A DNA stretch of 64,000 bases from an uncultured Acidobacteriota bacterium (GCA_963836075.1 CAWIIB010000001.1:192001-256000), one strand, 5' to 3'. Positions 1 to 64,000 are shown, numbered from the stretch's first letter. Translations and numbers: made by a program. The notes: generated by a model from the sequence alone, not told the origin.

Positions 1-949
1 CCAGATGGTGCAGAATCCTGGGGTAGAAGGAACGGAAGGCCGCGGGGCTCGGTTCGATCAGTTCGTGGCGGGCGCCGGCATGCCGGGCCACCAGGGCGGC
101 ATAGCCGGATTCGTCATAGGCCGGGCCGTGGGGAAAGCGGCAGCTGAAGACCACTTCCGGCCGGGCCAGGCAGGTGATCAGGCTCGAATCGAGACCGCCG
201 CTGAGAAAAGCGCCCACCGGGACATCGCTGCGCAGCCGGAGGCGCACGGCGTCTTCGATGAGCCAGCGCAGTTCCTCCACGTACTGATCTTCACTGCGCG
301 TCTGGTCCGCTTCCTGCGGCAGTTCCCGGTACCGGCTGCCGCTGAGCTGTTCTCCGTCCCAGGAGAGGGTGTGCCCGGGCTGCAGGGCGAAAATCTCGCT
401 GAACAGGGTGCTGCCGCCGGTGGTGGTTTCGAAGACGAGGAAGTCCTCGTCAAACCGCGGTTGGCATCGCACCTCGGCCAAAATGCTTTTGATTTCCGAA
501 GCAAAAATCAGCCGTTGACCGTCGAGGCAGTAGTAGAGCGGTTTTTCACCCATGCGGTCCCGGGCCAGCCAGAGGCGATGGCCGTCATGCAGGGCGAAGG
601 CGAACATGCCGTTGAACTGCCGCAGGCATTCCTCACCCCACTCCTCGTAAGCGTGGATGATCACTTCGCTGTCGGTGGCGCTGCGGAAGCGGTGTCCCCG
701 TGCTTCCAGGTCCTGCCGCAGTTCCAGATAGTTGAAGATCAGCCCGTTGAACACCAGGGCCAGGGAGCGGTCTTCATTGAAGATCGGCTGGCTGCCGCCG
801 TGGGGGTCGATGACGATCAGGCGGCGGCTGCCCATTTTCACCGGCCCACTCTGGTGGAAGCCCTCCTCGTCCGGCCCGCGGTGCGCCAGCAGTCGGGTCA
901 TCCGCCGGATATCCCCTTCATCGCCCCAGATTCCAGCAATGCCGCACAT
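1..949 (-). CDS. asnB: Asparagine synthase (glutamine-hydrolysing)-like amidotransferase, runs off the left edge
   Basis: Not in the ORF track. Manual reverse translation from the ATG at 949 gives MCGIAGI...HRGPD...QPIFNED...TDSEVIVHAYEEWG...GMFAFA...RDRMGEKPLYY, a class II glutamine amidotransferase. The + ORF 5..1021 is its antisense shadow. Confidence 0.9.
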   Translation of the reverse strand, partial: MCGIAGIWGDEGDIRRMTRLLAHRGPDEEGFHQSGPVKMGSRRLIVIDPHGGSQPIFNEDRSLALVFNGLIFNYLELRQDLEARGHRFRSATDSEVIIHAYEEWGEECLRQFNGMFAFALHDGHRLWLARDRMGEKPLYYCLDGQRLIFASEIKSILAEVRCQPRFDEDFLVFETTTGGSTLFSEIFALQPGHTLSWDGEQLSGSRYRELPQEADQTRSEDQYVEELRWLIEDAVRLRLRSDVPVGAFLSGGLDSSLITCLARPEVVFSCRFPHGPAYDESGYAALVARHAGARHELIEPSPAAFRSFYPRILHHL

Positions 950-962
950 CAACCGGGCCTCT

Positions 963-2318
963 TCAGCTGTGGTCGGTATCGTCAGGTTTGTCCGTCCGTC
1001 CGGCGGTGGCATCGGCGATGACCAGCCCGGCGATCTTGCGGCCGATGGACGCTGATGCGGCCGGACCGCGGTAGCGCCGGCCGTGGGCCGCCTCGGAGGC
1101 GAGGTAGATGCCGGGTATGGGGGTGGAGGAGACCGGGGCGGCCAGTGGCGAACCGGCCACCGGTACGGGCCGGGAGCGGGTGTCCAGGGTCAGCTGGTGG
1201 CTGTTGACCCAGTGGCGGTCGAATTCGGGGTTGATTCTGTTCAGGCCGTCGAGAAACAGGTCAAGGATCTTTTCCTCGGGATAGTCCAGCGCCGGGTCGC
1301 CGCTGGAGTGCATTGCGGTGAGGTGCAGCAGGTTGCGGTTGCCGTATTGTTCCGGATTGACCCACGCCGTGTGCTCCACCAGCTCGGAGAAGGGCAGGTC
1401 CCCGTCGCAGACCAGCAGGCGGTGCAGCTGACCGAAGGGGCGGTCAAGTTCCAGGGTCAGCCGGATCAGCGACTGGAAGGGAAGGACTTCCAGCCTTTCG
1501 AAGAACGATTCGGGAAGACCGGGAGACAGGGCACGGATATGGTCCGGGCGCTGGGTGAGGACCACCGCGCTGGTGTCCACCACCTGCCCCTCGATGAAGA
1601 CTCCCATCAGGCCGGCGGAGGAGGTGAGCACTTCCTGGACCTGCCGGCCGTACAGCACACGGCCTCCCTGTTCTTCGATCCGCCGTTGCAGCCGTTCAGC
1701 CAGGACCCGCAGACCACCGGCGAGATAGGCCGATGTGCCGTCGCCGGACGTGCGGGGCTCTGTGATCCGCGCCAGGCGCCGGGCCATCCAGGCGGCCGAT
1801 ACCCGGGCCGCCTTCTTGCCCCAGAAACCGTGGAGCACGGGGTTCCAGAGGGCGGCCGTGGCATCCTTGCCGCACCGCTTCTCCAGCCAGCGTTCCGCCG
1901 GCAGGTCTTCGGATGCGGCTGCCGGGTCGTCGCGCAGCAGGCGGGACCACTGGCGAATGAGGCGGATGCGCCGAACCAGGCCCAGCGCACTGAATCCCAG
2001 CAGGCTGCGCGGGCGGTCCAGCATCTGGATACCGCCGTTGATGAAGAGGCCAAAGCTGTCGGGATGCCATTCCAGCAAGGTCCGGGCATCCAGCTGGTCA
2101 AGCAGCTCCAGCAGGTCGGTGTCGCTGTTCAGCACAGGGTCGAACTCCGGTTCCACCACTATTCCGCCAAAGGGGATCAGCCCCTCGGCCCCGGCAAAAT
2201 CCTCCGCCGATTCGTAGACGGTTACCGGTATTCCCGCACTGGCCACATGGTAGCCGGTCACCAGACCGGTGAGCCCGGCGCCGACGATCACGGCGTGGTT
2301 CTGTTCAGCTCCGGCCAT
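963..2318 (-). CDS. FAD-dependent oxidoreductase (amine oxidase/HemY-like fold), polysaccharide-locus type
   Basis: N-terminal VIVGAGLTGL Rossmann motif and C-terminal IPGIYLA; lies in a glycosylation locus; GGAG RBS upstream. Alternative start at 2327. Confidence 0.7.
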   Translation of the reverse strand: MAGAEQNHAVIVGAGLTGLVTGYHVASAGIPVTVYESAEDFAGAEGLIPFGGIVVEPEFDPVLNSDTDLLELLDQLDARTLLEWHPDSFGLFINGGIQMLDRPRSLLGFSALGLVRRIRLIRQWSRLLRDDPAAASEDLPAERWLEKRCGKDATAALWNPVLHGFWGKKAARVSAAWMARRLARITEPRTSGDGTSAYLAGGLRVLAERLQRRIEEQGGRVLYGRQVQEVLTSSAGLMGVFIEGQVVDTSAVVLTQRPDHIRALSPGLPESFFERLEVLPFQSLIRLTLELDRPFGQLHRLLVCDGDLPFSELVEHTAWVNPEQYGNRNLLHLTAMHSSGDPALDYPEEKILDLFLDGLNRINPEFDRHWVNSHQLTLDTRSRPVPVAGSPLAAPVSSTPIPGIYLASEAAHGRRYRGPAASASIGRKIAGLVIADATAGRTDKPDDTDHS

Positions 2319-2368
2319 CGGTTTCACTCCTGCCTCAAGTGGTTCCTGGGTTCCTGTTCCGGGGACTC

Positions 2369-2713
2369 TCAGTGATAATCGTGGGTGCCGAGGATCACCG
2401 GGAGTCCGAGTTTGGCTTCGAGCATGGCGGCCAGCTCCGCCGGTTCAAAATAGGGGCAGCCGGGTTTGGCGTTGGCCAGGCAGGAGGAGAGGTGCACCAC
2501 GTCAGGGTTGGTCTGCGACAGCTTGACCATCATTCCGGCGTTGGCGGCCGTGCTTCTCCCGGGGCAGACGCACTTCAGGAAGCCCACCACCTGGTGGGTC
2601 TGGGAGAATGTCCCTTCGCCCAGTGCTGCCGCCTTGAGACAGCGCCACTCTCCGGGACAACCGTAGCCGTTGTCCATGTATGCCCCGCACCCCACGATCA
2701 ATGCCCTTGTCAT
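2369..2713 (-). CDS. CGGC domain-containing small Cys-rich protein
   Basis: IVGC...CPGEWRCLKA...FLKCVCPGR...VVHLSSC...CPY...VILGTH pattern; GGAGGAG RBS before the ATG at 2713. Confidence 0.75.
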   Translation of the reverse strand: MTRALIVGCGAYMDNGYGCPGEWRCLKAAALGEGTFSQTHQVVGFLKCVCPGRSTAANAGMMVKLSQTNPDVVHLSSCLANAKPGCPYFEPAELAAMLEAKLGLPVILGTHDYH

Positions 2714-2801
2714 CGTCTCCTCCAGGCCGCCATCCCACCGCACCGCGGACCCGGGGGACGGATGGTCTCGTCAAGGTGCCCGGGTGTCCGCGGTGACGCG
2801 A

Positions 2802-4298
2802 TCAGCGACGGGATCTGAACTGCGCACCATAACCGGTGATCTCTTCCCACGTGAGTTCGCCAAGGAAAAACAGGCCGACCAAGTATACCAGACCCTGCGC
2901 CGCGTATGCCAGGATCAGCAACCAGCCGTCCTGGGGCAGAAGCGGGCTCAGGGCCACGGCCGGCACGGCGGCCAGCAGTATCCGCAGCGGGGGCAGCACC
3001 AGCTGGCGAACGCCGAAAAACCGGGAGAGACAGGCCTGGCCCGCAAGAAAAGCGGCGCCACCGGTGAGCAGGGTGGAGAGCGCGGCCCCGGAGAGCCCAA
3101 GCAGGGGAATCAGCCGGCCGGTCAGGGCGATCTGGGCCGTCAGCAGAGCCAGGTTGATGACGATCACCAGGCCCAAACGGCCGTCGGCGCTGAGGGCGGC
3201 GCCGGAGATCAGTCCGAAGGAGAGCAGGGTGTAGCCGGCGATGAGGACGGCGAGCAGCGGACCCGAGTGGTGTGGAGAATAGGCCTCGGAAAAGGTGAGG
3301 CGCATCAGGCCGCTGGCGCTGGTTGCGCAGAAGAAGACCAGAGGAACAGCCACCAGCAGGAAGAGCCTGGAGGCCTCTTGCAGCTGGAGGCGGGCCCTTG
3401 ACCCGTCACCGGCGGCCAGGACCCTGGACAGTCCGGGGAAGATGACCACCGACAGCCCCATGAAGATGAAGTAGGGTGTGCGGGCCATGTTCCAGACGGC
3501 GGTGTACAGCCCCACTTCGCCGTCCTCGGAAACCAGCCGTTCCACCATCCAGAGGTCGACGCTGATCAGGGCATTATAGAGCAGCACTCCGCCAACCAGG
3601 GGCAACGCATAGGAGACCAGGGATCGTGCCGGGTATGACCCGGTTGGGGGAAGGCGGCCACAGTCCCGGGAGACCAGTACGCGGGCCAGAACCAGGGCGG
3701 CCAGCGACCCGGCGGCATTGCCGATCAAAGCCCCTTCCAGGGAAAAGCCGAACAGGACCAGGGCGGTGGAGGAGAGCACTTTCGCCGCGGCGTAAAACCC
3801 GATACACCAGGACTGGCGGGCAAATCCCCGCACGCCGCGGAGGTAGCCGAGGTGGATGCTGAACATGGCGTAGAGCGGTATGTCCAGCGCGGCCAGCCGG
3901 AAAGCTCCAGCCAGTGACGGGTTGTGGAAAAGTCCGGCGGAGAACCTGGGAGCCAGGAGCCAGAAGAGGACAAAGAGCGCCGCGGCGAAAAGTGCCTCAA
4001 GCAGGAGCCCGGAGCGGAACACCGCACGTCTCCGTCCACCGTCGGTGGCGATGGCCCGGGCCACGGCGTCGGGGATCCCGGTGATCACCAGGAATTCGGC
4101 CCAGGCCAGAAATGAGATGATCACGCCATAGCGGCCGAAGACCGTGGGCCCCAGCTGCCGGGCCAGGAAGAGGGTCAGGGCGAAACCGAGGGCGGCGGCC
4201 GCCAGCTGGGCCGACACCGAATAGACAGTGCCCCGGGCCAGGCGGTCGCCGCTGGAGCCCGGAATCCCGGACGCTGGCGACCCGCGGTTCAACTGCAC
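2802..4298 (-). CDS. Wzx-type oligosaccharide flippase (MOP superfamily)
   Basis: Many TM helices; LARQLGPTVFGRY and EVGLY motifs; next to a glycosyltransferase. Confidence 0.85.
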   Translation of the reverse strand: MQLNRGSPASGIPGSSGDRLARGTVYSVSAQLAAAALGFALTLFLARQLGPTVFGRYGVIISFLAWAEFLVITGIPDAVARAIATDGGRRRAVFRSGLLLEALFAAALFVLFWLLAPRFSAGLFHNPSLAGAFRLAALDIPLYAMFSIHLGYLRGVRGFARQSWCIGFYAAAKVLSSTALVLFGFSLEGALIGNAAGSLAALVLARVLVSRDCGRLPPTGSYPARSLVSYALPLVGGVLLYNALISVDLWMVERLVSEDGEVGLYTAVWNMARTPYFIFMGLSVVIFPGLSRVLAAGDGSRARLQLQEASRLFLLVAVPLVFFCATSASGLMRLTFSEAYSPHHSGPLLAVLIAGYTLLSFGLISGAALSADGRLGLVIVINLALLTAQIALTGRLIPLLGLSGAALSTLLTGGAAFLAGQACLSRFFGVRQLVLPPLRILLAAVPAVALSPLLPQDGWLLILAYAAQGLVYLVGLFFLGELTWEEITGYGAQFRSRR

Positions 4299-5440
4299 CC
4301 CTCCCCGACAGGGGCGATCAACGTCTGGAAGTGCGAAAGGAGGCTCTTGCCGATAAGTTCCTGGGTGCAGCTGTGCCGAAATGTGTCCAGCGCGCCATGG
4401 GCGATGTGATCCAGCAGGGCGGGGTCGTCGTGGAGCCTGATGATCGCCCGGGCCAGGCTCTGCGGGTCTCCGGTAGGGCAGAGCAGCGCGTTGGTCTCGT
4501 GGACCAGCAGTTCGCGGGCCGCCGGGGTGTCGCCGGTGATCACCGGCATGCCCATGGCCAGCGCGTCAAAAACCTTGACCGGAATTCCACGATCGGTTTT
4601 CCGGGTGGTGCCGAAGATGCCCAGGCAGACGTCGGCCCGCCCGATATGCCCGGGGAGATCCTCATAGGCCACCCAGGGAATGAACTCGGTGTTGGTCAGG
4701 CCCAGTTCTCCGCTCAGCCGCTGCACCTCGGTGGTCAGTTGTCCCGACCCGACGATTTCGAACATGATCCGCGGATTCCGCCGCTGAACCTCCGCGGCGG
4801 CCCTGACGATCACCGGGACCCCCTGGAGCGGGGTGAACTTGCCGTAAAAAAAAACGCGGAACGGGCGTTCGCCAGCGGTTCGGGGACGGGGGCTGAAGGT
4901 GGCTTCGTCGGCGCCCAGCCGGACGGTGGCAAAGCGCCCGGCCGGGATACCGAATTCGCTGGAAAAGAACTTCACATAGGTGGAGGTTTCCAGGACGATC
5001 AGCTGCGCCAGACGCAGCGCCAGCTTGTCCAGGTGCCAGGCCAGGCGGCCGCGGAAGGAACGGCCGGAGAACATCCTGCGGTCGGTGACCACCGTCTCGT
5101 AAAGCGAAACCACCGGACTGTAGACCAGCGGACGGCGGCGCAGCCGGGCCAGCGGAGCGGCCAGCAGCATGTCGAGGTAGCCCATGTAGCCCACCACCAT
5201 TACGTCGTATTCCACGTGGCGGTGGCGGAGCAGCAGCCGCCAGTAGGCGCGCAGGACGCGCAGTGCCGTGCGGAACAGGGCCAGCGGGCTGGTGAAGGAG
5301 GAGCCGGTCTTGTCCCGGGTCAGTTCCCAGAGCGGTTCGTGGCACTCCTCCACGGTGGCGCCGGCCTGCCGCAGGCCGGCGATGAGGGTGGTGTTGCGAG
5401 GAAAGAGACGTTCGTACGTTCCAAAACAGAGGACCCGCAT
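4289..5440 (-). CDS. Glycosyltransferase family 4 (GT-B)
   Basis: FFYGKFTPLQG, ADVCLGIFG...PVKVFDALAMGMPVITGD motifs. Confidence 0.9.
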   Translation of the reverse strand: MRVLCFGTYERLFPRNTTLIAGLRQAGATVEECHEPLWELTRDKTGSSFTSPLALFRTALRVLRAYWRLLLRHRHVEYDVMVVGYMGYLDMLLAAPLARLRRRPLVYSPVVSLYETVVTDRRMFSGRSFRGRLAWHLDKLALRLAQLIVLETSTYVKFFSSEFGIPAGRFATVRLGADEATFSPRPRTAGERPFRVFFYGKFTPLQGVPVIVRAAAEVQRRNPRIMFEIVGSGQLTTEVQRLSGELGLTNTEFIPWVAYEDLPGHIGRADVCLGIFGTTRKTDRGIPVKVFDALAMGMPVITGDTPAARELLVHETNALLCPTGDPQSLARAIIRLHDDPALLDHIAHGALDTFRHSCTQELIGKSLLSHFQTLIAPVGEGCS

Positions 5441-5456
5441 GTGCTGCCCCCGGTGG

Positions 5457-6791
5457 TCAGGCCGGTTCGCCGTTCAGCAGGTCGGCCACGGTCAGACCGC
5501 TGTCGATGGTGCGGTCCATGTTCAGATACTCCCAGCGGCCAAAACGACCGCATGGCTCCACTCCGTGCTCTCTGAGGAAACGGTAGATCACTTCGAGGTG
5601 CGCTTCCCGCTGGAGATCATAGATGATGTAGGCGTAGCGCATGTCCATCACGTGACTGGTGACCACGTTGTCCGCCTGCCGGAGGATGCCGGCCTCCTTG
5701 AGCGCCTGCACCGTCTGTTCCACGATGGTCTCCTTGTCCAGCGGCCGCCAGTCCGAATAGGCCACCTCGGTGGAGATACTGCTCATCCCCGCCGGTGTGG
5801 TTTCCGGGGAGAGATTCATGGGGAAGCTGATCCGATGGAAGGGGAAACGGTCCTCGTAGAAGTAGATCCAGTGTTTGTCTGAGATGGCGGGCCGGTCGAT
5901 GCCCAGATTGACGCAGACTATGGAGTTGTGCTTCAACCCGCCGATGGCCGCGCGAACGTCGTCGGGGACCTGGTCCACCAGCGACGTCAGTTCGGGCAGG
6001 GGCAGGGTGTAGACCAGCCGGTGGTATCCGGACGAACTGCCGTCGGCGAAATGAACCCGCCGGCCCGCGAGGTCGATCTGTACCGCCCGCATGCCGGTTT
6101 GCAGCCGGTGCTGTACCGCGGGCAGGAAGGCTCGGGGCAGCGACTCGATTCCACCCTCCCGGGGGTACCAGAAGTCGGGATTGAAGCCGAAACGGTCTTC
6201 CACGTCGGCAAGGGCGCCCCCGATGATCTGCTCCATTTCGGGTACCGGAACACGGTCCCCGATCCAGGTGTAGCTCATCTGGTCAGGGTCCACCGTCCAG
6301 AGTTTGACGGCATAGGGCCCCATCAGGTGCCGGGTGATGCCGCTGCCGAAGGAACTCTCCAGCCACTGCCGGTAATTGGCCGGCGGCGGGGCATTTTCAC
6401 CCTGGGACCGGGCCTCGATGTAGGCCTGTACAGCGCCCAGCAGGCACTCCCGGACCACGTCGGGATCCAGCCCGTGCAGGTGATGCTGGAAGGGGAAGCG
6501 GGTGAACACATTCTGTGAGTGATGGTAGATCCAGGCTTCCCGGCTGCGCTCCACGAGGTTGCCGGCGAGAAGTTCCTGAATCAGTTTTTTAGCCCGCTCC
6601 ACCTTGGGAAAGAGAATGTGCGGGCCATGGTCGAATACGAACCCGTCCCGGGACACGGAGCGGGCCACGCCGCCCGCCCGCTCGGCCGCTTCGAAGATAG
6701 TGAAATCGTCCCTCTCCCGCAGGCCGTAACCGGTGGCCAGACCGGCCAGTCCGGCACCGAGAACAACGATTCGCGGTTCTGTTTCTGACAC
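5457..6791 (-). CDS. FAD-dependent oxidoreductase, UDP-galactopyranose mutase-like
   Basis: GAGLAGL, GGVARS...GFVFDHGPHILF, FWYP..GG, GRFGRWEYLNMD motifs; probable GTG start at 6791. Confidence 0.75.
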   Translation of the reverse strand: MSETEPRIVVLGAGLAGLATGYGLRERDDFTIFEAAERAGGVARSVSRDGFVFDHGPHILFPKVERAKKLIQELLAGNLVERSREAWIYHHSQNVFTRFPFQHHLHGLDPDVVRECLLGAVQAYIEARSQGENAPPPANYRQWLESSFGSGITRHLMGPYAVKLWTVDPDQMSYTWIGDRVPVPEMEQIIGGALADVEDRFGFNPDFWYPREGGIESLPRAFLPAVQHRLQTGMRAVQIDLAGRRVHFADGSSSGYHRLVYTLPLPELTSLVDQVPDDVRAAIGGLKHNSIVCVNLGIDRPAISDKHWIYFYEDRFPFHRISFPMNLSPETTPAGMSSISTEVAYSDWRPLDKETIVEQTVQALKEAGILRQADNVVTSHVMDMRYAYIIYDLQREAHLEVIYRFLREHGVEPCGRFGRWEYLNMDRTIDSGLTVADLLNGEPA

Positions 6792-6872
6792 GTTGATCCC
6801 TCTATCATGGAATGGGCCGGATCCAACACCCGGCCCGGTGATCAGCACTGTGACGAGGCCCGCCGCGGCGGA

Positions 6873-7829
6873 TCAGGTCGCGTTTCCTTTAAACCACTCC
6901 ACGAACAGCGGTATTCCCCGCTCCACGGGTACGGAGGGGCAGTAGCCAAGTTCCTCCCGGGACCTCGTCAGGTCGGCATAGGTGCGCTGGACATCGCCCG
7001 GTTGCATCGGCTGGTAGTCGAGGATCGCTGTGGCGCCCATGCTCTCTTCAAGCAGGGTGATCAGGCGGCTCAGGGTGGTGGTCTGCGACTCGCCGAGGTT
7101 GAAAATCCGGTAGCCGCTGCAGCGCTCGATGGCCCTGGTCACGCCGTCGATGATGTCGTCGATATAGGTGTAGTCGCGGTCCGAGCCGCCGTCTCCGAAG
7201 ACCGGGAGCTGCTGCCCGTCGCGAATCAGCCGGGCGAACTTGTGAATCGCCATTTCCGGCCGCTGTCGGGGGCCGTAGACAGTGAAGAAGCGCAGGCAGG
7301 AAATGGGCAGTCCGAACAGGTGGTGGTAGGTGTGGCAGAGCAGTTCACCCGCTTTCTTGGTCGCGGCATAGGGCGAAATGGGATGGTCCACCGGGTCGTC
7401 TTCGGCAAAGGGAATCTTGCGGTTGTTGCCGTACACCGAAGACGAGGAGGCATAGATCAACTTCTGCACTCCGTGGCGGCGGCACATCTCCAGAATATTG
7501 GCCGTCCCGTTCATGTTGACCTCCTGATAGACCAGGGGGTCTTCGATGGACGGCCGCACACCGGCCTTGGCCGCCAGGTGGACCACCACCTCGGGCGCCC
7601 GGTCTCCCTGAAAAATGCTCTGCAGCAGGCTCAGGTCGCGGATGTCACCTTCCACCAGCCGGTAGTTGTCCCTGCCGGCCACTGCGGAGATATTGCCGCG
7701 TTTGATCTGCGGGTCGTAGAACGGGTCGAAGTTGTCGAGGCAGGTAACCCGGTGCCCATCCTGCACCAGCCTGTCACACAGGTGGGAGCCGATGAATCCG
7801 GCACCGCCGGTGATCAGAACTTTCTGCAC
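6873..7829 (-). CDS. NAD-dependent epimerase/dehydratase (UDP-glucuronate 4-epimerase-like)
   Basis: TGGAGFIG, HLAAKAGVRPS, YAATK catalytic motif, RFFTVYGPRQRPEMA. Confidence 0.9.
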   Translation of the reverse strand: MQKVLITGGAGFIGSHLCDRLVQDGHRVTCLDNFDPFYDPQIKRGNISAVAGRDNYRLVEGDIRDLSLLQSIFQGDRAPEVVVHLAAKAGVRPSIEDPLVYQEVNMNGTANILEMCRRHGVQKLIYASSSSVYGNNRKIPFAEDDPVDHPISPYAATKKAGELLCHTYHHLFGLPISCLRFFTVYGPRQRPEMAIHKFARLIRDGQQLPVFGDGGSDRDYTYIDDIIDGVTRAIERCSGYRIFNLGESQTTTLSRLITLLEESMGATAILDYQPMQPGDVQRTYADLTRSREELGYCPSVPVERGIPLFVEWFKGNAT

Positions 7830-7846
7830 GTGTGCCCCTCCCGTGT

Positions 7847-9091
7847 CTAGAATGTTTCGCCGAAATACGCCGCCAGCCGGGCCAGGTCCTCGCCGTCAAC
7901 CACCAGGTCCCCGTTGAGGTCGGCGGCCTCGAGATAGCGTTCTTCCCACGAGGCACTGCCAAACGCGAACGCCAGCAGCGAGAGGTCGATACCGTCGATG
8001 CGGCCGGAGGAGTCGATGTCGCCGTAGGATTGGCCGTCACCGGCCGACACCCGGAAGGACCAGGCGTAGGACTCGAGGACATTGGGCGGGGAGGCCAGAT
8101 CCTCAGCGCTGATCACCACCTCGATGGTCGATCCGGCAGTGAAGGGTATCTCAGGAGTATACGTGATTTCAAGGGAATCGAGTGTCCCGGAGACCTGGAA
8201 GCCGCCGGGGGGCACGGCCACTCCGGCCACCGTGAGCTGGATGCTCAGGGTGTTCACGCCGCTGCCCAGATCGTTGAGCCTGATGAGGATGTCGCTCTCC
8301 GGAGGCACGCCGCTGTCGCCGTCTCCCGGAGAACTGTCGGCCACCCACGGTGCGGCATAATCGCCGGGCAGTGGCGGCTGTCCGCCCCGTTCGAGCAGGC
8401 CGGCGTACCAGCTCTGGGCCATCAGCTGGTATCCGCCCTGGCCCGGGTGCAGGTTGTCGGAATACCAGCAGCAGATGTCGTACTGCACGCCGTCGACCCA
8501 GAATTCCGGATCGCCGGGGCCGCAGTCCAGCGGTTCGCAGGGGTTGTTCAGAAAGGTGTTGAAGTGGTCGGCCAGACCGGCACCCTCGGTTTCCAGGACC
8601 AGTTCGAGGATCAGGCTGTTCAGGTAGAGCGCCGCCCGGTTGTAAGAGTCGACCTCGTGGGCCCCCCGGGGGATCACCGTGCCCAGTATCGGGATGCTGC
8701 CCACGGTGCGGGCGGCGTCGATCATCGCCTCCAGGGCGTCGATGGTATCGCTGCGCGGCACCCCCTGGCTGATGTCGTTGGTCCCGAAGAGGATCAGTAC
8801 GTACTGGGGCATCACCATTAGCAGGTCCGCGCGGTAGGACTCCAGCCCCTGCTCAGCGGTGGCGCCGCCGATCCCGCGGTTGACGATCTGCGATTCGCTG
8901 ATCTCCAGCATGTCGGCAAGGTAGGGCAGGTAGCCGCGGCTCCACCAGGTGTCCTCGTCGTAGCCCTGGGTGATGGAATCCCCCACGGCGAGGTAGATGC
9001 CGGGGTTGATGCCATCGGCCGTGGCAACTGCTCCCGGGGTGCAGGCCAGGATGGCCAGCAGGGCCGCTACCTGACAAACGCTATTCTTCAT
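7847..9091 (-). CDS. Secreted SGNH/GDSL hydrolase with Ig-like domain and C-terminal dockerin-like repeat
   Basis: Signal peptide; GDSIT, NRGIGG, GTND, DNLHP blocks; twin GDIDSSGRIDGIDL / ADLNGDLVVDGEDL Ca-binding loops. Confidence 0.8.
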   Translation of the reverse strand: MKNSVCQVAALLAILACTPGAVATADGINPGIYLAVGDSITQGYDEDTWWSRGYLPYLADMLEISESQIVNRGIGGATAEQGLESYRADLLMVMPQYVLILFGTNDISQGVPRSDTIDALEAMIDAARTVGSIPILGTVIPRGAHEVDSYNRAALYLNSLILELVLETEGAGLADHFNTFLNNPCEPLDCGPGDPEFWVDGVQYDICCWYSDNLHPGQGGYQLMAQSWYAGLLERGGQPPLPGDYAAPWVADSSPGDGDSGVPPESDILIRLNDLGSGVNTLSIQLTVAGVAVPPGGFQVSGTLDSLEITYTPEIPFTAGSTIEVVISAEDLASPPNVLESYAWSFRVSAGDGQSYGDIDSSGRIDGIDLSLLAFAFGSASWEERYLEAADLNGDLVVDGEDLARLAAYFGETF

Positions 9092-9848
9092 CGTTCCCTC
9101 CGTCCTTTCTGGACCTTTCGGAGATCACCACGCCCTCGGGGAAGTCGATGGTAAACGCTCCCTCGGGCAGGTCGCCGTTGACCACCACGTCCTCCAGCCG
9201 GAACAGGGTGGTGTCACCGCTCTTCTCCCGGATGAAATACTGCACTGGTGCGTGGTCGGAGGCACGGACCCAGAGATCGATGAAATCGATTCGCTTCTTG
9301 AGCTGCCGGCGACGCGGAACGAGGTGCAGGCGCTGTGTCGACCCGGCGGGTTGGGGAGCGGAATCCGGGGAGGCCACGGCGGAACCCGCATCGATGGTGA
9401 AATTCTTCTTCAATTGATCGATTCCGTCCTTGCCGATCAGGTGGTCGAAAACCCGTTTCTTCTGCTTGCGGACATCGAACCGTTCCGCCTCCTGGAGGTC
9501 GGGGTAGTAGGTGACCAGGGTGTCGCCCTCCAGCAGCAGGATCACCCGGTTCGGCATATCGTAGTCCAGGCGCATCACGTCCGGCTGGCTATAACCGAAA
9601 CGGCCGGAGGACTGCTCAGGGTCCTTGAACAGGGCCATGGTCTTGGTCTGGGTGAACCGGCCCTGGAGCGTGGTCGTCTGTTGCTGGCTGGCCAGGATCT
9701 GTTCCAGCAGGCTGAGCACCTCGGGCGAAGGCTCGGCATCGTCGCCGGCCAGAACCGGGGCCGAACAGCAGAAAAATACGGCGCTGAGCAAGAGCAGCGC
9801 CAGCGGCGGCCAAGATCTACCGCGGCATGTGGTGAAAGTGTACTGCAC
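9081..9848 (-). CDS. lolA: LolA-family outer membrane lipoprotein carrier
   Basis: Signal peptide; GRFTQ...SSGRF...PDVMRLDY...; C-terminal FTIDFPEGV. Confidence 0.75.
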   Translation of the reverse strand: MQYTFTTCRGRSWPPLALLLLSAVFFCCSAPVLAGDDAEPSPEVLSLLEQILASQQQTTTLQGRFTQTKTMALFKDPEQSSGRFGYSQPDVMRLDYDMPNRVILLLEGDTLVTYYPDLQEAERFDVRKQKKRVFDHLIGKDGIDQLKKNFTIDAGSAVASPDSAPQPAGSTQRLHLVPRRRQLKKRIDFIDLWVRASDHAPVQYFIREKSGDTTLFRLEDVVVNGDLPEGAFTIDFPEGVVISERSRKDGGNDEE

Positions 9849-9952
9849 GTATCTTCCTCCCCGGGGTGCCTTTCCGTGTCGGACCCCAACTGCGCCGCCG
9901 GTAACCGGTCGAGTCAGTGGACGTCGGTGCTGGGTGGCAGTGGGGCAAGCCC

Positions 9953-10561
9953 TCAGAAGTAAAAGGTGAGTCCGAGCTGGATCACATAACCGTCGTGGTT
10001 AAAATTTTCGTCACCATAATCGCTGCCGATGACGTCACCCACGTCGATATTGACATCGAGGAACTGGTAACGCACATCCGCGTGGAGGAAACTGCGCTCG
10101 GTCATGTGAATTTCCAGCCCGAACCCGCCGTGGTAGCCAAAATCATCGCTGCTGAAGTCCTGGCTCAGGCTGCCCTCTTCGGAAAGAGTGACGTTGACGG
10201 TAGAACTGTACCAGCTGCCGCCGAAGATCAGGTGGGGGTTGACTCCGCCCCTGCCGAACAGATACCAGATCCCGGACAACTGGAACGGATAGCCATCCAC
10301 CGTGACCTGTCCACCGGCAAATTCATCCTTGCGGTAGTCGGCGGCCAGTTCGGCGCTGAGGTTCCGGGTGATTCGCAGCCGGGCCTGCAAGCCGCCGTGG
10401 ATCGCTCCGTCGTCGGCGTCGTTGGTGTTGTACCAGTTGCCATGAATCCCCAGGCCGAAGAACGGTCCCCGTTCCCCGCCGTACGCCTCGGCGCTGCCCG
10501 CGGCAGTCAGGGCGGCCATCAGGAGGATCATCAGCAGTGCTGCCGGAGTCTTGAACGTCAT
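9953..10561 (-). CDS. Outer membrane beta-barrel protein (small 8-strand type)
   Basis: Signal peptide, alternating beta-strand pattern, C-terminal GLTFYF Bam signal. Confidence 0.8.
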   Translation of the reverse strand: MTFKTPAALLMILLMAALTAAGSAEAYGGERGPFFGLGIHGNWYNTNDADDGAIHGGLQARLRITRNLSAELAADYRKDEFAGGQVTVDGYPFQLSGIWYLFGRGGVNPHLIFGGSWYSSTVNVTLSEEGSLSQDFSSDDFGYHGGFGLEIHMTERSFLHADVRYQFLDVNIDVGDVIGSDYGDENFNHDGYVIQLGLTFYF

Positions 10562-10603
10562 CCAGAATCTCCCGTGTTGAGGTGCCGGTTTCCCTGTTTG
10601 ATG

Positions 10604-11098
10604 CTAGAAGGGAATATCGTCGTCGCTGAACCCGCCACCGCCAGTTCCACTGCCAGCTCCAGCGCCGCCGCTGCCAGCTGCAGTGCCGCCACCGCCCTGC
10701 CGGCCTCTCCCTCCTCCTCCGGCAGGCCCGCGGTCCTGGTATCCGTCACCACCGCCGCCTTCGCCACGGCCGAGAAAGACCAGGTTGTCCGCCACCACCT
10801 CGGTCATGTAGCGTTTACTGCCCTGCTGGTCCTCCCAGGACCGGGTCTGCAACCGTCCTTCCACGTAGACCTGGCGGCCCTTGCCCAGATACTCGGCGCA
10901 GATCTCGGCCAGCCGGCCGAAGACCACCACCCGGTGCCACTCTGTTCGCTCCTGCTTGTTGCCGTCCCGATCGTTCCAGCTCTCGTTGGTGGCCAGGGTA
11001 AAATTGGTGATTGCCCGTGGTGTCTCGGAGCTGGTGTATTTCTTTTCCGGGTCCCTGCCCAGGTGCCCGATGAGGATGACCTTGTTTACACTGCGCAC
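10604..11098 (-). CDS. ssb: Single-stranded DNA-binding protein
   Basis: [23 protein letters not shown], Gly-rich linker, C-terminal DDDIPF. Confidence 0.97.
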
Positions 11099-11190
11099 GC
11101 CTTTTCCTCCTTGGCCCATGCCGGGGGTAATGTCAGGGCGGCACTGTCCCGCCCAGGGTTTGGATGAATCAGAAATCAGTGCAAATAGTA

Positions 11191-11219
11191 ATGTTAACTG
11201 TGGTCGGGGGGGATGTCAA
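11191..11219 (-). promoter_or_regulatory. sigma70 promoter for ssb
   Basis: TTGACA-N17-TAACAT on the minus strand. Confidence 0.7.
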
Positions 11220-11227
11220 GGATCAGG

Positions 11228-11256
11228 TTTGCGGGCCGGGAAAAGGGGGGTACAAT
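11228..11256 (+). promoter_or_regulatory. sigma70 promoter for dtd
   Basis: TTTGCG-N17-TACAAT, divergent from the ssb promoter. Confidence 0.5.
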
Positions 11257-11295
11257 GGTTCCTGCCGCGGGGCCGGAGTCCATGGAGGTGAGCTG

Positions 11296-11733
11296 ATGAA
11301 AGCGGTGGTCCAGAGGGTGAGCGAAGCCTCGGTGGAGGTTGAAGGCCTGCAGGTGGCCAGAATCGGCCGGGGTCTGCTGGTGCTGCTGGGGGTGGAGAAG
11401 GGGGACGGCGAGGAACAGGCCCGCTGGATCGCTGACAAGCTGGTCAACCTGAGGGTTTTCGCCGATGATCGAGGGAACCTCAACCGCTCGGTCCTTGAGG
11501 TGGGCGGTGCGGTTCTCTCCGTGTCCCAGTTCACGCTGGCCGGTTCGGTGCGCAAGGGACGGCGGCCCAGTTTTGACATGGCCGCATCCGGTGAAGAGGC
11601 CGAACTGCTCTACAAGAGGTTTCTCCATTTTCTGAAAGCCGCCGGCGCGGCGGTGCAGGATGGCCGGTTCGGGGCGCTGATGGCCGTGCGGCTGATCAAT
11701 GACGGTCCGGTGACCTTCATCGTGGAGCGTTAG
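11296..11733 (+). CDS. dtd: D-aminoacyl-tRNA deacylase
   Basis: [20 protein letters not shown] motifs; GGAGG RBS. Confidence 0.97.
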
Positions 11734-11961
11734 GCCGGTAGAGTAGAATGGTTGTTTTCACCGCACATACGGTAAAGCTTCGCGCTGCCGGGGACGATAC
11801 GGTGGTGACGGGATATCATTTCTGCCGGTGGGCACGCCGCAACCGTGTTCTGCTGTCCGGTGGCTGCAGCACAGTGGATAGATTCTGAAATGGCTTTGCA
11901 AAAGAATTGCCTGGCCGGCCGGGCACCGGACAGCAGCGGGCCGGCGGTTGACGAGGGGTGC

Positions 11962-13200
11962 ATGGAAAAGCGGTCCGTGGCCCTCACCCGCCTGTCTCAC
12001 GAATTGCGGGCCCCGCTCAACGCCATCATCTCCTTCAGCCAGATTCTGACCGACGGGCTTGCCGGGTCGCTGAACGAGGAACAGTTGCTGCAGGTGGACA
12101 TCATCCGCAAGAGCGGGAACAATCTGCTCCACGTGATCGACAACGTCACCATGTTCGCCCGGACCGGTTTGCGCAATTACAGCGCCACTCCGTCCACTGT
12201 GATGGTGGAGAAGGTAATGGGAAACCTGCGCGCAGCGCTGGCCGACTGCGGTCAGGGTGAGAACGCGGACCTGGAGATCCGCATCGCCGGCGGCGCTCCG
12301 ACCGCCTTCACCACCGACGAGCGGAAACTGCTGCTGGCCCTGGCCAACATGATCCGTTATGCCTACCAGGCTGGTGGGGCGTCCACCGTGACCCTGGAGG
12401 TGAGCGGCGTGGCGCCCGGAGCCCTGCCGGTCTTTCTCGGCGATCTCGGTGGCCATGACGTGGGGGACGAGGGTTACCTCAAGCTGCAACTCCGCCACCG
12501 CTGCTCGGAGGCCGAAAGGGTGCGCCTGGCCGACCTCTACCTCGACCTCGACGAACTGGACATCAGCGAGAACGAGCAGTTTCGCGGGATTCACCTGGGA
12601 CTGACGCTGGCCCGCCGGTCCATCGAAATCATCGGCGGCCGGATCTGGTTCGAACAGACAGCTGACGGCGACCTGCTGACCAAGGTGCTGATCCCCTCGC
12701 TGGTCACCTCGTCCCAGGTGGAGCCGGCCGGCTGGTCAGGGATGCAGAGCGCTCACCACGCGGAGGGGATCGTCGATGAGCCGGAAGCCGAGCGCCCCAG
12801 GATGGTGTTGGTAGTGGAAGACAACCCGTTCAACCGCAACTTCATCCGGTTGATCCTGGACCACATGGGTTTTGACATGGTGGAGGCTGAAAACGGGGAA
12901 ATCGGTGTGCGCCGGGCTCTGGAAGTGCAGCCGGATCTGATCCTGATGGACATGATGATGCCGGTGATTGACGGTTTCCAGGCCACCAGGTCTTTAAAAA
13001 ACAACCCCCGGACGGCCGGCATACCGGTGCTGGCGATGACGGCGCTCTCGCTGGAGAAGGACAAACGGAAGGCCCGCGAAGCAGGGTGTGACGATTTCCT
13101 GCTGATGCCGTCATCCAGGGAAGTTCTGGAGGAAAAGTTGCGGTTTTGGGCAGCGAGAGGAATGGGCGGCACCGATGTCCCGGAGGAGGGTGAACGGTGA
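11962..13200 (+). CDS. Hybrid histidine kinase/receiver protein with degenerate HATPase domain
   Basis: H-box SHELRAPLNAI; G1/G2 boxes eroded; C-terminal REC (VEDN...LILMDMMMP). Confidence 0.75.
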   Translation: MEKRSVALTRLSHELRAPLNAIISFSQILTDGLAGSLNEEQLLQVDIIRKSGNNLLHVIDNVTMFARTGLRNYSATPSTVMVEKVMGNLRAALADCGQGENADLEIRIAGGAPTAFTTDERKLLLALANMIRYAYQAGGASTVTLEVSGVAPGALPVFLGDLGGHDVGDEGYLKLQLRHRCSEAERVRLADLYLDLDELDISENEQFRGIHLGLTLARRSIEIIGGRIWFEQTADGDLLTKVLIPSLVTSSQVEPAGWSGMQSAHHAEGIVDEPEAERPRMVLVVEDNPFNRNFIRLILDHMGFDMVEAENGEIGVRRALEVQPDLILMDMMMPVIDGFQATRSLKNNPRTAGIPVLAMTALSLEKDKRKAREAGCDDFLLMPSSREVLEEKLRFWAARGMGGTDVPEEGER

Positions 13201-14156
13201 AGGGGAAAATACTGGTCATCGACGATCTGACCTATGATGTCAAGGCTCTGAAGATGATCCTTGAGCATTCCGGTTATACCGTGATCAGTGCCGGCACGGG
13301 GGCGGAAGGCATGGAAAAGGCCATCTCGGAAGGTCCGGACGGCATTCTGCTCGATATCCAGCTTCCCGACACGGACGGGTTTGAAATATGCCGCTGCCTC
13401 AAGGAAGATCCGCGCACCGTCGTGATTCCCATTGTTTTCCTCACCGCGCACTACCAGGATGAGGCCAGCCTGATCCGGGGGTTGAACCTCGGGGCCAACG
13501 ATTACATCTGCAAGCCGTTCAATTCAGCCGAGCTGCTGGCCCGGGTTGGAGTGATGGTCCGCATCCGGCGGGCCGAAGAGAGCCTGCTCAAGCTCTCGTT
13601 GACCGACGAGCTCACCGGTATGGGCAACCGCCGGTTTCTCCTCTCCCGACTGGAGGAGGAATACGAGCGGAGCCGGCGCAACGGCAGCTTCTTTGCCTGC
13701 CTGATGATCGACATCGACCACTTCAAGCGGTTCAACGACACCTACGGTCACCAGGTGGGCGACCGGGTACTCAAGGAAATGGCGTCTCTGCTCAGGGAGC
13801 AAACCCGGAAGTGCGACGTTCTGGGGCGTTACGGCGGTGAGGAGTTCCTGGTGGTTCTGGCGGTGAAGTGGCCCTCGGAGTCTATCTGGGTTGCCGAACG
13901 GATCCGTCTGGCCGTGGAAAAGCTCCTTGTGATCAGGGATGCCACATCGGATGAACCGCTCAGTCTGCAGGTTAGCGTCGGCGTGTCTCGCTGCCTGCCT
14001 TCGGAGGCCGGGGCACCGGGTTGTCAGGCGATGATCCGGCAGGCCGACAAGGCCCTCTATGAAGCCAAACGTCTGGGACGAAACCGGGTCTGCCACTGGG
14101 ATCCGGATACCGACAGTGCCGTTCAGGTGGAACGGGTCGAGAAGACATCCGGCTGA
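13197..14156 (+). CDS. Response regulator diguanylate cyclase (REC-GGDEF)
   Basis: REC ILLDIQLP; TDELTG, DIDHFKRFND, RKCD I-site, GGEEF. Confidence 0.93.
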   Translation: MKGKILVIDDLTYDVKALKMILEHSGYTVISAGTGAEGMEKAISEGPDGILLDIQLPDTDGFEICRCLKEDPRTVVIPIVFLTAHYQDEASLIRGLNLGANDYICKPFNSAELLARVGVMVRIRRAEESLLKLSLTDELTGMGNRRFLLSRLEEEYERSRRNGSFFACLMIDIDHFKRFNDTYGHQVGDRVLKEMASLLREQTRKCDVLGRYGGEEFLVVLAVKWPSESIWVAERIRLAVEKLLVIRDATSDEPLSLQVSVGVSRCLPSEAGAPGCQAMIRQADKALYEAKRLGRNRVCHWDPDTDSAVQVERVEKTSG

Positions 14157-14174
14157 ACCACCGGGGCCGCCACA

Positions 14175-15104
14175 ATGGCCAGCCTTCCCCACAATACGGA
14201 AAACCACCAGGCCCGGCTCCTGGCGGTGGATGAATTCCTCGACTACCTCTCCGGAGTGCGGGGCGTGTCGTCCAACACTCGCGAGGCTTACGGACGGGAC
14301 CTCGGCCGCTGGTTCGTCTGGCTCGGCGAGCAGGGTCTCGACCCTCGTGACTGTTCCATGGCCGACCTGCTGCAGTTCGTGGGGCAGGAGCGCGAGCGGG
14401 GTCTCTCCGGACGTTCGGTGGCCCGGCTGCTGTCGGTCTTGCGCACCTACTACGGCTACCTGCTGCTGGAGCGGGGGGCGCAGAGCGATCCCACCAGGGA
14501 CCTCGATTCTCCCCGCATCCGCCGTCGCTTGCCGGTTTACCTTTCGCTGGAAGAAGTGGAGCAGTTGTTGCGGCAGCCGGACACCTCCACGCCCCGGGGC
14601 CTGAAGGACCGGACAATCCTCGAACTGTTCTACGCCGCCGGCCTGCGGGTCTCGGAATTGACCGGCCTGCGGGTGCGCGACCTGGACCACCGGGGACGGA
14701 TGATCACCGTCAGGGGCAAGGGCGGCAAGGAGAGACTGCTACCGGTGGGCAGCGCGGCATGGAAGTGGATTCGCCGCTACCTGGAGGAAGGGGGACGGGG
14801 GGCGCTGCTGGGAAGCCGTCATTCCGACAACCTGTTTGTTTCTGCCCGTGGCACGGGCCTGAGCCGCCAGGGGGTCTGGAAGATGGTGGCCGCCCAGGGC
14901 CGCAAGGCGGGCCTGGGAAAGCGGGTGGGCCCGCACATGCTGCGCCACTCCTTTGCCACGCATCTGCTGGAACGGGGGGCGGATCTGCATACGGTCCAAC
15001 TGCTGCTGGGGCACAGCGATATCGCCACCACACAGATTTACACCCACGTCAGCCGGGAACGGTTGCGCAGCGTCTATGACCGCTACCACCCCCGGGCGAG
15101 GTGA
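14175..15104 (+). CDS. xerD: Site-specific tyrosine recombinase XerD
   Basis: GLRVSEL, GKGGKER, PHMLRHSFATHLL, LLGHSDIATTQIYTHV...YHPRA. Confidence 0.92.
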   Translation: MASLPHNTENHQARLLAVDEFLDYLSGVRGVSSNTREAYGRDLGRWFVWLGEQGLDPRDCSMADLLQFVGQERERGLSGRSVARLLSVLRTYYGYLLLERGAQSDPTRDLDSPRIRRRLPVYLSLEEVEQLLRQPDTSTPRGLKDRTILELFYAAGLRVSELTGLRVRDLDHRGRMITVRGKGGKERLLPVGSAAWKWIRRYLEEGGRGALLGSRHSDNLFVSARGTGLSRQGVWKMVAAQGRKAGLGKRVGPHMLRHSFATHLLERGADLHTVQLLLGHSDIATTQIYTHVSRERLRSVYDRYHPRAR

Positions 15105-15107
15105 CCG

Positions 15108-17765
15108 GTGAAGGTGATCACCACCCATCCCGGAGCGGACTTCGACGCCCTGGCGTCCATGGCGGCGGCGTCTTTGCTGCATCCCGATGCCTGCCTGGTC
15201 TTTTCCGGATCCCAGGAACTCCCGGTGCGGCGCTTCCTCGGCTCGGGGATCTACCGGCTGCCCCGGGTTCGCCGGTTGAAAGAGATCGCCCTGGACCAGA
15301 TCAGCCACCTGATCCTGGTGGACACCAGGCAACGGGACCGTGTTGGGCCGTTTGCCGGCCTGTTCGAGGGGGGGCCGGGCCGGAAACGGCCGATCCTGGA
15401 GATCTACGACCACCACCCCCCCAGCGGGGACGACCTGGCCGGCGACCCGGAATCGGTGGAGGACCTGGGGGCCACAACCACCTTGCTGGTGGAGTTGATC
15501 CGGCAGCGGAAGATCCACATCCCGCCCCTGGAGGCGACGCTGTTCCTCCTCGGCATCTACCAGGACACCGGCAGGCTCTCCTCGCCCAACACCACCGAAC
15601 GCGACCTGTTGGCCGCGGCCCACCTTCTGGGTCGGGGCGCCGACCTGCAACTGCTCAACCGGTTCCTGATGCCCGAATTCTCCTCAGGGCACATCGAACT
15701 GCTCAACGACCTGATCCAGGCCGCCGAGGTCCACGAAACCGGCGGCCTGCCGGTGGTGGTCTCGGCGGTCTACAAGGACCGCTACATCGGAGAACTGGCC
15801 CTGGTGGTCCACCGTTTCGTGGAACTGGAGCAGCTCACCGCCTGTTTCGCCCTGGTGATGATGGAAGAGCGCCTGTTTATCGTGGGCCGCAGCCTCTCCG
15901 AGGCCCTGGACGTTGGAGAGGTGATTCAGCATTTCGGCGGCGGCGGCCATGCCAGCGCGGCGGCCGCCTCGGTGAAGGGCTCCACCCTGGTGGAGGCACG
16001 GGAAAAGCTGATCCGTCTCCTGCCCGGCAGCGTCCGTCCGGTGAATACCGCGGCCCGGATCATGAACCCCACGGTCCAGCGGGTGTCCAGCCGTCAACCG
16101 GTGGCCGAGGTGAAGGAGATGATGCGGCGCTGGCGGGTCAACGCCCTCCCGGTGGGCACCGGGAAGCGGGTCATCGGTTCGGTAACCCGTCAGGCGGTGG
16201 ACGGGGCGCTGACCCACGGTCTGGGAGACCGTCCGCTGCGGGAGATCATGGGGCCGGCCCCGCCGGTGCTGGCGCCGGAGATGGGGCTGGAGGCCGTGCA
16301 CCGGGAAATGGTACGCCGCAACTGCCGGTTTGTCCTCGTGGGACAATCGCTGGAGGCCGTGGAGGGGATCATCACCCGGATGGATCTCTTCCGTCACGCC
16401 TACCGGGTGGAGGATGACGGCGACGCGTCGTGGCCGGCGGCGGGGGAGCGCCCCCGCTCGCCCACCCGGGAGGATTTACGGGGCATGCTGGGCAAGCGGC
16501 TCAGCCAGGAACGGCTGCAGCGGCTGAAGGATCTGGGTGCCCTGGGAGGGGAGATGGGCTTCCAGGTCTACCTGGTGGGCGGTTTTGTCCGCGACCTGCT
16601 GCTGGGACAGGAAACTACGGACCTGGACCTGGTGGTGGAGGGTGACGGCCTGCGGTTCTCCAGGCGGGCTGCAGGCCGGCTGGGTGCCGGGCTGCGCACC
16701 CACCGGGCCTTTGGCACGGCCACCCTGCGGCTGGAGGACGGCACCAAGATAGACGTGGCCACGGCCCGCACCGAGCACTATCCCGGGCCGGGCTCGCTTC
16801 CCGAAGTGGAACGGGCTCTCCTCAGGCGCGATCTCTACCGGAGGGATTTCACCATCAATTCGCTGGCCGTGGGAATCTGCGGAGAACGGTTCGGGCAGCT
16901 GGTGGACTATTTCAGCGGCTTGCGGGACCTGCGACGGGGGGTGATCCGGGTGATCCACAGCCTCAGTTTCATCGAGGACCCCACCAGGGCCATCCGGGCG
17001 GCGAGGTTCAGCGGCCGCTACGACTTCACCATCGGGCCGGTGACCAGCCAGATGATCGGCATCGCCTTGCGCAACAAAGTGTTCCAGCAGGTGAGCGGCG
17101 GCCGGTTGCTGGGGGAACTGGTCCATCTCTCGGCTGAAGAGCAGGCCCCCCGCTGCTTTGAAAGGATGGCCGAGTTCGGTCTGATACGGGCCACGGTGCA
17201 CCAGGATATCGCCTACGGCAAGCCGCTGCGCGACTTGCTGGCCCGGGTTGCGGGCGTGCTCAACTGGCACCGGCTGCTCTTCACGCCCCAGACCCCGCGG
17301 CGCTGGCTGGTGTTCATGATGGCCCTCTGTTTCCGCCTCGACCGGGAAGCACGGGTGTCCGTCTGCCGGCGCTTCGGGTTGTCCGGCAAGGAGCGGCAGG
17401 CGCTGCTGGAGTACAAGGTTGCCTGCAGCAGGATTGCGGAGCGCCTGGCAGCGGGAAGCTCGGCCACAGACCTTCGGCCCAGCGCCATCTGGCTGCTGCT
17501 GGAGGGCGTGGATCTGGAGACGATCCTCTTCTGCCAGGCGGTGACCCGTTCCGACCGCGTGCGGATGGCCATATCCCGGCACCTCACCGGTGGCGCTGGG
17601 GCCGGGCTCTCCATCTCCGGCAGGGACCTCAAAGTCCTGGGCATCGCCCCCGGTCCCCTGTTCGGCGAAATTCTCCGTGCGGTGAAGCTGGAAAAGATGG
17701 ACGGCCGGCTGAAGGACCGTAATTCAGAGCTGGACTGGGTCCGGCGTCACTACCTGGTGGACTGA
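15108..17765 (+). CDS. DHH-DHHA1-CBS-containing tRNA nucleotidyltransferase (CCA- or A-adding)
   Basis: ADFDA, YDHH, GGGGHASAAA, CBS pair, VGGFVRD...DLD, RRDFTIN, EDPTRAIR. Confidence 0.9.
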   Translation: MKVITTHPGADFDALASMAAASLLHPDACLVFSGSQELPVRRFLGSGIYRLPRVRRLKEIALDQISHLILVDTRQRDRVGPFAGLFEGGPGRKRPILEIYDHHPPSGDDLAGDPESVEDLGATTTLLVELIRQRKIHIPPLEATLFLLGIYQDTGRLSSPNTTERDLLAAAHLLGRGADLQLLNRFLMPEFSSGHIELLNDLIQAAEVHETGGLPVVVSAVYKDRYIGELALVVHRFVELEQLTACFALVMMEERLFIVGRSLSEALDVGEVIQHFGGGGHASAAAASVKGSTLVEAREKLIRLLPGSVRPVNTAARIMNPTVQRVSSRQPVAEVKEMMRRWRVNALPVGTGKRVIGSVTRQAVDGALTHGLGDRPLREIMGPAPPVLAPEMGLEAVHREMVRRNCRFVLVGQSLEAVEGIITRMDLFRHAYRVEDDGDASWPAAGERPRSPTREDLRGMLGKRLSQERLQRLKDLGALGGEMGFQVYLVGGFVRDLLLGQETTDLDLVVEGDGLRFSRRAAGRLGAGLRTHRAFGTATLRLEDGTKIDVATARTEHYPGPGSLPEVERALLRRDLYRRDFTINSLAVGICGERFGQLVDYFSGLRDLRRGVIRVIHSLSFIEDPTRAIRAARFSGRYDFTIGPVTSQMIGIALRNKVFQQVSGGRLLGELVHLSAEEQAPRCFERMAEFGLIRATVHQDIAYGKPLRDLLARVAGVLNWHRLLFTPQTPRRWLVFMMALCFRLDREARVSVCRRFGLSGKERQALLEYKVACSRIAERLAAGSSATDLRPSAIWLLLEGVDLETILFCQAVTRSDRVRMAISRHLTGGAGAGLSISGRDLKVLGIAPGPLFGEILRAVKLEKMDGRLKDRNSELDWVRRHYLVD

Positions 17766-18035
17766 ACGGAGACCCGCCGGCCGGTCCTCTGTTCCTCTAC
17801 AGATCTTGGTTCCCGCCCACATTGACTTGCTCTCCGCCTTTATGTTAAAAATCCCGGTTTATGTTCCACGTGATAGGCTGACACAGGCAGAAACTGAAGC
17901 AACTGCCCGATTTTCGTTCAGTTCACGACCATGGGACCGGCGACGGCTGCTGCGCCGAGGAACCATCTCATGTTATTGGTATGTGCCCCCCCGGTCCGAC
18001 CCGCGGACGGGGAGCGGCAAGGAGGGTTGACCCAG

Positions 18036-19187
18036 ATGGCAAAGGACAATGTTTACCTGTTTACGTCGGAGTCGGTGACCGAAGGGCACCCGGACAAGAT
18101 CGCCGACCAGATCTCGGATGCGGTCCTTGACGCCGTGATGGAGAAGGACCCCAACGGCCGGGTGGCCTGCGAGACCATGGTCACCACCGGTCTGGCGATG
18201 ATCGCCGGTGAAATCACCACTGAGAGTTATGTCGATTTTCCAAAAGTCGTGCGGGACACCATCCGGGAAGTTGGCTACACCCGGGCCAAGTGGGGTTTCG
18301 ACTACAAGACCTGCGCCGTGATTTCCTCCATCGACGAGCAGTCGGCGGATATCGCCATGGGTGTTGATCCCGGCGGTGCCGGTGACCAGGGGTTGATGTT
18401 CGGTTACGCCTGCCGCGAGACGCGGGAGTTGATGCCGTTGCCGATCATGACCGCCCACAAGCTGGTGCGCCGGCTGACCCAGCTGCGCAAGGAGGGCGAA
18501 CTGGACTACCTGCGTCCGGACGGGAAGTCCCAGGTCACCGTGGAATACCACAACGGCCAGGCCAAGCGGGTGCACACGGTGGTCATCTCAACCCAGCACA
18601 ATGAGGAAGTGAGCATCGACTGCCTGCGCCAGGACGTGATTGAGAACGTGATCAGGCCGGTGATTCCCGAGCAACTCCTCGATTCGAAGACCATCTTCCA
18701 CGTCAACCCCACCGGCCGTTTCGTGGTCGGCGGCCCGCAGGGCGACTGCGGCCTCACCGGACGCAAGATCATCGTCGACACCTATGGCGGTGTGGGCAGT
18801 CACGGCGGCGGCTGTTTCTCGGGCAAGGACTGCACCAAGGTCGACCGCTCGGCATCCTACATGGCCCGCTACATTGCCAAGAACATCGTCGGCAGCGGCG
18901 CGGCGGACAAGGTGGAAGTCCAGCTGGCCTATGCCATCGGCGTGGCCGATCCGGTGTCGATCATGGTCGACACCTTCGGCACATTCAAGGCTGACGAAGA
19001 CGCGATCAAGGCCGCGGTGTGGGATGTCTTCCCGCTGACGCCCAAGGGCATCATCGAGCAGCTGGACCTCCGGCGCCCGATCTACAAGAAAACCGCAGCC
19101 TACGGGCACTTCGGCCGGAGCGAGGACAGCTTCAGCTGGGAGCGCCTGGACAAGGCCGAGGCATTGAAATCAGCGCTGAAACTGTAA
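18036..19187 (+). CDS. metK: Methionine adenosyltransferase
   Basis: [28 protein letters not shown]. Confidence 0.98.
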
Positions 19188-19215
19188 GTGCCGCACGGGA
19201 CCAGGGTGGCTTTCC

Positions 19216-19247
19216 AAAGGGGCCCCGGCATTGTCGCGGGCCCTTTT
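19216..19247 (+). terminator. Rho-independent terminator-like hairpin after metK
   Basis: AAAGGGGCCC...GGGCCCTTTT. Confidence 0.55.
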
Positions 19248-19263
19248 CATTTCTGGTGAAACC

Positions 19264-19938
19264 ATGGCAGAACAACCGTCATTCAGTTACCCCGTTATCC
19301 TGGACCTCAACGGCAAACCCTGTCTGGTAGTGGGCGGCGGCACAGTGGCGACCAGAAAGGTGGACGGATTGCTGCAGGCCGGAGCAAGGGTCACCGTGGT
19401 TGCGCCCGAAGTTGCACCCCCACTTGCCGAGCTCGCCGGTGACAGCACTATCACCCTTCACCAGCGTGATTTCCATCCTGGAGACCTGGATGGCCAGACC
19501 CTGGTCTTCGGCGCTCTGGACGACCCAGGCGCACGACGGACGCTGGCCGCGGAAGCACGGCAAAGAGGCATCCCGGCCAACCTGGCTGACGATCCGAAGA
19601 ATTGCGATTTCACCATTCCGTCCTCCTTCAGGCGTGGAGACCTGTTGATCACGGTTTCCACCGGCGGCAAGAGCCCGGCCCTCTCCCGCAAGCTGCGCCA
19701 GGTGCTTGAAACCAAGGTGGGCCCCTCATTCGCCATCCAGGTGGAGGCCATGGGCCGGGTCCGCCAGCGTCTCCTCAAAGACCTGCCGGAGCACGAGGAC
19801 CTGCGCCGCGAAATACTGCTCGGCATTGTCGATTCCGACCTGCTCGACGTGCTCCGCAACGGGGACGAGAGGGGCTTCCAGCAACGGGTGGACCAGATGA
19901 TCACCAGGGCAATGGAGCGCGCGAGAAAGCATGAATAA
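19264..19938 (+). CDS. sirC: Precorrin-2 dehydrogenase / sirohydrochlorin ferrochelatase (SirC/Met8/CysG-N)
   Basis: LVVGGGTVATRK, ADDPKNCDF, VSTGGKSPALSR. Confidence 0.9.
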   Translation: MAEQPSFSYPVILDLNGKPCLVVGGGTVATRKVDGLLQAGARVTVVAPEVAPPLAELAGDSTITLHQRDFHPGDLDGQTLVFGALDDPGARRTLAAEARQRGIPANLADDPKNCDFTIPSSFRRGDLLITVSTGGKSPALSRKLRQVLETKVGPSFAIQVEAMGRVRQRLLKDLPEHEDLRREILLGIVDSDLLDVLRNGDERGFQQRVDQMITRAMERARKHE

Positions 19939-20860
19939 GCAACTGCTGAAGTTGGGCACCAGGGGCAGCCGCCTGGCTCTCTGGCAGGCGGAGACGGTCA
20001 AGGCCCTGGTCCAGCAGGCCAACCCGGACCTTGCGGTGGAGATCGTGATCATCAGCTCATCCGGTGACCTGGACCGCACCAGGCCCCTGGAACAACTGGG
20101 TGGTGAGGGGTTGTTCACCAAGGAACTGGAGCACGAGCTCCAACAGGGAACCATCGATTTTGCAGTTCACTCGCTGAAGGACCTGCCCACCGTCCTGCCC
20201 GAGGGTTTCGCACTCTCTGCCGTCCCCCAACGTGGACCTGTGGAGGACGCTCTGGTGTCTGGGAACGGCGGGGGGCTGGAGTCCCTGCCCCGGGGCGCCA
20301 CGGTGGCCACCGGCTCGCCCCGGCGCAAGGCTCAGTTACTGAACCTCAGGTCAGACCTCAATGTCACCGGCCTCCGCGGCAATGTGCCCACCCGGCTGGA
20401 GAAGCTGGAGACCGAGGAACTGGACGGGATCGTCCTGGCAAGGGCAGGCCTCGAACGCCTCGGCTTCGGCGACCGGATCACCGAGGTCTTCCCCACGGAC
20501 CGGTTCTGCCCGGCAGTGGGGCAGGGGGCCATCGGCATTGAGATCCGGGAAGGTGACCAGACAGCACTCAACGCCACTTCAGCAATCGATCACCCGGAGA
20601 CCCATGCCGCGGTGCAGGCCGAACGCGGCTTCCTCGCCGGCCTGGGCAGCGGATGCTCACTTCCGGTGGGCGCCCACGCCCAAACAGACAACGTGGCCCA
20701 ACCCGCCTTTCTCACCCTGGCCGGTGTGGTGCTCAATCGCCAGGGCACCGAACGCCTGGCCGCCGACATGACCGGTCCCCTGGGCAAGGCCTGGGAACTG
20801 GGGCAACGCCTTGCAGAACTGCTGGTTGGGCAAGGTGGGATGAATTTGCTCGCTGAATGA
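19931..20860 (+). CDS. hemC: Hydroxymethylbilane synthase
   Basis: GTRGSRLALWQ, VHSLKD, LRGNVPTRL, GCSLPVG. Confidence 0.97.
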   Translation: MNKQLLKLGTRGSRLALWQAETVKALVQQANPDLAVEIVIISSSGDLDRTRPLEQLGGEGLFTKELEHELQQGTIDFAVHSLKDLPTVLPEGFALSAVPQRGPVEDALVSGNGGGLESLPRGATVATGSPRRKAQLLNLRSDLNVTGLRGNVPTRLEKLETEELDGIVLARAGLERLGFGDRITEVFPTDRFCPAVGQGAIGIEIREGDQTALNATSAIDHPETHAAVQAERGFLAGLGSGCSLPVGAHAQTDNVAQPAFLTLAGVVLNRQGTERLAADMTGPLGKAWELGQRLAELLVGQGGMNLLAE

Positions 20861-20917
20861 GAAGCTGCAGCGTAGATCCCCGCCCCGCTGGTCTCCTGCC
20901 CTATAACGAAACAATTA

Positions 20918-20946
20918 TTGACCTATGAGAAGGAAATCACTACCCT
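20918..20946 (+). promoter_or_regulatory. Putative sigma70 promoter for ahcY
   Basis: TTGACC-N17-TACCCT. Confidence 0.5.
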
Positions 20947-21074
20947 TATGGGGCCCTGAAGCTTGTTCTGGTTCGTTTCGGAACGCGAGTCACGGCATTT
21001 TCAGGTATGGGTTTGCGACGAATGGGCCGATCAATGGCTCGGGTACAATCAGAGAAGAAACGGAGTCGATAGAA

Positions 21075-22493
21075 ATGGCTGTCAAAAAGAAAGCGGATTA
21101 CGTCGTTAAAGATATTTCCCTCGCGCCCTTCGGACGCAAGGAGATGGAGCTGGCCGAACATGAAATGCCGGGCCTGATGGCACTGCGTGAAAAATACGGG
21201 AAACAGAAACCGCTGAAAGGCACCCGGATTGCCGGCTCTTTGCATATGACCATTCAAACGGCGATGCTGATCGAAACCCTGCAAATCCTCGGGGCAAAAG
21301 TCCGCTGGGCCAGCTGCAATATCTACTCCACGCAGGATCACGCCGCTGCCGCCGTGGCCAAAAAAGGAACGCCTGTCTTTGCCGTAAAAGGTGAGACCCT
21401 TGAAGAATACTGGACCTACACCGACAAAATTCTGGACTGGGGCGACGGCAAAGGCCCGAACATGATTCTGGATGACGGCGGCGATGCCACGATGTTTGTT
21501 CAGGTTGGTTATCAGGCTGAAAAGAACCCGTCCATCCTGGATCGGAAACCCGGCAGCCCCGAGGAAAAGGTCTTCCTGGCCCAGCTCAAAAAAGCACTGA
21601 AAAAAGACCCGACCCGCTTCTCCCGTATCGCGAAGGGAATTTGCGGTGTAACTGAAGAAACCACCACGGGTGTGCACCGTCTCTACCAGCTCGAGGAAAA
21701 GGGTGAACTGCTCTTCCCGGCGATCAACGTGAACGACTCGGTAACAAAATCAAAATTCGACAATGTCTACGGGTGCCGCCACTCGCTGGTTGACGCCATC
21801 ATGCGCGCAACCGACGTGATGCTTTCCGGAAAAGTCGCTGTCGTCGCCGGTTTCGGAGATGTGGGTAAGGGATCCTGCCAGTCGCTGGAGGGACAGAACG
21901 CCCGGGTCATCGTTACTGAAATCGATCCGATCTGTGCGCTGCAGGCCACCATGGCCGGATACGAAGTGATGCCGATGGACGAGGCCTGCACGCTGGGTGA
22001 CATTTTTGTCACCACCACCGGTTGCTGTGATGTGATCACCGAGCGCCACATGAAGCAGATGAAAAATCAGGCCATCGTCTGCAACATCGGTCACTTCGAT
22101 TCCGAAATTCAGGTCGAGAAACTCCGGAAATACAAGTGGACGAGCATCAAGCCGCAGGTTGACAAGATTACGTTCCCCAAAGGCAACAGCATCCTGCTGC
22201 TGGCGGAAGGCCGATTGGTGAATCTTGGCTGCGCCACCGGCCACCCCAGCTTCGTAATGTCCAACAGCTTCACCAACCAGGTGCTGGCGCAAATGGATAT
22301 CTGGGAAAAGCACGGAACTGAGAAGCAGTACCCGATCGGCGTGTATGTCCTGCCCAAGCATCTGGACGAAGAAGTGGCCGCGCTGCACCTCGGGCGTCTC
22401 GGAGCAAAACTGGATCGATTAACCGCGAACCAGGCAAAATATCTGGGCATTCCCAAGGACGGACCGTTCAAGCCGGAACACTACAGATACTGA
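21075..22493 (+). CDS. ahcY: Adenosylhomocysteinase
   Basis: [34 protein letters not shown]-terminal [10 protein letters not shown]. Confidence 0.98.
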
Positions 22494-22563
22494 TCAATCT
22501 CCTCTCCAGAAACCTGACGGTGGACTGCAAGGCTCCGGTGAAATGCAGGTGACCGACTCCTGC

Positions 22564-24024
22564 TTATGCTATCTGCACCGGCATGCCCATCATCGGCCAG
22601 ATGAGCCAGACAAAGAAGGCCAGTACGAGCATGAGCAGGATGCTTGCCGGTATGCCGGCAATTAAGAATTCCTTGGTGGTGAATTGCCCGCTGGAATAAG
22701 CGATGGCGTTTGGTGCGGCGCCGACCAGCAAGAGGAACGGCATGCCGGCGGTCACCAGGGCGGAGAAGAGGATCACCTCCGGGGCGGTGCCGAGGTAGGG
22801 GCCGAGGACGAGCGCCACGGGTAATACAATGGCGATGGCGGCAACGTTCATGATGAAGTTGGTCATCAGCATGACGAAGAACGAGACGCCCATGACGAAG
22901 ACGAACCAGGGGGCGTCCTGGAACAGGTTGAGCCAGATAATGGCCAGCCATTTGGCGGCGCCGGTCTGCCAGAGGCAGAAGCCGATGCTCATCGCCCCGC
23001 CGAAGAGGAGGACGATGTTCCAGGGGGTATCTTCGAGGTCCTCGAGGTCGAGGATGCGGAAGACGAAGAAGAGCACGGTGGAGGTGAGGATTATGGCGCT
23101 CTTGTTCAGCGGGGCCAGGGCGGGAATGAAGGAACGGAGGCTCATCACCGCAATGGCTCCGAAGACGATGATCAGGGTGGTGATCTCCACCCGGGTCATG
23201 GGGCCCAGGTTGGACTGCAGTTTTTTGGCCCGCTCGCGGAGGCCGGGAATGGTCTTGCGCTCCGGTTTGAAAAAGATCATGAAGAACCCCCAGAGCAGGA
23301 AGGTCATCAGCACACCCACCGGGAGCATGTAGTAGGTCAGTTCGAAGAAACTGATATCAACGCCGGTGATATCGCGGTAGAAGCCGAGGGCCACGGCGCC
23401 GCGGGCAGCGCCAAGCAGGGTGATGATGCTGCCGGCGCCGGCGACGAAGGCCATGCCGATGAAGAGGCCCTTGCCGAATTTTGAGGGATTGCGTTCCTCG
23501 TCGTACATGGTGTAGATCGCCATCAGCAGGGGATAGATGGTGGCGGCCACGGCGGTGTGGGCCATGATCAGGGTCAGGGCCGAGGTCATGGTGAAACAGC
23601 CGAGGTAGATCATGCTGGTCCGTTCGCCCACCAGCACCAGCATCTTGTAGGCCATGCGCTGGGTCAGGCCGGACTTGGTGAAGACCATGCCGATGACCAG
23701 CGATCCGATGATGAACCAGACCGAGGGGTCCATGAAATCGGTGAAGGCGGTGCGGGCGTCACGGATCATGAACAGGGCCTGGACAACGCCGATGGTGATG
23801 CTGGTGATGCCGATGGGCACCACCTCGAAAACCCACCAGGTGGCGGCAAGGAGGAAGAGCGCCAGGGCCGCTTTCCCTTCACGGGTCAGTTCGAAGGACT
23901 GCCCCTGGGGGTCCACTGCCGGGGCCAGCTGGGGGAGAAGGTAGACCACGGTGAAGAGGACCACGCCAAGCAGGAGCAGGGAGGTCCTCTTCCAGTCAAC
24001 GGAACTGCTTTTTGCTTTTACCAT
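22564..24024 (-). CDS. SLC13/DASS family Na+-coupled anion symporter, candidate sulfate importer
   Basis: Polytopic membrane protein; IMAHTAVAA, FIMNVAA, GAAPNAIAY hairpin motifs. Confidence 0.85.
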   Translation of the reverse strand: MVKAKSSSVDWKRTSLLLLGVVLFTVVYLLPQLAPAVDPQGQSFELTREGKAALALFLLAATWWVFEVVPIGITSITIGVVQALFMIRDARTAFTDFMDPSVWFIIGSLVIGMVFTKSGLTQRMAYKMLVLVGERTSMIYLGCFTMTSALTLIMAHTAVAATIYPLLMAIYTMYDEERNPSKFGKGLFIGMAFVAGAGSIITLLGAARGAVALGFYRDITGVDISFFELTYYMLPVGVLMTFLLWGFFMIFFKPERKTIPGLRERAKKLQSNLGPMTRVEITTLIIVFGAIAVMSLRSFIPALAPLNKSAIILTSTVLFFVFRILDLEDLEDTPWNIVLLFGGAMSIGFCLWQTGAAKWLAIIWLNLFQDAPWFVFVMGVSFFVMLMTNFIMNVAAIAIVLPVALVLGPYLGTAPEVILFSALVTAGMPFLLLVGAAPNAIAYSSGQFTTKEFLIAGIPASILLMLVLAFFVWLIWPMMGMPVQIA

Positions 24025-24030
24025 CCAGCT

Positions 24031-24462
24031 CTACCAGCCTTTTTTCTTGAGAATGTTGTGGATTTCCTGGGCCGACTTCTGTTGCACGAGGTGCGCCTTG
24101 GCCGCGGCCGCGTTGTTGATCTTCTGCAGCAACTTCTCGAAGTCCAGCGGCTTCTCCAGGAAATCCCGGGCCCCGAGCTTGATCGCCTGCACCCCCTTGT
24201 CCACCGTGGCGTGACCGGTGAGCAGGATCACCTGCAGGTCGCCGTTGATCTCCAGCAGTCCTTTCAGCGTTTCGATGCCGTCCTTGCCCGGCATGGCCAG
24301 GTCGAGAACAACCGCATCGAAATCGGATTTGCCGGCTTCAGCGATCGCCCCGTCGCCGCTGAAGGCCACGATGACCCTCATGCCGCGGGCTTCCATCCGC
24401 TCGGCGAGGATCCGGACAAACTCCTCCTCGTCGTCGACGAGCAGTATTTTTTCACCAGCCAT
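24031..24462 (-). CDS. Single-domain response regulator
   Basis: ILLVDDE...VVLDLAMPG...LTGH...LEKP; no output domain. Confidence 0.92.
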   Translation of the reverse strand: MAGEKILLVDDEEEFVRILAERMEARGMRVIVAFSGDGAIAEAGKSDFDAVVLDLAMPGKDGIETLKGLLEINGDLQVILLTGHATVDKGVQAIKLGARDFLEKPLDFEKLLQKINNAAAAKAHLVQQKSAQEIHNILKKKGW

Positions 24463-24480
24463 ATCACGCCTCCCAGGTCA

Positions 24481-25182
24481 TCAGTCGGTTGCCGGCCCGG
24501 CGGGTCGCTGCCGGGGCGCGTGCAGCTCGAAGCGGCGGGGATCCGATCCAGGGGAACAGATCACCGTGCCGCCCAGGTCTTTCATCAACAGCTCGAGGTA
24601 GGAGAGCCTGTTGTTGGCCCTCTGGTCCAGGGGGACCTCAGCGGTGCAGGTAACGAAAAGGCTGCAGCCATCGTCTGCGGCCTTGTTGAATCCTGCGCTA
24701 ACCGTATTCGCATCCTCCTCCCCCGCGTTCAGGGCGAGGTCGATGCAGAGATGGACCGCCTGCATCAAGCCGAAGGCCGAACTTTCGATGACCAGTTCTT
24801 CGGCGGGGAACTCCGTTTCCAGGGTCGCTTTCTTCAGCACAGCGAACCGCTGGCAGAGAGTGGTGATCAGTTCCATGGTGTCGTTGACGCTCAGCGAGGT
24901 GAACGGCTGGTCAACGGTGTGGGAGAAGCGGTTGAGACGTTTGACCAGCCGTTTCCCCCGCTCCACCTGGTCGTTGACGCGGCCAGCGATGCTCAGCAGC
25001 CGTTCGGGGTCCAGCGGCCGTCCGGCTGCGGCCCCGTGGGTCAGGTCGCCAAGCAGGCCGGAGAGCTCGCCGACGATGGCCAGCACGTTGTTGATCTCGT
25101 GGGACAGGCTGGCCGTGATGGCGCCGAAGAAGGCCAGGCCGCCTTCGCGGAGCAGCCTGCTGTTCGGGTGTTCCTGGTCCAT
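24481..25182 (-). CDS. Cytoplasmic HisKA phosphotransfer protein with degenerate ATPase domain
   Basis: SLSHEINNVLAI H-box; no N/G1/G2 boxes; no sensor domain. Confidence 0.75.
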   Translation of the reverse strand: MDQEHPNSRLLREGGLAFFGAITASLSHEINNVLAIVGELSGLLGDLTHGAAAGRPLDPERLLSIAGRVNDQVERGKRLVKRLNRFSHTVDQPFTSLSVNDTMELITTLCQRFAVLKKATLETEFPAEELVIESSAFGLMQAVHLCIDLALNAGEEDANTVSAGFNKAADDGCSLFVTCTAEVPLDQRANNRLSYLELLMKDLGGTVICSPGSDPRRFELHAPRQRPAGPATD

Positions 25183-25203
25183 GCTGGAAAAACCTCGCCC
25201 CGT

Positions 25204-25569
25204 TCAGCGGTTGGCCGCCTTGTGTATTATTTCGATCAATTCTTCGATGTCCACCGGCTTGATCAGGTAGTCAAAAGCGCCGGCCTCGATGCCCCGGGCC
25301 GCGTCTTCGGAGGACCCGTGACCGGTGAGCAGGATGACCTGGATGTCGGCCCGGTCGTGCTTCAACTGCGCGATAACGTCCATCCCGTCCAGACCAGGCA
25401 TTTTCATGTCGAGCACCACCACCTCGAAATCGCCTTCACGAATCCGCTGGATGGCATCGACGCCCCGGGTCACGCCCTCGGCCTGGAAGCCGCGAATCTG
25501 GAGCCGCTCCACCAGGGTCTCGACCAACTCCTCCTCGTCGTCAACCAGCAGCACACGCAGACCGTCCAT
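25204..25569 (-). CDS. Single-domain response regulator
   Basis: VLLVDDE...VVLDMKMPG...LTGH...LIKP. Confidence 0.92.
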   Translation of the reverse strand: MDGLRVLLVDDEEELVETLVERLQIRGFQAEGVTRGVDAIQRIREGDFEVVVLDMKMPGLDGMDVIAQLKHDRADIQVILLTGHGSSEDAARGIEAGAFDYLIKPVDIEELIEIIHKAANR

Positions 25570-25578
25570 GGGAGTCTC

Positions 25579-27302
25579 CTATTCTGTCGTTCCCACCACC
25601 GGCAGCTGGACGGTGAAGGTGGTTCCCTCGCCCTCGACGCTCTGCACGTCGATGCTGCCGCCGATCTTGGCCACCATGCTGAAGGTGATGGAAAGCCCGA
25701 GACCGGTGCCGTAGCCCTTCTTGGTGGTGAAGAATGGCTCGAATATGTGTTTCAGGTTTTCTTCGGATATCCCGGACCCGTTGTCCGCAATGCTGATCCC
25801 GACCAGGCCAGGTTCGGGTTCGTTCATGCTGATCTCGATCTGGCCGCCGTCATCCACGGCGGCAAAGGCGTTGTTGATGATGTTGAGAAAGATCTGCTGC
25901 AGCTGCCGGCGGTCGCTTTCGATGGCCGGCAGGTCGCCGGGAACATTGAAGCTGACCTCGATGTCGCGGTGCAGCGCCGACTTGCCGAGGAAACTCGAGC
26001 ACTTCCTTGAGCAGCAGTTCGAGATTGATCATCTCCGTCCGGGCTTCACGCTGGCGGGCGAAGCCCAGCAGGCGGTGGGTGATGGCGCTGCAGCGCTCCA
26101 CCGACCTGATGATCGAATCGACGATGCCGTGGAATTTCTCGTTCAGCGGGTGATCACTGGACATCTGCACCAGGTCGTTGAGCAGCCCCGCTTTCTCGTT
26201 GATGATGGCCAGCGGGTTGTTGATCTCGTGGGCCACTCCGGCGGCCAGCCGTCCGATGGTGGCCATCTTGTTGGTGTATTCCATGTTGTGAAACACTGTC
26301 GCCCGTTTGACGTCCGCCGCCCTGAGCCGGCTGACCATGTAGTTCGAGCCCCAGAAGATGACCCCCAGGATCAGCAGGGAACTCAGTGCGGTGAAGATGA
26401 TCAACTCGCTGCGCAGGTTGAGCCAGTTGCCCATGATCGCCTCCGGCCGTTTGATCAGCAGGAAGATGAAGGAAGTGCTCTCGATGTAGGCGTAGCCGAG
26501 AATCAGCGGGCGGCCCCGTTCGTCCAACTGCTCGATCACCTCCACCTTCACCGAGTAGGGCGGAACCTCCAGCGGGAAACGGTCCAGCACGTCGCCGTAG
26601 ATCCGTGATGGGCTCTGCAGCACACCCTTGCGGTTGATCAGGAAGGCGTCGCTGGAGGGCCGGTCGCTGAGATGGAGAATCTGGTCGTTGAGCATCTCGG
26701 TGTCAATGGTGGCCCGCAGGATGTGGTAGGTCCGCGGGCCGGTCTCGTGTTTCACCGCGACGACAAAGTGCGGGATTTTGCGAAAGCCCTTGAAGACGTT
26801 GCTGACATAGACGCCACGGAGGGAGACCTCGCGGAACCATTGCTGGTCGGCGTAGTTGATCCCCTCCAGCTCGTACGGGCCCGACGTAGGAGCACTGGTT
26901 GCCGGCGTCGTCGATAAGTCCGAGATCGACAAAACCACCGCCGAAGGAATTCTTGAGATTGCTGAAGATCTCCTCCAGCAGCTGCTGGTCGCACAGCTCG
27001 TCAAAGGACTTGTCGTTAATGATCATTTTCAGCGCCGAGCGCCGCTGGGAGAGGAAGAACTCAAGCGAGCGCTTGGTGTTGGAGGTGAGCAGCGAGATGG
27101 GGTGGATCAGGTCGGCGCGGTAGGCCCGTTTGTACTGGTGGTAGTTGAGGACGGCGAGCACAATCAGCGGGGCGAGAGCGACGATGCAGGTGGAGAGGGC
27201 CACGGCCTTGAACAGACGGCGGTAGCGGTCCCGGGAATGCCCGGCATCCTCGGGCGGCTGTCCGATGGCAGTGGTCTGCTGCTGTGCAGCCGGTTGGATC
27301 AT
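25579..27302 (-). CDS. Membrane sensor histidine kinase with Cache-like periplasmic domain; two apparent +1 frameshifts
   Basis: Joined from ORFs 26703..27356, 25850..27004 and 25579..25857: TM-Cache-TM, AHEINNPL, DNGSG, FFTTK, GTGLGL. Shifts near 26880 and 25992. Confidence 0.85.
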
Positions 27303-27333
27303 GGCTCTCCTCGATCGGCGGGCGTTCCCCTGA

Positions 27334-28579
27334 TCAGGATGAGGAAGCGTCCCCACTTTTCCGATCCCCGGCTTCCAGCACCTTCTGGTTCGCCGCCTTC
27401 ATCGTTGCGGCCAGCACGTCGATGTCGGCCGGTTTCTGCAGGTAGGCGAAGGCACCCAGCTCCAGGGCCAGGTTCTGCTCGGCGTCGGAGCCGTGGCCGG
27501 AGAGGATGATCACCTCCACATCCGGGTGAAGCGTTTTTCACCCGCCGCAGCACTTCGAGGCCGTCCAGGCCGGGCATCTTCAGGTCGAGGACCATCACGC
27601 TTGGCGGGTCGGACTGCAGCATGGTCAAGGCCTGCTCGCCGTCGTAGGCCACGGCGGTATCGAGATTCCTCGTCTGCAGGCGCTCGGACAGGGTGTGCAC
27701 GAATTCCCGCTCGTCGTCCACCAGCAGCACCCGGGAGGGCATGTCGACATCGAGGCGGGGATAGATCTTCGGCTGGTCCTTCATGAAATTGTGCCCCAGA
27801 CGGGTCTCCACGCCGCTGACACCCTCGATGGAGCCGGCCAGGCTGACCAGCTCCTTTTCCAGGCGCTTGAGACGCAGGACATATTTGTTGATTGTTACGG
27901 TCACGCGGCCGCTCTCGCAGCCGACATCGACATCGTGTCCCTTCTCGGCCAGCACTACATTGACCCGTGCAGCCAGGGTGAAGTCCTCCAGCGCCTGATC
28001 CACGCCAGGGGTGCGGAGCAGCGCCGGGTTGCCAAGGTTCTCCAGGATCAGGGCCAGCGCTTCTTGCACAGTGGTCTCGTTCATCGGCAGCAGCATGTCG
28101 TGCAGCGACCGGTCCCAGGGGGGGAGGTGGTGGAACCGTTGGGACCAGCGGGACAGTTCGGTATCCTCCTGCTGCAGTTGCTCCCGGGCATCCCTGGTGG
28201 ACTGCCCGCCCTGCTCGGCCCGGCTGAGCCGATACTGCTTGTTGGCAGCCAGTCCGACCCGCAACACGTGGGTCAGGCTGCGGGGGAGCATCAAAGCGGC
28301 GGGGCCGAGGAGCACCACCTGGTCCCCGAGCATGACCTCGGAGAGGGCCGATCTGAGGTAGGCCGTACCGCGCTCCTGGTTGTGGCCGACGTTGTCGAAG
28401 AAGGTGGGGGTGCCCTGGACCAGCCGTTCCAGTTTCTCGGCGGGGAAGGCGTGTTTCTCCGCGGCGGCCCGGATCAGGGCCGGGGTGTCGGTGAGCCGGC
28501 AGCCCAGCTCCCGGGCGACTTGAGTGGCCACCTCTTCGCCACTGCAGTGGGAGGCGCTGAGAATGCTGATCGCTGACAT
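27334..28579 (-). CDS. Cytidylate-kinase-like + BON-like + receiver domain protein; one +1 frameshift
   Basis: N-terminal CMK-like region (SASHCSGEEVA), C-terminal REC completed in the frame of ORF 27334..27519; shift in a T run near 27535. Confidence 0.8.
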
Positions 28580-28671
28580 GGGCTCACCTCGACTGGAGTC
28601 CGGTCCCCGGTTGAGCCGGGATTATAGCAGATGGGCCGATCCGCTGAAAAGCGGGGCCGCGGCGGAGGCGG

Positions 28672-29250
28672 TCATTTGAAACAGTCCTCGCAGTTCGGGC
28701 CGGCTTCGGCGCAGCAGCGGATGACGTCCGCCACCTCCTCGAACACGTCGGAGAGGCGAAGAATCCCGATCACTTTGCCCTTGCGGGTGACGATGGTGGA
28801 ATAGTCGTGGGTCATCACCAGCATGTGGATCGCCTCGGTGATCGGCGAGTTTTCGTCGATGCCGTCCTCGATGGGGATCATCGCGTCGCGGACCTTGATC
28901 TTGGCCGCGTCCCGGCACATCCGGCTGAGGTCTCCGGAGAAAAGGGAGAGGCCGCTGGAGAGACGCTGGATAAAGTCGGCCTTCAGGCCGGCCCGGGCCA
29001 GGGACTGGACATCCTTCTCGCACAGCAGCTTCGGTTCCAGGCTGCGGATGATGGCCCAGTGGCTGAGCTTGCCCACCACCTGGCCTTGCGGGTCGAGGGC
29101 CAGCACCGCCCGGTGGTGGTGCCGGTTGTTGTCCAGGCCCATCTGAGCGTTGCTCAAGGCGGCCAGCGCTTCGAGGATGGTGGCGTCGCGCGAGACGGTG
29201 GCATACTCGTCGAGCGAGAGCATCAGATCCTTGACCTTTTTTTCTTCCAC
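28672..29250 (-). CDS. CBS domain protein with Cys-rich C-terminal tail
   Basis: KVKDLM...EYATV, KVRDAM CBS pair; tail CCAEAGPNCEDCFK. Confidence 0.85.
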   Translation of the reverse strand: MEEKKVKDLMLSLDEYATVSRDATILEALAALSNAQMGLDNNRHHHRAVLALDPQGQVVGKLSHWAIIRSLEPKLLCEKDVQSLARAGLKADFIQRLSSGLSLFSGDLSRMCRDAAKIKVRDAMIPIEDGIDENSPITEAIHMLVMTHDYSTIVTRKGKVIGILRLSDVFEEVADVIRCCAEAGPNCEDCFK

Positions 29251-29353
29251 GGGACTCTCTCCTTGCTGTTCATCGGTTGGAACACCGGGCCCGTCAGGTC
29301 CGGTGCAAAACAGTATATCAGGAATCGTGGAGAGGCGTGATGCCGCCAGGCAT

Positions 29354-29380
29354 AAAAAAAGCGCCGGGAGATCCCGGCGC
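29354..29380 (-). terminator. Rho-independent terminator after hppA
   Basis: Minus strand GCGCCGGGA-TC-TCCCGGCGC followed by T7. Confidence 0.85.
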
Positions 29381-29408
29381 CTCTCGAATGCTCAGCTCCG
29401 CCCGCTCT

Positions 29409-31625
<2,217 letters not shown>

Positions 31626-31743
31626 GATTTCTTCCTCCTCGGTTCGCCACACGAAAATCCCGTGACCAGCGGGCCTCCGGGACCCCAATGCTGCCAGCAC
31701 TTGCGGCTCGCAGCCTCCCCCTCCTCAGGACCGAATCGCGGGT

Positions 31744-31771
31744 ATCATACACAAGATTCGCCGCTTGACAA
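31744..31771 (-). promoter_or_regulatory. Putative promoter for hppA
   Basis: Minus strand TTGTCA-N16-TATGAT in the hppA/hemA divergent gap. Confidence 0.45.
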
Positions 31772-31993
31772 ATTTTTTGAGGAAGTTCTTTCGCCGCCCC
31801 CTGCCCGGGGGCCCGGCAGCGCGGTTTTGGGCCGAGGCCGGAACCGCGGCAACCCCGGTGGGGGGCGTCACCGATTGCTTGAGCCCTCACGAGGTCCTCT
31901 GATATACTGCCCCGCTCTTCCGTGGATCCCTGCTGGATCATGGAAACAGAGGCACTTCCGGCCCGCCGTCGGGCCGGGCGAGAGGGATCGAAG

Positions 31994-33301
31994 ATGCAGT
32001 TCCTGCTCCTCGGCGTGAACCACAACACCGCACCTCTGGCGCTGCGCGAGTCGTTGGCCCTGGACCAGGGCGAAACGGCCCGCTGCCTGGCCCTGCTCAA
32101 GGACCAGGATTTCTTTGTCGAGGGCTTCATCCTTTCCACCTGCAACCGCAGCGAGTTTTACATCCTCACCGGGGACGCCGCAGCGGCTGAGCAGGGTCTC
32201 TGCCGGCTGGTCAGGGAAGTGAAGGGTGTGGACCACCTGGCCGACAGCCGGATCAGATACCTGAAAAAGGACCGCGACGCGGTGGAGCACCTCTTCCGGG
32301 TCACCGCGGGTCTCGACTCCATGATCCTGGGGGAGCCGCAGATCATCGGGCAGGTCAAGGAGGCCTACTCGCGGGCCTGCAAGGCCAGCAGCACCGGCGC
32401 CTTTGTCAATAAACTGTGCCACCTGGCCTTCCGGGTGGCCAAGCGCTCCCGGTCCGAGACGCACATCGGCGAGGGCGCGGTCTCGGTGGGTTACGCCGCG
32501 GTGATGGAGGTCCGGGAACGGCTGGGCGGCCTGAAGGGGCGCACGGTGCTGGTGGTGGGGGCCGGGAACCACGGCGAGCTGGTGGCCGGCCACCTGGAGA
32601 GCCATGGTCCGGTCCGGCTGCTGGTGGCCAGCCGTACCGAAGCCCGGGCCCGGGACCTGGCCTCGCGCCTGAAGGGTGAAGCGGTGCCGGTGGAGCAGTT
32701 GTCCGCGGCACTGGCCGAGGCGGATGCGGTGATCTGCTGCACCGCCTCGCTGCGTCAGGTGATCACCGCCGCTGAACTGGACCCGGCCCTGGAACAGCGT
32801 GACGGCGCTCCGCTGCTGCTGGTGGACATCGCCGTGCCGCGGGACATCGACCCCCACCTGGGCAAATATCCCGCGCTGACCCTGCTGGATATCGACAGCC
32901 TGACCAGTGTGGTGGACGAGAACCGAGAGCGTCGCCGGGAAGAAATACCCCTGGTGGAAGCCCTGGTGCTTCATGAATTGGACAAGTTCTTCGCCTGGTA
33001 CCGCTCGCTGCAGACCGTGCCGGTGATCCAGGCGCTGCTGGCCAAGATGGAGGGGATCCGCCGGGAGGAGATGGACAGCTTCGGCGGCACCCTCGATCCC
33101 GCTCAGCGGGACCGGGTGGAACGGTTCAGCCGCCGGCTGGTCAGCCGGATGATCCACGAACCGCTGAGCCGGATCAAGGTCTGTGACCGCAGCACCCGCA
33201 TCGGCATGCTCAAGCTGGACACGGTGCTCGACATCTTTGCCCTGGCCGAAGAGGACCGTCTGGACCTGGAGCGCGAAGACCGGCAGGAGGTGAGCCGATG
33301 A
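31994..33301 (+). CDS. hemA: Glutamyl-tRNA reductase
   Basis: GVNHNTAP, STCNRSE, GEPQIIGQ, DIAVPRDI. Confidence 0.96.
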   Translation: MQFLLLGVNHNTAPLALRESLALDQGETARCLALLKDQDFFVEGFILSTCNRSEFYILTGDAAAAEQGLCRLVREVKGVDHLADSRIRYLKKDRDAVEHLFRVTAGLDSMILGEPQIIGQVKEAYSRACKASSTGAFVNKLCHLAFRVAKRSRSETHIGEGAVSVGYAAVMEVRERLGGLKGRTVLVVGAGNHGELVAGHLESHGPVRLLVASRTEARARDLASRLKGEAVPVEQLSAALAEADAVICCTASLRQVITAAELDPALEQRDGAPLLLVDIAVPRDIDPHLGKYPALTLLDIDSLTSVVDENRERRREEIPLVEALVLHELDKFFAWYRSLQTVPVIQALLAKMEGIRREEMDSFGGTLDPAQRDRVERFSRRLVSRMIHEPLSRIKVCDRSTRIGMLKLDTVLDIFALAEEDRLDLEREDRQEVSR

Positions 33302-34848
33302 CCGGGAGGGCCAGGGGAGAGGTGGTGCTGGTGGGTGGCGGACCTGGCGACCCCGGCCTGATCACCCGGAGGGGACTCGAATGCCTGCGCCGGGCCGAGG
33401 TGGTGATCTACGACCACCTGGTGGCCGAGGACCTGTTGCGCGAAGCCCCGGAGGGGGCCGAATTGATCTTTGCCGGCAAGCAGGCCGGTGGGCCCTCCAT
33501 GGACCAGGAGCAGATCAATCGCCTGCTGCTGGAGCACGCCGGGCGGGGGGCCTACGTGGTGCGCCTGAAGGGCGGCGATCCCTTCGTCTTCGGCAGGGGA
33601 GGGGAGGAGGCCCTGGCGCTCCATGAGGCCGGCATCGCCTTCTCGGTGGTTCCCGGTGTCACCTCCGCCGTGGCCGCGGCGGCCTATGCCGGAATCCCGG
33701 TGACCCATCGCGGCCTGTCCACCTCCTTCGAAGTGGTCACCGGCCACCCGGCAAAGGGCGCCGTGGCCATGGTGGACTGGGTGCGGGTGGCCAACGGGGC
33801 CGACACCCTGGCGGTGTACATGGGTGTGGGCCGGATGGCCGAGATCACCCGGATGCTGGTTGACGGCGGGCGTCCGGCGGAGATTCCGGCCGCTGTGGTG
33901 CAGTCCGGGACCACCCCGGCCCAGGTGACGGTCAGCGGCACTCTCGGGGACATCGCCCAACGGGCGAAGGATGCCGGTATCCGGCCTCCGGCGGTGCTGC
34001 TGGTGGGACTGGTCACCGGCCTGCACCAGCAGCTTGCCTGGTACGAGAAGCTGCCGCTCTTTGGCCGGCGGCTGGCCGTGCTGCGCCCGGAGGCCCAGGC
34101 GGACGAACTGGCCGGCCCGCTCACCGCCCTCGGGGCCCAGGTGGTCCGCTTTCCGGTGATGACGCTGGCCGGTCCGGAGAACAGTGAGCCGCTGTCCGGG
34201 GCCATCGCCGATCTGCAGCAGTTCCACTGGCTGCTCTTCAGCAGCCCCAACGGCGTGCGGTCGTTTTTCCGCTGTCTCTGCGAGCAGGGGAAGGACGCCC
34301 GGGACCTGGGGGGGCTGCGCGTCGGCGTGGTCGGTCCGGGAACAGCGGACGAACTGCGGCGCCACGGCCTGCGGGCCGACCTGGTTCCCACCCGTTCCGT
34401 GGCCGAACAGTTTGCCGAGGAACTTGTCAACAGCGGTGAGATGGCCGGTCGGCGGGTCCTGCTGCCCCAGGCCCGGGACGCCCGGCCGGTGCTGGCGGCA
34501 CGACTGTCCCGGGCCGGCGCCGACGTGCATGCGGTGGAGGCCTACCGCATGGTCCCCACGAAAACCGACGGCCAGTGGCTGCTGGAAGAGATCGAGCAGA
34601 AAAAGGTTCACGGACTGCTTTTCACCAGTTCCTCCACCGTGACCTACCTGCTCAGCTCCCTGGGCCTCGAAGATTTCAGCGGCATCCCCGCCAGCTGTCC
34701 GCTGATCAGTATCGGACCGATAACCACCGAGACCATCACCAGAGCCGGCGGGACGCCGGCCTTTGAAGCCGACCCGCACACCATGTCCGGGTTGGTGGAT
34801 GGGGCCGCCAATTTCCTGGGCCGACCCACAAACAGAAAAAAACAGTAA
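33298..34848 (+). CDS. cobA: Uroporphyrinogen-III C-methyltransferase / uroporphyrinogen-III synthase fusion (CobA-HemD)
   Basis: LVGGGPGDPGLIT, RLKGGDPFVFGRGGEE; HemD half with FSSPNGV, FTSSSTV, IGPIT. Confidence 0.95.
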   Translation: MTGRARGEVVLVGGGPGDPGLITRRGLECLRRAEVVIYDHLVAEDLLREAPEGAELIFAGKQAGGPSMDQEQINRLLLEHAGRGAYVVRLKGGDPFVFGRGGEEALALHEAGIAFSVVPGVTSAVAAAAYAGIPVTHRGLSTSFEVVTGHPAKGAVAMVDWVRVANGADTLAVYMGVGRMAEITRMLVDGGRPAEIPAAVVQSGTTPAQVTVSGTLGDIAQRAKDAGIRPPAVLLVGLVTGLHQQLAWYEKLPLFGRRLAVLRPEAQADELAGPLTALGAQVVRFPVMTLAGPENSEPLSGAIADLQQFHWLLFSSPNGVRSFFRCLCEQGKDARDLGGLRVGVVGPGTADELRRHGLRADLVPTRSVAEQFAEELVNSGEMAGRRVLLPQARDARPVLAARLSRAGADVHAVEAYRMVPTKTDGQWLLEEIEQKKVHGLLFTSSSTVTYLLSSLGLEDFSGIPASCPLISIGPITTETITRAGGTPAFEADPHTMSGLVDGAANFLGRPTNRKKQ

Positions 34849-34860
34849 GGAGTAGGAGCC

Positions 34861-35835
34861 ATGGCTTTTCCTGATATTCGTATGAGAAGGATGAGAAGAA
34901 CCGAACGGCTGCGCGGGTTGGCCTGCGAGACCGTTCTGCACCCGGCTGACTTCATCTACCCCCTTTTCGTCTGTCCCGGAAAAGGCGTGAAGAACGAGAT
35001 CTCCTCCATGCCCGGGTGCTACCAGATGTCGGCGGACATGATCGCCAGGGAGTGCGAGGAGATCGACGAGCTGGGTATCTCCGGGGTGATTCTTTTTGGT
35101 ATCCCCAGCAAGAAGGACGCGGTGGGCTCGGAGGGCTACGCCGCCGATGGCGTGGTGCCCACGGCCATCCGGCAGATCCGCGACCGGGTTCCCGGCCTGC
35201 TGATCGTGGCCGATGTCTGCATGTGCGAGTACACCGACCACGGGCACTGCGGGATCATCAAGGACGGGGGAGTGGACAACGACTCCACCCTGGACCTGCT
35301 GGCCCGGGCTTCGCTCTGCTATGCCGAGGCCGGGGCCGACGTGGTGGCCCCTTCGGACATGATGGACGGCCGGGTGGCGCGTATCCGGAAGGTGCTGGAC
35401 GAATCGGGGAAAGAGGAGACGGTGATCCTCTCCTACGCCGTGAAATACGCATCGGCTTTCTACGGCCCGTTCCGCGAGGCCGCCGAATCGGCGCCGCAGT
35501 TCGGCGACCGCCGGGCCTACCAGATGGACCCGCCAAACGTGCGGGAAGCCCTGCGCGAGGCGGCGCTGGATGTTGATGAGGGGGCGGACATGATTATGGT
35601 CAAGCCGGCGCTGCCCTATCTCGACGTGCTGCAGCGGGTGAAGCAGGAATCTCCGGTTCCGGTGGGCGCCTACAATGTCTCCGGAGAGTTCTCCATGATC
35701 CATGCCGCGGCGGAGCGGGGCTGGCTCGACCTGAAGAAGACCTCCCAGGAGAGCCTGATTTCGATCAAGCGGGCCGGTGCTGACTTCATTCTGACCTATT
35801 TTGCCAAGGACGTGGCGCGGGACCTGCGATCCTAG
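34861..35835 (+). CDS. hemB: Porphobilinogen synthase
   Basis: [28 protein letters not shown]. Confidence 0.98.
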
Positions 35836-35864
35836 TGCACGCAGGGACAACAGGGGGTGGACCG

Positions 35865-37172
35865 ATGTCCGGATTGAACCTCGAAAAGAGCCGGCGGCTC
35901 TTCGAACAGAGCGGAAAACGGATCCCCGGCGGGGTCGAATTCTCCGGTTCGCGCTTTCCGTTCGGTGGGCGGTACGCCGCCATTCATCAGCCGGGGCAGC
36001 GGTGCCCGGATCTGGGACGTGGACGGCAACGAGTATGTGGACCATGTCTGTTCCTGGGGGCCGCTGCTCTTTGGTCACGCCCACCCGGCAATCCTCGAGG
36101 CGGTGAACCGCGCCGCCGCTCGGGGCACGACCTTCGGCGCCCCCACCGAGGCGCGAGTTCAGGCTGGCCGAGGCGATCCACCGCTTTGTTCCTTCGATGG
36201 AAATGGTGCGTCTGGTCAGTTCGGGCACCGAAGCCACCATGAGCGCGGTGCGGCTGGCCCGCGGGTTCACCGGCCGCGAGGCGGTGATCAAGTTCAACGG
36301 CTGTTACCACGGGCATTCGGACGGCTTTCTGGTGCAGGCCGGATCCGGGGCCACCACCCTGGGCAGTCCGGACAGCCCGGGGGTGATACCGGGAACGGTG
36401 GCTGCCACGCTCCAGGTTCCGTTCAACGACCTGGAGGCGGTGGAGGAGGTGGCGCACGAGCACAGCGACCGGCTGGCCGCGGTGATCGTGGAACCGGTGG
36501 CCGGGAATATGGGAGTGATCCCCCCGAGCCCCGGCTTTCTCGCCGGTTTGCGGAAGCTGTGCGACCGCCACGGTGCCCTGCTGATCTTTGACGAGGTGAT
36601 CACCGGGTTCCGCCTGGCCCGGGGCGGGGCCCAGGAACTGTTCGGCATCCGGCCCGACCTGACCACCCTGGGCAAGATCCTCGGCGGCGGCCTGCCCCTG
36701 GGAGCCTTTGGCGGCCGTGCGGAGGTGATGGATGCCCTGGCCCCCACCGGGCCGGTGTACCAGGCCGGGACCCTGTCCGGCAACCCGGTGGCCGTGGCTG
36801 CCGGTCTGGCCGCCCTGGGTTTGATCGAGGACGATCCGGACCTCTACCACCGCCTGGAGCGCACCACCGGCCGCGCTGGTGGAGGAACTGCAGCGGCTGG
36901 CCGCCGAAAAGGGTGTTCCCATCCGTTACCAGAGGGTGGGATCGATGTTTACCCATTTTTTCACCGGCGAGGAGCGGGTGGCCAATTACGAGGACGCCAC
37001 CGCCTGCGACACCGGCGCCTTCCGGCGCTACTTCGGCGCCATGCTGGAACGGGGTGTCTACCTCGCCCCGTCGGCCTTCGAAGCCGCCTTTGTCTCGGCG
37101 GTCCACCTGGACAGCGACCTGGAGCAGACCGTCGAAGCTCACCGGGCCGTCCTGGACCTGCTGCCGGACTGA
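35865..37172 (+). CDS. hemL: Glutamate-1-semialdehyde 2,1-aminomutase; three apparent +1 frameshifts
   Basis: [55 protein letters not shown] spread over consecutive frames; shifts near 35937, 36153 and 36870. Confidence 0.92.
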
Positions 37173-37225
37173 ACCGCGACCGGCGCCGGCAGGCGCCCGC
37201 CGCACGCATTGGTGGAGGAACTGAC

Positions 37226-37711
37226 ATGGATCTCCAGGCCCGGGACCTGATGGTCAGCGAATTCGATACTGTCTCTCCGGACGCGCCGCTGGCCGATGCG
37301 GTGCGATTGATGCGCAACCCGGTGAAGGGCGGCGCCGTGCGGCGGGTGTTCGGACTGATGGTGGTGGACGAAAATGACGCGCTGGTGGGCATGATCTCCA
37401 TGTTTGACGTGCTGTTCCACTTCGACATGATGTTTCACCTGGAGGAGACTCCGGACGGGGGGCCGGCCGGGGAGGCTCAATTGGAAGAGGCATTCCACCG
37501 CGCCTGCGAAAAGGCCGGACCGATGAAGGTGGAGGACCTGATGACCAGGACCCTGGTCAAGGTTGACGAACAGGCCCACATCACTGATATCATCGACATC
37601 CTGATCAAGACCCGGCACCGCCGCCTGCCGGTCTGTCGGGGAAACACCATTTGCGGTGTGATTTACATCTCCGACGTCTTTTACGAAATCTACAAGAACC
37701 TGCTTGGCTGA
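37226..37711 (+). CDS. CBS domain protein
   Basis: Own GGAGG RBS; ARDLM...VFGLMVVD...GMISMFD...KVEDLM CBS pair. Confidence 0.85.
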
Positions 37712-37829
37712 TCTGGCAGCCATTGGCAGGGTGGATCAATCCTTCTCGCCTTAAAAAACTACTGAAAAGATGGAGCTTACCGGCCCTGTCATGGGACGGT
37801 GCGGATTACCCGGTCCCTTTGCGCGTCTC

Positions 37830-37891
37830 TTGACAGCGGCGGAGGCGATGTGGCATAAACTGATGCATTCGATGTTGCGTTTTGTGTTGGA
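37830..37891 (+). promoter_or_regulatory. sigma70 promoter of dsrTMKJOP overlapped by four 12-bp-phased TGTTGCA-like boxes
   Basis: TTGACA at 37830, TGg-CATAAA at 37854 (N18); boxes ATGTGGCA 37848, CTGATGCA 37860, ATGTTGCG 37872, GTGTTGGA 37884. Confidence 0.6.
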
Positions 37892-37968
37892 TCGGATGAA
37901 TGGAATGTCGGCCGCCATCTTGAGGATTGAATGAACGTCTCCGTGGCAGGGGGAGGACGCAACAGACA

Positions 37969-38559
37969 ATGCTGACTGAACTCCTGCGCAGGAAGCGGTC
38001 ACGGATCCTTGCCGACTGGACCGAGATCATCTTCCGCAACTACCCCGAGCAGACCGCCACCTTTATGCGTGAACAGAAAGACCGGTTCAACAATCCGGTG
38101 GGCTATGCCGTTTCCCGCGAGGTGCCCCGGTTCCTCGACCTGCTCATCGAAGGCGCCGAACCCGGGGAGTCGGCCGCCGCCATCGACCGTTTTCTCCAGA
38201 TCAGGTCAGTGCAGGAATCCCGGGCTTCCCTGGCGCTTTCCTTCATTTTCGAGCTCAAGCAGGTGATCCGGGCGCAGACGGCCGGGGATCCCCGCTATCT
38301 CGAGGAGTTGGACAGACTGGACACCGCAATTGATCGCATCGGTCTTGCGGCCTGCGACATCTACCAGGGATACCGGGAAAAAATTCTGGAAATCAAGGCC
38401 AACGAGATCCGCAACCGCTCGAAACTGCTGCTGGAGCGGATGAACATGTCTTACGGAGATGAACCGGGCGGAGCGGGTTGCTGCGCACCGGAGGATATTC
38501 CCGTCGAACCAGCGACCGACAAAGACGCTGGCGAACTCAAGGGAGGAAACGATAGATGA
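37969..38559 (+). CDS. dsrT: DsrT (RsbRD N-terminal domain protein)
   Basis: W...YP...F...KDRFNNPVG, IRSVQE, FIFELK; immediately upstream of dsrM. Confidence 0.9.
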   Translation: MLTELLRRKRSRILADWTEIIFRNYPEQTATFMREQKDRFNNPVGYAVSREVPRFLDLLIEGAEPGESAAAIDRFLQIRSVQESRASLALSFIFELKQVIRAQTAGDPRYLEELDRLDTAIDRIGLAACDIYQGYREKILEIKANEIRNRSKLLLERMNMSYGDEPGGAGCCAPEDIPVEPATDKDAGELKGGNDR

Positions 38560-39557
38560 ACGTCTTGTACCCCCTTATCGCAATCATCCTGCTGGTCGTG
38601 ATTGCCACGGTGGGGGCGGGAACCGCCGGCCTGGACACGCTGTTCGGGGTCTATATCCCGTACCTGGCACTGGCGGTATTTCTGGTCGGGGTGACCTGGC
38701 GGGTCGTGCGCTGGGCCCGGGCGCCGGTGCCGTTCCGCATCACCACCACCTGCGGTCAGGCCAAGTCACTCCCCTGGCTGAAGAACAACCCGCTGGACTG
38801 CCCGGACAACGGCTGGGGCGTGGTGGGGCGGATGCTGCTGGAGGTGCTCTTCTTCCGCAGCCTCTTCCGCAACACCAAGGCCGAGCTGCGCCGTGAGCCG
38901 AAAACACGGCTGCTCTACGGGTCGGACAAGTTTCTCTGGGCCGGGTCGCTGGCCTTCCACTGGGCTTTCCTGATCATACTCCTGCGGCACTTCCGATTTT
39001 TTACCGAACCCACGCCCGCCTTTGTCGGCTGGCTGCAGATGTTTGACGGGTTCTTCCAGATTGGTGCGCCGGTGTTCCTGATGACCGACATGGTGATCCT
39101 GGCCGCGCTGTCCTATCTTTTCTTCCGCCGAATCCTCGACCCGAAGCTGCGCTACATCTCACTGCCCGCCGATTACTTCGCGCTCTTTCTCATCGCCGGG
39201 ATAGCCATCACCGGCGTGCTGATGCGCTACACCGTGGCCAAGGGCGACCTGCTGGCGGTGAAGCAGCTGGCTCTGGGTCTGTTCAGCTTCAGCCCGGTGG
39301 TCCCCCCGGGGATCAGCACCGTCTTCTTCGTCCACTTCTTCCTGGTCTGTGTACTGCTGGTCTACTTCCCGGCCAGCAAACTGATGCACATGGGCGGCGT
39401 TTTCCTCAGCCCCACCAGGAACCTGGCCAACAACAACCGGGCGAAACGGCATATCAACCCCTGGAACCCCGAGGTCAAGGTCCACACCTACGAGGAGTGG
39501 GAGGACGATTTCCGGGAGAAGATGAAGGGCTGCGGACTGCCTTTGGAGAGGGAGTGA
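38556..39557 (+). CDS. dsrM: DsrM cytochrome b subunit
   Basis: PVPFRITTTCGQAKSL, FHWAFL, LRHFRFF, SKLMHMGGVFLSPTRN. Confidence 0.96.
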   Translation: MNVLYPLIAIILLVVIATVGAGTAGLDTLFGVYIPYLALAVFLVGVTWRVVRWARAPVPFRITTTCGQAKSLPWLKNNPLDCPDNGWGVVGRMLLEVLFFRSLFRNTKAELRREPKTRLLYGSDKFLWAGSLAFHWAFLIILLRHFRFFTEPTPAFVGWLQMFDGFFQIGAPVFLMTDMVILAALSYLFFRRILDPKLRYISLPADYFALFLIAGIAITGVLMRYTVAKGDLLAVKQLALGLFSFSPVVPPGISTVFFVHFFLVCVLLVYFPASKLMHMGGVFLSPTRNLANNNRAKRHINPWNPEVKVHTYEEWEDDFREKMKGCGLPLERE

Positions 39558-39559
39558 CG

Positions 39560-41194
39560 ATGTCAGAACCTGAATACAAAATCGAAGACATAGCCCGTAT
39601 CGACTACCGCCCGCCGAAGAAGGGCTGGATGGAGTCCGGCGCCGATTTCCGGGTAGGCACCTGGTGTTACAGCGCCAACGAGGAGAAGTGCCGCTATCTC
39701 GACCTGCCCTTCCCGCACACCTGGTCGCCGTCCGACGAGGACTGGAAGCTGCCCCCGAACTGGAAGGAAATCATCCTCACCGCCCTGAGGGAGCGCAAGG
39801 AGAAATACCGTTCCTTCCAGCTGTTCATGGAGATCTGCGTCAGGTGCGGGGCCTGTGCCGACAAGTGCCACTACTTCATCGGCAGCGGCGACCCGAAGAA
39901 CATGCCGGTGCTCCGCGGCGAGCTGCTGCGCTCGGTCTACCGCAAGGAGTTCACCACCTCGGGCAAACTGCTGGGCAAATTCGCCGGCGCCCGAGAGCTC
40001 ACCGAGGACGTAATCAAGGAGTGGTTCTACTACTTCTACCAGTGCACCGAGTGCCGGCGCTGTTCAGTCTTCTGCCCCTACGGCATCGACACCGCAGAGG
40101 TGACCATGCAGGGGCGGGAGCTGCTGGCCGAGATCGGGCTGGGGATAAACTGGATCAACGAGCCGGCGGCCAACTGCTTCCGCACCGGCAACCACCTGGG
40201 GATCCAGCCCCACGCCTTTGTGGACAGCTTCGAGTTTGCGGTGGAAGACCTTGAGGACGTCACCGGGGTCAAGGTCGAGGCGCCGATCAACCGCAAGGGC
40301 GCCGAGATCCTGGTGGTGCCGCCCTCGGCCGACTACTTCGCTCACCCGCACTACTTCACCTTCCTCGGCTACCTGGCGCTGTTCCACGAGATCGGCCTGG
40401 ACTACACCTGGAGCGCTTACACCTCCGAGGGCGGGAACTTCGGCCTCTTCCACTCGCGGGAGATGATCAAGCGGCTCAATGCCAAGGTCTACGCCGAAGC
40501 CAAACGGCTGGGGGTCAAGTGGATTCTGGGCTGCGAGTGCGGCCACATGTGGCGGGTGATGCACCAGTACATGAACACGATGAACGGCCCGGCCGACTTC
40601 CTCGAGCAGCCGGTGTCGCCGATCACCGGGACCCGCTTCGGCAATGCCGCCTCGACCAAGATGGTGCACATCACCGAATTCACCGCGGACCTGATCCGCC
40701 ACAACAAGATCAAGCTGGACAAGAGCCGCAACGACCACATCCGGGCCACCTTCCACGACTCCTGCAACCCGGCCCGGGCCATGGGGCTGATCGATGAGCC
40801 GCGCTACGTGATCAACAACGTGTGCAACAACTTTTTCGAGATGCCGGACAACACCATCCGCGAGCAGACGTTCTGCTGCGGGTCGGGGGCCGGTCTGGGC
40901 ACCGACGAAAACATGGAGATGCGGCTGCGCGGCGGCATGCCGCGGGCCAACGCGGTGGAGTTCGTCAGGGACAAACACGGCGTGAACCACCTGCTCTGCA
41001 TCTGCGCCATCGACAAGGCCACCCTGCCGCCGCTGCTCGATTTCTGGGTGCCGGGGATCGAGGTGGCCGGAGTTCACGAGATGGTGGGCAACGCCCTGAT
41101 CATGGAGGGCTCCAATGACCGGAGCACCGACCTCCGCGGGGAGCCGTTGCCCCAGCTGGCCGCCACGGCGGAAGACAAGGGGGGTGACGACTAA
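39560..41194 (+). CDS. dsrK: DsrK Fe-S catalytic subunit
   Basis: CVRCGACADKC, CTECRRCSVFCP, ECGHMWR, HDSCN, CCGSG, CAID. Confidence 0.96.
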   Translation: MSEPEYKIEDIARIDYRPPKKGWMESGADFRVGTWCYSANEEKCRYLDLPFPHTWSPSDEDWKLPPNWKEIILTALRERKEKYRSFQLFMEICVRCGACADKCHYFIGSGDPKNMPVLRGELLRSVYRKEFTTSGKLLGKFAGARELTEDVIKEWFYYFYQCTECRRCSVFCPYGIDTAEVTMQGRELLAEIGLGINWINEPAANCFRTGNHLGIQPHAFVDSFEFAVEDLEDVTGVKVEAPINRKGAEILVVPPSADYFAHPHYFTFLGYLALFHEIGLDYTWSAYTSEGGNFGLFHSREMIKRLNAKVYAEAKRLGVKWILGCECGHMWRVMHQYMNTMNGPADFLEQPVSPITGTRFGNAASTKMVHITEFTADLIRHNKIKLDKSRNDHIRATFHDSCNPARAMGLIDEPRYVINNVCNNFFEMPDNTIREQTFCCGSGAGLGTDENMEMRLRGGMPRANAVEFVRDKHGVNHLLCICAIDKATLPPLLDFWVPGIEVAGVHEMVGNALIMEGSNDRSTDLRGEPLPQLAATAEDKGGDD

Positions 41195-41577
41195 TGTACG
41201 ACGCTGGGAAAATCATCACCGGTCTGGTTGTCTTTCTGCTGCTGGTCACCTCGCCTGTCTGGTACAACCTGGCCAGCGGCCACTCGGCCGACGTGCCCGA
41301 GCTGGCCAAACCGGCCAACGCCGAGAACTGCGTGGCCGAAACCAGCTACATGCGGGCGGCGCACATGAACCTGCTCAATGATTGGCGCGAACAGGTGGTG
41401 CGCAACGAGAAGCGGGTCTTCGTCAGCGAGGACGGCACCGAGCACGAGATGAGCCTGACCAACACCTGCCTCGACTGCCACAAGGACAAATCGGCGTTCT
41501 GCGACCGCTGTCACGACTACACCATGGTCGATCCCTACTGCTGGGGCTGCCATATCGTGCCGGGAGGGGACAACTGA
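41194..41577 (+). CDS. dsrJ: DsrJ triheme cytochrome c
   Basis: N-terminal anchor; CLDCH, CDRCH, CWGCH; conserved NCV...MRAAHM. Confidence 0.95.
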   Translation: MYDAGKIITGLVVFLLLVTSPVWYNLASGHSADVPELAKPANAENCVAETSYMRAAHMNLLNDWREQVVRNEKRVFVSEDGTEHEMSLTNTCLDCHKDKSAFCDRCHDYTMVDPYCWGCHIVPGGDN

Positions 41578-42347
41578 TGGCTGTAGACCGAAGAGACTTT
41601 ATTAAAATGGCCGGGATCGGTGCCGCCCTGGGGCTGGCAGCGAAGACTCAGGCCGGTACGCTGACCAGGGAGGTCGGCAGTTACCGGGCCGGCGCGAAGG
41701 AGCGTACCGCGAAACGCTGGGCCATGGTGGTCGACCTGCGAAAAATCAGCGAGGAGACCATCGACCGCTGTGCCCGGGCCTGCCACGCGGCGCACAACGT
41801 TCCCGATTTCGGCAATCCCAAGGACGAGGTCAAGTGGATCTGGGGCGAGCCGTATCACAATGCCTTCCCGGCCCAGGAGAACCACCACACCAAGGAAGAT
41901 CTGGCGCACATCATGGTCCCGGTGCTCTGCAACCACTGCGACAACCCGCCCTGTGTGCGGGTCTGCCCCACGCAGGCCACCTGGCGCCGCGAGGACGGGA
42001 TCGTGATGATGGACTGGCACCGCTGTATCGGCTGTCGCTACTGCATCACCGCCTGCCCCTACGGGTCGCGGAGCTTCAACTGGCGTGACCCCCGGCCGCA
42101 TATCGAGAACATTGACCAGTCGTTTCCCACCCGTACCAGGGGTGTGGTGGAGAAGTGCACCTTCTGCAACGAGCGGCTGGCTCGCGGCGAGCAACCGGCA
42201 TGCGTCGAGGCCTGCGAACAGCGGGAGCTGGTGTTCGGCGACCTCGAGGACCCGCATTCCGAGGTGCGTGAGCTGCTGGCGGAGAACTTCACCATCAGGC
42301 GCAAGACGGGCCTTGGAACGCAACCCGAAATTTACTATATCGTGTAG
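41577..42347 (+). CDS. dsrO: DsrO periplasmic Fe-S protein
   Basis: Tat motif DRRDFIK; CNHCDNPPCVRVCP, CIGCRYCITACP, KCTFC. Confidence 0.95.
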   Translation: MAVDRRDFIKMAGIGAALGLAAKTQAGTLTREVGSYRAGAKERTAKRWAMVVDLRKISEETIDRCARACHAAHNVPDFGNPKDEVKWIWGEPYHNAFPAQENHHTKEDLAHIMVPVLCNHCDNPPCVRVCPTQATWRREDGIVMMDWHRCIGCRYCITACPYGSRSFNWRDPRPHIENIDQSFPTRTRGVVEKCTFCNERLARGEQPACVEACEQRELVFGDLEDPHSEVRELLAENFTIRRKTGLGTQPEIYYIV

Positions 42348-42356
42348 GGGCAGCAC

Positions 42357-43514
42357 ATGTTAGAAAATGCACTCTATGGTAGCCGGAAGTACTGGGGATG
42401 GATCTTTGGCCTCCTCACGGTGATGGCGGTGGGGGCCGTCTGCTACATCTGGCAGTACAACGTGGGCCTGGGCATCACCGGGCTGAGCCGGGACGTCTCC
42501 TGGGGCTTTTACATCGCCCAGTTCACCTTCCTGGTGGGTGTCGCCGCCTCGGCGGTGATGGTGGTCCTGCCATACTATCTCCACAACTACAAGGCCTTTG
42601 CCAAGATCACCATCCTTGGCGAATTCCTCGCCATATCCGCGGTGAGCATGTGTGTCATGTTCATCTTCGTCGACATGGGTCAGCCGTTCCGGCTGATCAA
42701 CATGTTCCTCCATCCCAGCCCGAAATCGATGATGCTCTGGGACACGGTGGCGCTCAACGGCTACCTGCTGCTCAACGTGCTCATTTCCTATGTCACCCTG
42801 CGGGCCGAGCGCAAATCGGTTGCCCCGCCCGGCTGGATCAAACCGGTGATCATCCTCTCCATTCCCTGGGCGGTGAGCATCCACACCGTCACCGCGTTCC
42901 TTTACAGCGGTCTGGGCGGGCGGCCCTTCTGGTTCACCGCCATCCTGGCCCCGCGCTTTCTGGCCTCGGCCTTTGCCTCCGGTCCTGCCCTGCTGATCAT
43001 TGTCTGCCTGCTGCTCAAGCGGTTGACCCGTTTCGATGCCGGAAAGGAGCCGATCCAGAAACTGGCGATCATCGCCGCCTATGCCATGTCACTCAATGTT
43101 TTCTTCATCGCCCTGGAGTTCTTCACCGCATTCTACAGCGGCAACCCCGAGCACACCGTTCACCTGCGCTATCTCTACTTCGGGGTGGGCGGCGGCTCCA
43201 ACCTGGTGCTTTTCATGTGGGTCTCCACGGCGCTGGCCCTGGTGGCACTGGTGCTGCTGCTGGTGCCCGAGTTGCGGAAGAACGAAAAGATCCTCACCTG
43301 GGCCTGCATCGGCGTGTTCATCTCCATCTGGATCGACAAGGGGATGGGGATGGTGGTGGGCGGCTTCGTGCCCAACCCGTTGGGCAAGGTCATCGAATAT
43401 ACCCCCACGCTGCCCGAGCTGCTGATCTCGGCTTCGATTTACGCCACCGGGATGCTGATCATCACCGTGCTGTACAAGATTGCGCTCTCGGTGCGCGGGC
43501 AACTGAAATACTGA
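42357..43514 (+). CDS. dsrP: DsrP (NrfD family) membrane subunit
   Basis: GLGITGLSRDVSWG, SIHTVTAF, APRFLASAF, WIDKG. Confidence 0.95.
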   Translation: MLENALYGSRKYWGWIFGLLTVMAVGAVCYIWQYNVGLGITGLSRDVSWGFYIAQFTFLVGVAASAVMVVLPYYLHNYKAFAKITILGEFLAISAVSMCVMFIFVDMGQPFRLINMFLHPSPKSMMLWDTVALNGYLLLNVLISYVTLRAERKSVAPPGWIKPVIILSIPWAVSIHTVTAFLYSGLGGRPFWFTAILAPRFLASAFASGPALLIIVCLLLKRLTRFDAGKEPIQKLAIIAAYAMSLNVFFIALEFFTAFYSGNPEHTVHLRYLYFGVGGGSNLVLFMWVSTALALVALVLLLVPELRKNEKILTWACIGVFISIWIDKGMGMVVGGFVPNPLGKVIEYTPTLPELLISASIYATGMLIITVLYKIALSVRGQLKY

Positions 43515-43520
43515 CCGCTG

Positions 43521-43555
43521 GGGGAGGGGAGGGGCCGGTCCGGCCGCCCCCCTTT
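43521..43555 (+). terminator. GC-rich hairpin after dsrP
   Basis: GGGGAGGGGCCGG-T-CCGGCCGCCCCCC followed by TTT. Confidence 0.45.
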
Positions 43556-43660
43556 CGCAGTTCGGGTTTCCCCCTATTCACGCAGGGAATCCCTAGATAT
43601 GTTATCTATTATGTGCGAACAGTAAACACTGGAACGGCAGTACTGGAGGACAGGGAAAAC

Positions 43661-44599
43661 ATGGGTATTGTTCTGATCGTCACCTGCCTGTCGCTGGTTG
43701 TCTTCGTCGCCAGCGTGCTGACCCGGTTCATCCGGCTCTCCCGGTTGCCGGTTCACCTGCGCTGGGAAGTCTACCCCGTGCCGCACGAGAAGGGGAAAGG
43801 CAAATACGGCGGTTCATATCTCGAGGAGTACGAGTGGTGGACCAAGCCGCGGCAGACGTCGAAGCTGGCCGAATTGAAGGTGATGATCCCGGAGATCATC
43901 CTGCTGGCCGGTGTCTGGGAACACAACAGGAAGCACTGGTTCCGCACCTTCCCCTTCCACTTCGGCCTCTACCTCCTGGCCGGGCTGATCGCCCTCCTCG
44001 CCGTTGGCGGCGTGGCCACGGCGGCCGGCGTCCAGGTGACGGCGGACGGGGGCCTGTTCGGTGCGCTGGTCTACTACCTGACCATGGTGCTGGGCTATGC
44101 CGGCATGGGCCTGGCCCTCTATCGGGGCGTTGGCCCTGCTGCTGCGGCGGACCTTCAACGCCGACTACCGCGAATACACCACCGGCGCCGACTTCTTCAA
44201 CCTCGCTCTTCTTCATTGCCGCCCTGGTGGTGGCCCTGGTCACCCACTTCACGGTGGACCGGCACTTCGCCAACCTGCGGGGCTTTTTCCAGGGGCTGCT
44301 GACCTTCGACGGTTCGGCGATCCCGCAGCTGTCAGCGCTGCAAAGCCTGGAGATCGTACTGGCCTCGCTGCTGGTGGCCTATATCCCGCTGACCCACATG
44401 TCGCACTTCTTCACCAAGTGGTTCACGTACCACGACGTGCGCTGGAGCGACGAACCGAACCTCGAGGGCAGCGGGTTCGACGAGAAGATTGCCAAGCAAC
44501 TTGAAGTCCACGGTGAGTTGGTCCGCCCCGCACATCCGCGGCGACGGCAAGAAGAAAAACTGGATCGACGTGGTCACGTCTTCGGGGCGGGAGGAATAG
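43661..44599 (+). CDS. Second DsrM-like (NarI-family) cytochrome b, DsrM2; three apparent +1 frameshifts
   Basis: HLRWEVYPVPHE...YGGSYLEE, FPFHFGLY, YIPLTHMSHF, WSAPHI; shifts near 44120, 44204 and 44501. Confidence 0.85.
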
Positions 44600-44606
44600 C
44601 AAGTGC

Positions 44607-46225
44607 ATGACAAAAAAACGCGTAAAATTCAGAGATATTTCGAAACCAACGGCCAGGCTGTCCGAGGAGCTGCGCAAGGAGGACTTCATGCCGCTCCCCG
44701 CGCCGCTGGACGATGCCGGAGGCTCTGCCGGACTTCCCGCCGTTGAAAGAGACAGTGGAAGAAAAGTACGAGTGCTCACTGGACGACACGGTGGCCCTCA
44801 ATCTGCCAAAGCCCGAGACCAAGGAAGAGGAGGACGAGCTGGTCGCCAAGTTCCTCTCCGGGCTGCAGAAGCTCTTCACCAAGGAGAACAACTGGACCTT
44901 TCTCCAGCCGCTGCTGCTCTCCATGGACCACTGCGCCTCCTGCCACACCTGCTCCGACTCCTGCCACATCTACGAGGGCAGCGGCAAGAACCCGATCTAC
45001 CGGCCGGCCTACCGCTCGGAGGTTTTCCGCCGGCTCTACAAGAACCATGTCAAGGGTAACGGCGGCGGGATTCTGGCCGCCTGGCGCAACGGCGAGATCG
45101 AGCTCAACTGGACCACCGTGGCCCGGCTGGCCGAGCTCTCCTACCGCTGCAACCTCTGCCGGCGCTGCGCCCAGACCTGTCCCATCGGCGTGGACAACGG
45201 CCTGATCGGCCACGAGATCCGCAAGCTGTTCAGCCAGGAGATGGGCATCGCGGCCAAGGAAATCCACGAGACCGGCTCGGTGCTGCAGCTCAAGGTGGGC
45301 TCCTCCACCGGGATGAACGACCTGGTGGTCAAGGACAACATGGAGTTCATCGACGAGGACGTCACCGAGAAGACCGGGATCACCGTGGAGACGCCCTGGG
45401 ACAAGGAAGGGGCCGACATCCTGCTGATCCACAACGCCGGCGAGATCATGGCCTGGCCGCTGAACCCCGGGGCCTTCGGCGTGATCTTCGAGTCGGCCGG
45501 GCTGAGCTGGACCATGTCCAGCGAGATCGCCGGTTACGACAGCATCAACTACGGCCTCTGGTACGACGATGCCCAGTTCGCCCGGGTGGCGATCAAGCAC
45601 GCCGAGGCGGCGAAGAAGCTGGGCGTGAAGAAGATCGTCCTCGGCGAGTGCGGGCACGCCCACAAGGCACTGACCGTGATCGCCGACCGGGTGCTCACCG
45701 GCGACCTGAACATCCCCCGGGAAAGCTGCCTGGTGACCCTGGAGGAGATCGTCATGTCCGGCCGGCTGAAGGTCGACCCGGAGCGCAACGACTTCCCGGT
45801 GACCCTGCACGACCCCTGCAACCTGGTGCGACTGATGGGCATCGTCGAGCCGCAGCGCCGCATCCTGCGCAAGATCGCCCCGCGGTTCCGCGAGATGACG
45901 CCCCACGGCGTCGACAACTACTGCTGCGGCGGCGGCAGCGGGTTCGCCATCATGAGCGGCAACAACTTCGCCGACTGGCGGATCCAGGTCTCCGGGCCGC
46001 AAGAAGCTCGAGCAGGTGCTCAACGCCTTCGAGGGCGAGCTGGACCCGTCGATCAAGAAGTATGTCTGCGCCCCCTGCTCCAACTGCAAGGGCCAGCTGC
46101 GGGACATCTTCGCCTACTACGATCTGTGGGAGAAGCACTCCATCATGTATGACGGGCTGGTGGAACTGATCGTCAACTGCATGGTGGACGCCAACCCGGG
46201 CTTCATCGAGTGGGAGCAGCACTGA
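44607..46225 (+). CDS. Second DsrK-like (HdrD-family) Fe-S protein, DsrK2; two apparent +1 frameshifts
   Basis: CASCHTCSDSC, CNLCRRCAQTCP, GECGHA, HDPCN, CCGGGSG, APCSNC; shifts near 44712 and 45997. Confidence 0.88.
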
Positions 46226-46437
46226 CCCGGACTCCGTGCCGTGACGCCGGAAGCGGACGCCCCGCGGCCCCCGATTCAGGGGGCCGGAGGTTTCCTCTCC
46301 GGCGTCACGCTGTACAGCGGAGAAGCCGCCATTCGGACAACGATACGTTGCGACAGCTGGGCCGGGTGGGGCGATTGGCTCTAAGTGCATATGGTTCAGA
46401 TGAATAGGGCTTCGCTGTCGGATTCCTTCCGATCCAA

Positions 46438-46500
46438 TGCAACAATATATGCAACATTTTCCCGAAACCCCTTGACAACCAAAATCGCTCTTGGTAGAGT
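46438..46500 (+). promoter_or_regulatory. sigma70 promoter of aprBA with an upstream TGCAACA-N5-TGCAACA direct repeat
   Basis: TGCAACA at 46438 and 46450; TTGACA 46472 -N17- TAGAGT 46495 with extended TG. Confidence 0.75.
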
Positions 46501-46767
46501 TGGCGCTGATTTGTGTCGTGAATGATACTCGTACCAGTTCCCTCGGCTGACCGCCAGGGGAACCGGAGGATTTTCAGAGAGCTTCATTTCATATACAAGG
46601 TGTCAATCAATCGGGACGAGATTTCAGGAAAACTATGGGGCTTTTTCCCAAGGAATTCCACATTCAGGCTGAAAAGATAGCCCTGGGGAAGGGGGTGGCG
46701 CCAAAGTAGAAAAGGGTGTTTTCAGTCCATCGAATCGTTAGACTTGCAATTAAAGGAGACGCTGATA

Positions 46768-47199
46768 ATGCCAAGTTATGTCATTCCCGATAAGTGCGAT
46801 GGCTGCAAGGCTCTGGACAAGACGGCCTGCCAGTATATCTGCCCCAACGACCTGATGAAGCTGGACAAGGCCACTGAGAAGGCCTACAACCAGGATCCGG
46901 ACATGTGCTGGGAGTGCCAGTGCTGTGTCAAGATCTGCCCCACCCAGGCCATCGACGTGCGCGGCTATGCCGACTTCATGCCCCTGGGCGCCAGCGTTGT
47001 GCCCATGCGGAGCACCGACTCCATCATGTGGACGATCAAGTTCCGTGACGGAAGTCTGAAGCGGTTCAAGTTCCCCATCCGCACCACCGAGGAAGGCAAA
47101 GCCGTTCCCGATGGCGGATTCGAGACGCACAGCGATCTCAACAGCCCCGAACTCTACACCGAGCCGGCCTCCGCCGGCGGGCCCATTGCCAAGCTGTAG
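46768..47199 (+). CDS. aprB: Adenylylsulfate reductase beta subunit
   Basis: MPSYV..DKCDGCK...CQYICP, CWECQCCVKICP, RGYADF. Confidence 0.98.
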   Translation: MPSYVIPDKCDGCKALDKTACQYICPNDLMKLDKATEKAYNQDPDMCWECQCCVKICPTQAIDVRGYADFMPLGASVVPMRSTDSIMWTIKFRDGSLKRFKFPIRTTEEGKAVPDGGFETHSDLNSPELYTEPASAGGPIAKL

Positions 47200-47219
47200 C
47201 AGCAGGAGGTTACAGACCA

Positions 47220-49121
47220 ATGAATAACTGGGAAACTGTTGTTGTCGAAACCGACCTGCTCATCGCCGGCGGCGGAATGTCCGCCTGCGGAGCGGCCACC
47301 GAGGCCGCGTACTGGGCCAAGGCCAACGGCCTGAAGATCACCCTGGTGGACAAGGCCGCCATGGACCGTTCCGGCGCCGTGGCCATGGGTCTCTCCGCCA
47401 TCAACCAGTATGTGGGCATCGCCGCCGGTGACAACACCGCCAATGACTACATCAAGTATGTCCGCCAGGACCTGATGGGCGTCTGCCGCGAGGATCTGGT
47501 CTACGACATCGCCCGCCACGTCGACTCCTCGGTGCACCTCTTCGAGAAATGGGGCCTGCCCATCTGGAAGGACGACGAGGGCAACTACGTGCACGAAGGC
47601 CGCTGGCAGCTGATGATCAACGGTGAGTCGTACAAGATCATCGTGGCCGAGGCGGCCAAGAACGCCATGGCCGAGCTGGGCGACAGCGGCGAGATCTACG
47701 AACGCGTCTTCATCACCGGCCCCCTGCTTCAGGACGGCAAATGTGTCGGCGCCGTGGGTTTCTCCACCCGTGAAGAGAAGTTCTACGTTTTTAAAGCCAA
47801 AACCACCATCTGTGCCATGGGCGGTGCGGTGCACGTGTTCAAGCCCCGGTCCACCGGTGAAGGTTTCGGCCGTTCCTGGTATCCCCCGTTCAACACCGGT
47901 TCCAGCGCCTACTTCACCCTGGCCGCCGGCGCCGAAATGACCTGCCAGGAAGTCCGCTTCATCCCCATCCGCTTCAAGGATGCCTACGGTCCGGTGGGTG
48001 CGTGGTTCCTGCTCTTCAAGTCCCGGGCCACCAACGCCTTCGACGGCGAGTACATGGTGGAGCGGCGCCCCGAGCTGGAAAAGTGGCTCCCCTACGGCAA
48101 GGTCAAGCCCATCCCCGCCAACCTGCGGAACTGGCTCGGCATGCTGGACATCTTCGAAGGCAAGGGTCCGATCTACATGAGGACCGAAGAGGCGATGCAG
48201 CGGATCGCCGACGAGTACAAGGACGATCCCAAGGCCTTCAAGAAGAAGTCCAAGGAACTGGAGAGCGAAGCCTGGGAAGACTTCCTCGACATGACCATCT
48301 CCCAGGCCATGCTCTGGGCGGCCACCAACGTCAACCCTGAAGAGAAACCCTCCGAGATCGCTGCCTGCGAGCCGTATTTCATCGGTTCCCACTCCGGCGC
48401 CTCCGGTGCCTGGATCTCCGGTTCCGAGGATCTGCAGACCGCCGAGACCAAGGGTGAATATTTCTGGGGCGGCTACGGCCTGACCACCACTCCCGGCCTC
48501 TTCGCCATTGGCGACGCGTCCGGCGCTTCGAGCCACAAATTCTCCTCCGGCTCCCACGCCGAGGGTCGTATCGCCGGCAAGGCCGCGATCAAGTACATCC
48601 TCGAGAACAACACGGCTCCGGTGGTGGACGACGCCACCATCCAGCAGCTCCGTGAGACGGTGTTCAAGCCGATGGTGACCTTCGAAGAGCACAAGGGCGC
48701 CACCACCGATCCCAACGTCAACCCCAACTACATTCGGCCCCGGCAGTTCATGTATCGTCTGCAGAAGATCATGGACGAGTACGCCGGCGGCGTTTCCGCG
48801 GCTTTCTCCACCAACAACAAAATGCTCGACCGGGCGATGGAGCTGCTGACCTTCCTCAAGGAAGACTCCGAGAAGCTCGCCGCCGAGGACAACTACGAGC
48901 TGGAACGTTGCTGGGAAAACCTGCACCGCGCCATGCAGGCCGAGTCTCACGTGCGGACCCTGATGTTCCGTGAAGAGACCCGCTGGCCCGGATACTATTT
49001 CCGCGCCGACATGCCGACCATGGACGAGGAAAACTGGAAGCTGTTCGTCAACTGCAAGATGGATCCGGCGTCCGGTGAGTGGGAGATGATCAAGCGGCCC
49101 ATCTACTCGATCATCGACTAG
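47220..49121 (+). CDS. aprA: Adenylylsulfate reductase alpha subunit
   Basis: RSGAVAMGLSAIN, WQLMINGESYK, RFKDAYGPVGAWF, HKFSSGSHAEGR, REETRWPGYY. Confidence 0.98.
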   Translation: MNNWETVVVETDLLIAGGGMSACGAATEAAYWAKANGLKITLVDKAAMDRSGAVAMGLSAINQYVGIAAGDNTANDYIKYVRQDLMGVCREDLVYDIARHVDSSVHLFEKWGLPIWKDDEGNYVHEGRWQLMINGESYKIIVAEAAKNAMAELGDSGEIYERVFITGPLLQDGKCVGAVGFSTREEKFYVFKAKTTICAMGGAVHVFKPRSTGEGFGRSWYPPFNTGSSAYFTLAAGAEMTCQEVRFIPIRFKDAYGPVGAWFLLFKSRATNAFDGEYMVERRPELEKWLPYGKVKPIPANLRNWLGMLDIFEGKGPIYMRTEEAMQRIADEYKDDPKAFKKKSKELESEAWEDFLDMTISQAMLWAATNVNPEEKPSEIAACEPYFIGSHSGASGAWISGSEDLQTAETKGEYFWGGYGLTTTPGLFAIGDASGASSHKFSSGSHAEGRIAGKAAIKYILENNTAPVVDDATIQQLRETVFKPMVTFEEHKGATTDPNVNPNYIRPRQFMYRLQKIMDEYAGGVSAAFSTNNKMLDRAMELLTFLKEDSEKLAAEDNYELERCWENLHRAMQAESHVRTLMFREETRWPGYYFRADMPTMDEENWKLFVNCKMDPASGEWEMIKRPIYSIID

Positions 49122-49143
49122 CCACACGGCCATTGCTTTTCAG

Positions 49144-49182
49144 CCCCCCGGGCGCGCCCTGCGTGCCCGGGGGGTTCTCTTT
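49144..49182 (+). terminator. Rho-independent terminator after aprA
   Basis: CCCCCCGGGCGCGC-CCT-GCGTGCCCGGGGGG followed by TTCTCTTT. Confidence 0.7.
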
Positions 49183-49334
49183 AACACGGCTCGGCCGTGT
49201 CCGCGGCGGTTGCGGGTGGACATCGGTGCTTCTGGCCCCGGCCAGGAGCATCGATGTTTGTTCACAACTGACCCGGACGGTGCCCAACCAGGTTCCCTGA
49301 TCCGTACCGGCGTCAGTCTGATTTCGGGTGAAGA

Positions 49335-49628
49335 ATGACAGAACAGACACCCCAGACCTGCCCCCACTGCCAATCGGCCCTGTTGCCGTTTCGCACGCCG
49401 CCCAACACTTCGTGGGGCGGCAACATCCACCTGGCCTGCTTCAACGACGAATGTCCCTACTTCGTCCGCGGCTGGAAGTGGATGGCCGAAAAATACGAAG
49501 CCCACGCCTCGTACCGTTTCATGGTCGACCCGGTGAACGGGACCACCGGACCCCTGCCGGTCTGGTCGGCCCAGGCGCTGCGCGACTTGATTCTGCAAGA
49601 GGGCGAAGAGTGGGATTCCGAGGAGTGA
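49335..49628 (+). CDS. Small zinc-ribbon-like hypothetical protein
   Basis: CPHC...CFNDEC motif; codon usage typical of the window; abuts the next gene. Confidence 0.75.
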   Translation: MTEQTPQTCPHCQSALLPFRTPPNTSWGGNIHLACFNDECPYFVRGWKWMAEKYEAHASYRFMVDPVNGTTGPLPVWSAQALRDLILQEGEEWDSEE

Positions 49629-49632
49629 CTGG

Positions 49633-50455
49633 ATGAACGAGGCCAGCGATTTCAAGAAAAAGATCATGTCGGATGCGCCCCGCCTGAACTACGGCGACCG
49701 TTTCCGCTTTTCCTGCAACCCCGGCGTGCCCTGCTTCAATGCCTGCTGCGCCGACATCAACATCGTCTTGACCCCCTACGACATCCTGCGGCTGAAAAAC
49801 CGCCTGGGCATCAGCTCCAGCGAATTCCTCGACAGATACGCCGTGGTGCCCTTCAACAAGGAAGTCAAGCAGCCGGTGCCGCTGCTCAAGATGTCGGACC
49901 ACGAGGACAAGCGCTGCCAGTTCGTTGGCCAACAGGGCTGCACGGTTTACGAGGACCGGCCCTGGGCCTGCCGGATGTACCCCCTGGGGCTGGCCGCACC
50001 GCGTGACGAAGCCGAGCAGGGCAAGCGGTTCTACTTCCTGCTGGAAGAGTCACACTGCAAGGGCTTCGAGGAAGACAACGAATTCTCGGTGGCCGGCTGG
50101 ATCGAAGACCAGGGGATCCGCGAGTACCGATGAGGCGGGGGAACTGTTCAAGGACATTTCGCTGCACCCCTATTTTGAAAAAGGCGACCTCTCGCCGGCC
50201 AAGATGGACATGTTCTTCAACGCCTCCTATGACCTGGACCGCTTCCGCCGGTTTGTCTTCGGATCGAGTTTTCTCGAAAAGTTCGACGTGGAGCAGGAGA
50301 CGGTGGACAAGATCAGGACCGATGACGTGGCGATGATGAAATTCAGCTTCAACTTCCTGCGCTACGCGCTGTTTTACGAACCGACGATGAAGTTGAAACC
50401 GGAGTTCGAAGAGATGAAGAAACGGGAGAAGGAGTTCTTCGAGGAGAAGGACTGA
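49633..50455 (+). CDS. YkgJ-family (CxxCxxCC) cysteine cluster protein; one +1 frameshift
   Basis: FSCNPGVPCFNACC, CQF...CTVYEDRPWACRMYP, HCKG; continues in the frame of 49925..50455 after an extra C near 50128. Confidence 0.85.
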
Positions 50456-50499
50456 TCCCCGAAAGGTAAGAGGCAACCCCTAACGGGAGGAACTGCGAG

Positions 50500-51768
50500 G
50501 TGAACAATCAGACGGCAGGCAACGGCAATGGCGCCATCCTGGTCATCGGGGGCGGCATCGCCGGCATCACCGCTGCGGTGGAAGCGGCGGAGGTGGGCTA
50601 CAAGGTCATCCTGGTGGAGAGGGAAGCCTCCCTCGGAGGCCGGGTGATGAGGCTTCATCAGTATTTTCCCAAACTCTGCCCGCCGACGTGCGGCATGGAA
50701 GTGAACTTCCGCCGGATCCGGAACAACCCCCGAATCGAAGTCCTGACCCTGGCCGAGGTGAACAGCATTGCCGGCAGCCGCGGGTCCTATGACGTTTCGA
50801 TCACGGTCAATCCGCGGTATGTCACCGGCAAGCAGCCGGTGAGTTCGGCCCACCTGGACGCGGTGAGCAGCGAAGTGCCCGACAGTTTCAACCTCGGCCT
50901 GCAGAAGGTCAAGGCGCTGCGCCTGCCCCACGACATGGCCTATCCGCCGCTGCACGTCCTGGACAGGGACACGCTGAGCGCCGATGAGCTGGCGGCGCTG
51001 GGAGCCGCCGAACCACAGGGTGCCGTCGACCTCGACGAGCAGCCCCGGACCGTGGAACTCAAGGTGGGGGCGGTGATCATCGCCACCGGCTGGCGGCCCT
51101 ATGACGCCTCGAACCTCGATATTCTCGGCTACAACGAGAGTCCGGATGTTATCGCCAACGTGGAAATGGAACGGCTGGCCTCGTTCACCGGACCCACCGG
51201 CGGCAAGATCCAGCGGCCCTCCGACGGCGCCGAGCCGAAAAGCGTGGCCTTTGTCCAGTGCGCCGGGTCGCGGGATGTGAACAACCTGCCGTACTGTTCC
51301 GCGGTCTGCTGTATGGGATCGCTGAAGCAGGCGCGCTACGTCCGCGAACAACTGCCTGACGCCGAGGTAACCATTTTCTACATCGATATCAGGACCATCG
51401 GCCGTCACGAGGAGTTCTACTACGACCTGCTGCAGGACGACAAGGTCCGCTTCGTCAAGGGCAAGGTGGCCAAGGTGAACGTGGAAGGGGAGAGGCTGGA
51501 ACTGCTGGTGGAAGACACCGTGGGCGGCAAGCTGCTCAAGGAGTCCTTTGACCTGGTGGTCCTGGCCACCGGCGTGGTGCCCAACAACGCCGATGCCCCG
51601 GTCCCCGGCGCCGACGTGGAAACCGATGATTACGGGTTCATCGTTCCCGGCGCCGAGCGCAACGGGATCTACGCCGTGGGCTGCGCCCGGCAGCCCACCG
51701 AGGTTTCCCGTTCGGTAAAGGATGCCACTGCGGCCGTACTGAAGGCCATCCAGGACGTGAGGAGATAG
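50500..51768 (+). CDS. qmoA: QmoA (HdrA-like flavoprotein)
   Basis: GGGIAG, YFPKLCPPTCG, QCAGSRD...CSAVCC. Confidence 0.95.
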   Translation: MNNQTAGNGNGAILVIGGGIAGITAAVEAAEVGYKVILVEREASLGGRVMRLHQYFPKLCPPTCGMEVNFRRIRNNPRIEVLTLAEVNSIAGSRGSYDVSITVNPRYVTGKQPVSSAHLDAVSSEVPDSFNLGLQKVKALRLPHDMAYPPLHVLDRDTLSADELAALGAAEPQGAVDLDEQPRTVELKVGAVIIATGWRPYDASNLDILGYNESPDVIANVEMERLASFTGPTGGKIQRPSDGAEPKSVAFVQCAGSRDVNNLPYCSAVCCMGSLKQARYVREQLPDAEVTIFYIDIRTIGRHEEFYYDLLQDDKVRFVKGKVAKVNVEGERLELLVEDTVGGKLLKESFDLVVLATGVVPNNADAPVPGADVETDDYGFIVPGAERNGIYAVGCARQPTEVSRSVKDATAAVLKAIQDVRR

Positions 51769-51770
51769 CC

Positions 51771-54020
51771 GTGGAAGAGAAACTCGGAGTATTCATCTGC
51801 ACCGGATACGGCATCGGCGAAGCGCTGGATGTGGAGGCGCTGCAGAAGGTGGCCACCGGTGAGTACAAGGCAGCCGTCTGTGAAACCATCGATTCCTGTG
51901 CCGCGGAGGACCTGCAGAAGCTGCGGGCCGCCGCCGTTGAGCAGCAGCTGACCCATGTGGTGCTGGCCGGACGCTCCGGCCGGTCCTACGCTGCCGGCGA
52001 CCTGCCCGACGGTATCGCGGTGGAAACAGTCAACCTGCTGGAGTGGGTTGTGCTGACCCATCCCGCCGGCGACGAGGACACCCAGGCCATGGCGGAGGAC
52101 TACCTCCGCATGGGAATCGTCCGTGTGAAAAAGACCAGCCCCGCCGCGCTATTCGAGGAGCATGACCGCCTGTGCAGGACCATCATGGTGGTGGGCGGCG
52201 GCATCGCCGGCCTCACCGCGGCGCGGGAGGCCGCCGATGCCGGCTACCAGGTGGTGCTGGTGGAGAAGGAAAAGGAACTTGGCGGCTACATGAAAAAGCT
52301 GCACCGCTCCATCCCCACCCGCCCGCCGTACCGCGAGCTGGAGGAAACCGGCATCGAGGCCCTGGTGCAGGCGGTCACCGCCCACCAGAACATCACCGTG
52401 CACAGCGGAACCACGATCAAGGAGACCCTTGGCGCCCCGGGCCTGTTCACGGTGACCCTCGACGGTGACGGCGCCGGAACGCTGGAGGTGGGCACCTTTG
52501 TCCAGGCCACCGGGTTCCGCCCGGCCGAGCCGGAAAATTTCGAGCACCTGGGGTACGGAAAACTGGCCAACGTGATCACCAACCACCAGCTGGAGGAGAT
52601 GGCGGCCAACGGGGGCATCAAGCGTCCGTCGGACGGCGCCGCGGTGAAGAACGTGGCTTTTGTTCAGTGCGGCGATTCCCGAAATCCCGAGACCTTCTCC
52701 TACGCCTCGGCGATCATGTCGCTCAACGCACTGAAGCAGGCGCTATACGTGCGCGAACAGGGCGAGGACGCCAAGGCCTACGTCTTCTTCGAGCACCTGC
52801 GCACACCCGGCCAGCTCGAAGATTTCTATCGCCGGGTCCAGGAGGACCCCGGTGTCTTCCTCACCCGCGGATCGGTGGATTCGGTGGCCGAGAGTGGCGG
52901 TGGCCTGACCCTGCAGGTCAAGGACACGATGATCGGCGAGGAGATCTCCGTCGAGGTGGACATGCTGGTCCTCAACTCCGGCATGGTCCCTGTGGCCGCC
53001 GACGGCGAGGCGATCCGCAAGCTGGAAGACTCCAAGGCCATCGTGGCCAAGGGGCCGGAAGATGCCAAGTACAAGGACTCGGTGAAGCGGGTGGAAGAGC
53101 TGGCCAGCCACGAAGGCACGGCTATTCTCAATCTCAACTACCGCCAGGGTCCGGACATGCCGGCGCTGAAGCACGGCTACCCCGACTCGCATTTCATCTG
53201 CTTCCCCTACGAGACCCGGCGCACCGGCGTTTACGCCGCCGGGGCGGTCCGCTCGCCGATGAACGGCAACAGCGCCGCCGAGGATGGCATGGGCGCCGCG
53301 CTGAAAGCGATCCAGGCCGTGGAGATGCTCTCCCGCGGCGAGACGGTGCACCCCCGGGCCGGCGATGTGTCCTTCCCGCACTTCTCCCTCGAGCGTTGCA
53401 CACAGTGCAAGCGTTGCACCGAGGAGTGCCCCTTCGGCGCCATCAACGAGGACGCCAAGGGAACGCCGGAATACAACGTCACCCGCTGCCGTCGCTGCGG
53501 CATCTGTCTCGGCGCCTGCCCGGAACGGATCATCAATTTCCCCGACTACGGCGTGGCGCCGGTGGCCGAGATGATCAAGGCCGTGGAGGTGCCCGACGAG
53601 TACGAGGAGAAGCCCCGGGTGCTGGTGCTGGCCTGCGAGAACGACGCCCTGCCGGCCCTGGAGCGGGCGGCAAACCACGGCCTGTCCTACAGCGGTTTCG
53701 TGCGGGTGATCCCGGTGCGCTGCCTCGGCAGCTGCAACGTGGTCTGGATCAAGGAAGCCATCTCGGTGGGTTTTGACGGTGTGCTGCTGCTGGGCTGCAA
53801 GTGGGGTGACGATTACCAGTGCCACTACATCAAGGGCAGCGAGCTGATGAACACCCGCGGTGACAACATCAAGGAAACCCTGCAGCAGATGTCCATGGAG
53901 AACGAGCGCGTCCAGCTGCACCAGGTGGAAATCACCGACTACCGGAAGGTGGTCACCCTGATCGAGGAGTTCATGGAAATGATCGAAGAGATCGGCATGA
54001 ACCCCTTCAAGGGCATGTAG
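51771..54020 (+). CDS. qmoB: QmoB (HdrA-like + 2x[4Fe-4S] + MvhD-like domain)
   Basis: GGGIAG, DSHFICFPYETRRTG, CTQCKRCTEECP, CRRCGICLGACP, CENDA...PVRCLG...YQCH. Confidence 0.96.
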   Translation: MEEKLGVFICTGYGIGEALDVEALQKVATGEYKAAVCETIDSCAAEDLQKLRAAAVEQQLTHVVLAGRSGRSYAAGDLPDGIAVETVNLLEWVVLTHPAGDEDTQAMAEDYLRMGIVRVKKTSPAALFEEHDRLCRTIMVVGGGIAGLTAAREAADAGYQVVLVEKEKELGGYMKKLHRSIPTRPPYRELEETGIEALVQAVTAHQNITVHSGTTIKETLGAPGLFTVTLDGDGAGTLEVGTFVQATGFRPAEPENFEHLGYGKLANVITNHQLEEMAANGGIKRPSDGAAVKNVAFVQCGDSRNPETFSYASAIMSLNALKQALYVREQGEDAKAYVFFEHLRTPGQLEDFYRRVQEDPGVFLTRGSVDSVAESGGGLTLQVKDTMIGEEISVEVDMLVLNSGMVPVAADGEAIRKLEDSKAIVAKGPEDAKYKDSVKRVEELASHEGTAILNLNYRQGPDMPALKHGYPDSHFICFPYETRRTGVYAAGAVRSPMNGNSAAEDGMGAALKAIQAVEMLSRGETVHPRAGDVSFPHFSLERCTQCKRCTEECPFGAINEDAKGTPEYNVTRCRRCGICLGACPERIINFPDYGVAPVAEMIKAVEVPDEYEEKPRVLVLACENDALPALERAANHGLSYSGFVRVIPVRCLGSCNVVWIKEAISVGFDGVLLLGCKWGDDYQCHYIKGSELMNTRGDNIKETLQQMSMENERVQLHQVEITDYRKVVTLIEEFMEMIEEIGMNPFKGM

Positions 54021-54030
54021 GGCAGGGACA

Positions 54031-55146
54031 ATGAGTACCACAGCAGATCTCCAGTTCGCCAACGACGTGATCCGCGCCGGCGGGTCGGAGGTGATGAAAT
54101 GCTACCAGTGCGCCACCTGCTCGGCGGTGTGCGAACTGGCGCCGGTGGACAAGCCGTTTCCGCGCAAGGAGATGATCTGGGCCCAGTGGGGGCTGCAGGA
54201 GCGGCTGATCGGCGATCCCGACGTCTGGCTCTGCCACCAGTGCAACGACTGCACCGTGCACTGCCCGCGAGGCGCCAAGCCGGCGGACGTGATGTCGGCG
54301 GTACGGCAGCTGAGCATCGAGCATTACGCGGTACCCCGGGCCCTGGCCCGGATGGTCAACAAACCCGGCATGCTGCCGCTGCTGCTGGCCATCCCGTCGC
54401 TGGTCATCGGGCTTATATTGATTCTGCTGTACGCCGGCGGGGTGATCGAGCTGGGCGGCCACGAGGTGGAATATGCCAAGATGTTTCCCCACGCCTGGCT
54501 CAACGGCAGCTTCACCATCTTCTTCTTTGTCGCCTGCGGGGCGCTGTTCGTCGGTTTGCGCCGCTTCTGGAACGACATGGACCGGCTGGCCCCGGCAACC
54601 GGGGCGGATCGCAAACCGCTGATCGGCTCGCTGATCGGGCTGCTGCTGGAGTTCATTGCGCACAGCCGTTTCGGCAAGTGCACCGACGACCACTATCGCA
54701 AACTGTCCCACCTGGGGGTGGTTTTCGGTTTCGCCGGCCTGCTGCTGGTCACCGCCGTGGCCATCGTTTACATCCTGCTGCACCTGCCCTATCCCATGGC
54801 CCAGACCAACCCGTTCAAGATCCTCGGCAACCTCAGTGCCCTGGCCATGCTCAGCGGCCTGCTGGTGCTGATCTTCAAGCGTTTCGAAAAACGTGACACC
54901 GCCCGGGGCAGCACCTACTTTGACTGGTCCTTCCTCGTGCTGCTGCTGCTGGTGGTGGTCACAGGTCTGCTCACCGAGGCGGCCCGGCTGGTGGGCGTGG
55001 CTGCCGTGGCCTATCCGGTCTACTATGTGCACCTGGTTATCATCTGGTCACTCTTCGTCTATGCGCCCTATTCCAAAATGGCCCACCTGGCCTACCGGCT
55101 CACCGCGCTGCTGCACGCCCGGGTCAATGGCAGGGAGGAGGTCTGA
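54031..55146 (+). CDS. qmoC: QmoC (HdrC-like Fe-S + cytochrome b)
   Basis: CYQCATCSAVC, FPRKEMIWAQWG, CHQCNDCTVHCP, TM helices with His, PYSKMAH. Confidence 0.96.
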   Translation: MSTTADLQFANDVIRAGGSEVMKCYQCATCSAVCELAPVDKPFPRKEMIWAQWGLQERLIGDPDVWLCHQCNDCTVHCPRGAKPADVMSAVRQLSIEHYAVPRALARMVNKPGMLPLLLAIPSLVIGLILILLYAGGVIELGGHEVEYAKMFPHAWLNGSFTIFFFVACGALFVGLRRFWNDMDRLAPATGADRKPLIGSLIGLLLEFIAHSRFGKCTDDHYRKLSHLGVVFGFAGLLLVTAVAIVYILLHLPYPMAQTNPFKILGNLSALAMLSGLLVLIFKRFEKRDTARGSTYFDWSFLVLLLLVVVTGLLTEAARLVGVAAVAYPVYYVHLVIIWSLFVYAPYSKMAHLAYRLTALLHARVNGREEV

Positions 55147-55161
55147 GGACCTGAAACACCG

Positions 55162-56916
55162 ATGAAGAACAGCATCCAAGTGGAACAGCTCCGCAGCCTG
55201 GAGAAAAAACTGCGCGATTCCTTTCCTTCCCGCTCCCTCTGGGACGGCCTGGCCGACGTGATCCCCGACGCCATGTTCGTCATGGACGAGGACCGCCGGA
55301 TCATTTACTGGAGCGGAAGGGCGGAGGAGATGACCGGGTTCACCCCCGGGGACGTGCTGGGCAAGAACTGCTGTGCCGACGAGCGGTGCAACAACTGCCC
55401 CAAGGGTTGCCCGTTGTTCCAGGAGGGTTCGATGAACAACCTGGAAGGCATTTTTGCCACCAAGGACGGGCGGGTGATCCCGGTGCTGAAGAACGGTCTG
55501 CTGTTCCGCAACCGCCGGGGGCGGATCCTCGGCGCGGTGGAAACCATCCGCGACATCTCCATCGAGGAGCAGACCAGCCAGAGTCTGGCCCGGGAGCAGG
55601 TGCGTTTCGATTCGCAGAAACGTCTGTTGGAGTCGGTGATCGGCGCGGTGTCCGAAGGGGCGGTGGCCATCGACCGTGACCTGCAGATCATCAGCTTCTC
55701 CCGTCAGGCCTCGGAGATCAGCGGGGTAGCGGTGGAGGATGCCATCGGCGCCAAGTGCTGCGACATCCTGCGCAACCCGCTCTGCGAGGAGCAGTGCCCG
55801 ATGCAGCACCTGGCCGATCACCGGACCAGGCAGCCCGGGCTGCCCACCCGGATCAGCGGCGCCGGCGGCGACAGCATTCCGGTCACCGAGTCGGTGGTGC
55901 CGATCTTCATGGAGGGCAAGCTCAGCGGCGGGATCATCATCCTGCGCGACATGCGGGCCGAGGAAAAGCTGGCCCTGGAACAGATGCGCAGCGGGCAGCT
56001 GGACGAGATGATCGGCCGTTCCAGCGCGATGCAGAACATCTTCTATCTCATCGACCGGCTGGCCGAAATCGACACTCCGGTCTGTCTGGTGGGGGAGGCC
56101 GGAACCGGGCGGGATATCGTCGCCCGGACCCTGCACCGCAAGAGTGTTCGGTCCGAGGGCCAGCTGCGCAGCATCGACTGCGGCCTGCTTCCCGAGCACC
56201 TGCTGGAGAGCGAGTTTTTCGGGCATCTCAAGGGCGCCCTGCCCGGGGCGGTGCGCGACAAGGTCGGGCAGCTGGAACTGGCCCACCGGGGTACGCTGTA
56301 CGTGGCCCAGGTGGAAAAGCTGCCCCGGCCGCTGCAGAAGAAGCTCGTGCGGTTTCTCGAGACCGGGGAATTCACCAAGGTGGGCGGCAAGAACAGTATC
56401 GAAAGCGACGTGCGGATGATCTGCGCCTTCAACGAGGATTTCGAATCCCTGGTGCAAGAGGGACGCATCGGCAAGGACCTCTATGACGCCGTGTGCGGAA
56501 TCGTGATCAACATCCCGCCGCTGCGCGACCGCCGACTGGACATCGAACTGCTGGTGGTCCACTTTCTCAAGAGCCAGGACGTCTCGGGGATCGGTGAAAC
56601 CCAGGCGAAGAAGATATCCGCCGGCGCCCTGCGGGCCCTGGTCCGCTACCCCTGGCCCGGCAACGTTCGAGAACTGCGTAACGTCCTCGACTACGCGGTA
56701 TCGGTCTGCTCGGGAACGACGATCAACCTCAACGATTTGCCACCGGAGATCATCAGCTCGCTGGTTCCCAGCGACGATTCCGGTGAGGACGATGAACGGA
56801 CCCGGATCCTCCGCGCCCTGGAGGAAACCCACTGGCGCCGTTCGGAAGCGGCCCAGGCCCTGGGAATGGACCGTTCCACCCTCTGGAGAAAGATGAAATC
56901 CTTCGGTCTCTGCTGA
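55162..56916 (+). CDS. PAS-PAS-AAA+-Fis HTH regulator of the NtrC family with degenerate catalytic motifs
   Basis: Two PAS domains; ESEFFGH, YPWPGNVRELRN, AAQALGMDRSTLWRKM; but GEAGTGRD, GALPGA and LYVAQV replace the canonical motifs. Confidence 0.9.
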   Translation: MKNSIQVEQLRSLEKKLRDSFPSRSLWDGLADVIPDAMFVMDEDRRIIYWSGRAEEMTGFTPGDVLGKNCCADERCNNCPKGCPLFQEGSMNNLEGIFATKDGRVIPVLKNGLLFRNRRGRILGAVETIRDISIEEQTSQSLAREQVRFDSQKRLLESVIGAVSEGAVAIDRDLQIISFSRQASEISGVAVEDAIGAKCCDILRNPLCEEQCPMQHLADHRTRQPGLPTRISGAGGDSIPVTESVVPIFMEGKLSGGIIILRDMRAEEKLALEQMRSGQLDEMIGRSSAMQNIFYLIDRLAEIDTPVCLVGEAGTGRDIVARTLHRKSVRSEGQLRSIDCGLLPEHLLESEFFGHLKGALPGAVRDKVGQLELAHRGTLYVAQVEKLPRPLQKKLVRFLETGEFTKVGGKNSIESDVRMICAFNEDFESLVQEGRIGKDLYDAVCGIVINIPPLRDRRLDIELLVVHFLKSQDVSGIGETQAKKISAGALRALVRYPWPGNVRELRNVLDYAVSVCSGTTINLNDLPPEIISSLVPSDDSGEDDERTRILRALEETHWRRSEAAQALGMDRSTLWRKMKSFGLC

Positions 56917-57079
56917 AACCGGGACCGTTTCGCCCGCTGCCGGGGGACAATACCCTGCCTCTGGCCCGATTCCGGGCCACAATCAGGTCACAAGCAACGC
57001 GATGTTGCACTTCCCTGACCCGGGCATGACTTTTTGATATAAAGCTGTAAAGTGTTACAAGTAATATTATTAAACCTCA

Positions 57080-57178
57080 TGCCACATTGCTGCCTTTTGT
57101 GATAACAACATATTTTGCAACAGAATATTCACCGCGTTGGTCGAAATGCTTGACAGGTGGTCACGCTTGGAGTATAAA
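57080..57178 (+). promoter_or_regulatory. sigma70 promoter of dsrC-dsrABD with phased TGCAACA-like boxes
   Basis: TTGACA 57150 -N17- TATAAA 57173; TGCCACA 57080, AACAACA 57104, TGCAACA 57116. Confidence 0.8.
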
Positions 57179-57279
57179 CGGTCTCCATAGAGTTGGATTT
57201 TCATGTACCGTGTTTTGAATCGGGCATTATTTCAATCTTGGATTTGGCGCCTCGGGCGCTCATCAAAAGGAGTTTATAG

Positions 57280-57597
57280 ATGCCAGTTTTTGAATTCGAT
57301 GGACAGGAGATCGAGGTCGACGAGGACGGGTTCATCCAGAATCCCGATGTCTGGAACGACGACATCGCCGCGGCGCTGGCCAAGACCGAGGGTGTCGACG
57401 AACTGACCGAAGACCACTGGAAGCTGGTCCGCTACCTCCGGGACTACTACCTGCAGTTCGGTATCGCCCCCATGATCCGCAAGCTCTGCAAGGCCACCGG
57501 CTTCTCGCTGAAGACCGTTTACGAACTGTTCCCCAGCGGCCCGGCAAAGGGTGCCTGCAAGGTGGCTGGTCTGCCCAAGCCCACCGGCTGTGTGTAA
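57280..57597 (+). CDS. dsrC: DsrC sulfur carrier with both C-terminal cysteines
   Basis: VDEDGF, LTEDHW, LFPSGPAKGACKVAGLPKPTGCV (C-X10-C). Confidence 0.98.
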   Translation: MPVFEFDGQEIEVDEDGFIQNPDVWNDDIAAALAKTEGVDELTEDHWKLVRYLRDYYLQFGIAPMIRKLCKATGFSLKTVYELFPSGPAKGACKVAGLPKPTGCV

Positions 57598-57657
57598 ACG
57601 GCATTCAGGTATTTGACGTATTCCCGAAGATGAGAGAAAACCGAGAAGGGAGTTGTG

Positions 57658-58887
57658 ATGGCTGAACCGAAGAAATACGACACCCCCTTGCTGGACGAGC
57701 TTGAAAAGGGTGCCTTTCCCAGCTTCGTGACCGAGATCAAGCGGATGGCCGAGCGCAAGCCGATGGCCGCCGACCTGCTGGGCCAGCTGGAGAAATCGTA
57801 TCGCGACAAGATCGGCTACTGGAAGCATGGCGGCCTGGTTGGCGTGATGGGTTACGGCGGCGGCGTGATCGGCCGCTATTCCGCCCAGAACGAAGAGTTC
57901 CCTGAGGTGTCCCACTTCCACACCATCCGGGTCAACCAGCCCTCCGGCTGGTTCTACAGCACCGAGAAACTGCGCCTGCTCTGCGACATCTGGGACCGCC
58001 ACGGTTCCGGCCTGACCAACATGCACGGCTCCACCGGCGACATCGTCTTCCTCGGCACGCGCACCGAAGAGCTGGAGCCGATCTTCTCCGAGCTGACCGA
58101 GAACGGGTTCGACCTCGGCGGTTCCGGGTCCTGCATGCGGACTCCCAGCTGCTGCGTGGGACCGGGCCGCTGCGAGTGGGCGCTCTACGACACCCTGGCC
58201 CTGACCTACCAGCTGACCATGGACTTCCAGGACGAGATGCACCGTCCGCCGTTCCCCTACAAGTTCAAGTTCAAGATGGCCGGCTGCCCCAACGACTGCG
58301 TGGCCTCCATCGCCCGCGCCGACATGTCGATCATCGGCACCTGGCGGGACGAGATCAAGATCGATGCCGCCGCCCTGAAGAGCGAGTATATCGACAAGGG
58401 CAAAGACATCCAGTCCGACGTGGTCGACATGTGTCCCACCGGCTGCATGAAGTTCGACGGCGAAACCCTGGACATCGACAACGCCAACTGCACCAAGTGC
58501 ATGCACTGCATCAACGTGCTGCACCACGCACTGGCTCCCGGCGATGATCGCGGCGCCTGTATCCTGGTCGGTTCCAAGGCCCCCATCGTCGAGGGCGCGC
58601 TGCTCTCCTCGGTGATCGTGCCCTTCATCAAGCTGGAAACGCCCAAGGAGGGTGAGGATCCCTATCCCGAACTGATGGACCTCGTCGAGAGGATGTGGGA
58701 CTTCTGGGGTGAGAACGGCAAGAACCGTGAGCGGATCGGCGAGATGATCCAGCGGATCGGCCTGGGGAACTTCCTCGACGAGATCGAGGTGGACCCGATT
58801 CCGGAGATGATCGTGCATCCCCGGACCAACCCCTACATCTTCTTCGAAGAGTATTACGAGGACGATGACGAGGACGACGAGGAATAG
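57658..58887 (+). CDS. dsrA: Dissimilatory sulfite reductase alpha subunit
   Basis: [57 protein letters not shown]. Confidence 0.98.
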
Positions 58888-58956
58888 ATCGTCGCTCCAC
58901 CAGGATCGACTTACGTAGGAGATTTCAGTTTAAGATAGAGCAAATGGAGGTTTTCC

Positions 58957-60042
58957 ATGGCTGACGAACCCGCCAAAAGAATTACCGATATCGGACCGCC
59001 GCACTACAGCGAGATGCTGCCGCCGATGATCAAAGAGAACCTGGGCAAGTGGAAGGATCACGAGATCGTCACCCCGGGCATCATGTATCACGTGGCCGAA
59101 TCCGGGGACAAGCTGTACACCGTGCGCGTGGCCTCTCCGCGGATCCTCTCCGTGGACCGGATCACGGACATCTGCGACCTGGCCGACAAGCACTGCGAAG
59201 GCTATCTGCGCTTCACCAGCCGCAACAATGTGGAATTCCTGGTCAGCGACGAATCGAAACTGCAGCCGCTGATCGACGACCTGAACAAGGATCCGTTCTT
59301 TGTCATCGGCGGCATGGGCAACGGTATTTCCAACATCGTCCACACCCAGGGCTGGGTGCACTGCCACTCCTCGGCCACCGATGCCTCGGGCATCGTCAAG
59401 TGCGTGATGGACGAGCTGCACGAGTACTTCAGCGAAACCAGGCTGCCGGGCAAGATCCGTATCGCCCTGGCCTGCTGTCTCAACATGTGCGGTGCGGTGC
59501 ACTGCTCGGACATCGCCATTCTCGGTGTGCACCGCCGCCCGCCGAGGATCGACAATGACAACCTGGACAAGATCTGCGAGATCCCCACAACCGTGGCCTC
59601 CTGTCCCACCGGCGCCATCCGGCCGGCCACCGTGGACGGCAAGGAGACGGTGGAGGTGGACGAGGACGCCTGCATGTTCTGCGCGAACTGCTACACCGTC
59701 TGCCCCTCGATGCCGCTCAATGACCCGCTGAACGACGGTATCTCCATCTGGGTTGGCGGCAAGGTGTCCAACGCCCGGTCCGAGCCGAAGTTCTCCAAGC
59801 TGGCCATTCCCTTCATTCCCAACAATCCGCCGCGCTGGCCCGAAGTGACCGAAGCGGTGAAGAATATCATCCAGGTCTACATCGACAACGCCAAACCCTA
59901 CGAGCGGATGGGCGAGATGATCGAGCGGATCGGCTGGCCGAAGTTCTTCGACCTCACCGGCATCGAGTTCACCAAGTATCACATCGATGACTTCAAACAT
60001 GCAGGGACGACCTACAAGACGTCCACGCACCTGAGATACTAG
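58957..60042 (+). CDS. dsrB: Dissimilatory sulfite reductase beta subunit
   Basis: [60 protein letters not shown]. Confidence 0.98.
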
Positions 60043-60053
60043 GGGGCAAGACC

Positions 60054-60296
60054 ATGGCTGATGTCAGCATCGAGCAGATTGCGGACGAGATGTTCAAGAT
60101 GGTCGAAGACGCCTCCGGCAAGCGGAACTACAAGCCGGGCGACCTGGTCAAGGCCATGATGGCCAAGTTCGACGCGGACAAGAAGACCTGCAAGACTGCT
60201 CTGCGGACGCTGATGGACTCCGGCCGCTGTGTCTACGGATACTTCGGCGGAACTTCGGTCCAGTTGCCGCACAAGGAAGGCGCTGCGAACGACTAG
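60054..60296 (+). CDS. dsrD: DsrD, small winged-helix activator of DsrAB
   Basis: 80 aa directly after dsrB; KRNYKPGDL...KTALRTLMDSGRCVYGYFGGT. Confidence 0.85.
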   Translation: MADVSIEQIADEMFKMVEDASGKRNYKPGDLVKAMMAKFDADKKTCKTALRTLMDSGRCVYGYFGGTSVQLPHKEGAAND

Positions 60297-60304
60297 CGTA
60301 TGCT

Positions 60305-60344
60305 GGCCGGCGGGGCTCCCGCGGGGGTCCCGCCGGCTGATTTT
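60305..60344 (+). terminator. Terminator-like hairpin after dsrD
   Basis: GCCGGCGGGGCTCC-CGCG-GGGGTCCCGCCGGC then TGATTTT. Confidence 0.6.
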
Positions 60345-60439
60345 CCCTCCGCTCCTGCAGGGGTGTGGGCCCACCTTCGCCGTTGCCCGCGCGGGTTTGC
60401 GGAGGGCCCGGGACCACGGGCCCGGCGCCGGAGCCGGAG

Positions 60440-61849
60440 ATGCGAGAACACTGCCCACGAGTTATGATCGCCGGAATGGGCGGTGATTCGGGTAAGACAC
60501 TTCTCTCCCTCGGCCTTCTTTCCTCCTGGCGCCGTGACGGCCTGCGCATCGCTCCGTTTAAAAAAGGTCCCGACTATATCGACGCGGCATGGCTGGCCCG
60601 GCTGTCCGGTGCGGCCTGTCGCAATCTCGATACGTTCCTGATGGGTGACGCTGAGGTGCGTTCCGCCTTTTTCACCCATTCCCGGGGCGTGGATGCGGCC
60701 CTGGTGGAAGGAAACAGGGGACTGTTCGACGGGATCGACGCCGGCGGGCGGCACAGCAGCGCCGAACTGGCCAAGCTGCTGGACACGCCGGTGCTGCTGG
60801 TGGTTGGTGTGCGGAAGGTGACCCGTACCGTGGCCGCCTGGCTGCTGGGGTGCCGGGCGCTGGATCCCGAGCTGAAGATCGCCGGGGTGGTGCTCAACCG
60901 GGTGGCCGGGACGCGTCACGAAAGGGTGGTCAGGGAATCGATCGAATCGATATGTGACCTGCCGGTTGTGGGGGCACTGCCGGTTTTGCCCGAGGGCAGC
61001 CTGCTCCCCGATCGTCATCTGGGGCTGGTCACCCCGGCGGAAAACGACCGTGTTGTGGAGATGGAGGAGCGGCTGGCCGGCATCATCGGCCGCTATGTCG
61101 ATTGCGCCGCCGCCCTGGACCTGGCCCGCCAGGCGCTTCCGCTGGACCTGCCGGAGCGATCAGGGCCTGGAGAGACGACGAGCAGTGGGGAAGGGGTCCG
61201 GATTGCCTACTTCAGCGATTCGGCCTTCACCTTCTACTACCCGGAGAACCTCGAAGCCCTGGAGAAGCTGGGGGCGGAACTGCTGCCGCTGTCGAGCCTG
61301 GAGTCCACCCGGCTACCCCGGTCCGTGGATGCGCTCTATATCGGCGGAGGGTTTCCGGAGACCCACGCTTCACGCATCGCCGGCAACCGGGGGCTGTTCC
61401 AGTCCCTGGAGCAAGAGGTCGGGCTGGGGCTGCCGGTCTATGCCGAGTGCGGCGGGCTGATTTACCTCGCCCGTGCACTGCGCTGGCAGGGCCGGGAGTA
61501 TCCCATGGCCGGTGTGCTGCCGGTGACCGTGGAACTGGAGCAGCGACCGGCCGGGCACGGATATTGCCGGGTGGGGGTGGACCGCGACAACCCGTTCTTC
61601 CCGGTGGGCACCGAGCTCACCGGACACGAGTTTCACTACTCTCGCGTAGTGGAACAGGGAGTCGACCCCCGGACGGTGTTCAAGGTGCTTCGAGGCTCCG
61701 GAGCGGTGAGCGGGCGGGACGGGCTGGTCAGGGACAACGTGCTGGCCACCTATCTTCACCTGCACGCCCGGGGCACGCCGGCCTGGGCGGCGGGACTGGT
61801 TGGCGCTGCCCGGCGGTTCAGAAAAGAGAGTACGGTGATTAACGAGTAG
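60440..61849 (+). CDS. dsrN: DsrN siroheme amidase (cobyrinate a,c-diamide synthase-like)
   Basis: SGKT, FKKGPDYID, AFTFYYPENL, YAECGG, GHEFHYS; located in the dsr cluster. Confidence 0.93.
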   Translation: MREHCPRVMIAGMGGDSGKTLLSLGLLSSWRRDGLRIAPFKKGPDYIDAAWLARLSGAACRNLDTFLMGDAEVRSAFFTHSRGVDAALVEGNRGLFDGIDAGGRHSSAELAKLLDTPVLLVVGVRKVTRTVAAWLLGCRALDPELKIAGVVLNRVAGTRHERVVRESIESICDLPVVGALPVLPEGSLLPDRHLGLVTPAENDRVVEMEERLAGIIGRYVDCAAALDLARQALPLDLPERSGPGETTSSGEGVRIAYFSDSAFTFYYPENLEALEKLGAELLPLSSLESTRLPRSVDALYIGGGFPETHASRIAGNRGLFQSLEQEVGLGLPVYAECGGLIYLARALRWQGREYPMAGVLPVTVELEQRPAGHGYCRVGVDRDNPFFPVGTELTGHEFHYSRVVEQGVDPRTVFKVLRGSGAVSGRDGLVRDNVLATYLHLHARGTPAWAAGLVGAARRFRKESTVINE

Positions 61850-61930
61850 CGAGTTGTTGACCGAGCAGGGCCGGGGCGGGCGCTACCCGCTGCCGGCGCT
61901 TACACGAACAGAAACTGAGGTGACCTGCAA

Positions 61931-63640
61931 ATGGCGAAGATGGTCAAGAAAAAGAAAAAGAAGAAGTACGGCGCATCGAGATTCGGCGGCGGTTCGGCCG
62001 GCGGATCGGGGGGCGGCAAATCCGACCTCAGGCCCAAATTCGTGGAGAAGACCCCGCCCTGTACCGACAAGTGCCCGAACAACAACAATATCCGCGAAGC
62101 GCTGCGGGTGGTCGCCTCGTCAGAAAAGCAGGGCCGCACCTACGAGCAGTCGCTGGAAGCCGCCTGGTTCACCTTCACCGAGACCTCGCCCTTTCCCTCC
62201 GTCTGCGGACGGGTCTGTCCCCACCCCTGTGAGGGTGCCTGCAACCGCACCGAAGTTGACGGTGCAGTGGGGATCAACGCCTTCGAGCGCGCCGTGGGCG
62301 ACTACGGCATCGAGCAGGGTCTGAAACTGACCCGGCTCACCGAAGAAAAGAGGGAGGAGAAGGTTGCAGTGGTGGGTGCCGGTCCGGCCGGCATGTCCTG
62401 TGCGTTCCACCTGGCGCGACGCGGATACCCGGTGACCGTCTTCGAGGGTTTTCCCCGGGCCGGCGGCATGCTGCGCTACGGCATCCCTCCCTACCGGCTG
62501 CCCCGCAACATCATCGACGCTGAAGTGGCGAAGATCCTCGAACTGGGGGTCGATTTGAAGTGCGACACCGCGGTGGGCACCGATATCAGCTACGATGAGC
62601 TGAAGAACGATTACAAGGCCGTGTTCATGGGCATCGGGGCCCACAAGGGCCGGCAGCTGCGGGTGGAAGGGGAGGAGGCGGCAAATGTCTGGACGGGCGC
62701 CGACTTCCTGCACCGCCTGAACTCCGGGGAGAAGGTCGAGGTGGGGGACAAGGTGATCGTCATCGGCGGCGGCGACAGCGCCATCGATGCCGCCCGGGCT
62801 TCCAGGCGCCTCGGTGCAGATGTCCGGATCATCTACCGGCGGACCATCGAGGAGATGCCGGCCATATCCCACGAGGTGACCGCGGCCCAGGACGAGGGGA
62901 TCCAGATCGATTTCCTCGCCGCACCCGCGGGCATCCAGCTGGACGACAACGGCAAGGCCGTGGCCATGACCTGCATCCGCATGGAGCTGGGCGAGCCTGA
63001 CGAATCGGGCCGCCGCCGCCCGGTGCCGCAGGAGGGGTCGGAGTTTTCAGTGGAGACCACCACCATCATCGCCGCCATCAGCCAGGAACCGGACTTTGAC
63101 AATCTGGAGTTCCTGCGCGAAGGCCGCGACTGGCTCAAGGTGGACCAGCACCAGAAAATGCTCAAATTCGACGACATCTATGCCGGTGGCGATGCCCTGG
63201 ACCTGGCCACGGTGATCCAGGCCATCGCTCACGGCAAGGAGGCGGCGATCACCATCGACGCCAACCTGCGCGCTGAGGAGCGGCCCCGCGGACCGTGGGC
63301 CGACTATGCGGTGATCAAGCACGAGAAGATGAAACTCAGTTTTTACGAGAAGCTGGAGCGTCACGAAGTGCCTGAGCTGCCGGTGGCGGAGCGGTTCGAA
63401 AACGGGATGGAGAAGGAGGTGGCGCTGGGGCTGAGCCGCGAGGACGGCATCGAGGAGGCCAAGCGCTGTATGAGCTGCGGCCATTGCATGGACTGTGAGA
63501 GCTGCTGGATGTACTGCACCCCGGCGGCGGTGGTCAAACCGGACCAGCCCGGCGGTGACTACGCCTTCAAGCTGGAACTGTGCGACGGCTGCAAGAAGTG
63601 CGCCGAGGAATGTCCCTGTGGCTACATCGAGATGTTCTGA
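61931..63640 (+). CDS. dsrL: DsrL iron-sulfur flavoprotein, DsrL-2 (NADP(H)) type
   Basis: KTPPC, CGRVCPHPCE, GAGPAG, IGGGDSA, YRR motif, C-terminal CMSCG.C and CDGCKKCAEECPCG. Confidence 0.93.
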   Translation: MAKMVKKKKKKKYGASRFGGGSAGGSGGGKSDLRPKFVEKTPPCTDKCPNNNNIREALRVVASSEKQGRTYEQSLEAAWFTFTETSPFPSVCGRVCPHPCEGACNRTEVDGAVGINAFERAVGDYGIEQGLKLTRLTEEKREEKVAVVGAGPAGMSCAFHLARRGYPVTVFEGFPRAGGMLRYGIPPYRLPRNIIDAEVAKILELGVDLKCDTAVGTDISYDELKNDYKAVFMGIGAHKGRQLRVEGEEAANVWTGADFLHRLNSGEKVEVGDKVIVIGGGDSAIDAARASRRLGADVRIIYRRTIEEMPAISHEVTAAQDEGIQIDFLAAPAGIQLDDNGKAVAMTCIRMELGEPDESGRRRPVPQEGSEFSVETTTIIAAISQEPDFDNLEFLREGRDWLKVDQHQKMLKFDDIYAGGDALDLATVIQAIAHGKEAAITIDANLRAEERPRGPWADYAVIKHEKMKLSFYEKLERHEVPELPVAERFENGMEKEVALGLSREDGIEEAKRCMSCGHCMDCESCWMYCTPAAVVKPDQPGGDYAFKLELCDGCKKCAEECPCGYIEMF

Positions 63641-63682
63641 CCACGGGTCCCTGAACCCGCAGCCCTGGTGGAGATCTGAGCG

Positions 63683-64000
63683 ATGACCATGCTGGCCAGA
63701 GACCTGATGGTGGATGAGTACGAGACCATCCGCCCCGAGGCCACCGTTCAGGAAGCGATCCGACTGATGCGTTTCACCCGCCACGGGCAGCAGGGGCGGC
63801 GAATTTTCGGCCTGCTGGTTCTGGACGCCCGGGACAAGCTGGCCGGGATGATCTCGATGAGCGACATCCTGCACCATGTCCGGCCCCCGTTCAAGAAAAT
63901 GTGGGCCGACACGGTGGGGCTGGCCTGGAGCGGCCAGTTCCAGGCCGCTTGCGAGCGGGCGAAAAAGATGCAGGTCAAGGAGATCATGAACCCCGCGGTA
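63683..64000 (+). CDS. CBS domain protein, runs off the right edge; paralog of 37226..37711
   Basis: Manual translation MTMLARDLMVDEYETIRPEATVQEAIRLMR...RRIFGLLVLD...GMISMSD...ACERAKKMQVKEIM. Confidence 0.85.
   Translation, partial: MTMLARDLMVDEYETIRPEATVQEAIRLMRFTRHGQQGRRIFGLLVLDARDKLAGMISMSDILHHVRPPFKKMWADTVGLAWSGQFQAACERAKKMQVKEIMNPAV

Follow-up and report, generated by a model that had tools for sequence, protein, structure and literature searches.

A lineage-restricted pseudo-enhancer-binding protein between qmoC and dsrC as candidate redox regulator of the Apr/Dsr operons in an uncultured Acidobacteriota bacterium

The sulfate-reduction locus contained in the window (the whole stretch of 64,000 nucleotides from an uncultured Acidobacteriota bacterium that was analysed) carries, between qmoC and dsrC, the gene of a conserved, lineage-restricted pseudo-ATPase regulator. 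The protein has the build of an enhancer-binding protein (EBP) and, judging from its motifs, is almost certainly ATPase-dead and independent of sigma54. We read it as an atypical, Fe-S-sensing sigma70 regulator of the Apr/Dsr operons and as a candidate redox switch, a reading for which, taken as a whole, the chances appear evenly balanced.

The open reading frame starts 15 bp after the stop codon of qmoC, ends 363 bp before dsrC, and codes for two PAS domains, followed by an AAA+ domain and a Fis-type helix-turn-helix (HTH). The initial annotation described it as intact, and its 584 codons indeed align with two orthologous genes without any gap or indel. Pfam models recognized PAS, Sigma54_activat (PF00158, 163 bits) and the AAA+ lid (PF25601, 77 bits), and the Fis HTH model PF02954 matched in the orthologs; the family scan thus found the canonical EBP fold (AAA+ clade-6, lid and Fis-type HTH). 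None of the 24 full-length EBP models listed reached its own cut-off, the TyrR and NtrX models scoring 184 bits (cut-off 576) and 190 bits (cut-off 600), respectively, and neither an ACT nor a receiver domain was among the families listed for the ORF. A structure model (mean pLDDT 86.7, pTM 0.53) retains the full fold, with the AAA+ domain superimposing on FlrC with a Z score of 29.8 and an rmsd of 1.5 Å over 247 residues (FlrC/FleQ range, Z 29.7–29.8); since the alignment behind the model consists mostly of intact relatives, the intact fold says little on activity. NtrX was the top Foldseek row, by Z tied with intact EBPs, and the AAA+ domain accounted for the rows of both fold searches. Modelling of the PAS region alone, without alignment, gave an unusable result (pLDDT 33.7), and ESM Atlas matches comprised generic PAS-sigma54 clusters only.

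Alignment to NtrC1, ZraR and NifA places the three substitutions that had been noted in the motor at Walker A (GEAGTGRD, Lys to Arg, aa 311–318), at loop 1 (GALPGA instead of GAFTGA, aa 358–363) and at Walker B (LYVAQVE without the DE pair, aa 379–385), and the WPGNVREL motif, reported as intact, at sensor II (aa 498–505). Motifs were counted in 266 aligned of 269 fetched proteins (3 longer than 1300 aa were left out), comparing 12 members of the clade described below with the other 254. The Walker A lysine K317 occurs in 0/12 clade members vs 249/254 others, the position being occupied by arginine in 12/12 and 1/254, respectively; FT or YT in loop 1 is found in 0/12 vs 244/254, and DE in Walker B in 0/12 vs 245/254. 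Further losses, additional to those annotated before, concern the switch Asn (0/12 vs 218/254), Thr/Ser of sensor I (2/12 vs 248/254), R-finger 1 (2/12 vs 253/254) and R-finger 2 (0/12 vs 252/254), and the sensor II arginine is present in 10/12 vs 250/254 (roles of the AAA+ motifs as in PMC7175178). Judged by these alignments, every residue for ATP hydrolysis, ring coupling and the grip on sigma54 is gone, while strong purifying selection maintains the cysteines of both PAS domains, the HTH, the lid and the first half of the AAA+ domain. ATPase-negative status is a prediction from motif loss, with VpsR as precedent (PMC6158489), and a search with a −24/−12 consensus gave no site at the aprB, dsrC and dsrT promoters (2 matches in the window vs 2.27 expected). 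The earlier proposal of an ATPase-dead, sigma54-independent protein is therefore well supported, by the motif losses, by the absence of such sites and by the TTGACA-type promoters described below.

A protein search returned 10 relatives at 54–94% identity, followed by a drop to ≤48%, and a profile search added one more member, the 285-aa fragment P0125. The clade used for counting comprises 12 proteins, 54–100% identical; two further fragments from a search of short proteins were left out of the counts, the clade as found having 12 near-full members and 2 fragments. In a midpoint-rooted tree of the AAA+-HTH region (51 chosen of 266 rows), which resolves no sister group, the 12 clade rows stand on one side of a branch of length 0.77 with a support of 100/100, pointing to a single origin of the motor loss; other degenerate EBPs (P0197, P0234, P0208) are located elsewhere in the tree. 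A search of plasmids gave best rows of <29% identity.

In the window, two loci nearby are distributed over more than one frame, which might suggest a decaying pseudogene or an assembly error in our gene as well. However, canonical motifs, which the initial annotation had expected in close orthologs in such a case, occur in 0/12 clade members; all three substitutions are common to 12/12 independent proteins, there are no indels, and dN/dS is <0.09, ruling out local decay or sequencing error and leaving a pseudogene scarcely credible. Pairwise dN/dS values (Nei-Gojobori, three genomes) of 0.056–0.082 for the gene compare with 0.046–0.106 for dsrA, 0.070–0.078 for dsrB and 0.052–0.073 for dsrL and are below those of dsrN and qmoC; because the gene behaves like dsrA, dsrB and dsrL in this respect, its motif changes reflect neither error nor local decay. 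Relaxation is limited to aa 379–450 (Walker B to the R-fingers), where identity within the clade is 58%, as compared to 82% for aa 281–378, 83% for the lid, 82% for the AAA+ domain outside this segment, and 92% (mean pairwise identity) for the HTH, the most conserved part of the protein. In an intact control set (17 hand-picked relatives), identity over aa 379–450 is 80%. The relaxation was reached in 0/20,000 permutations of columns, a test that ignores linkage between neighbouring columns and was applied to a region chosen after seeing the data. Since it is confined to this segment, catalysis and the face for ring formation drift, whereas the P-loop side, the lid and the HTH are held.

Strong conservation of the AAA+ front half and of the lid, together with the existence of intact two-PAS relatives, would also be expected of a catalytically dead partner that assembles with an intact EBP, as a subunit or anti-activator, and modulates sigma54 promoters at other places; its location in the dsr locus would then be secondary. 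This role is very unlikely, as the R-finger face, which would make the ring contacts, is precisely the drifting part, the local promoters have no sigma54 site, and synteny is kept. A genome scan with 33 pattern matches gave 2 confirmed loci (L001 and L002, the latter labelled Acidobacteriota), and the order qmoC-gene-dsrC-A-B-D-N-L-CBS is retained in 2/2, so that synteny covers three genomes including the window. Upstream of the gene, the window contains aprBA, qmoAB and dsrT-MKJOP; the genes which we take to be dsrT, dsrD, dsrN, dsrL, qmoA and qmoB were labelled from position and domain content rather than by a same-name model. The DsrB lineage carrying the gene is narrow, as the window DsrB has 3 clusters at 84% or more and then a gap to 76% among the 120 rows listed, only two other clusters exceeding 76% identity. 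Clade member P0011 derives from Ca. Schekmanbacteria RBG_13_48_7, which is listed among dsrAB genomes (10.1101/2023.06.27.546762, Diao preprint).

The cysteine clusters previously highlighted in both PAS domains, NCCADERCNNCPKGCP and KCCDILRNPLCEEQCP, are present (Table 1). Their precedent is the regulator OrpR of Desulfovibrio vulgaris, in which the PAS residues C52, C61 and C65 ligate a redox-labile [4Fe-4S] cluster, demonstrated by UV-visible and EPR spectroscopy, and which has a conserved D/E54 (PMC8359166). The C-x8-C-x3-C spacing of both PAS domains equals that of OrpR when compared with the published OrpR numbering (the OrpR sequence itself was not aligned). PAS1 combines the OrpR triad with a fourth cysteine, the acidic +2 residue being present only in P0011; all five PAS1 cysteines are conserved in 9/9 clade members covering this domain. 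The clusters are no novelty of this protein, since the triad occurs in 94/254 other relatives and the four-Cys form in 27. DE and G[AS]FTGA are intact in all 26 proteins listed as having the four-Cys pattern close to the N terminus, and the Walker A lysine is present in 25 of them. Because intact relatives share the Cys pattern, the sensor is ancestral, and the loss of the motor is the novelty. Four to five cysteines with CxxC spacing, as in PAS1, could suit Zn, and the relatives in which the motif is so widespread are of unknown function; the cysteines might accordingly bind zinc, act as thiol or persulfide switches, or be structural, the signal then not being Fe-S oxidation. We consider this improbable in view of the exact OrpR spacing with an acidic fourth position in PAS2, and of the spectroscopic evidence for the OrpR cluster (PMC8359166). 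By analogy, there is good reason to expect an Fe-S cluster in at least one PAS domain, and Fe-S redox sensing, with OrpR as precedent, is the probable signal.

Phased boxes had been annotated at 46430–46500, 56990–57130 and 37840–37895, and half-sites were located in all three regions. The half-site TGCAACA was defined from the aprB and dsrC regions and then applied to dsrT. All three promoters have a perfect TTGACA −35 element; the dsrC promoter was missed by the promoter scanner, which requires a final T. Upstream of dsrC, the inverted pair lies 77 bp from the regulator gene within 18 invariant columns around AGCAACGCGATGTTGCA in 3/3 genomes, at an equal distance to the −35 element in all three; 0/100,000 column shuffles reach this run length. 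A second block conserved in the three genomes surrounds CAACA-N5-TGCAACAG-N4-TTCACCG, the half-sites being positioned 46, 34 and 22 bp before the −35 element and the third one (TTCACCG) being degenerate. The 94-bp A+T-rich spacer before dsrC is 33–50% identical and of constant length across the three genomes, and the flanking footprints keep both sequence and distance across it. Structured RNA was rejected as the cause of the footprints, because 89,961 bases contained no Rfam match and the folds of five segments were no better than those of shuffled sequences (z −0.05 to −1.81). Base-pairing is possible, however, between one dsrT box and a copy close to the ribosome-binding site.

The half-sites before aprB, located 34 and 22 bp upstream of the −35 element, have the same offsets as in dsrC, an agreement expected in about 1 in 12 cases by phase alone. 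Those of dsrT show ≤1 mismatch each and an exact 12-bp period, extend over the −10 and start region, and form the only run of 3 or 4 half-sites in the window at periods of 8 to 24; 0/5000 shuffles of the region reach 3 half-sites in phase. An antisense promoter that would place the dsrT array upstream of a −35 element was not seen on reading the sequence. The inverted-pair pattern has 6 matches in the window at ≤3 mismatches vs 1.76 expected (2/100 shuffles), is found at the dsrC promoter only, and is equalled in score by two sites in coding sequence; 1/5 direct-repeat matches and 2/8 of the best tandem-pair profile scores fall in coding DNA. No boxes were found before sat in L001, nor phased pairs before hemA, metK, the H+-pyrophosphatase gene, the second DsrMK-like pair or the qmo block. 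The qmoABC block, which lacks boxes, is the one that carries the regulator gene.

Table 1. Features of the pseudo-enhancer-binding protein gene, its neighbours and the candidate operator regions (positions in the window)
Feature	Position	Strand	Basis or remark
Four 12-bp-phased half-sites at dsrT-MKJOP promoter	37849..37891	-	One genome
dsrT sigma70-like promoter TTGACA, weak -10 (GCATAA or CATAAA)	37830..37859	+	Read from sequence; no call by scanner
Two perfect TGCAACA half-sites before aprB	46438..46456	+	One genome
aprB sigma70-like promoter TTGACA-17-TAGAGT with TG	46472..46500	+	Perfect -35 element
qmoC, upstream neighbour	54031..55146	+	NCBIfam qmoC 427 bits, cut-off 300; position shared in L001 and L002
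Pseudo-enhancer-binding protein gene	55162..56916	+	584-aa ORF; orthologs found
PAS1 (aa 26-135)	55237..55566	+	Pfam PAS; candidate four-Cys Fe-S site
PAS1 Cys cluster C70-x5-C76-x2-C79-x3-C83, clade-specific C71	55369-55410	+	
PAS2 (aa 145-266)	55594..55959	+	OrpR spacing including acidic residue
PAS2 C199-x-D201-x6-C208-x3-C212	55756-55797	+	11/11 members covering PAS2
Degenerate AAA+ domain and lid	56002..56766	+	Alignment to NtrC1, ZraR, NifA; clade motif counts; fold intact in model
Walker A GExGTGR	56092-56115	+	
Loop 1 (GAFTGA position)	56233-56250	+	
Walker B	56296-56316	+	
Lost R-fingers	56467-56493	+	
Sensor II	56653-56679	+	
Fis-type three-helix HTH	56785..56913	+	Model helices 542-555, 560-567, 571-581
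17-bp inverted pair AGCAACG-N3-TGTTGCA	56993..57009	.	Centre 149 bp before dsrC -35
Three 12-bp-phased half-sites before dsrC	57104..57134	+	Kept in 3/3 genomes
dsrC sigma70-like promoter TTGACA-17-TATAAA	57150..57178	+	Read from sequence; conserved in three genomes
dsrC, first gene of dsrC-A-B-D-N-L	57280..57597	+	Family-model match; kept in L001 and L002

That these boxes are bound by the protein is an inference from position, drawing on the proximity of its gene, the OrpR-like length of 17 bp, the conservation of the HTH and the scarcity of other regulators. Fis-type domains dimerise through hydrophobic residues before the first helix; such residues occur in 0/12 clade members vs 74/139 others matching the pattern, which may free the HTH from a fixed dimer. 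A Fis-type dimer does not usually recognise direct repeats with a 12-bp period and, as far as sequence tells, the direct arrays would fit one less well than the inverted pair does. Tandem 8-bp repeats with variable spacing are used by Nla28 (PMC9765219). We expect that the protein probably binds the dsrC palindrome as a candidate site, and give binding to the candidate 12-bp arrays an even chance. The exact predicted operators at three operons make up a well-defined candidate regulon.

The differing geometry of inverted pair and arrays could also be explained by two regulators, the pseudo-EBP acting on the dsrC inverted pair only and the arrays belonging to a Fur-family metal or peroxide repressor, to DsrD, which has a winged-helix fold, to an Ogr/Delta-like protein encoded at 49335, or to a factor encoded outside the window, which covers a small fraction of its contig (at least 2.3 Mb). 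A Zur site predicted in Desulfovibrio, ATGCAAC-N3-GTTGCAT, has a half-site similar to TGCAACA (PMC545781), albeit with a core spacing 2 bp shorter, and the Ogr_Delta zinc-finger match scores 28.3 bits, above its cut-off of 26.3. Nevertheless, both site types have one half-site in common and their spacing is fixed in 3/3 genomes, and apart from the weak Ogr/Delta match no other transcription-factor family was among those listed for 57 ORFs of the window; two regulators are thus an unlikely explanation. A Rex/HcpR-like palindrome had no match in the window.

In the preferred reading, whose full mechanism has about even odds, the ancestor, a sigma54 activator with a pair of Cys-PAS domains, would have lost its motor once, and the motor-dead protein would have been retained as a DNA-binding redox switch at sigma70 promoters of sulfate-reduction operons. 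By analogy to OrpR, each PAS domain would hold an oxidation-labile Fe-S cluster, and the HTH would read TGCAACA, judging from position, both in the distant inverted pair before dsrC and in the 12-bp arrays at dsrC, aprB and dsrT. Because the ATPase output is dead, the state of the cluster would have to act via oligomer shape, DNA occupancy or contact to RNA polymerase. With repression as the favoured sign, a rising redox potential would cause the protein to fill the arrays, which at dsrT would cover −10/+1 and at aprB and dsrC the region of the upstream element. One point against this reading is that the state of the cluster leaves DNA binding of OrpR unchanged (PMC8359166), so that the proposed output is without precedent. 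PexR, an EBP, is known to act additionally as repressor at a promoter of the housekeeping sigma factor (PMC12754779).

As to sign, repression is slightly preferred over activation because of the perfect −35 elements and the array over −10/+1 of dsrT, while the fixed upstream offsets at aprB and dsrC favour class I activation. With the opposite sign, the cluster-loaded form would activate aprB and dsrC in class I fashion with sigma70, the array at dsrT serving to fine-tune or limit expression. OrpR is active when reduced (PMC8359166), and VpsR and most atypical EBPs activate sigma70 promoters (PMC6158489); on the other hand, TTGACA is already perfect at all three promoters, and an array over −10/+1 of dsrT would oppose co-expression of one pathway. 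Activation accordingly receives the smaller share of the even chance given to the whole reading and is, taken by itself, rather unlikely.

In a more far-reaching and doubtful extension, the clade would serve sulfate reducers of the dsrD/dsrL type as a master switch dedicated to the entire Apr/Dsr pathway, by a mode new for EBPs. The dead AAA+ domain would serve as spacer and ligand sensor, with subunits arranged head-to-tail on the 12-bp boxes and looping to the distal palindrome; two Fe-S clusters of different ligation would read two redox thresholds; and the Walker A arginine would bind a nucleotide or a sulfate-bearing ligand such as APS without hydrolysis. The fixation of R317 in 12/12 proteins while Walker B drifts, and the lack of pre-helix hydrophobic residues in the HTH, are compatible with such a mode.

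Redox switching of sulfate-reduction genes is poorly explained. A sulfate-reducing acidobacterium raises nearly all genes of the pathway under anoxia, and the word "regulator" is absent from the main text of that report (PMC10564751). The locus described here offers a candidate sensor-regulator together with exact predicted operators at three operons and, if the reading is true, a clear example of how the loss of an AAA+ motor transferred an Fe-S sensor from sigma54 to sigma70. Given 12 near-full members and 2 fragments in a narrow DsrB lineage, it does not provide an explanation that extends to sulfate reducers in general. The literature searched, which leaves most subscription papers outside its coverage, holds no description of the clade or of a TGCAACA regulon, and such a gene is not mentioned in the available parts of a paper on dsr genes in marine Acidobacteriota or in its supplement rows (PMC8528874).

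Rex and HcpR of Desulfovibrio likewise couple sat, apr, qmo or dsr genes to redox state at sigma70 promoters, but have other folds, other signals (NADH in the case of Rex) and other sites (PMC4045070, PMC545781, PMC11451228); upon loss of Rex in Desulfovibrio alaskensis, dsrABD, apsAB and dsrMKJOP were not induced (PMC4045070). OrpR, also from an anaerobe, resembles the protein in combining PAS, AAA+ and HTH domains, in its cysteine spacing with an acidic residue at +2, and in having a 17-bp imperfect palindrome beside its own gene. It differs in having one PAS domain instead of two and a working motor, as a sigma54 activator of the orp operons only, and in binding GGGCGYRTTTTGCGCCC (PMC8359166); the neighbours of the present gene are qmoC and dsrC rather than orp genes. 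VpsR of Vibrio cholerae lacks GAFTGA, has an altered Walker B motif and no detected ATPase activity, and works at sigma70 promoters that have a proximal as well as a distal site, but contains a receiver domain, responds to c-di-GMP, has no Fe-S PAS domain and controls biofilm genes (PMC6158489). Since the sequence score to VpsR (121 bits) is below that to intact EBPs (195 bits), the motor loss looks independent of that in VpsR.

NtrX of Brucella, TyrR, HupR, PhhR and HsfA share the EBP fold without a working GAFTGA and activate or repress at sigma70 promoters (PMC6158489). VpsR and NtrX are closer analogues than TyrR, to which the initial annotation had pointed for the sigma70-type class. NtrC proteins of Caulobacter and Rhodobacter are atypical EBPs as well (PMC6158489, 10.1101/2023.06.06.543975); however, the former needs Walker A and B and the latter ATP binding (10.1101/2023.06.06.543975), the motor loss in our clade being more complete than in Caulobacter NtrC. 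In the clade, Walker B, the switch Asn, sensor I and the R-fingers are lost together, and the Walker A arginine is fixed. Intact two-PAS sigma54 activators (P0123, P0124, P0126 and others), with like architecture, about 580 aa, 32–38% identity and the same four-Cys PAS1, likely represent the ancestral state. The protein is neither a canonical EBP nor an ortholog of TyrR, NtrX or VpsR, and by its lost motor and its gene neighbours appears distinct from OrpR, but fits the loose class of atypical EBPs, which is defined by EBP architecture with a degenerate GAFTGA (PMC6158489), both present here. By analogy, its combination of features may be described as a VpsR/NtrX-like chassis with an OrpR-like sensor.

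The 5' leader of dsrC is strongly conserved in all three genomes, i.e. the window and L001 and L002, two retrieved loci with the gene order qmoC-gene-dsrC, and each carries a small hairpin upstream of the dsrC ribosome-binding site. The leader showed no match in Rfam, and its folding was not significant. At dsrT, an extra half-site, CGCAACA, directly follows the likely ribosome-binding site. As RNA, it is able to pair with one of the TGCAACA half-sites (boxes) of the phased dsrT array; a fold with this pairing showed no gain over shuffled sequences.

Coordinates of features in the window and in the two retrieved loci
Sequence	Position	Feature
Window	17931-37711	support genes preceding the cluster
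Window	37958-37964 (+)	CGCAACA half-site
Window	37969	ATG, likely dsrT start
Window	43666-46223	second pair, membrane subunit and Fe-S/CCG protein
Window	49157-49172	terminator-like hairpin 3' of aprA
Window	49335-49628	97-aa zinc-finger protein gene, aprA/qmoA interval
Window	49633-50455	CxxCxxCC gene 5' of qmoA
Window	57180-57285	dsrC leader
L001	5444-5549	dsrC leader
L001	12570-13772	sat
L002	2863-2968	dsrC leader

The block comprising qmoABC and the regulator gene may have its own promoter; the candidate region contains neither boxes nor TTGACA. The zinc-finger protein is Ogr/Delta-like (28.3 bits) and a possible second regulator. The CxxCxxCC gene is divided between two frames. The second pair is broken over several reading frames, reflecting either indel errors or decay; its larger protein shares 28% identity with DsrK, and boxes are absent upstream of the pair.

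The support genes, none of which has phased boxes, serve the SAM cycle and siroheme/heme synthesis, and also encode an H+-pyrophosphatase and a sodium:sulfate symporter accompanied by stand-alone receiver proteins. In L001, the dsr cluster ends with the CBS gene, which is followed by sat; the 136-bp gap upstream of sat lacks boxes.

P0008, a member of the motor-dead clade of the regulator, and P0356, a DsrB with 93% identity, both have 13,993 bp as longest contig listed, hinting at a fourth syntenic case. Outside the clade, the enhancer-binding proteins P0197, P0234, P0208 and P0242 have partly lost their Walker motifs; P0242 has the Walker A Arg, yet retains the DE residues of Walker B. Motor loss is recurrent in the enhancer-binding protein family.
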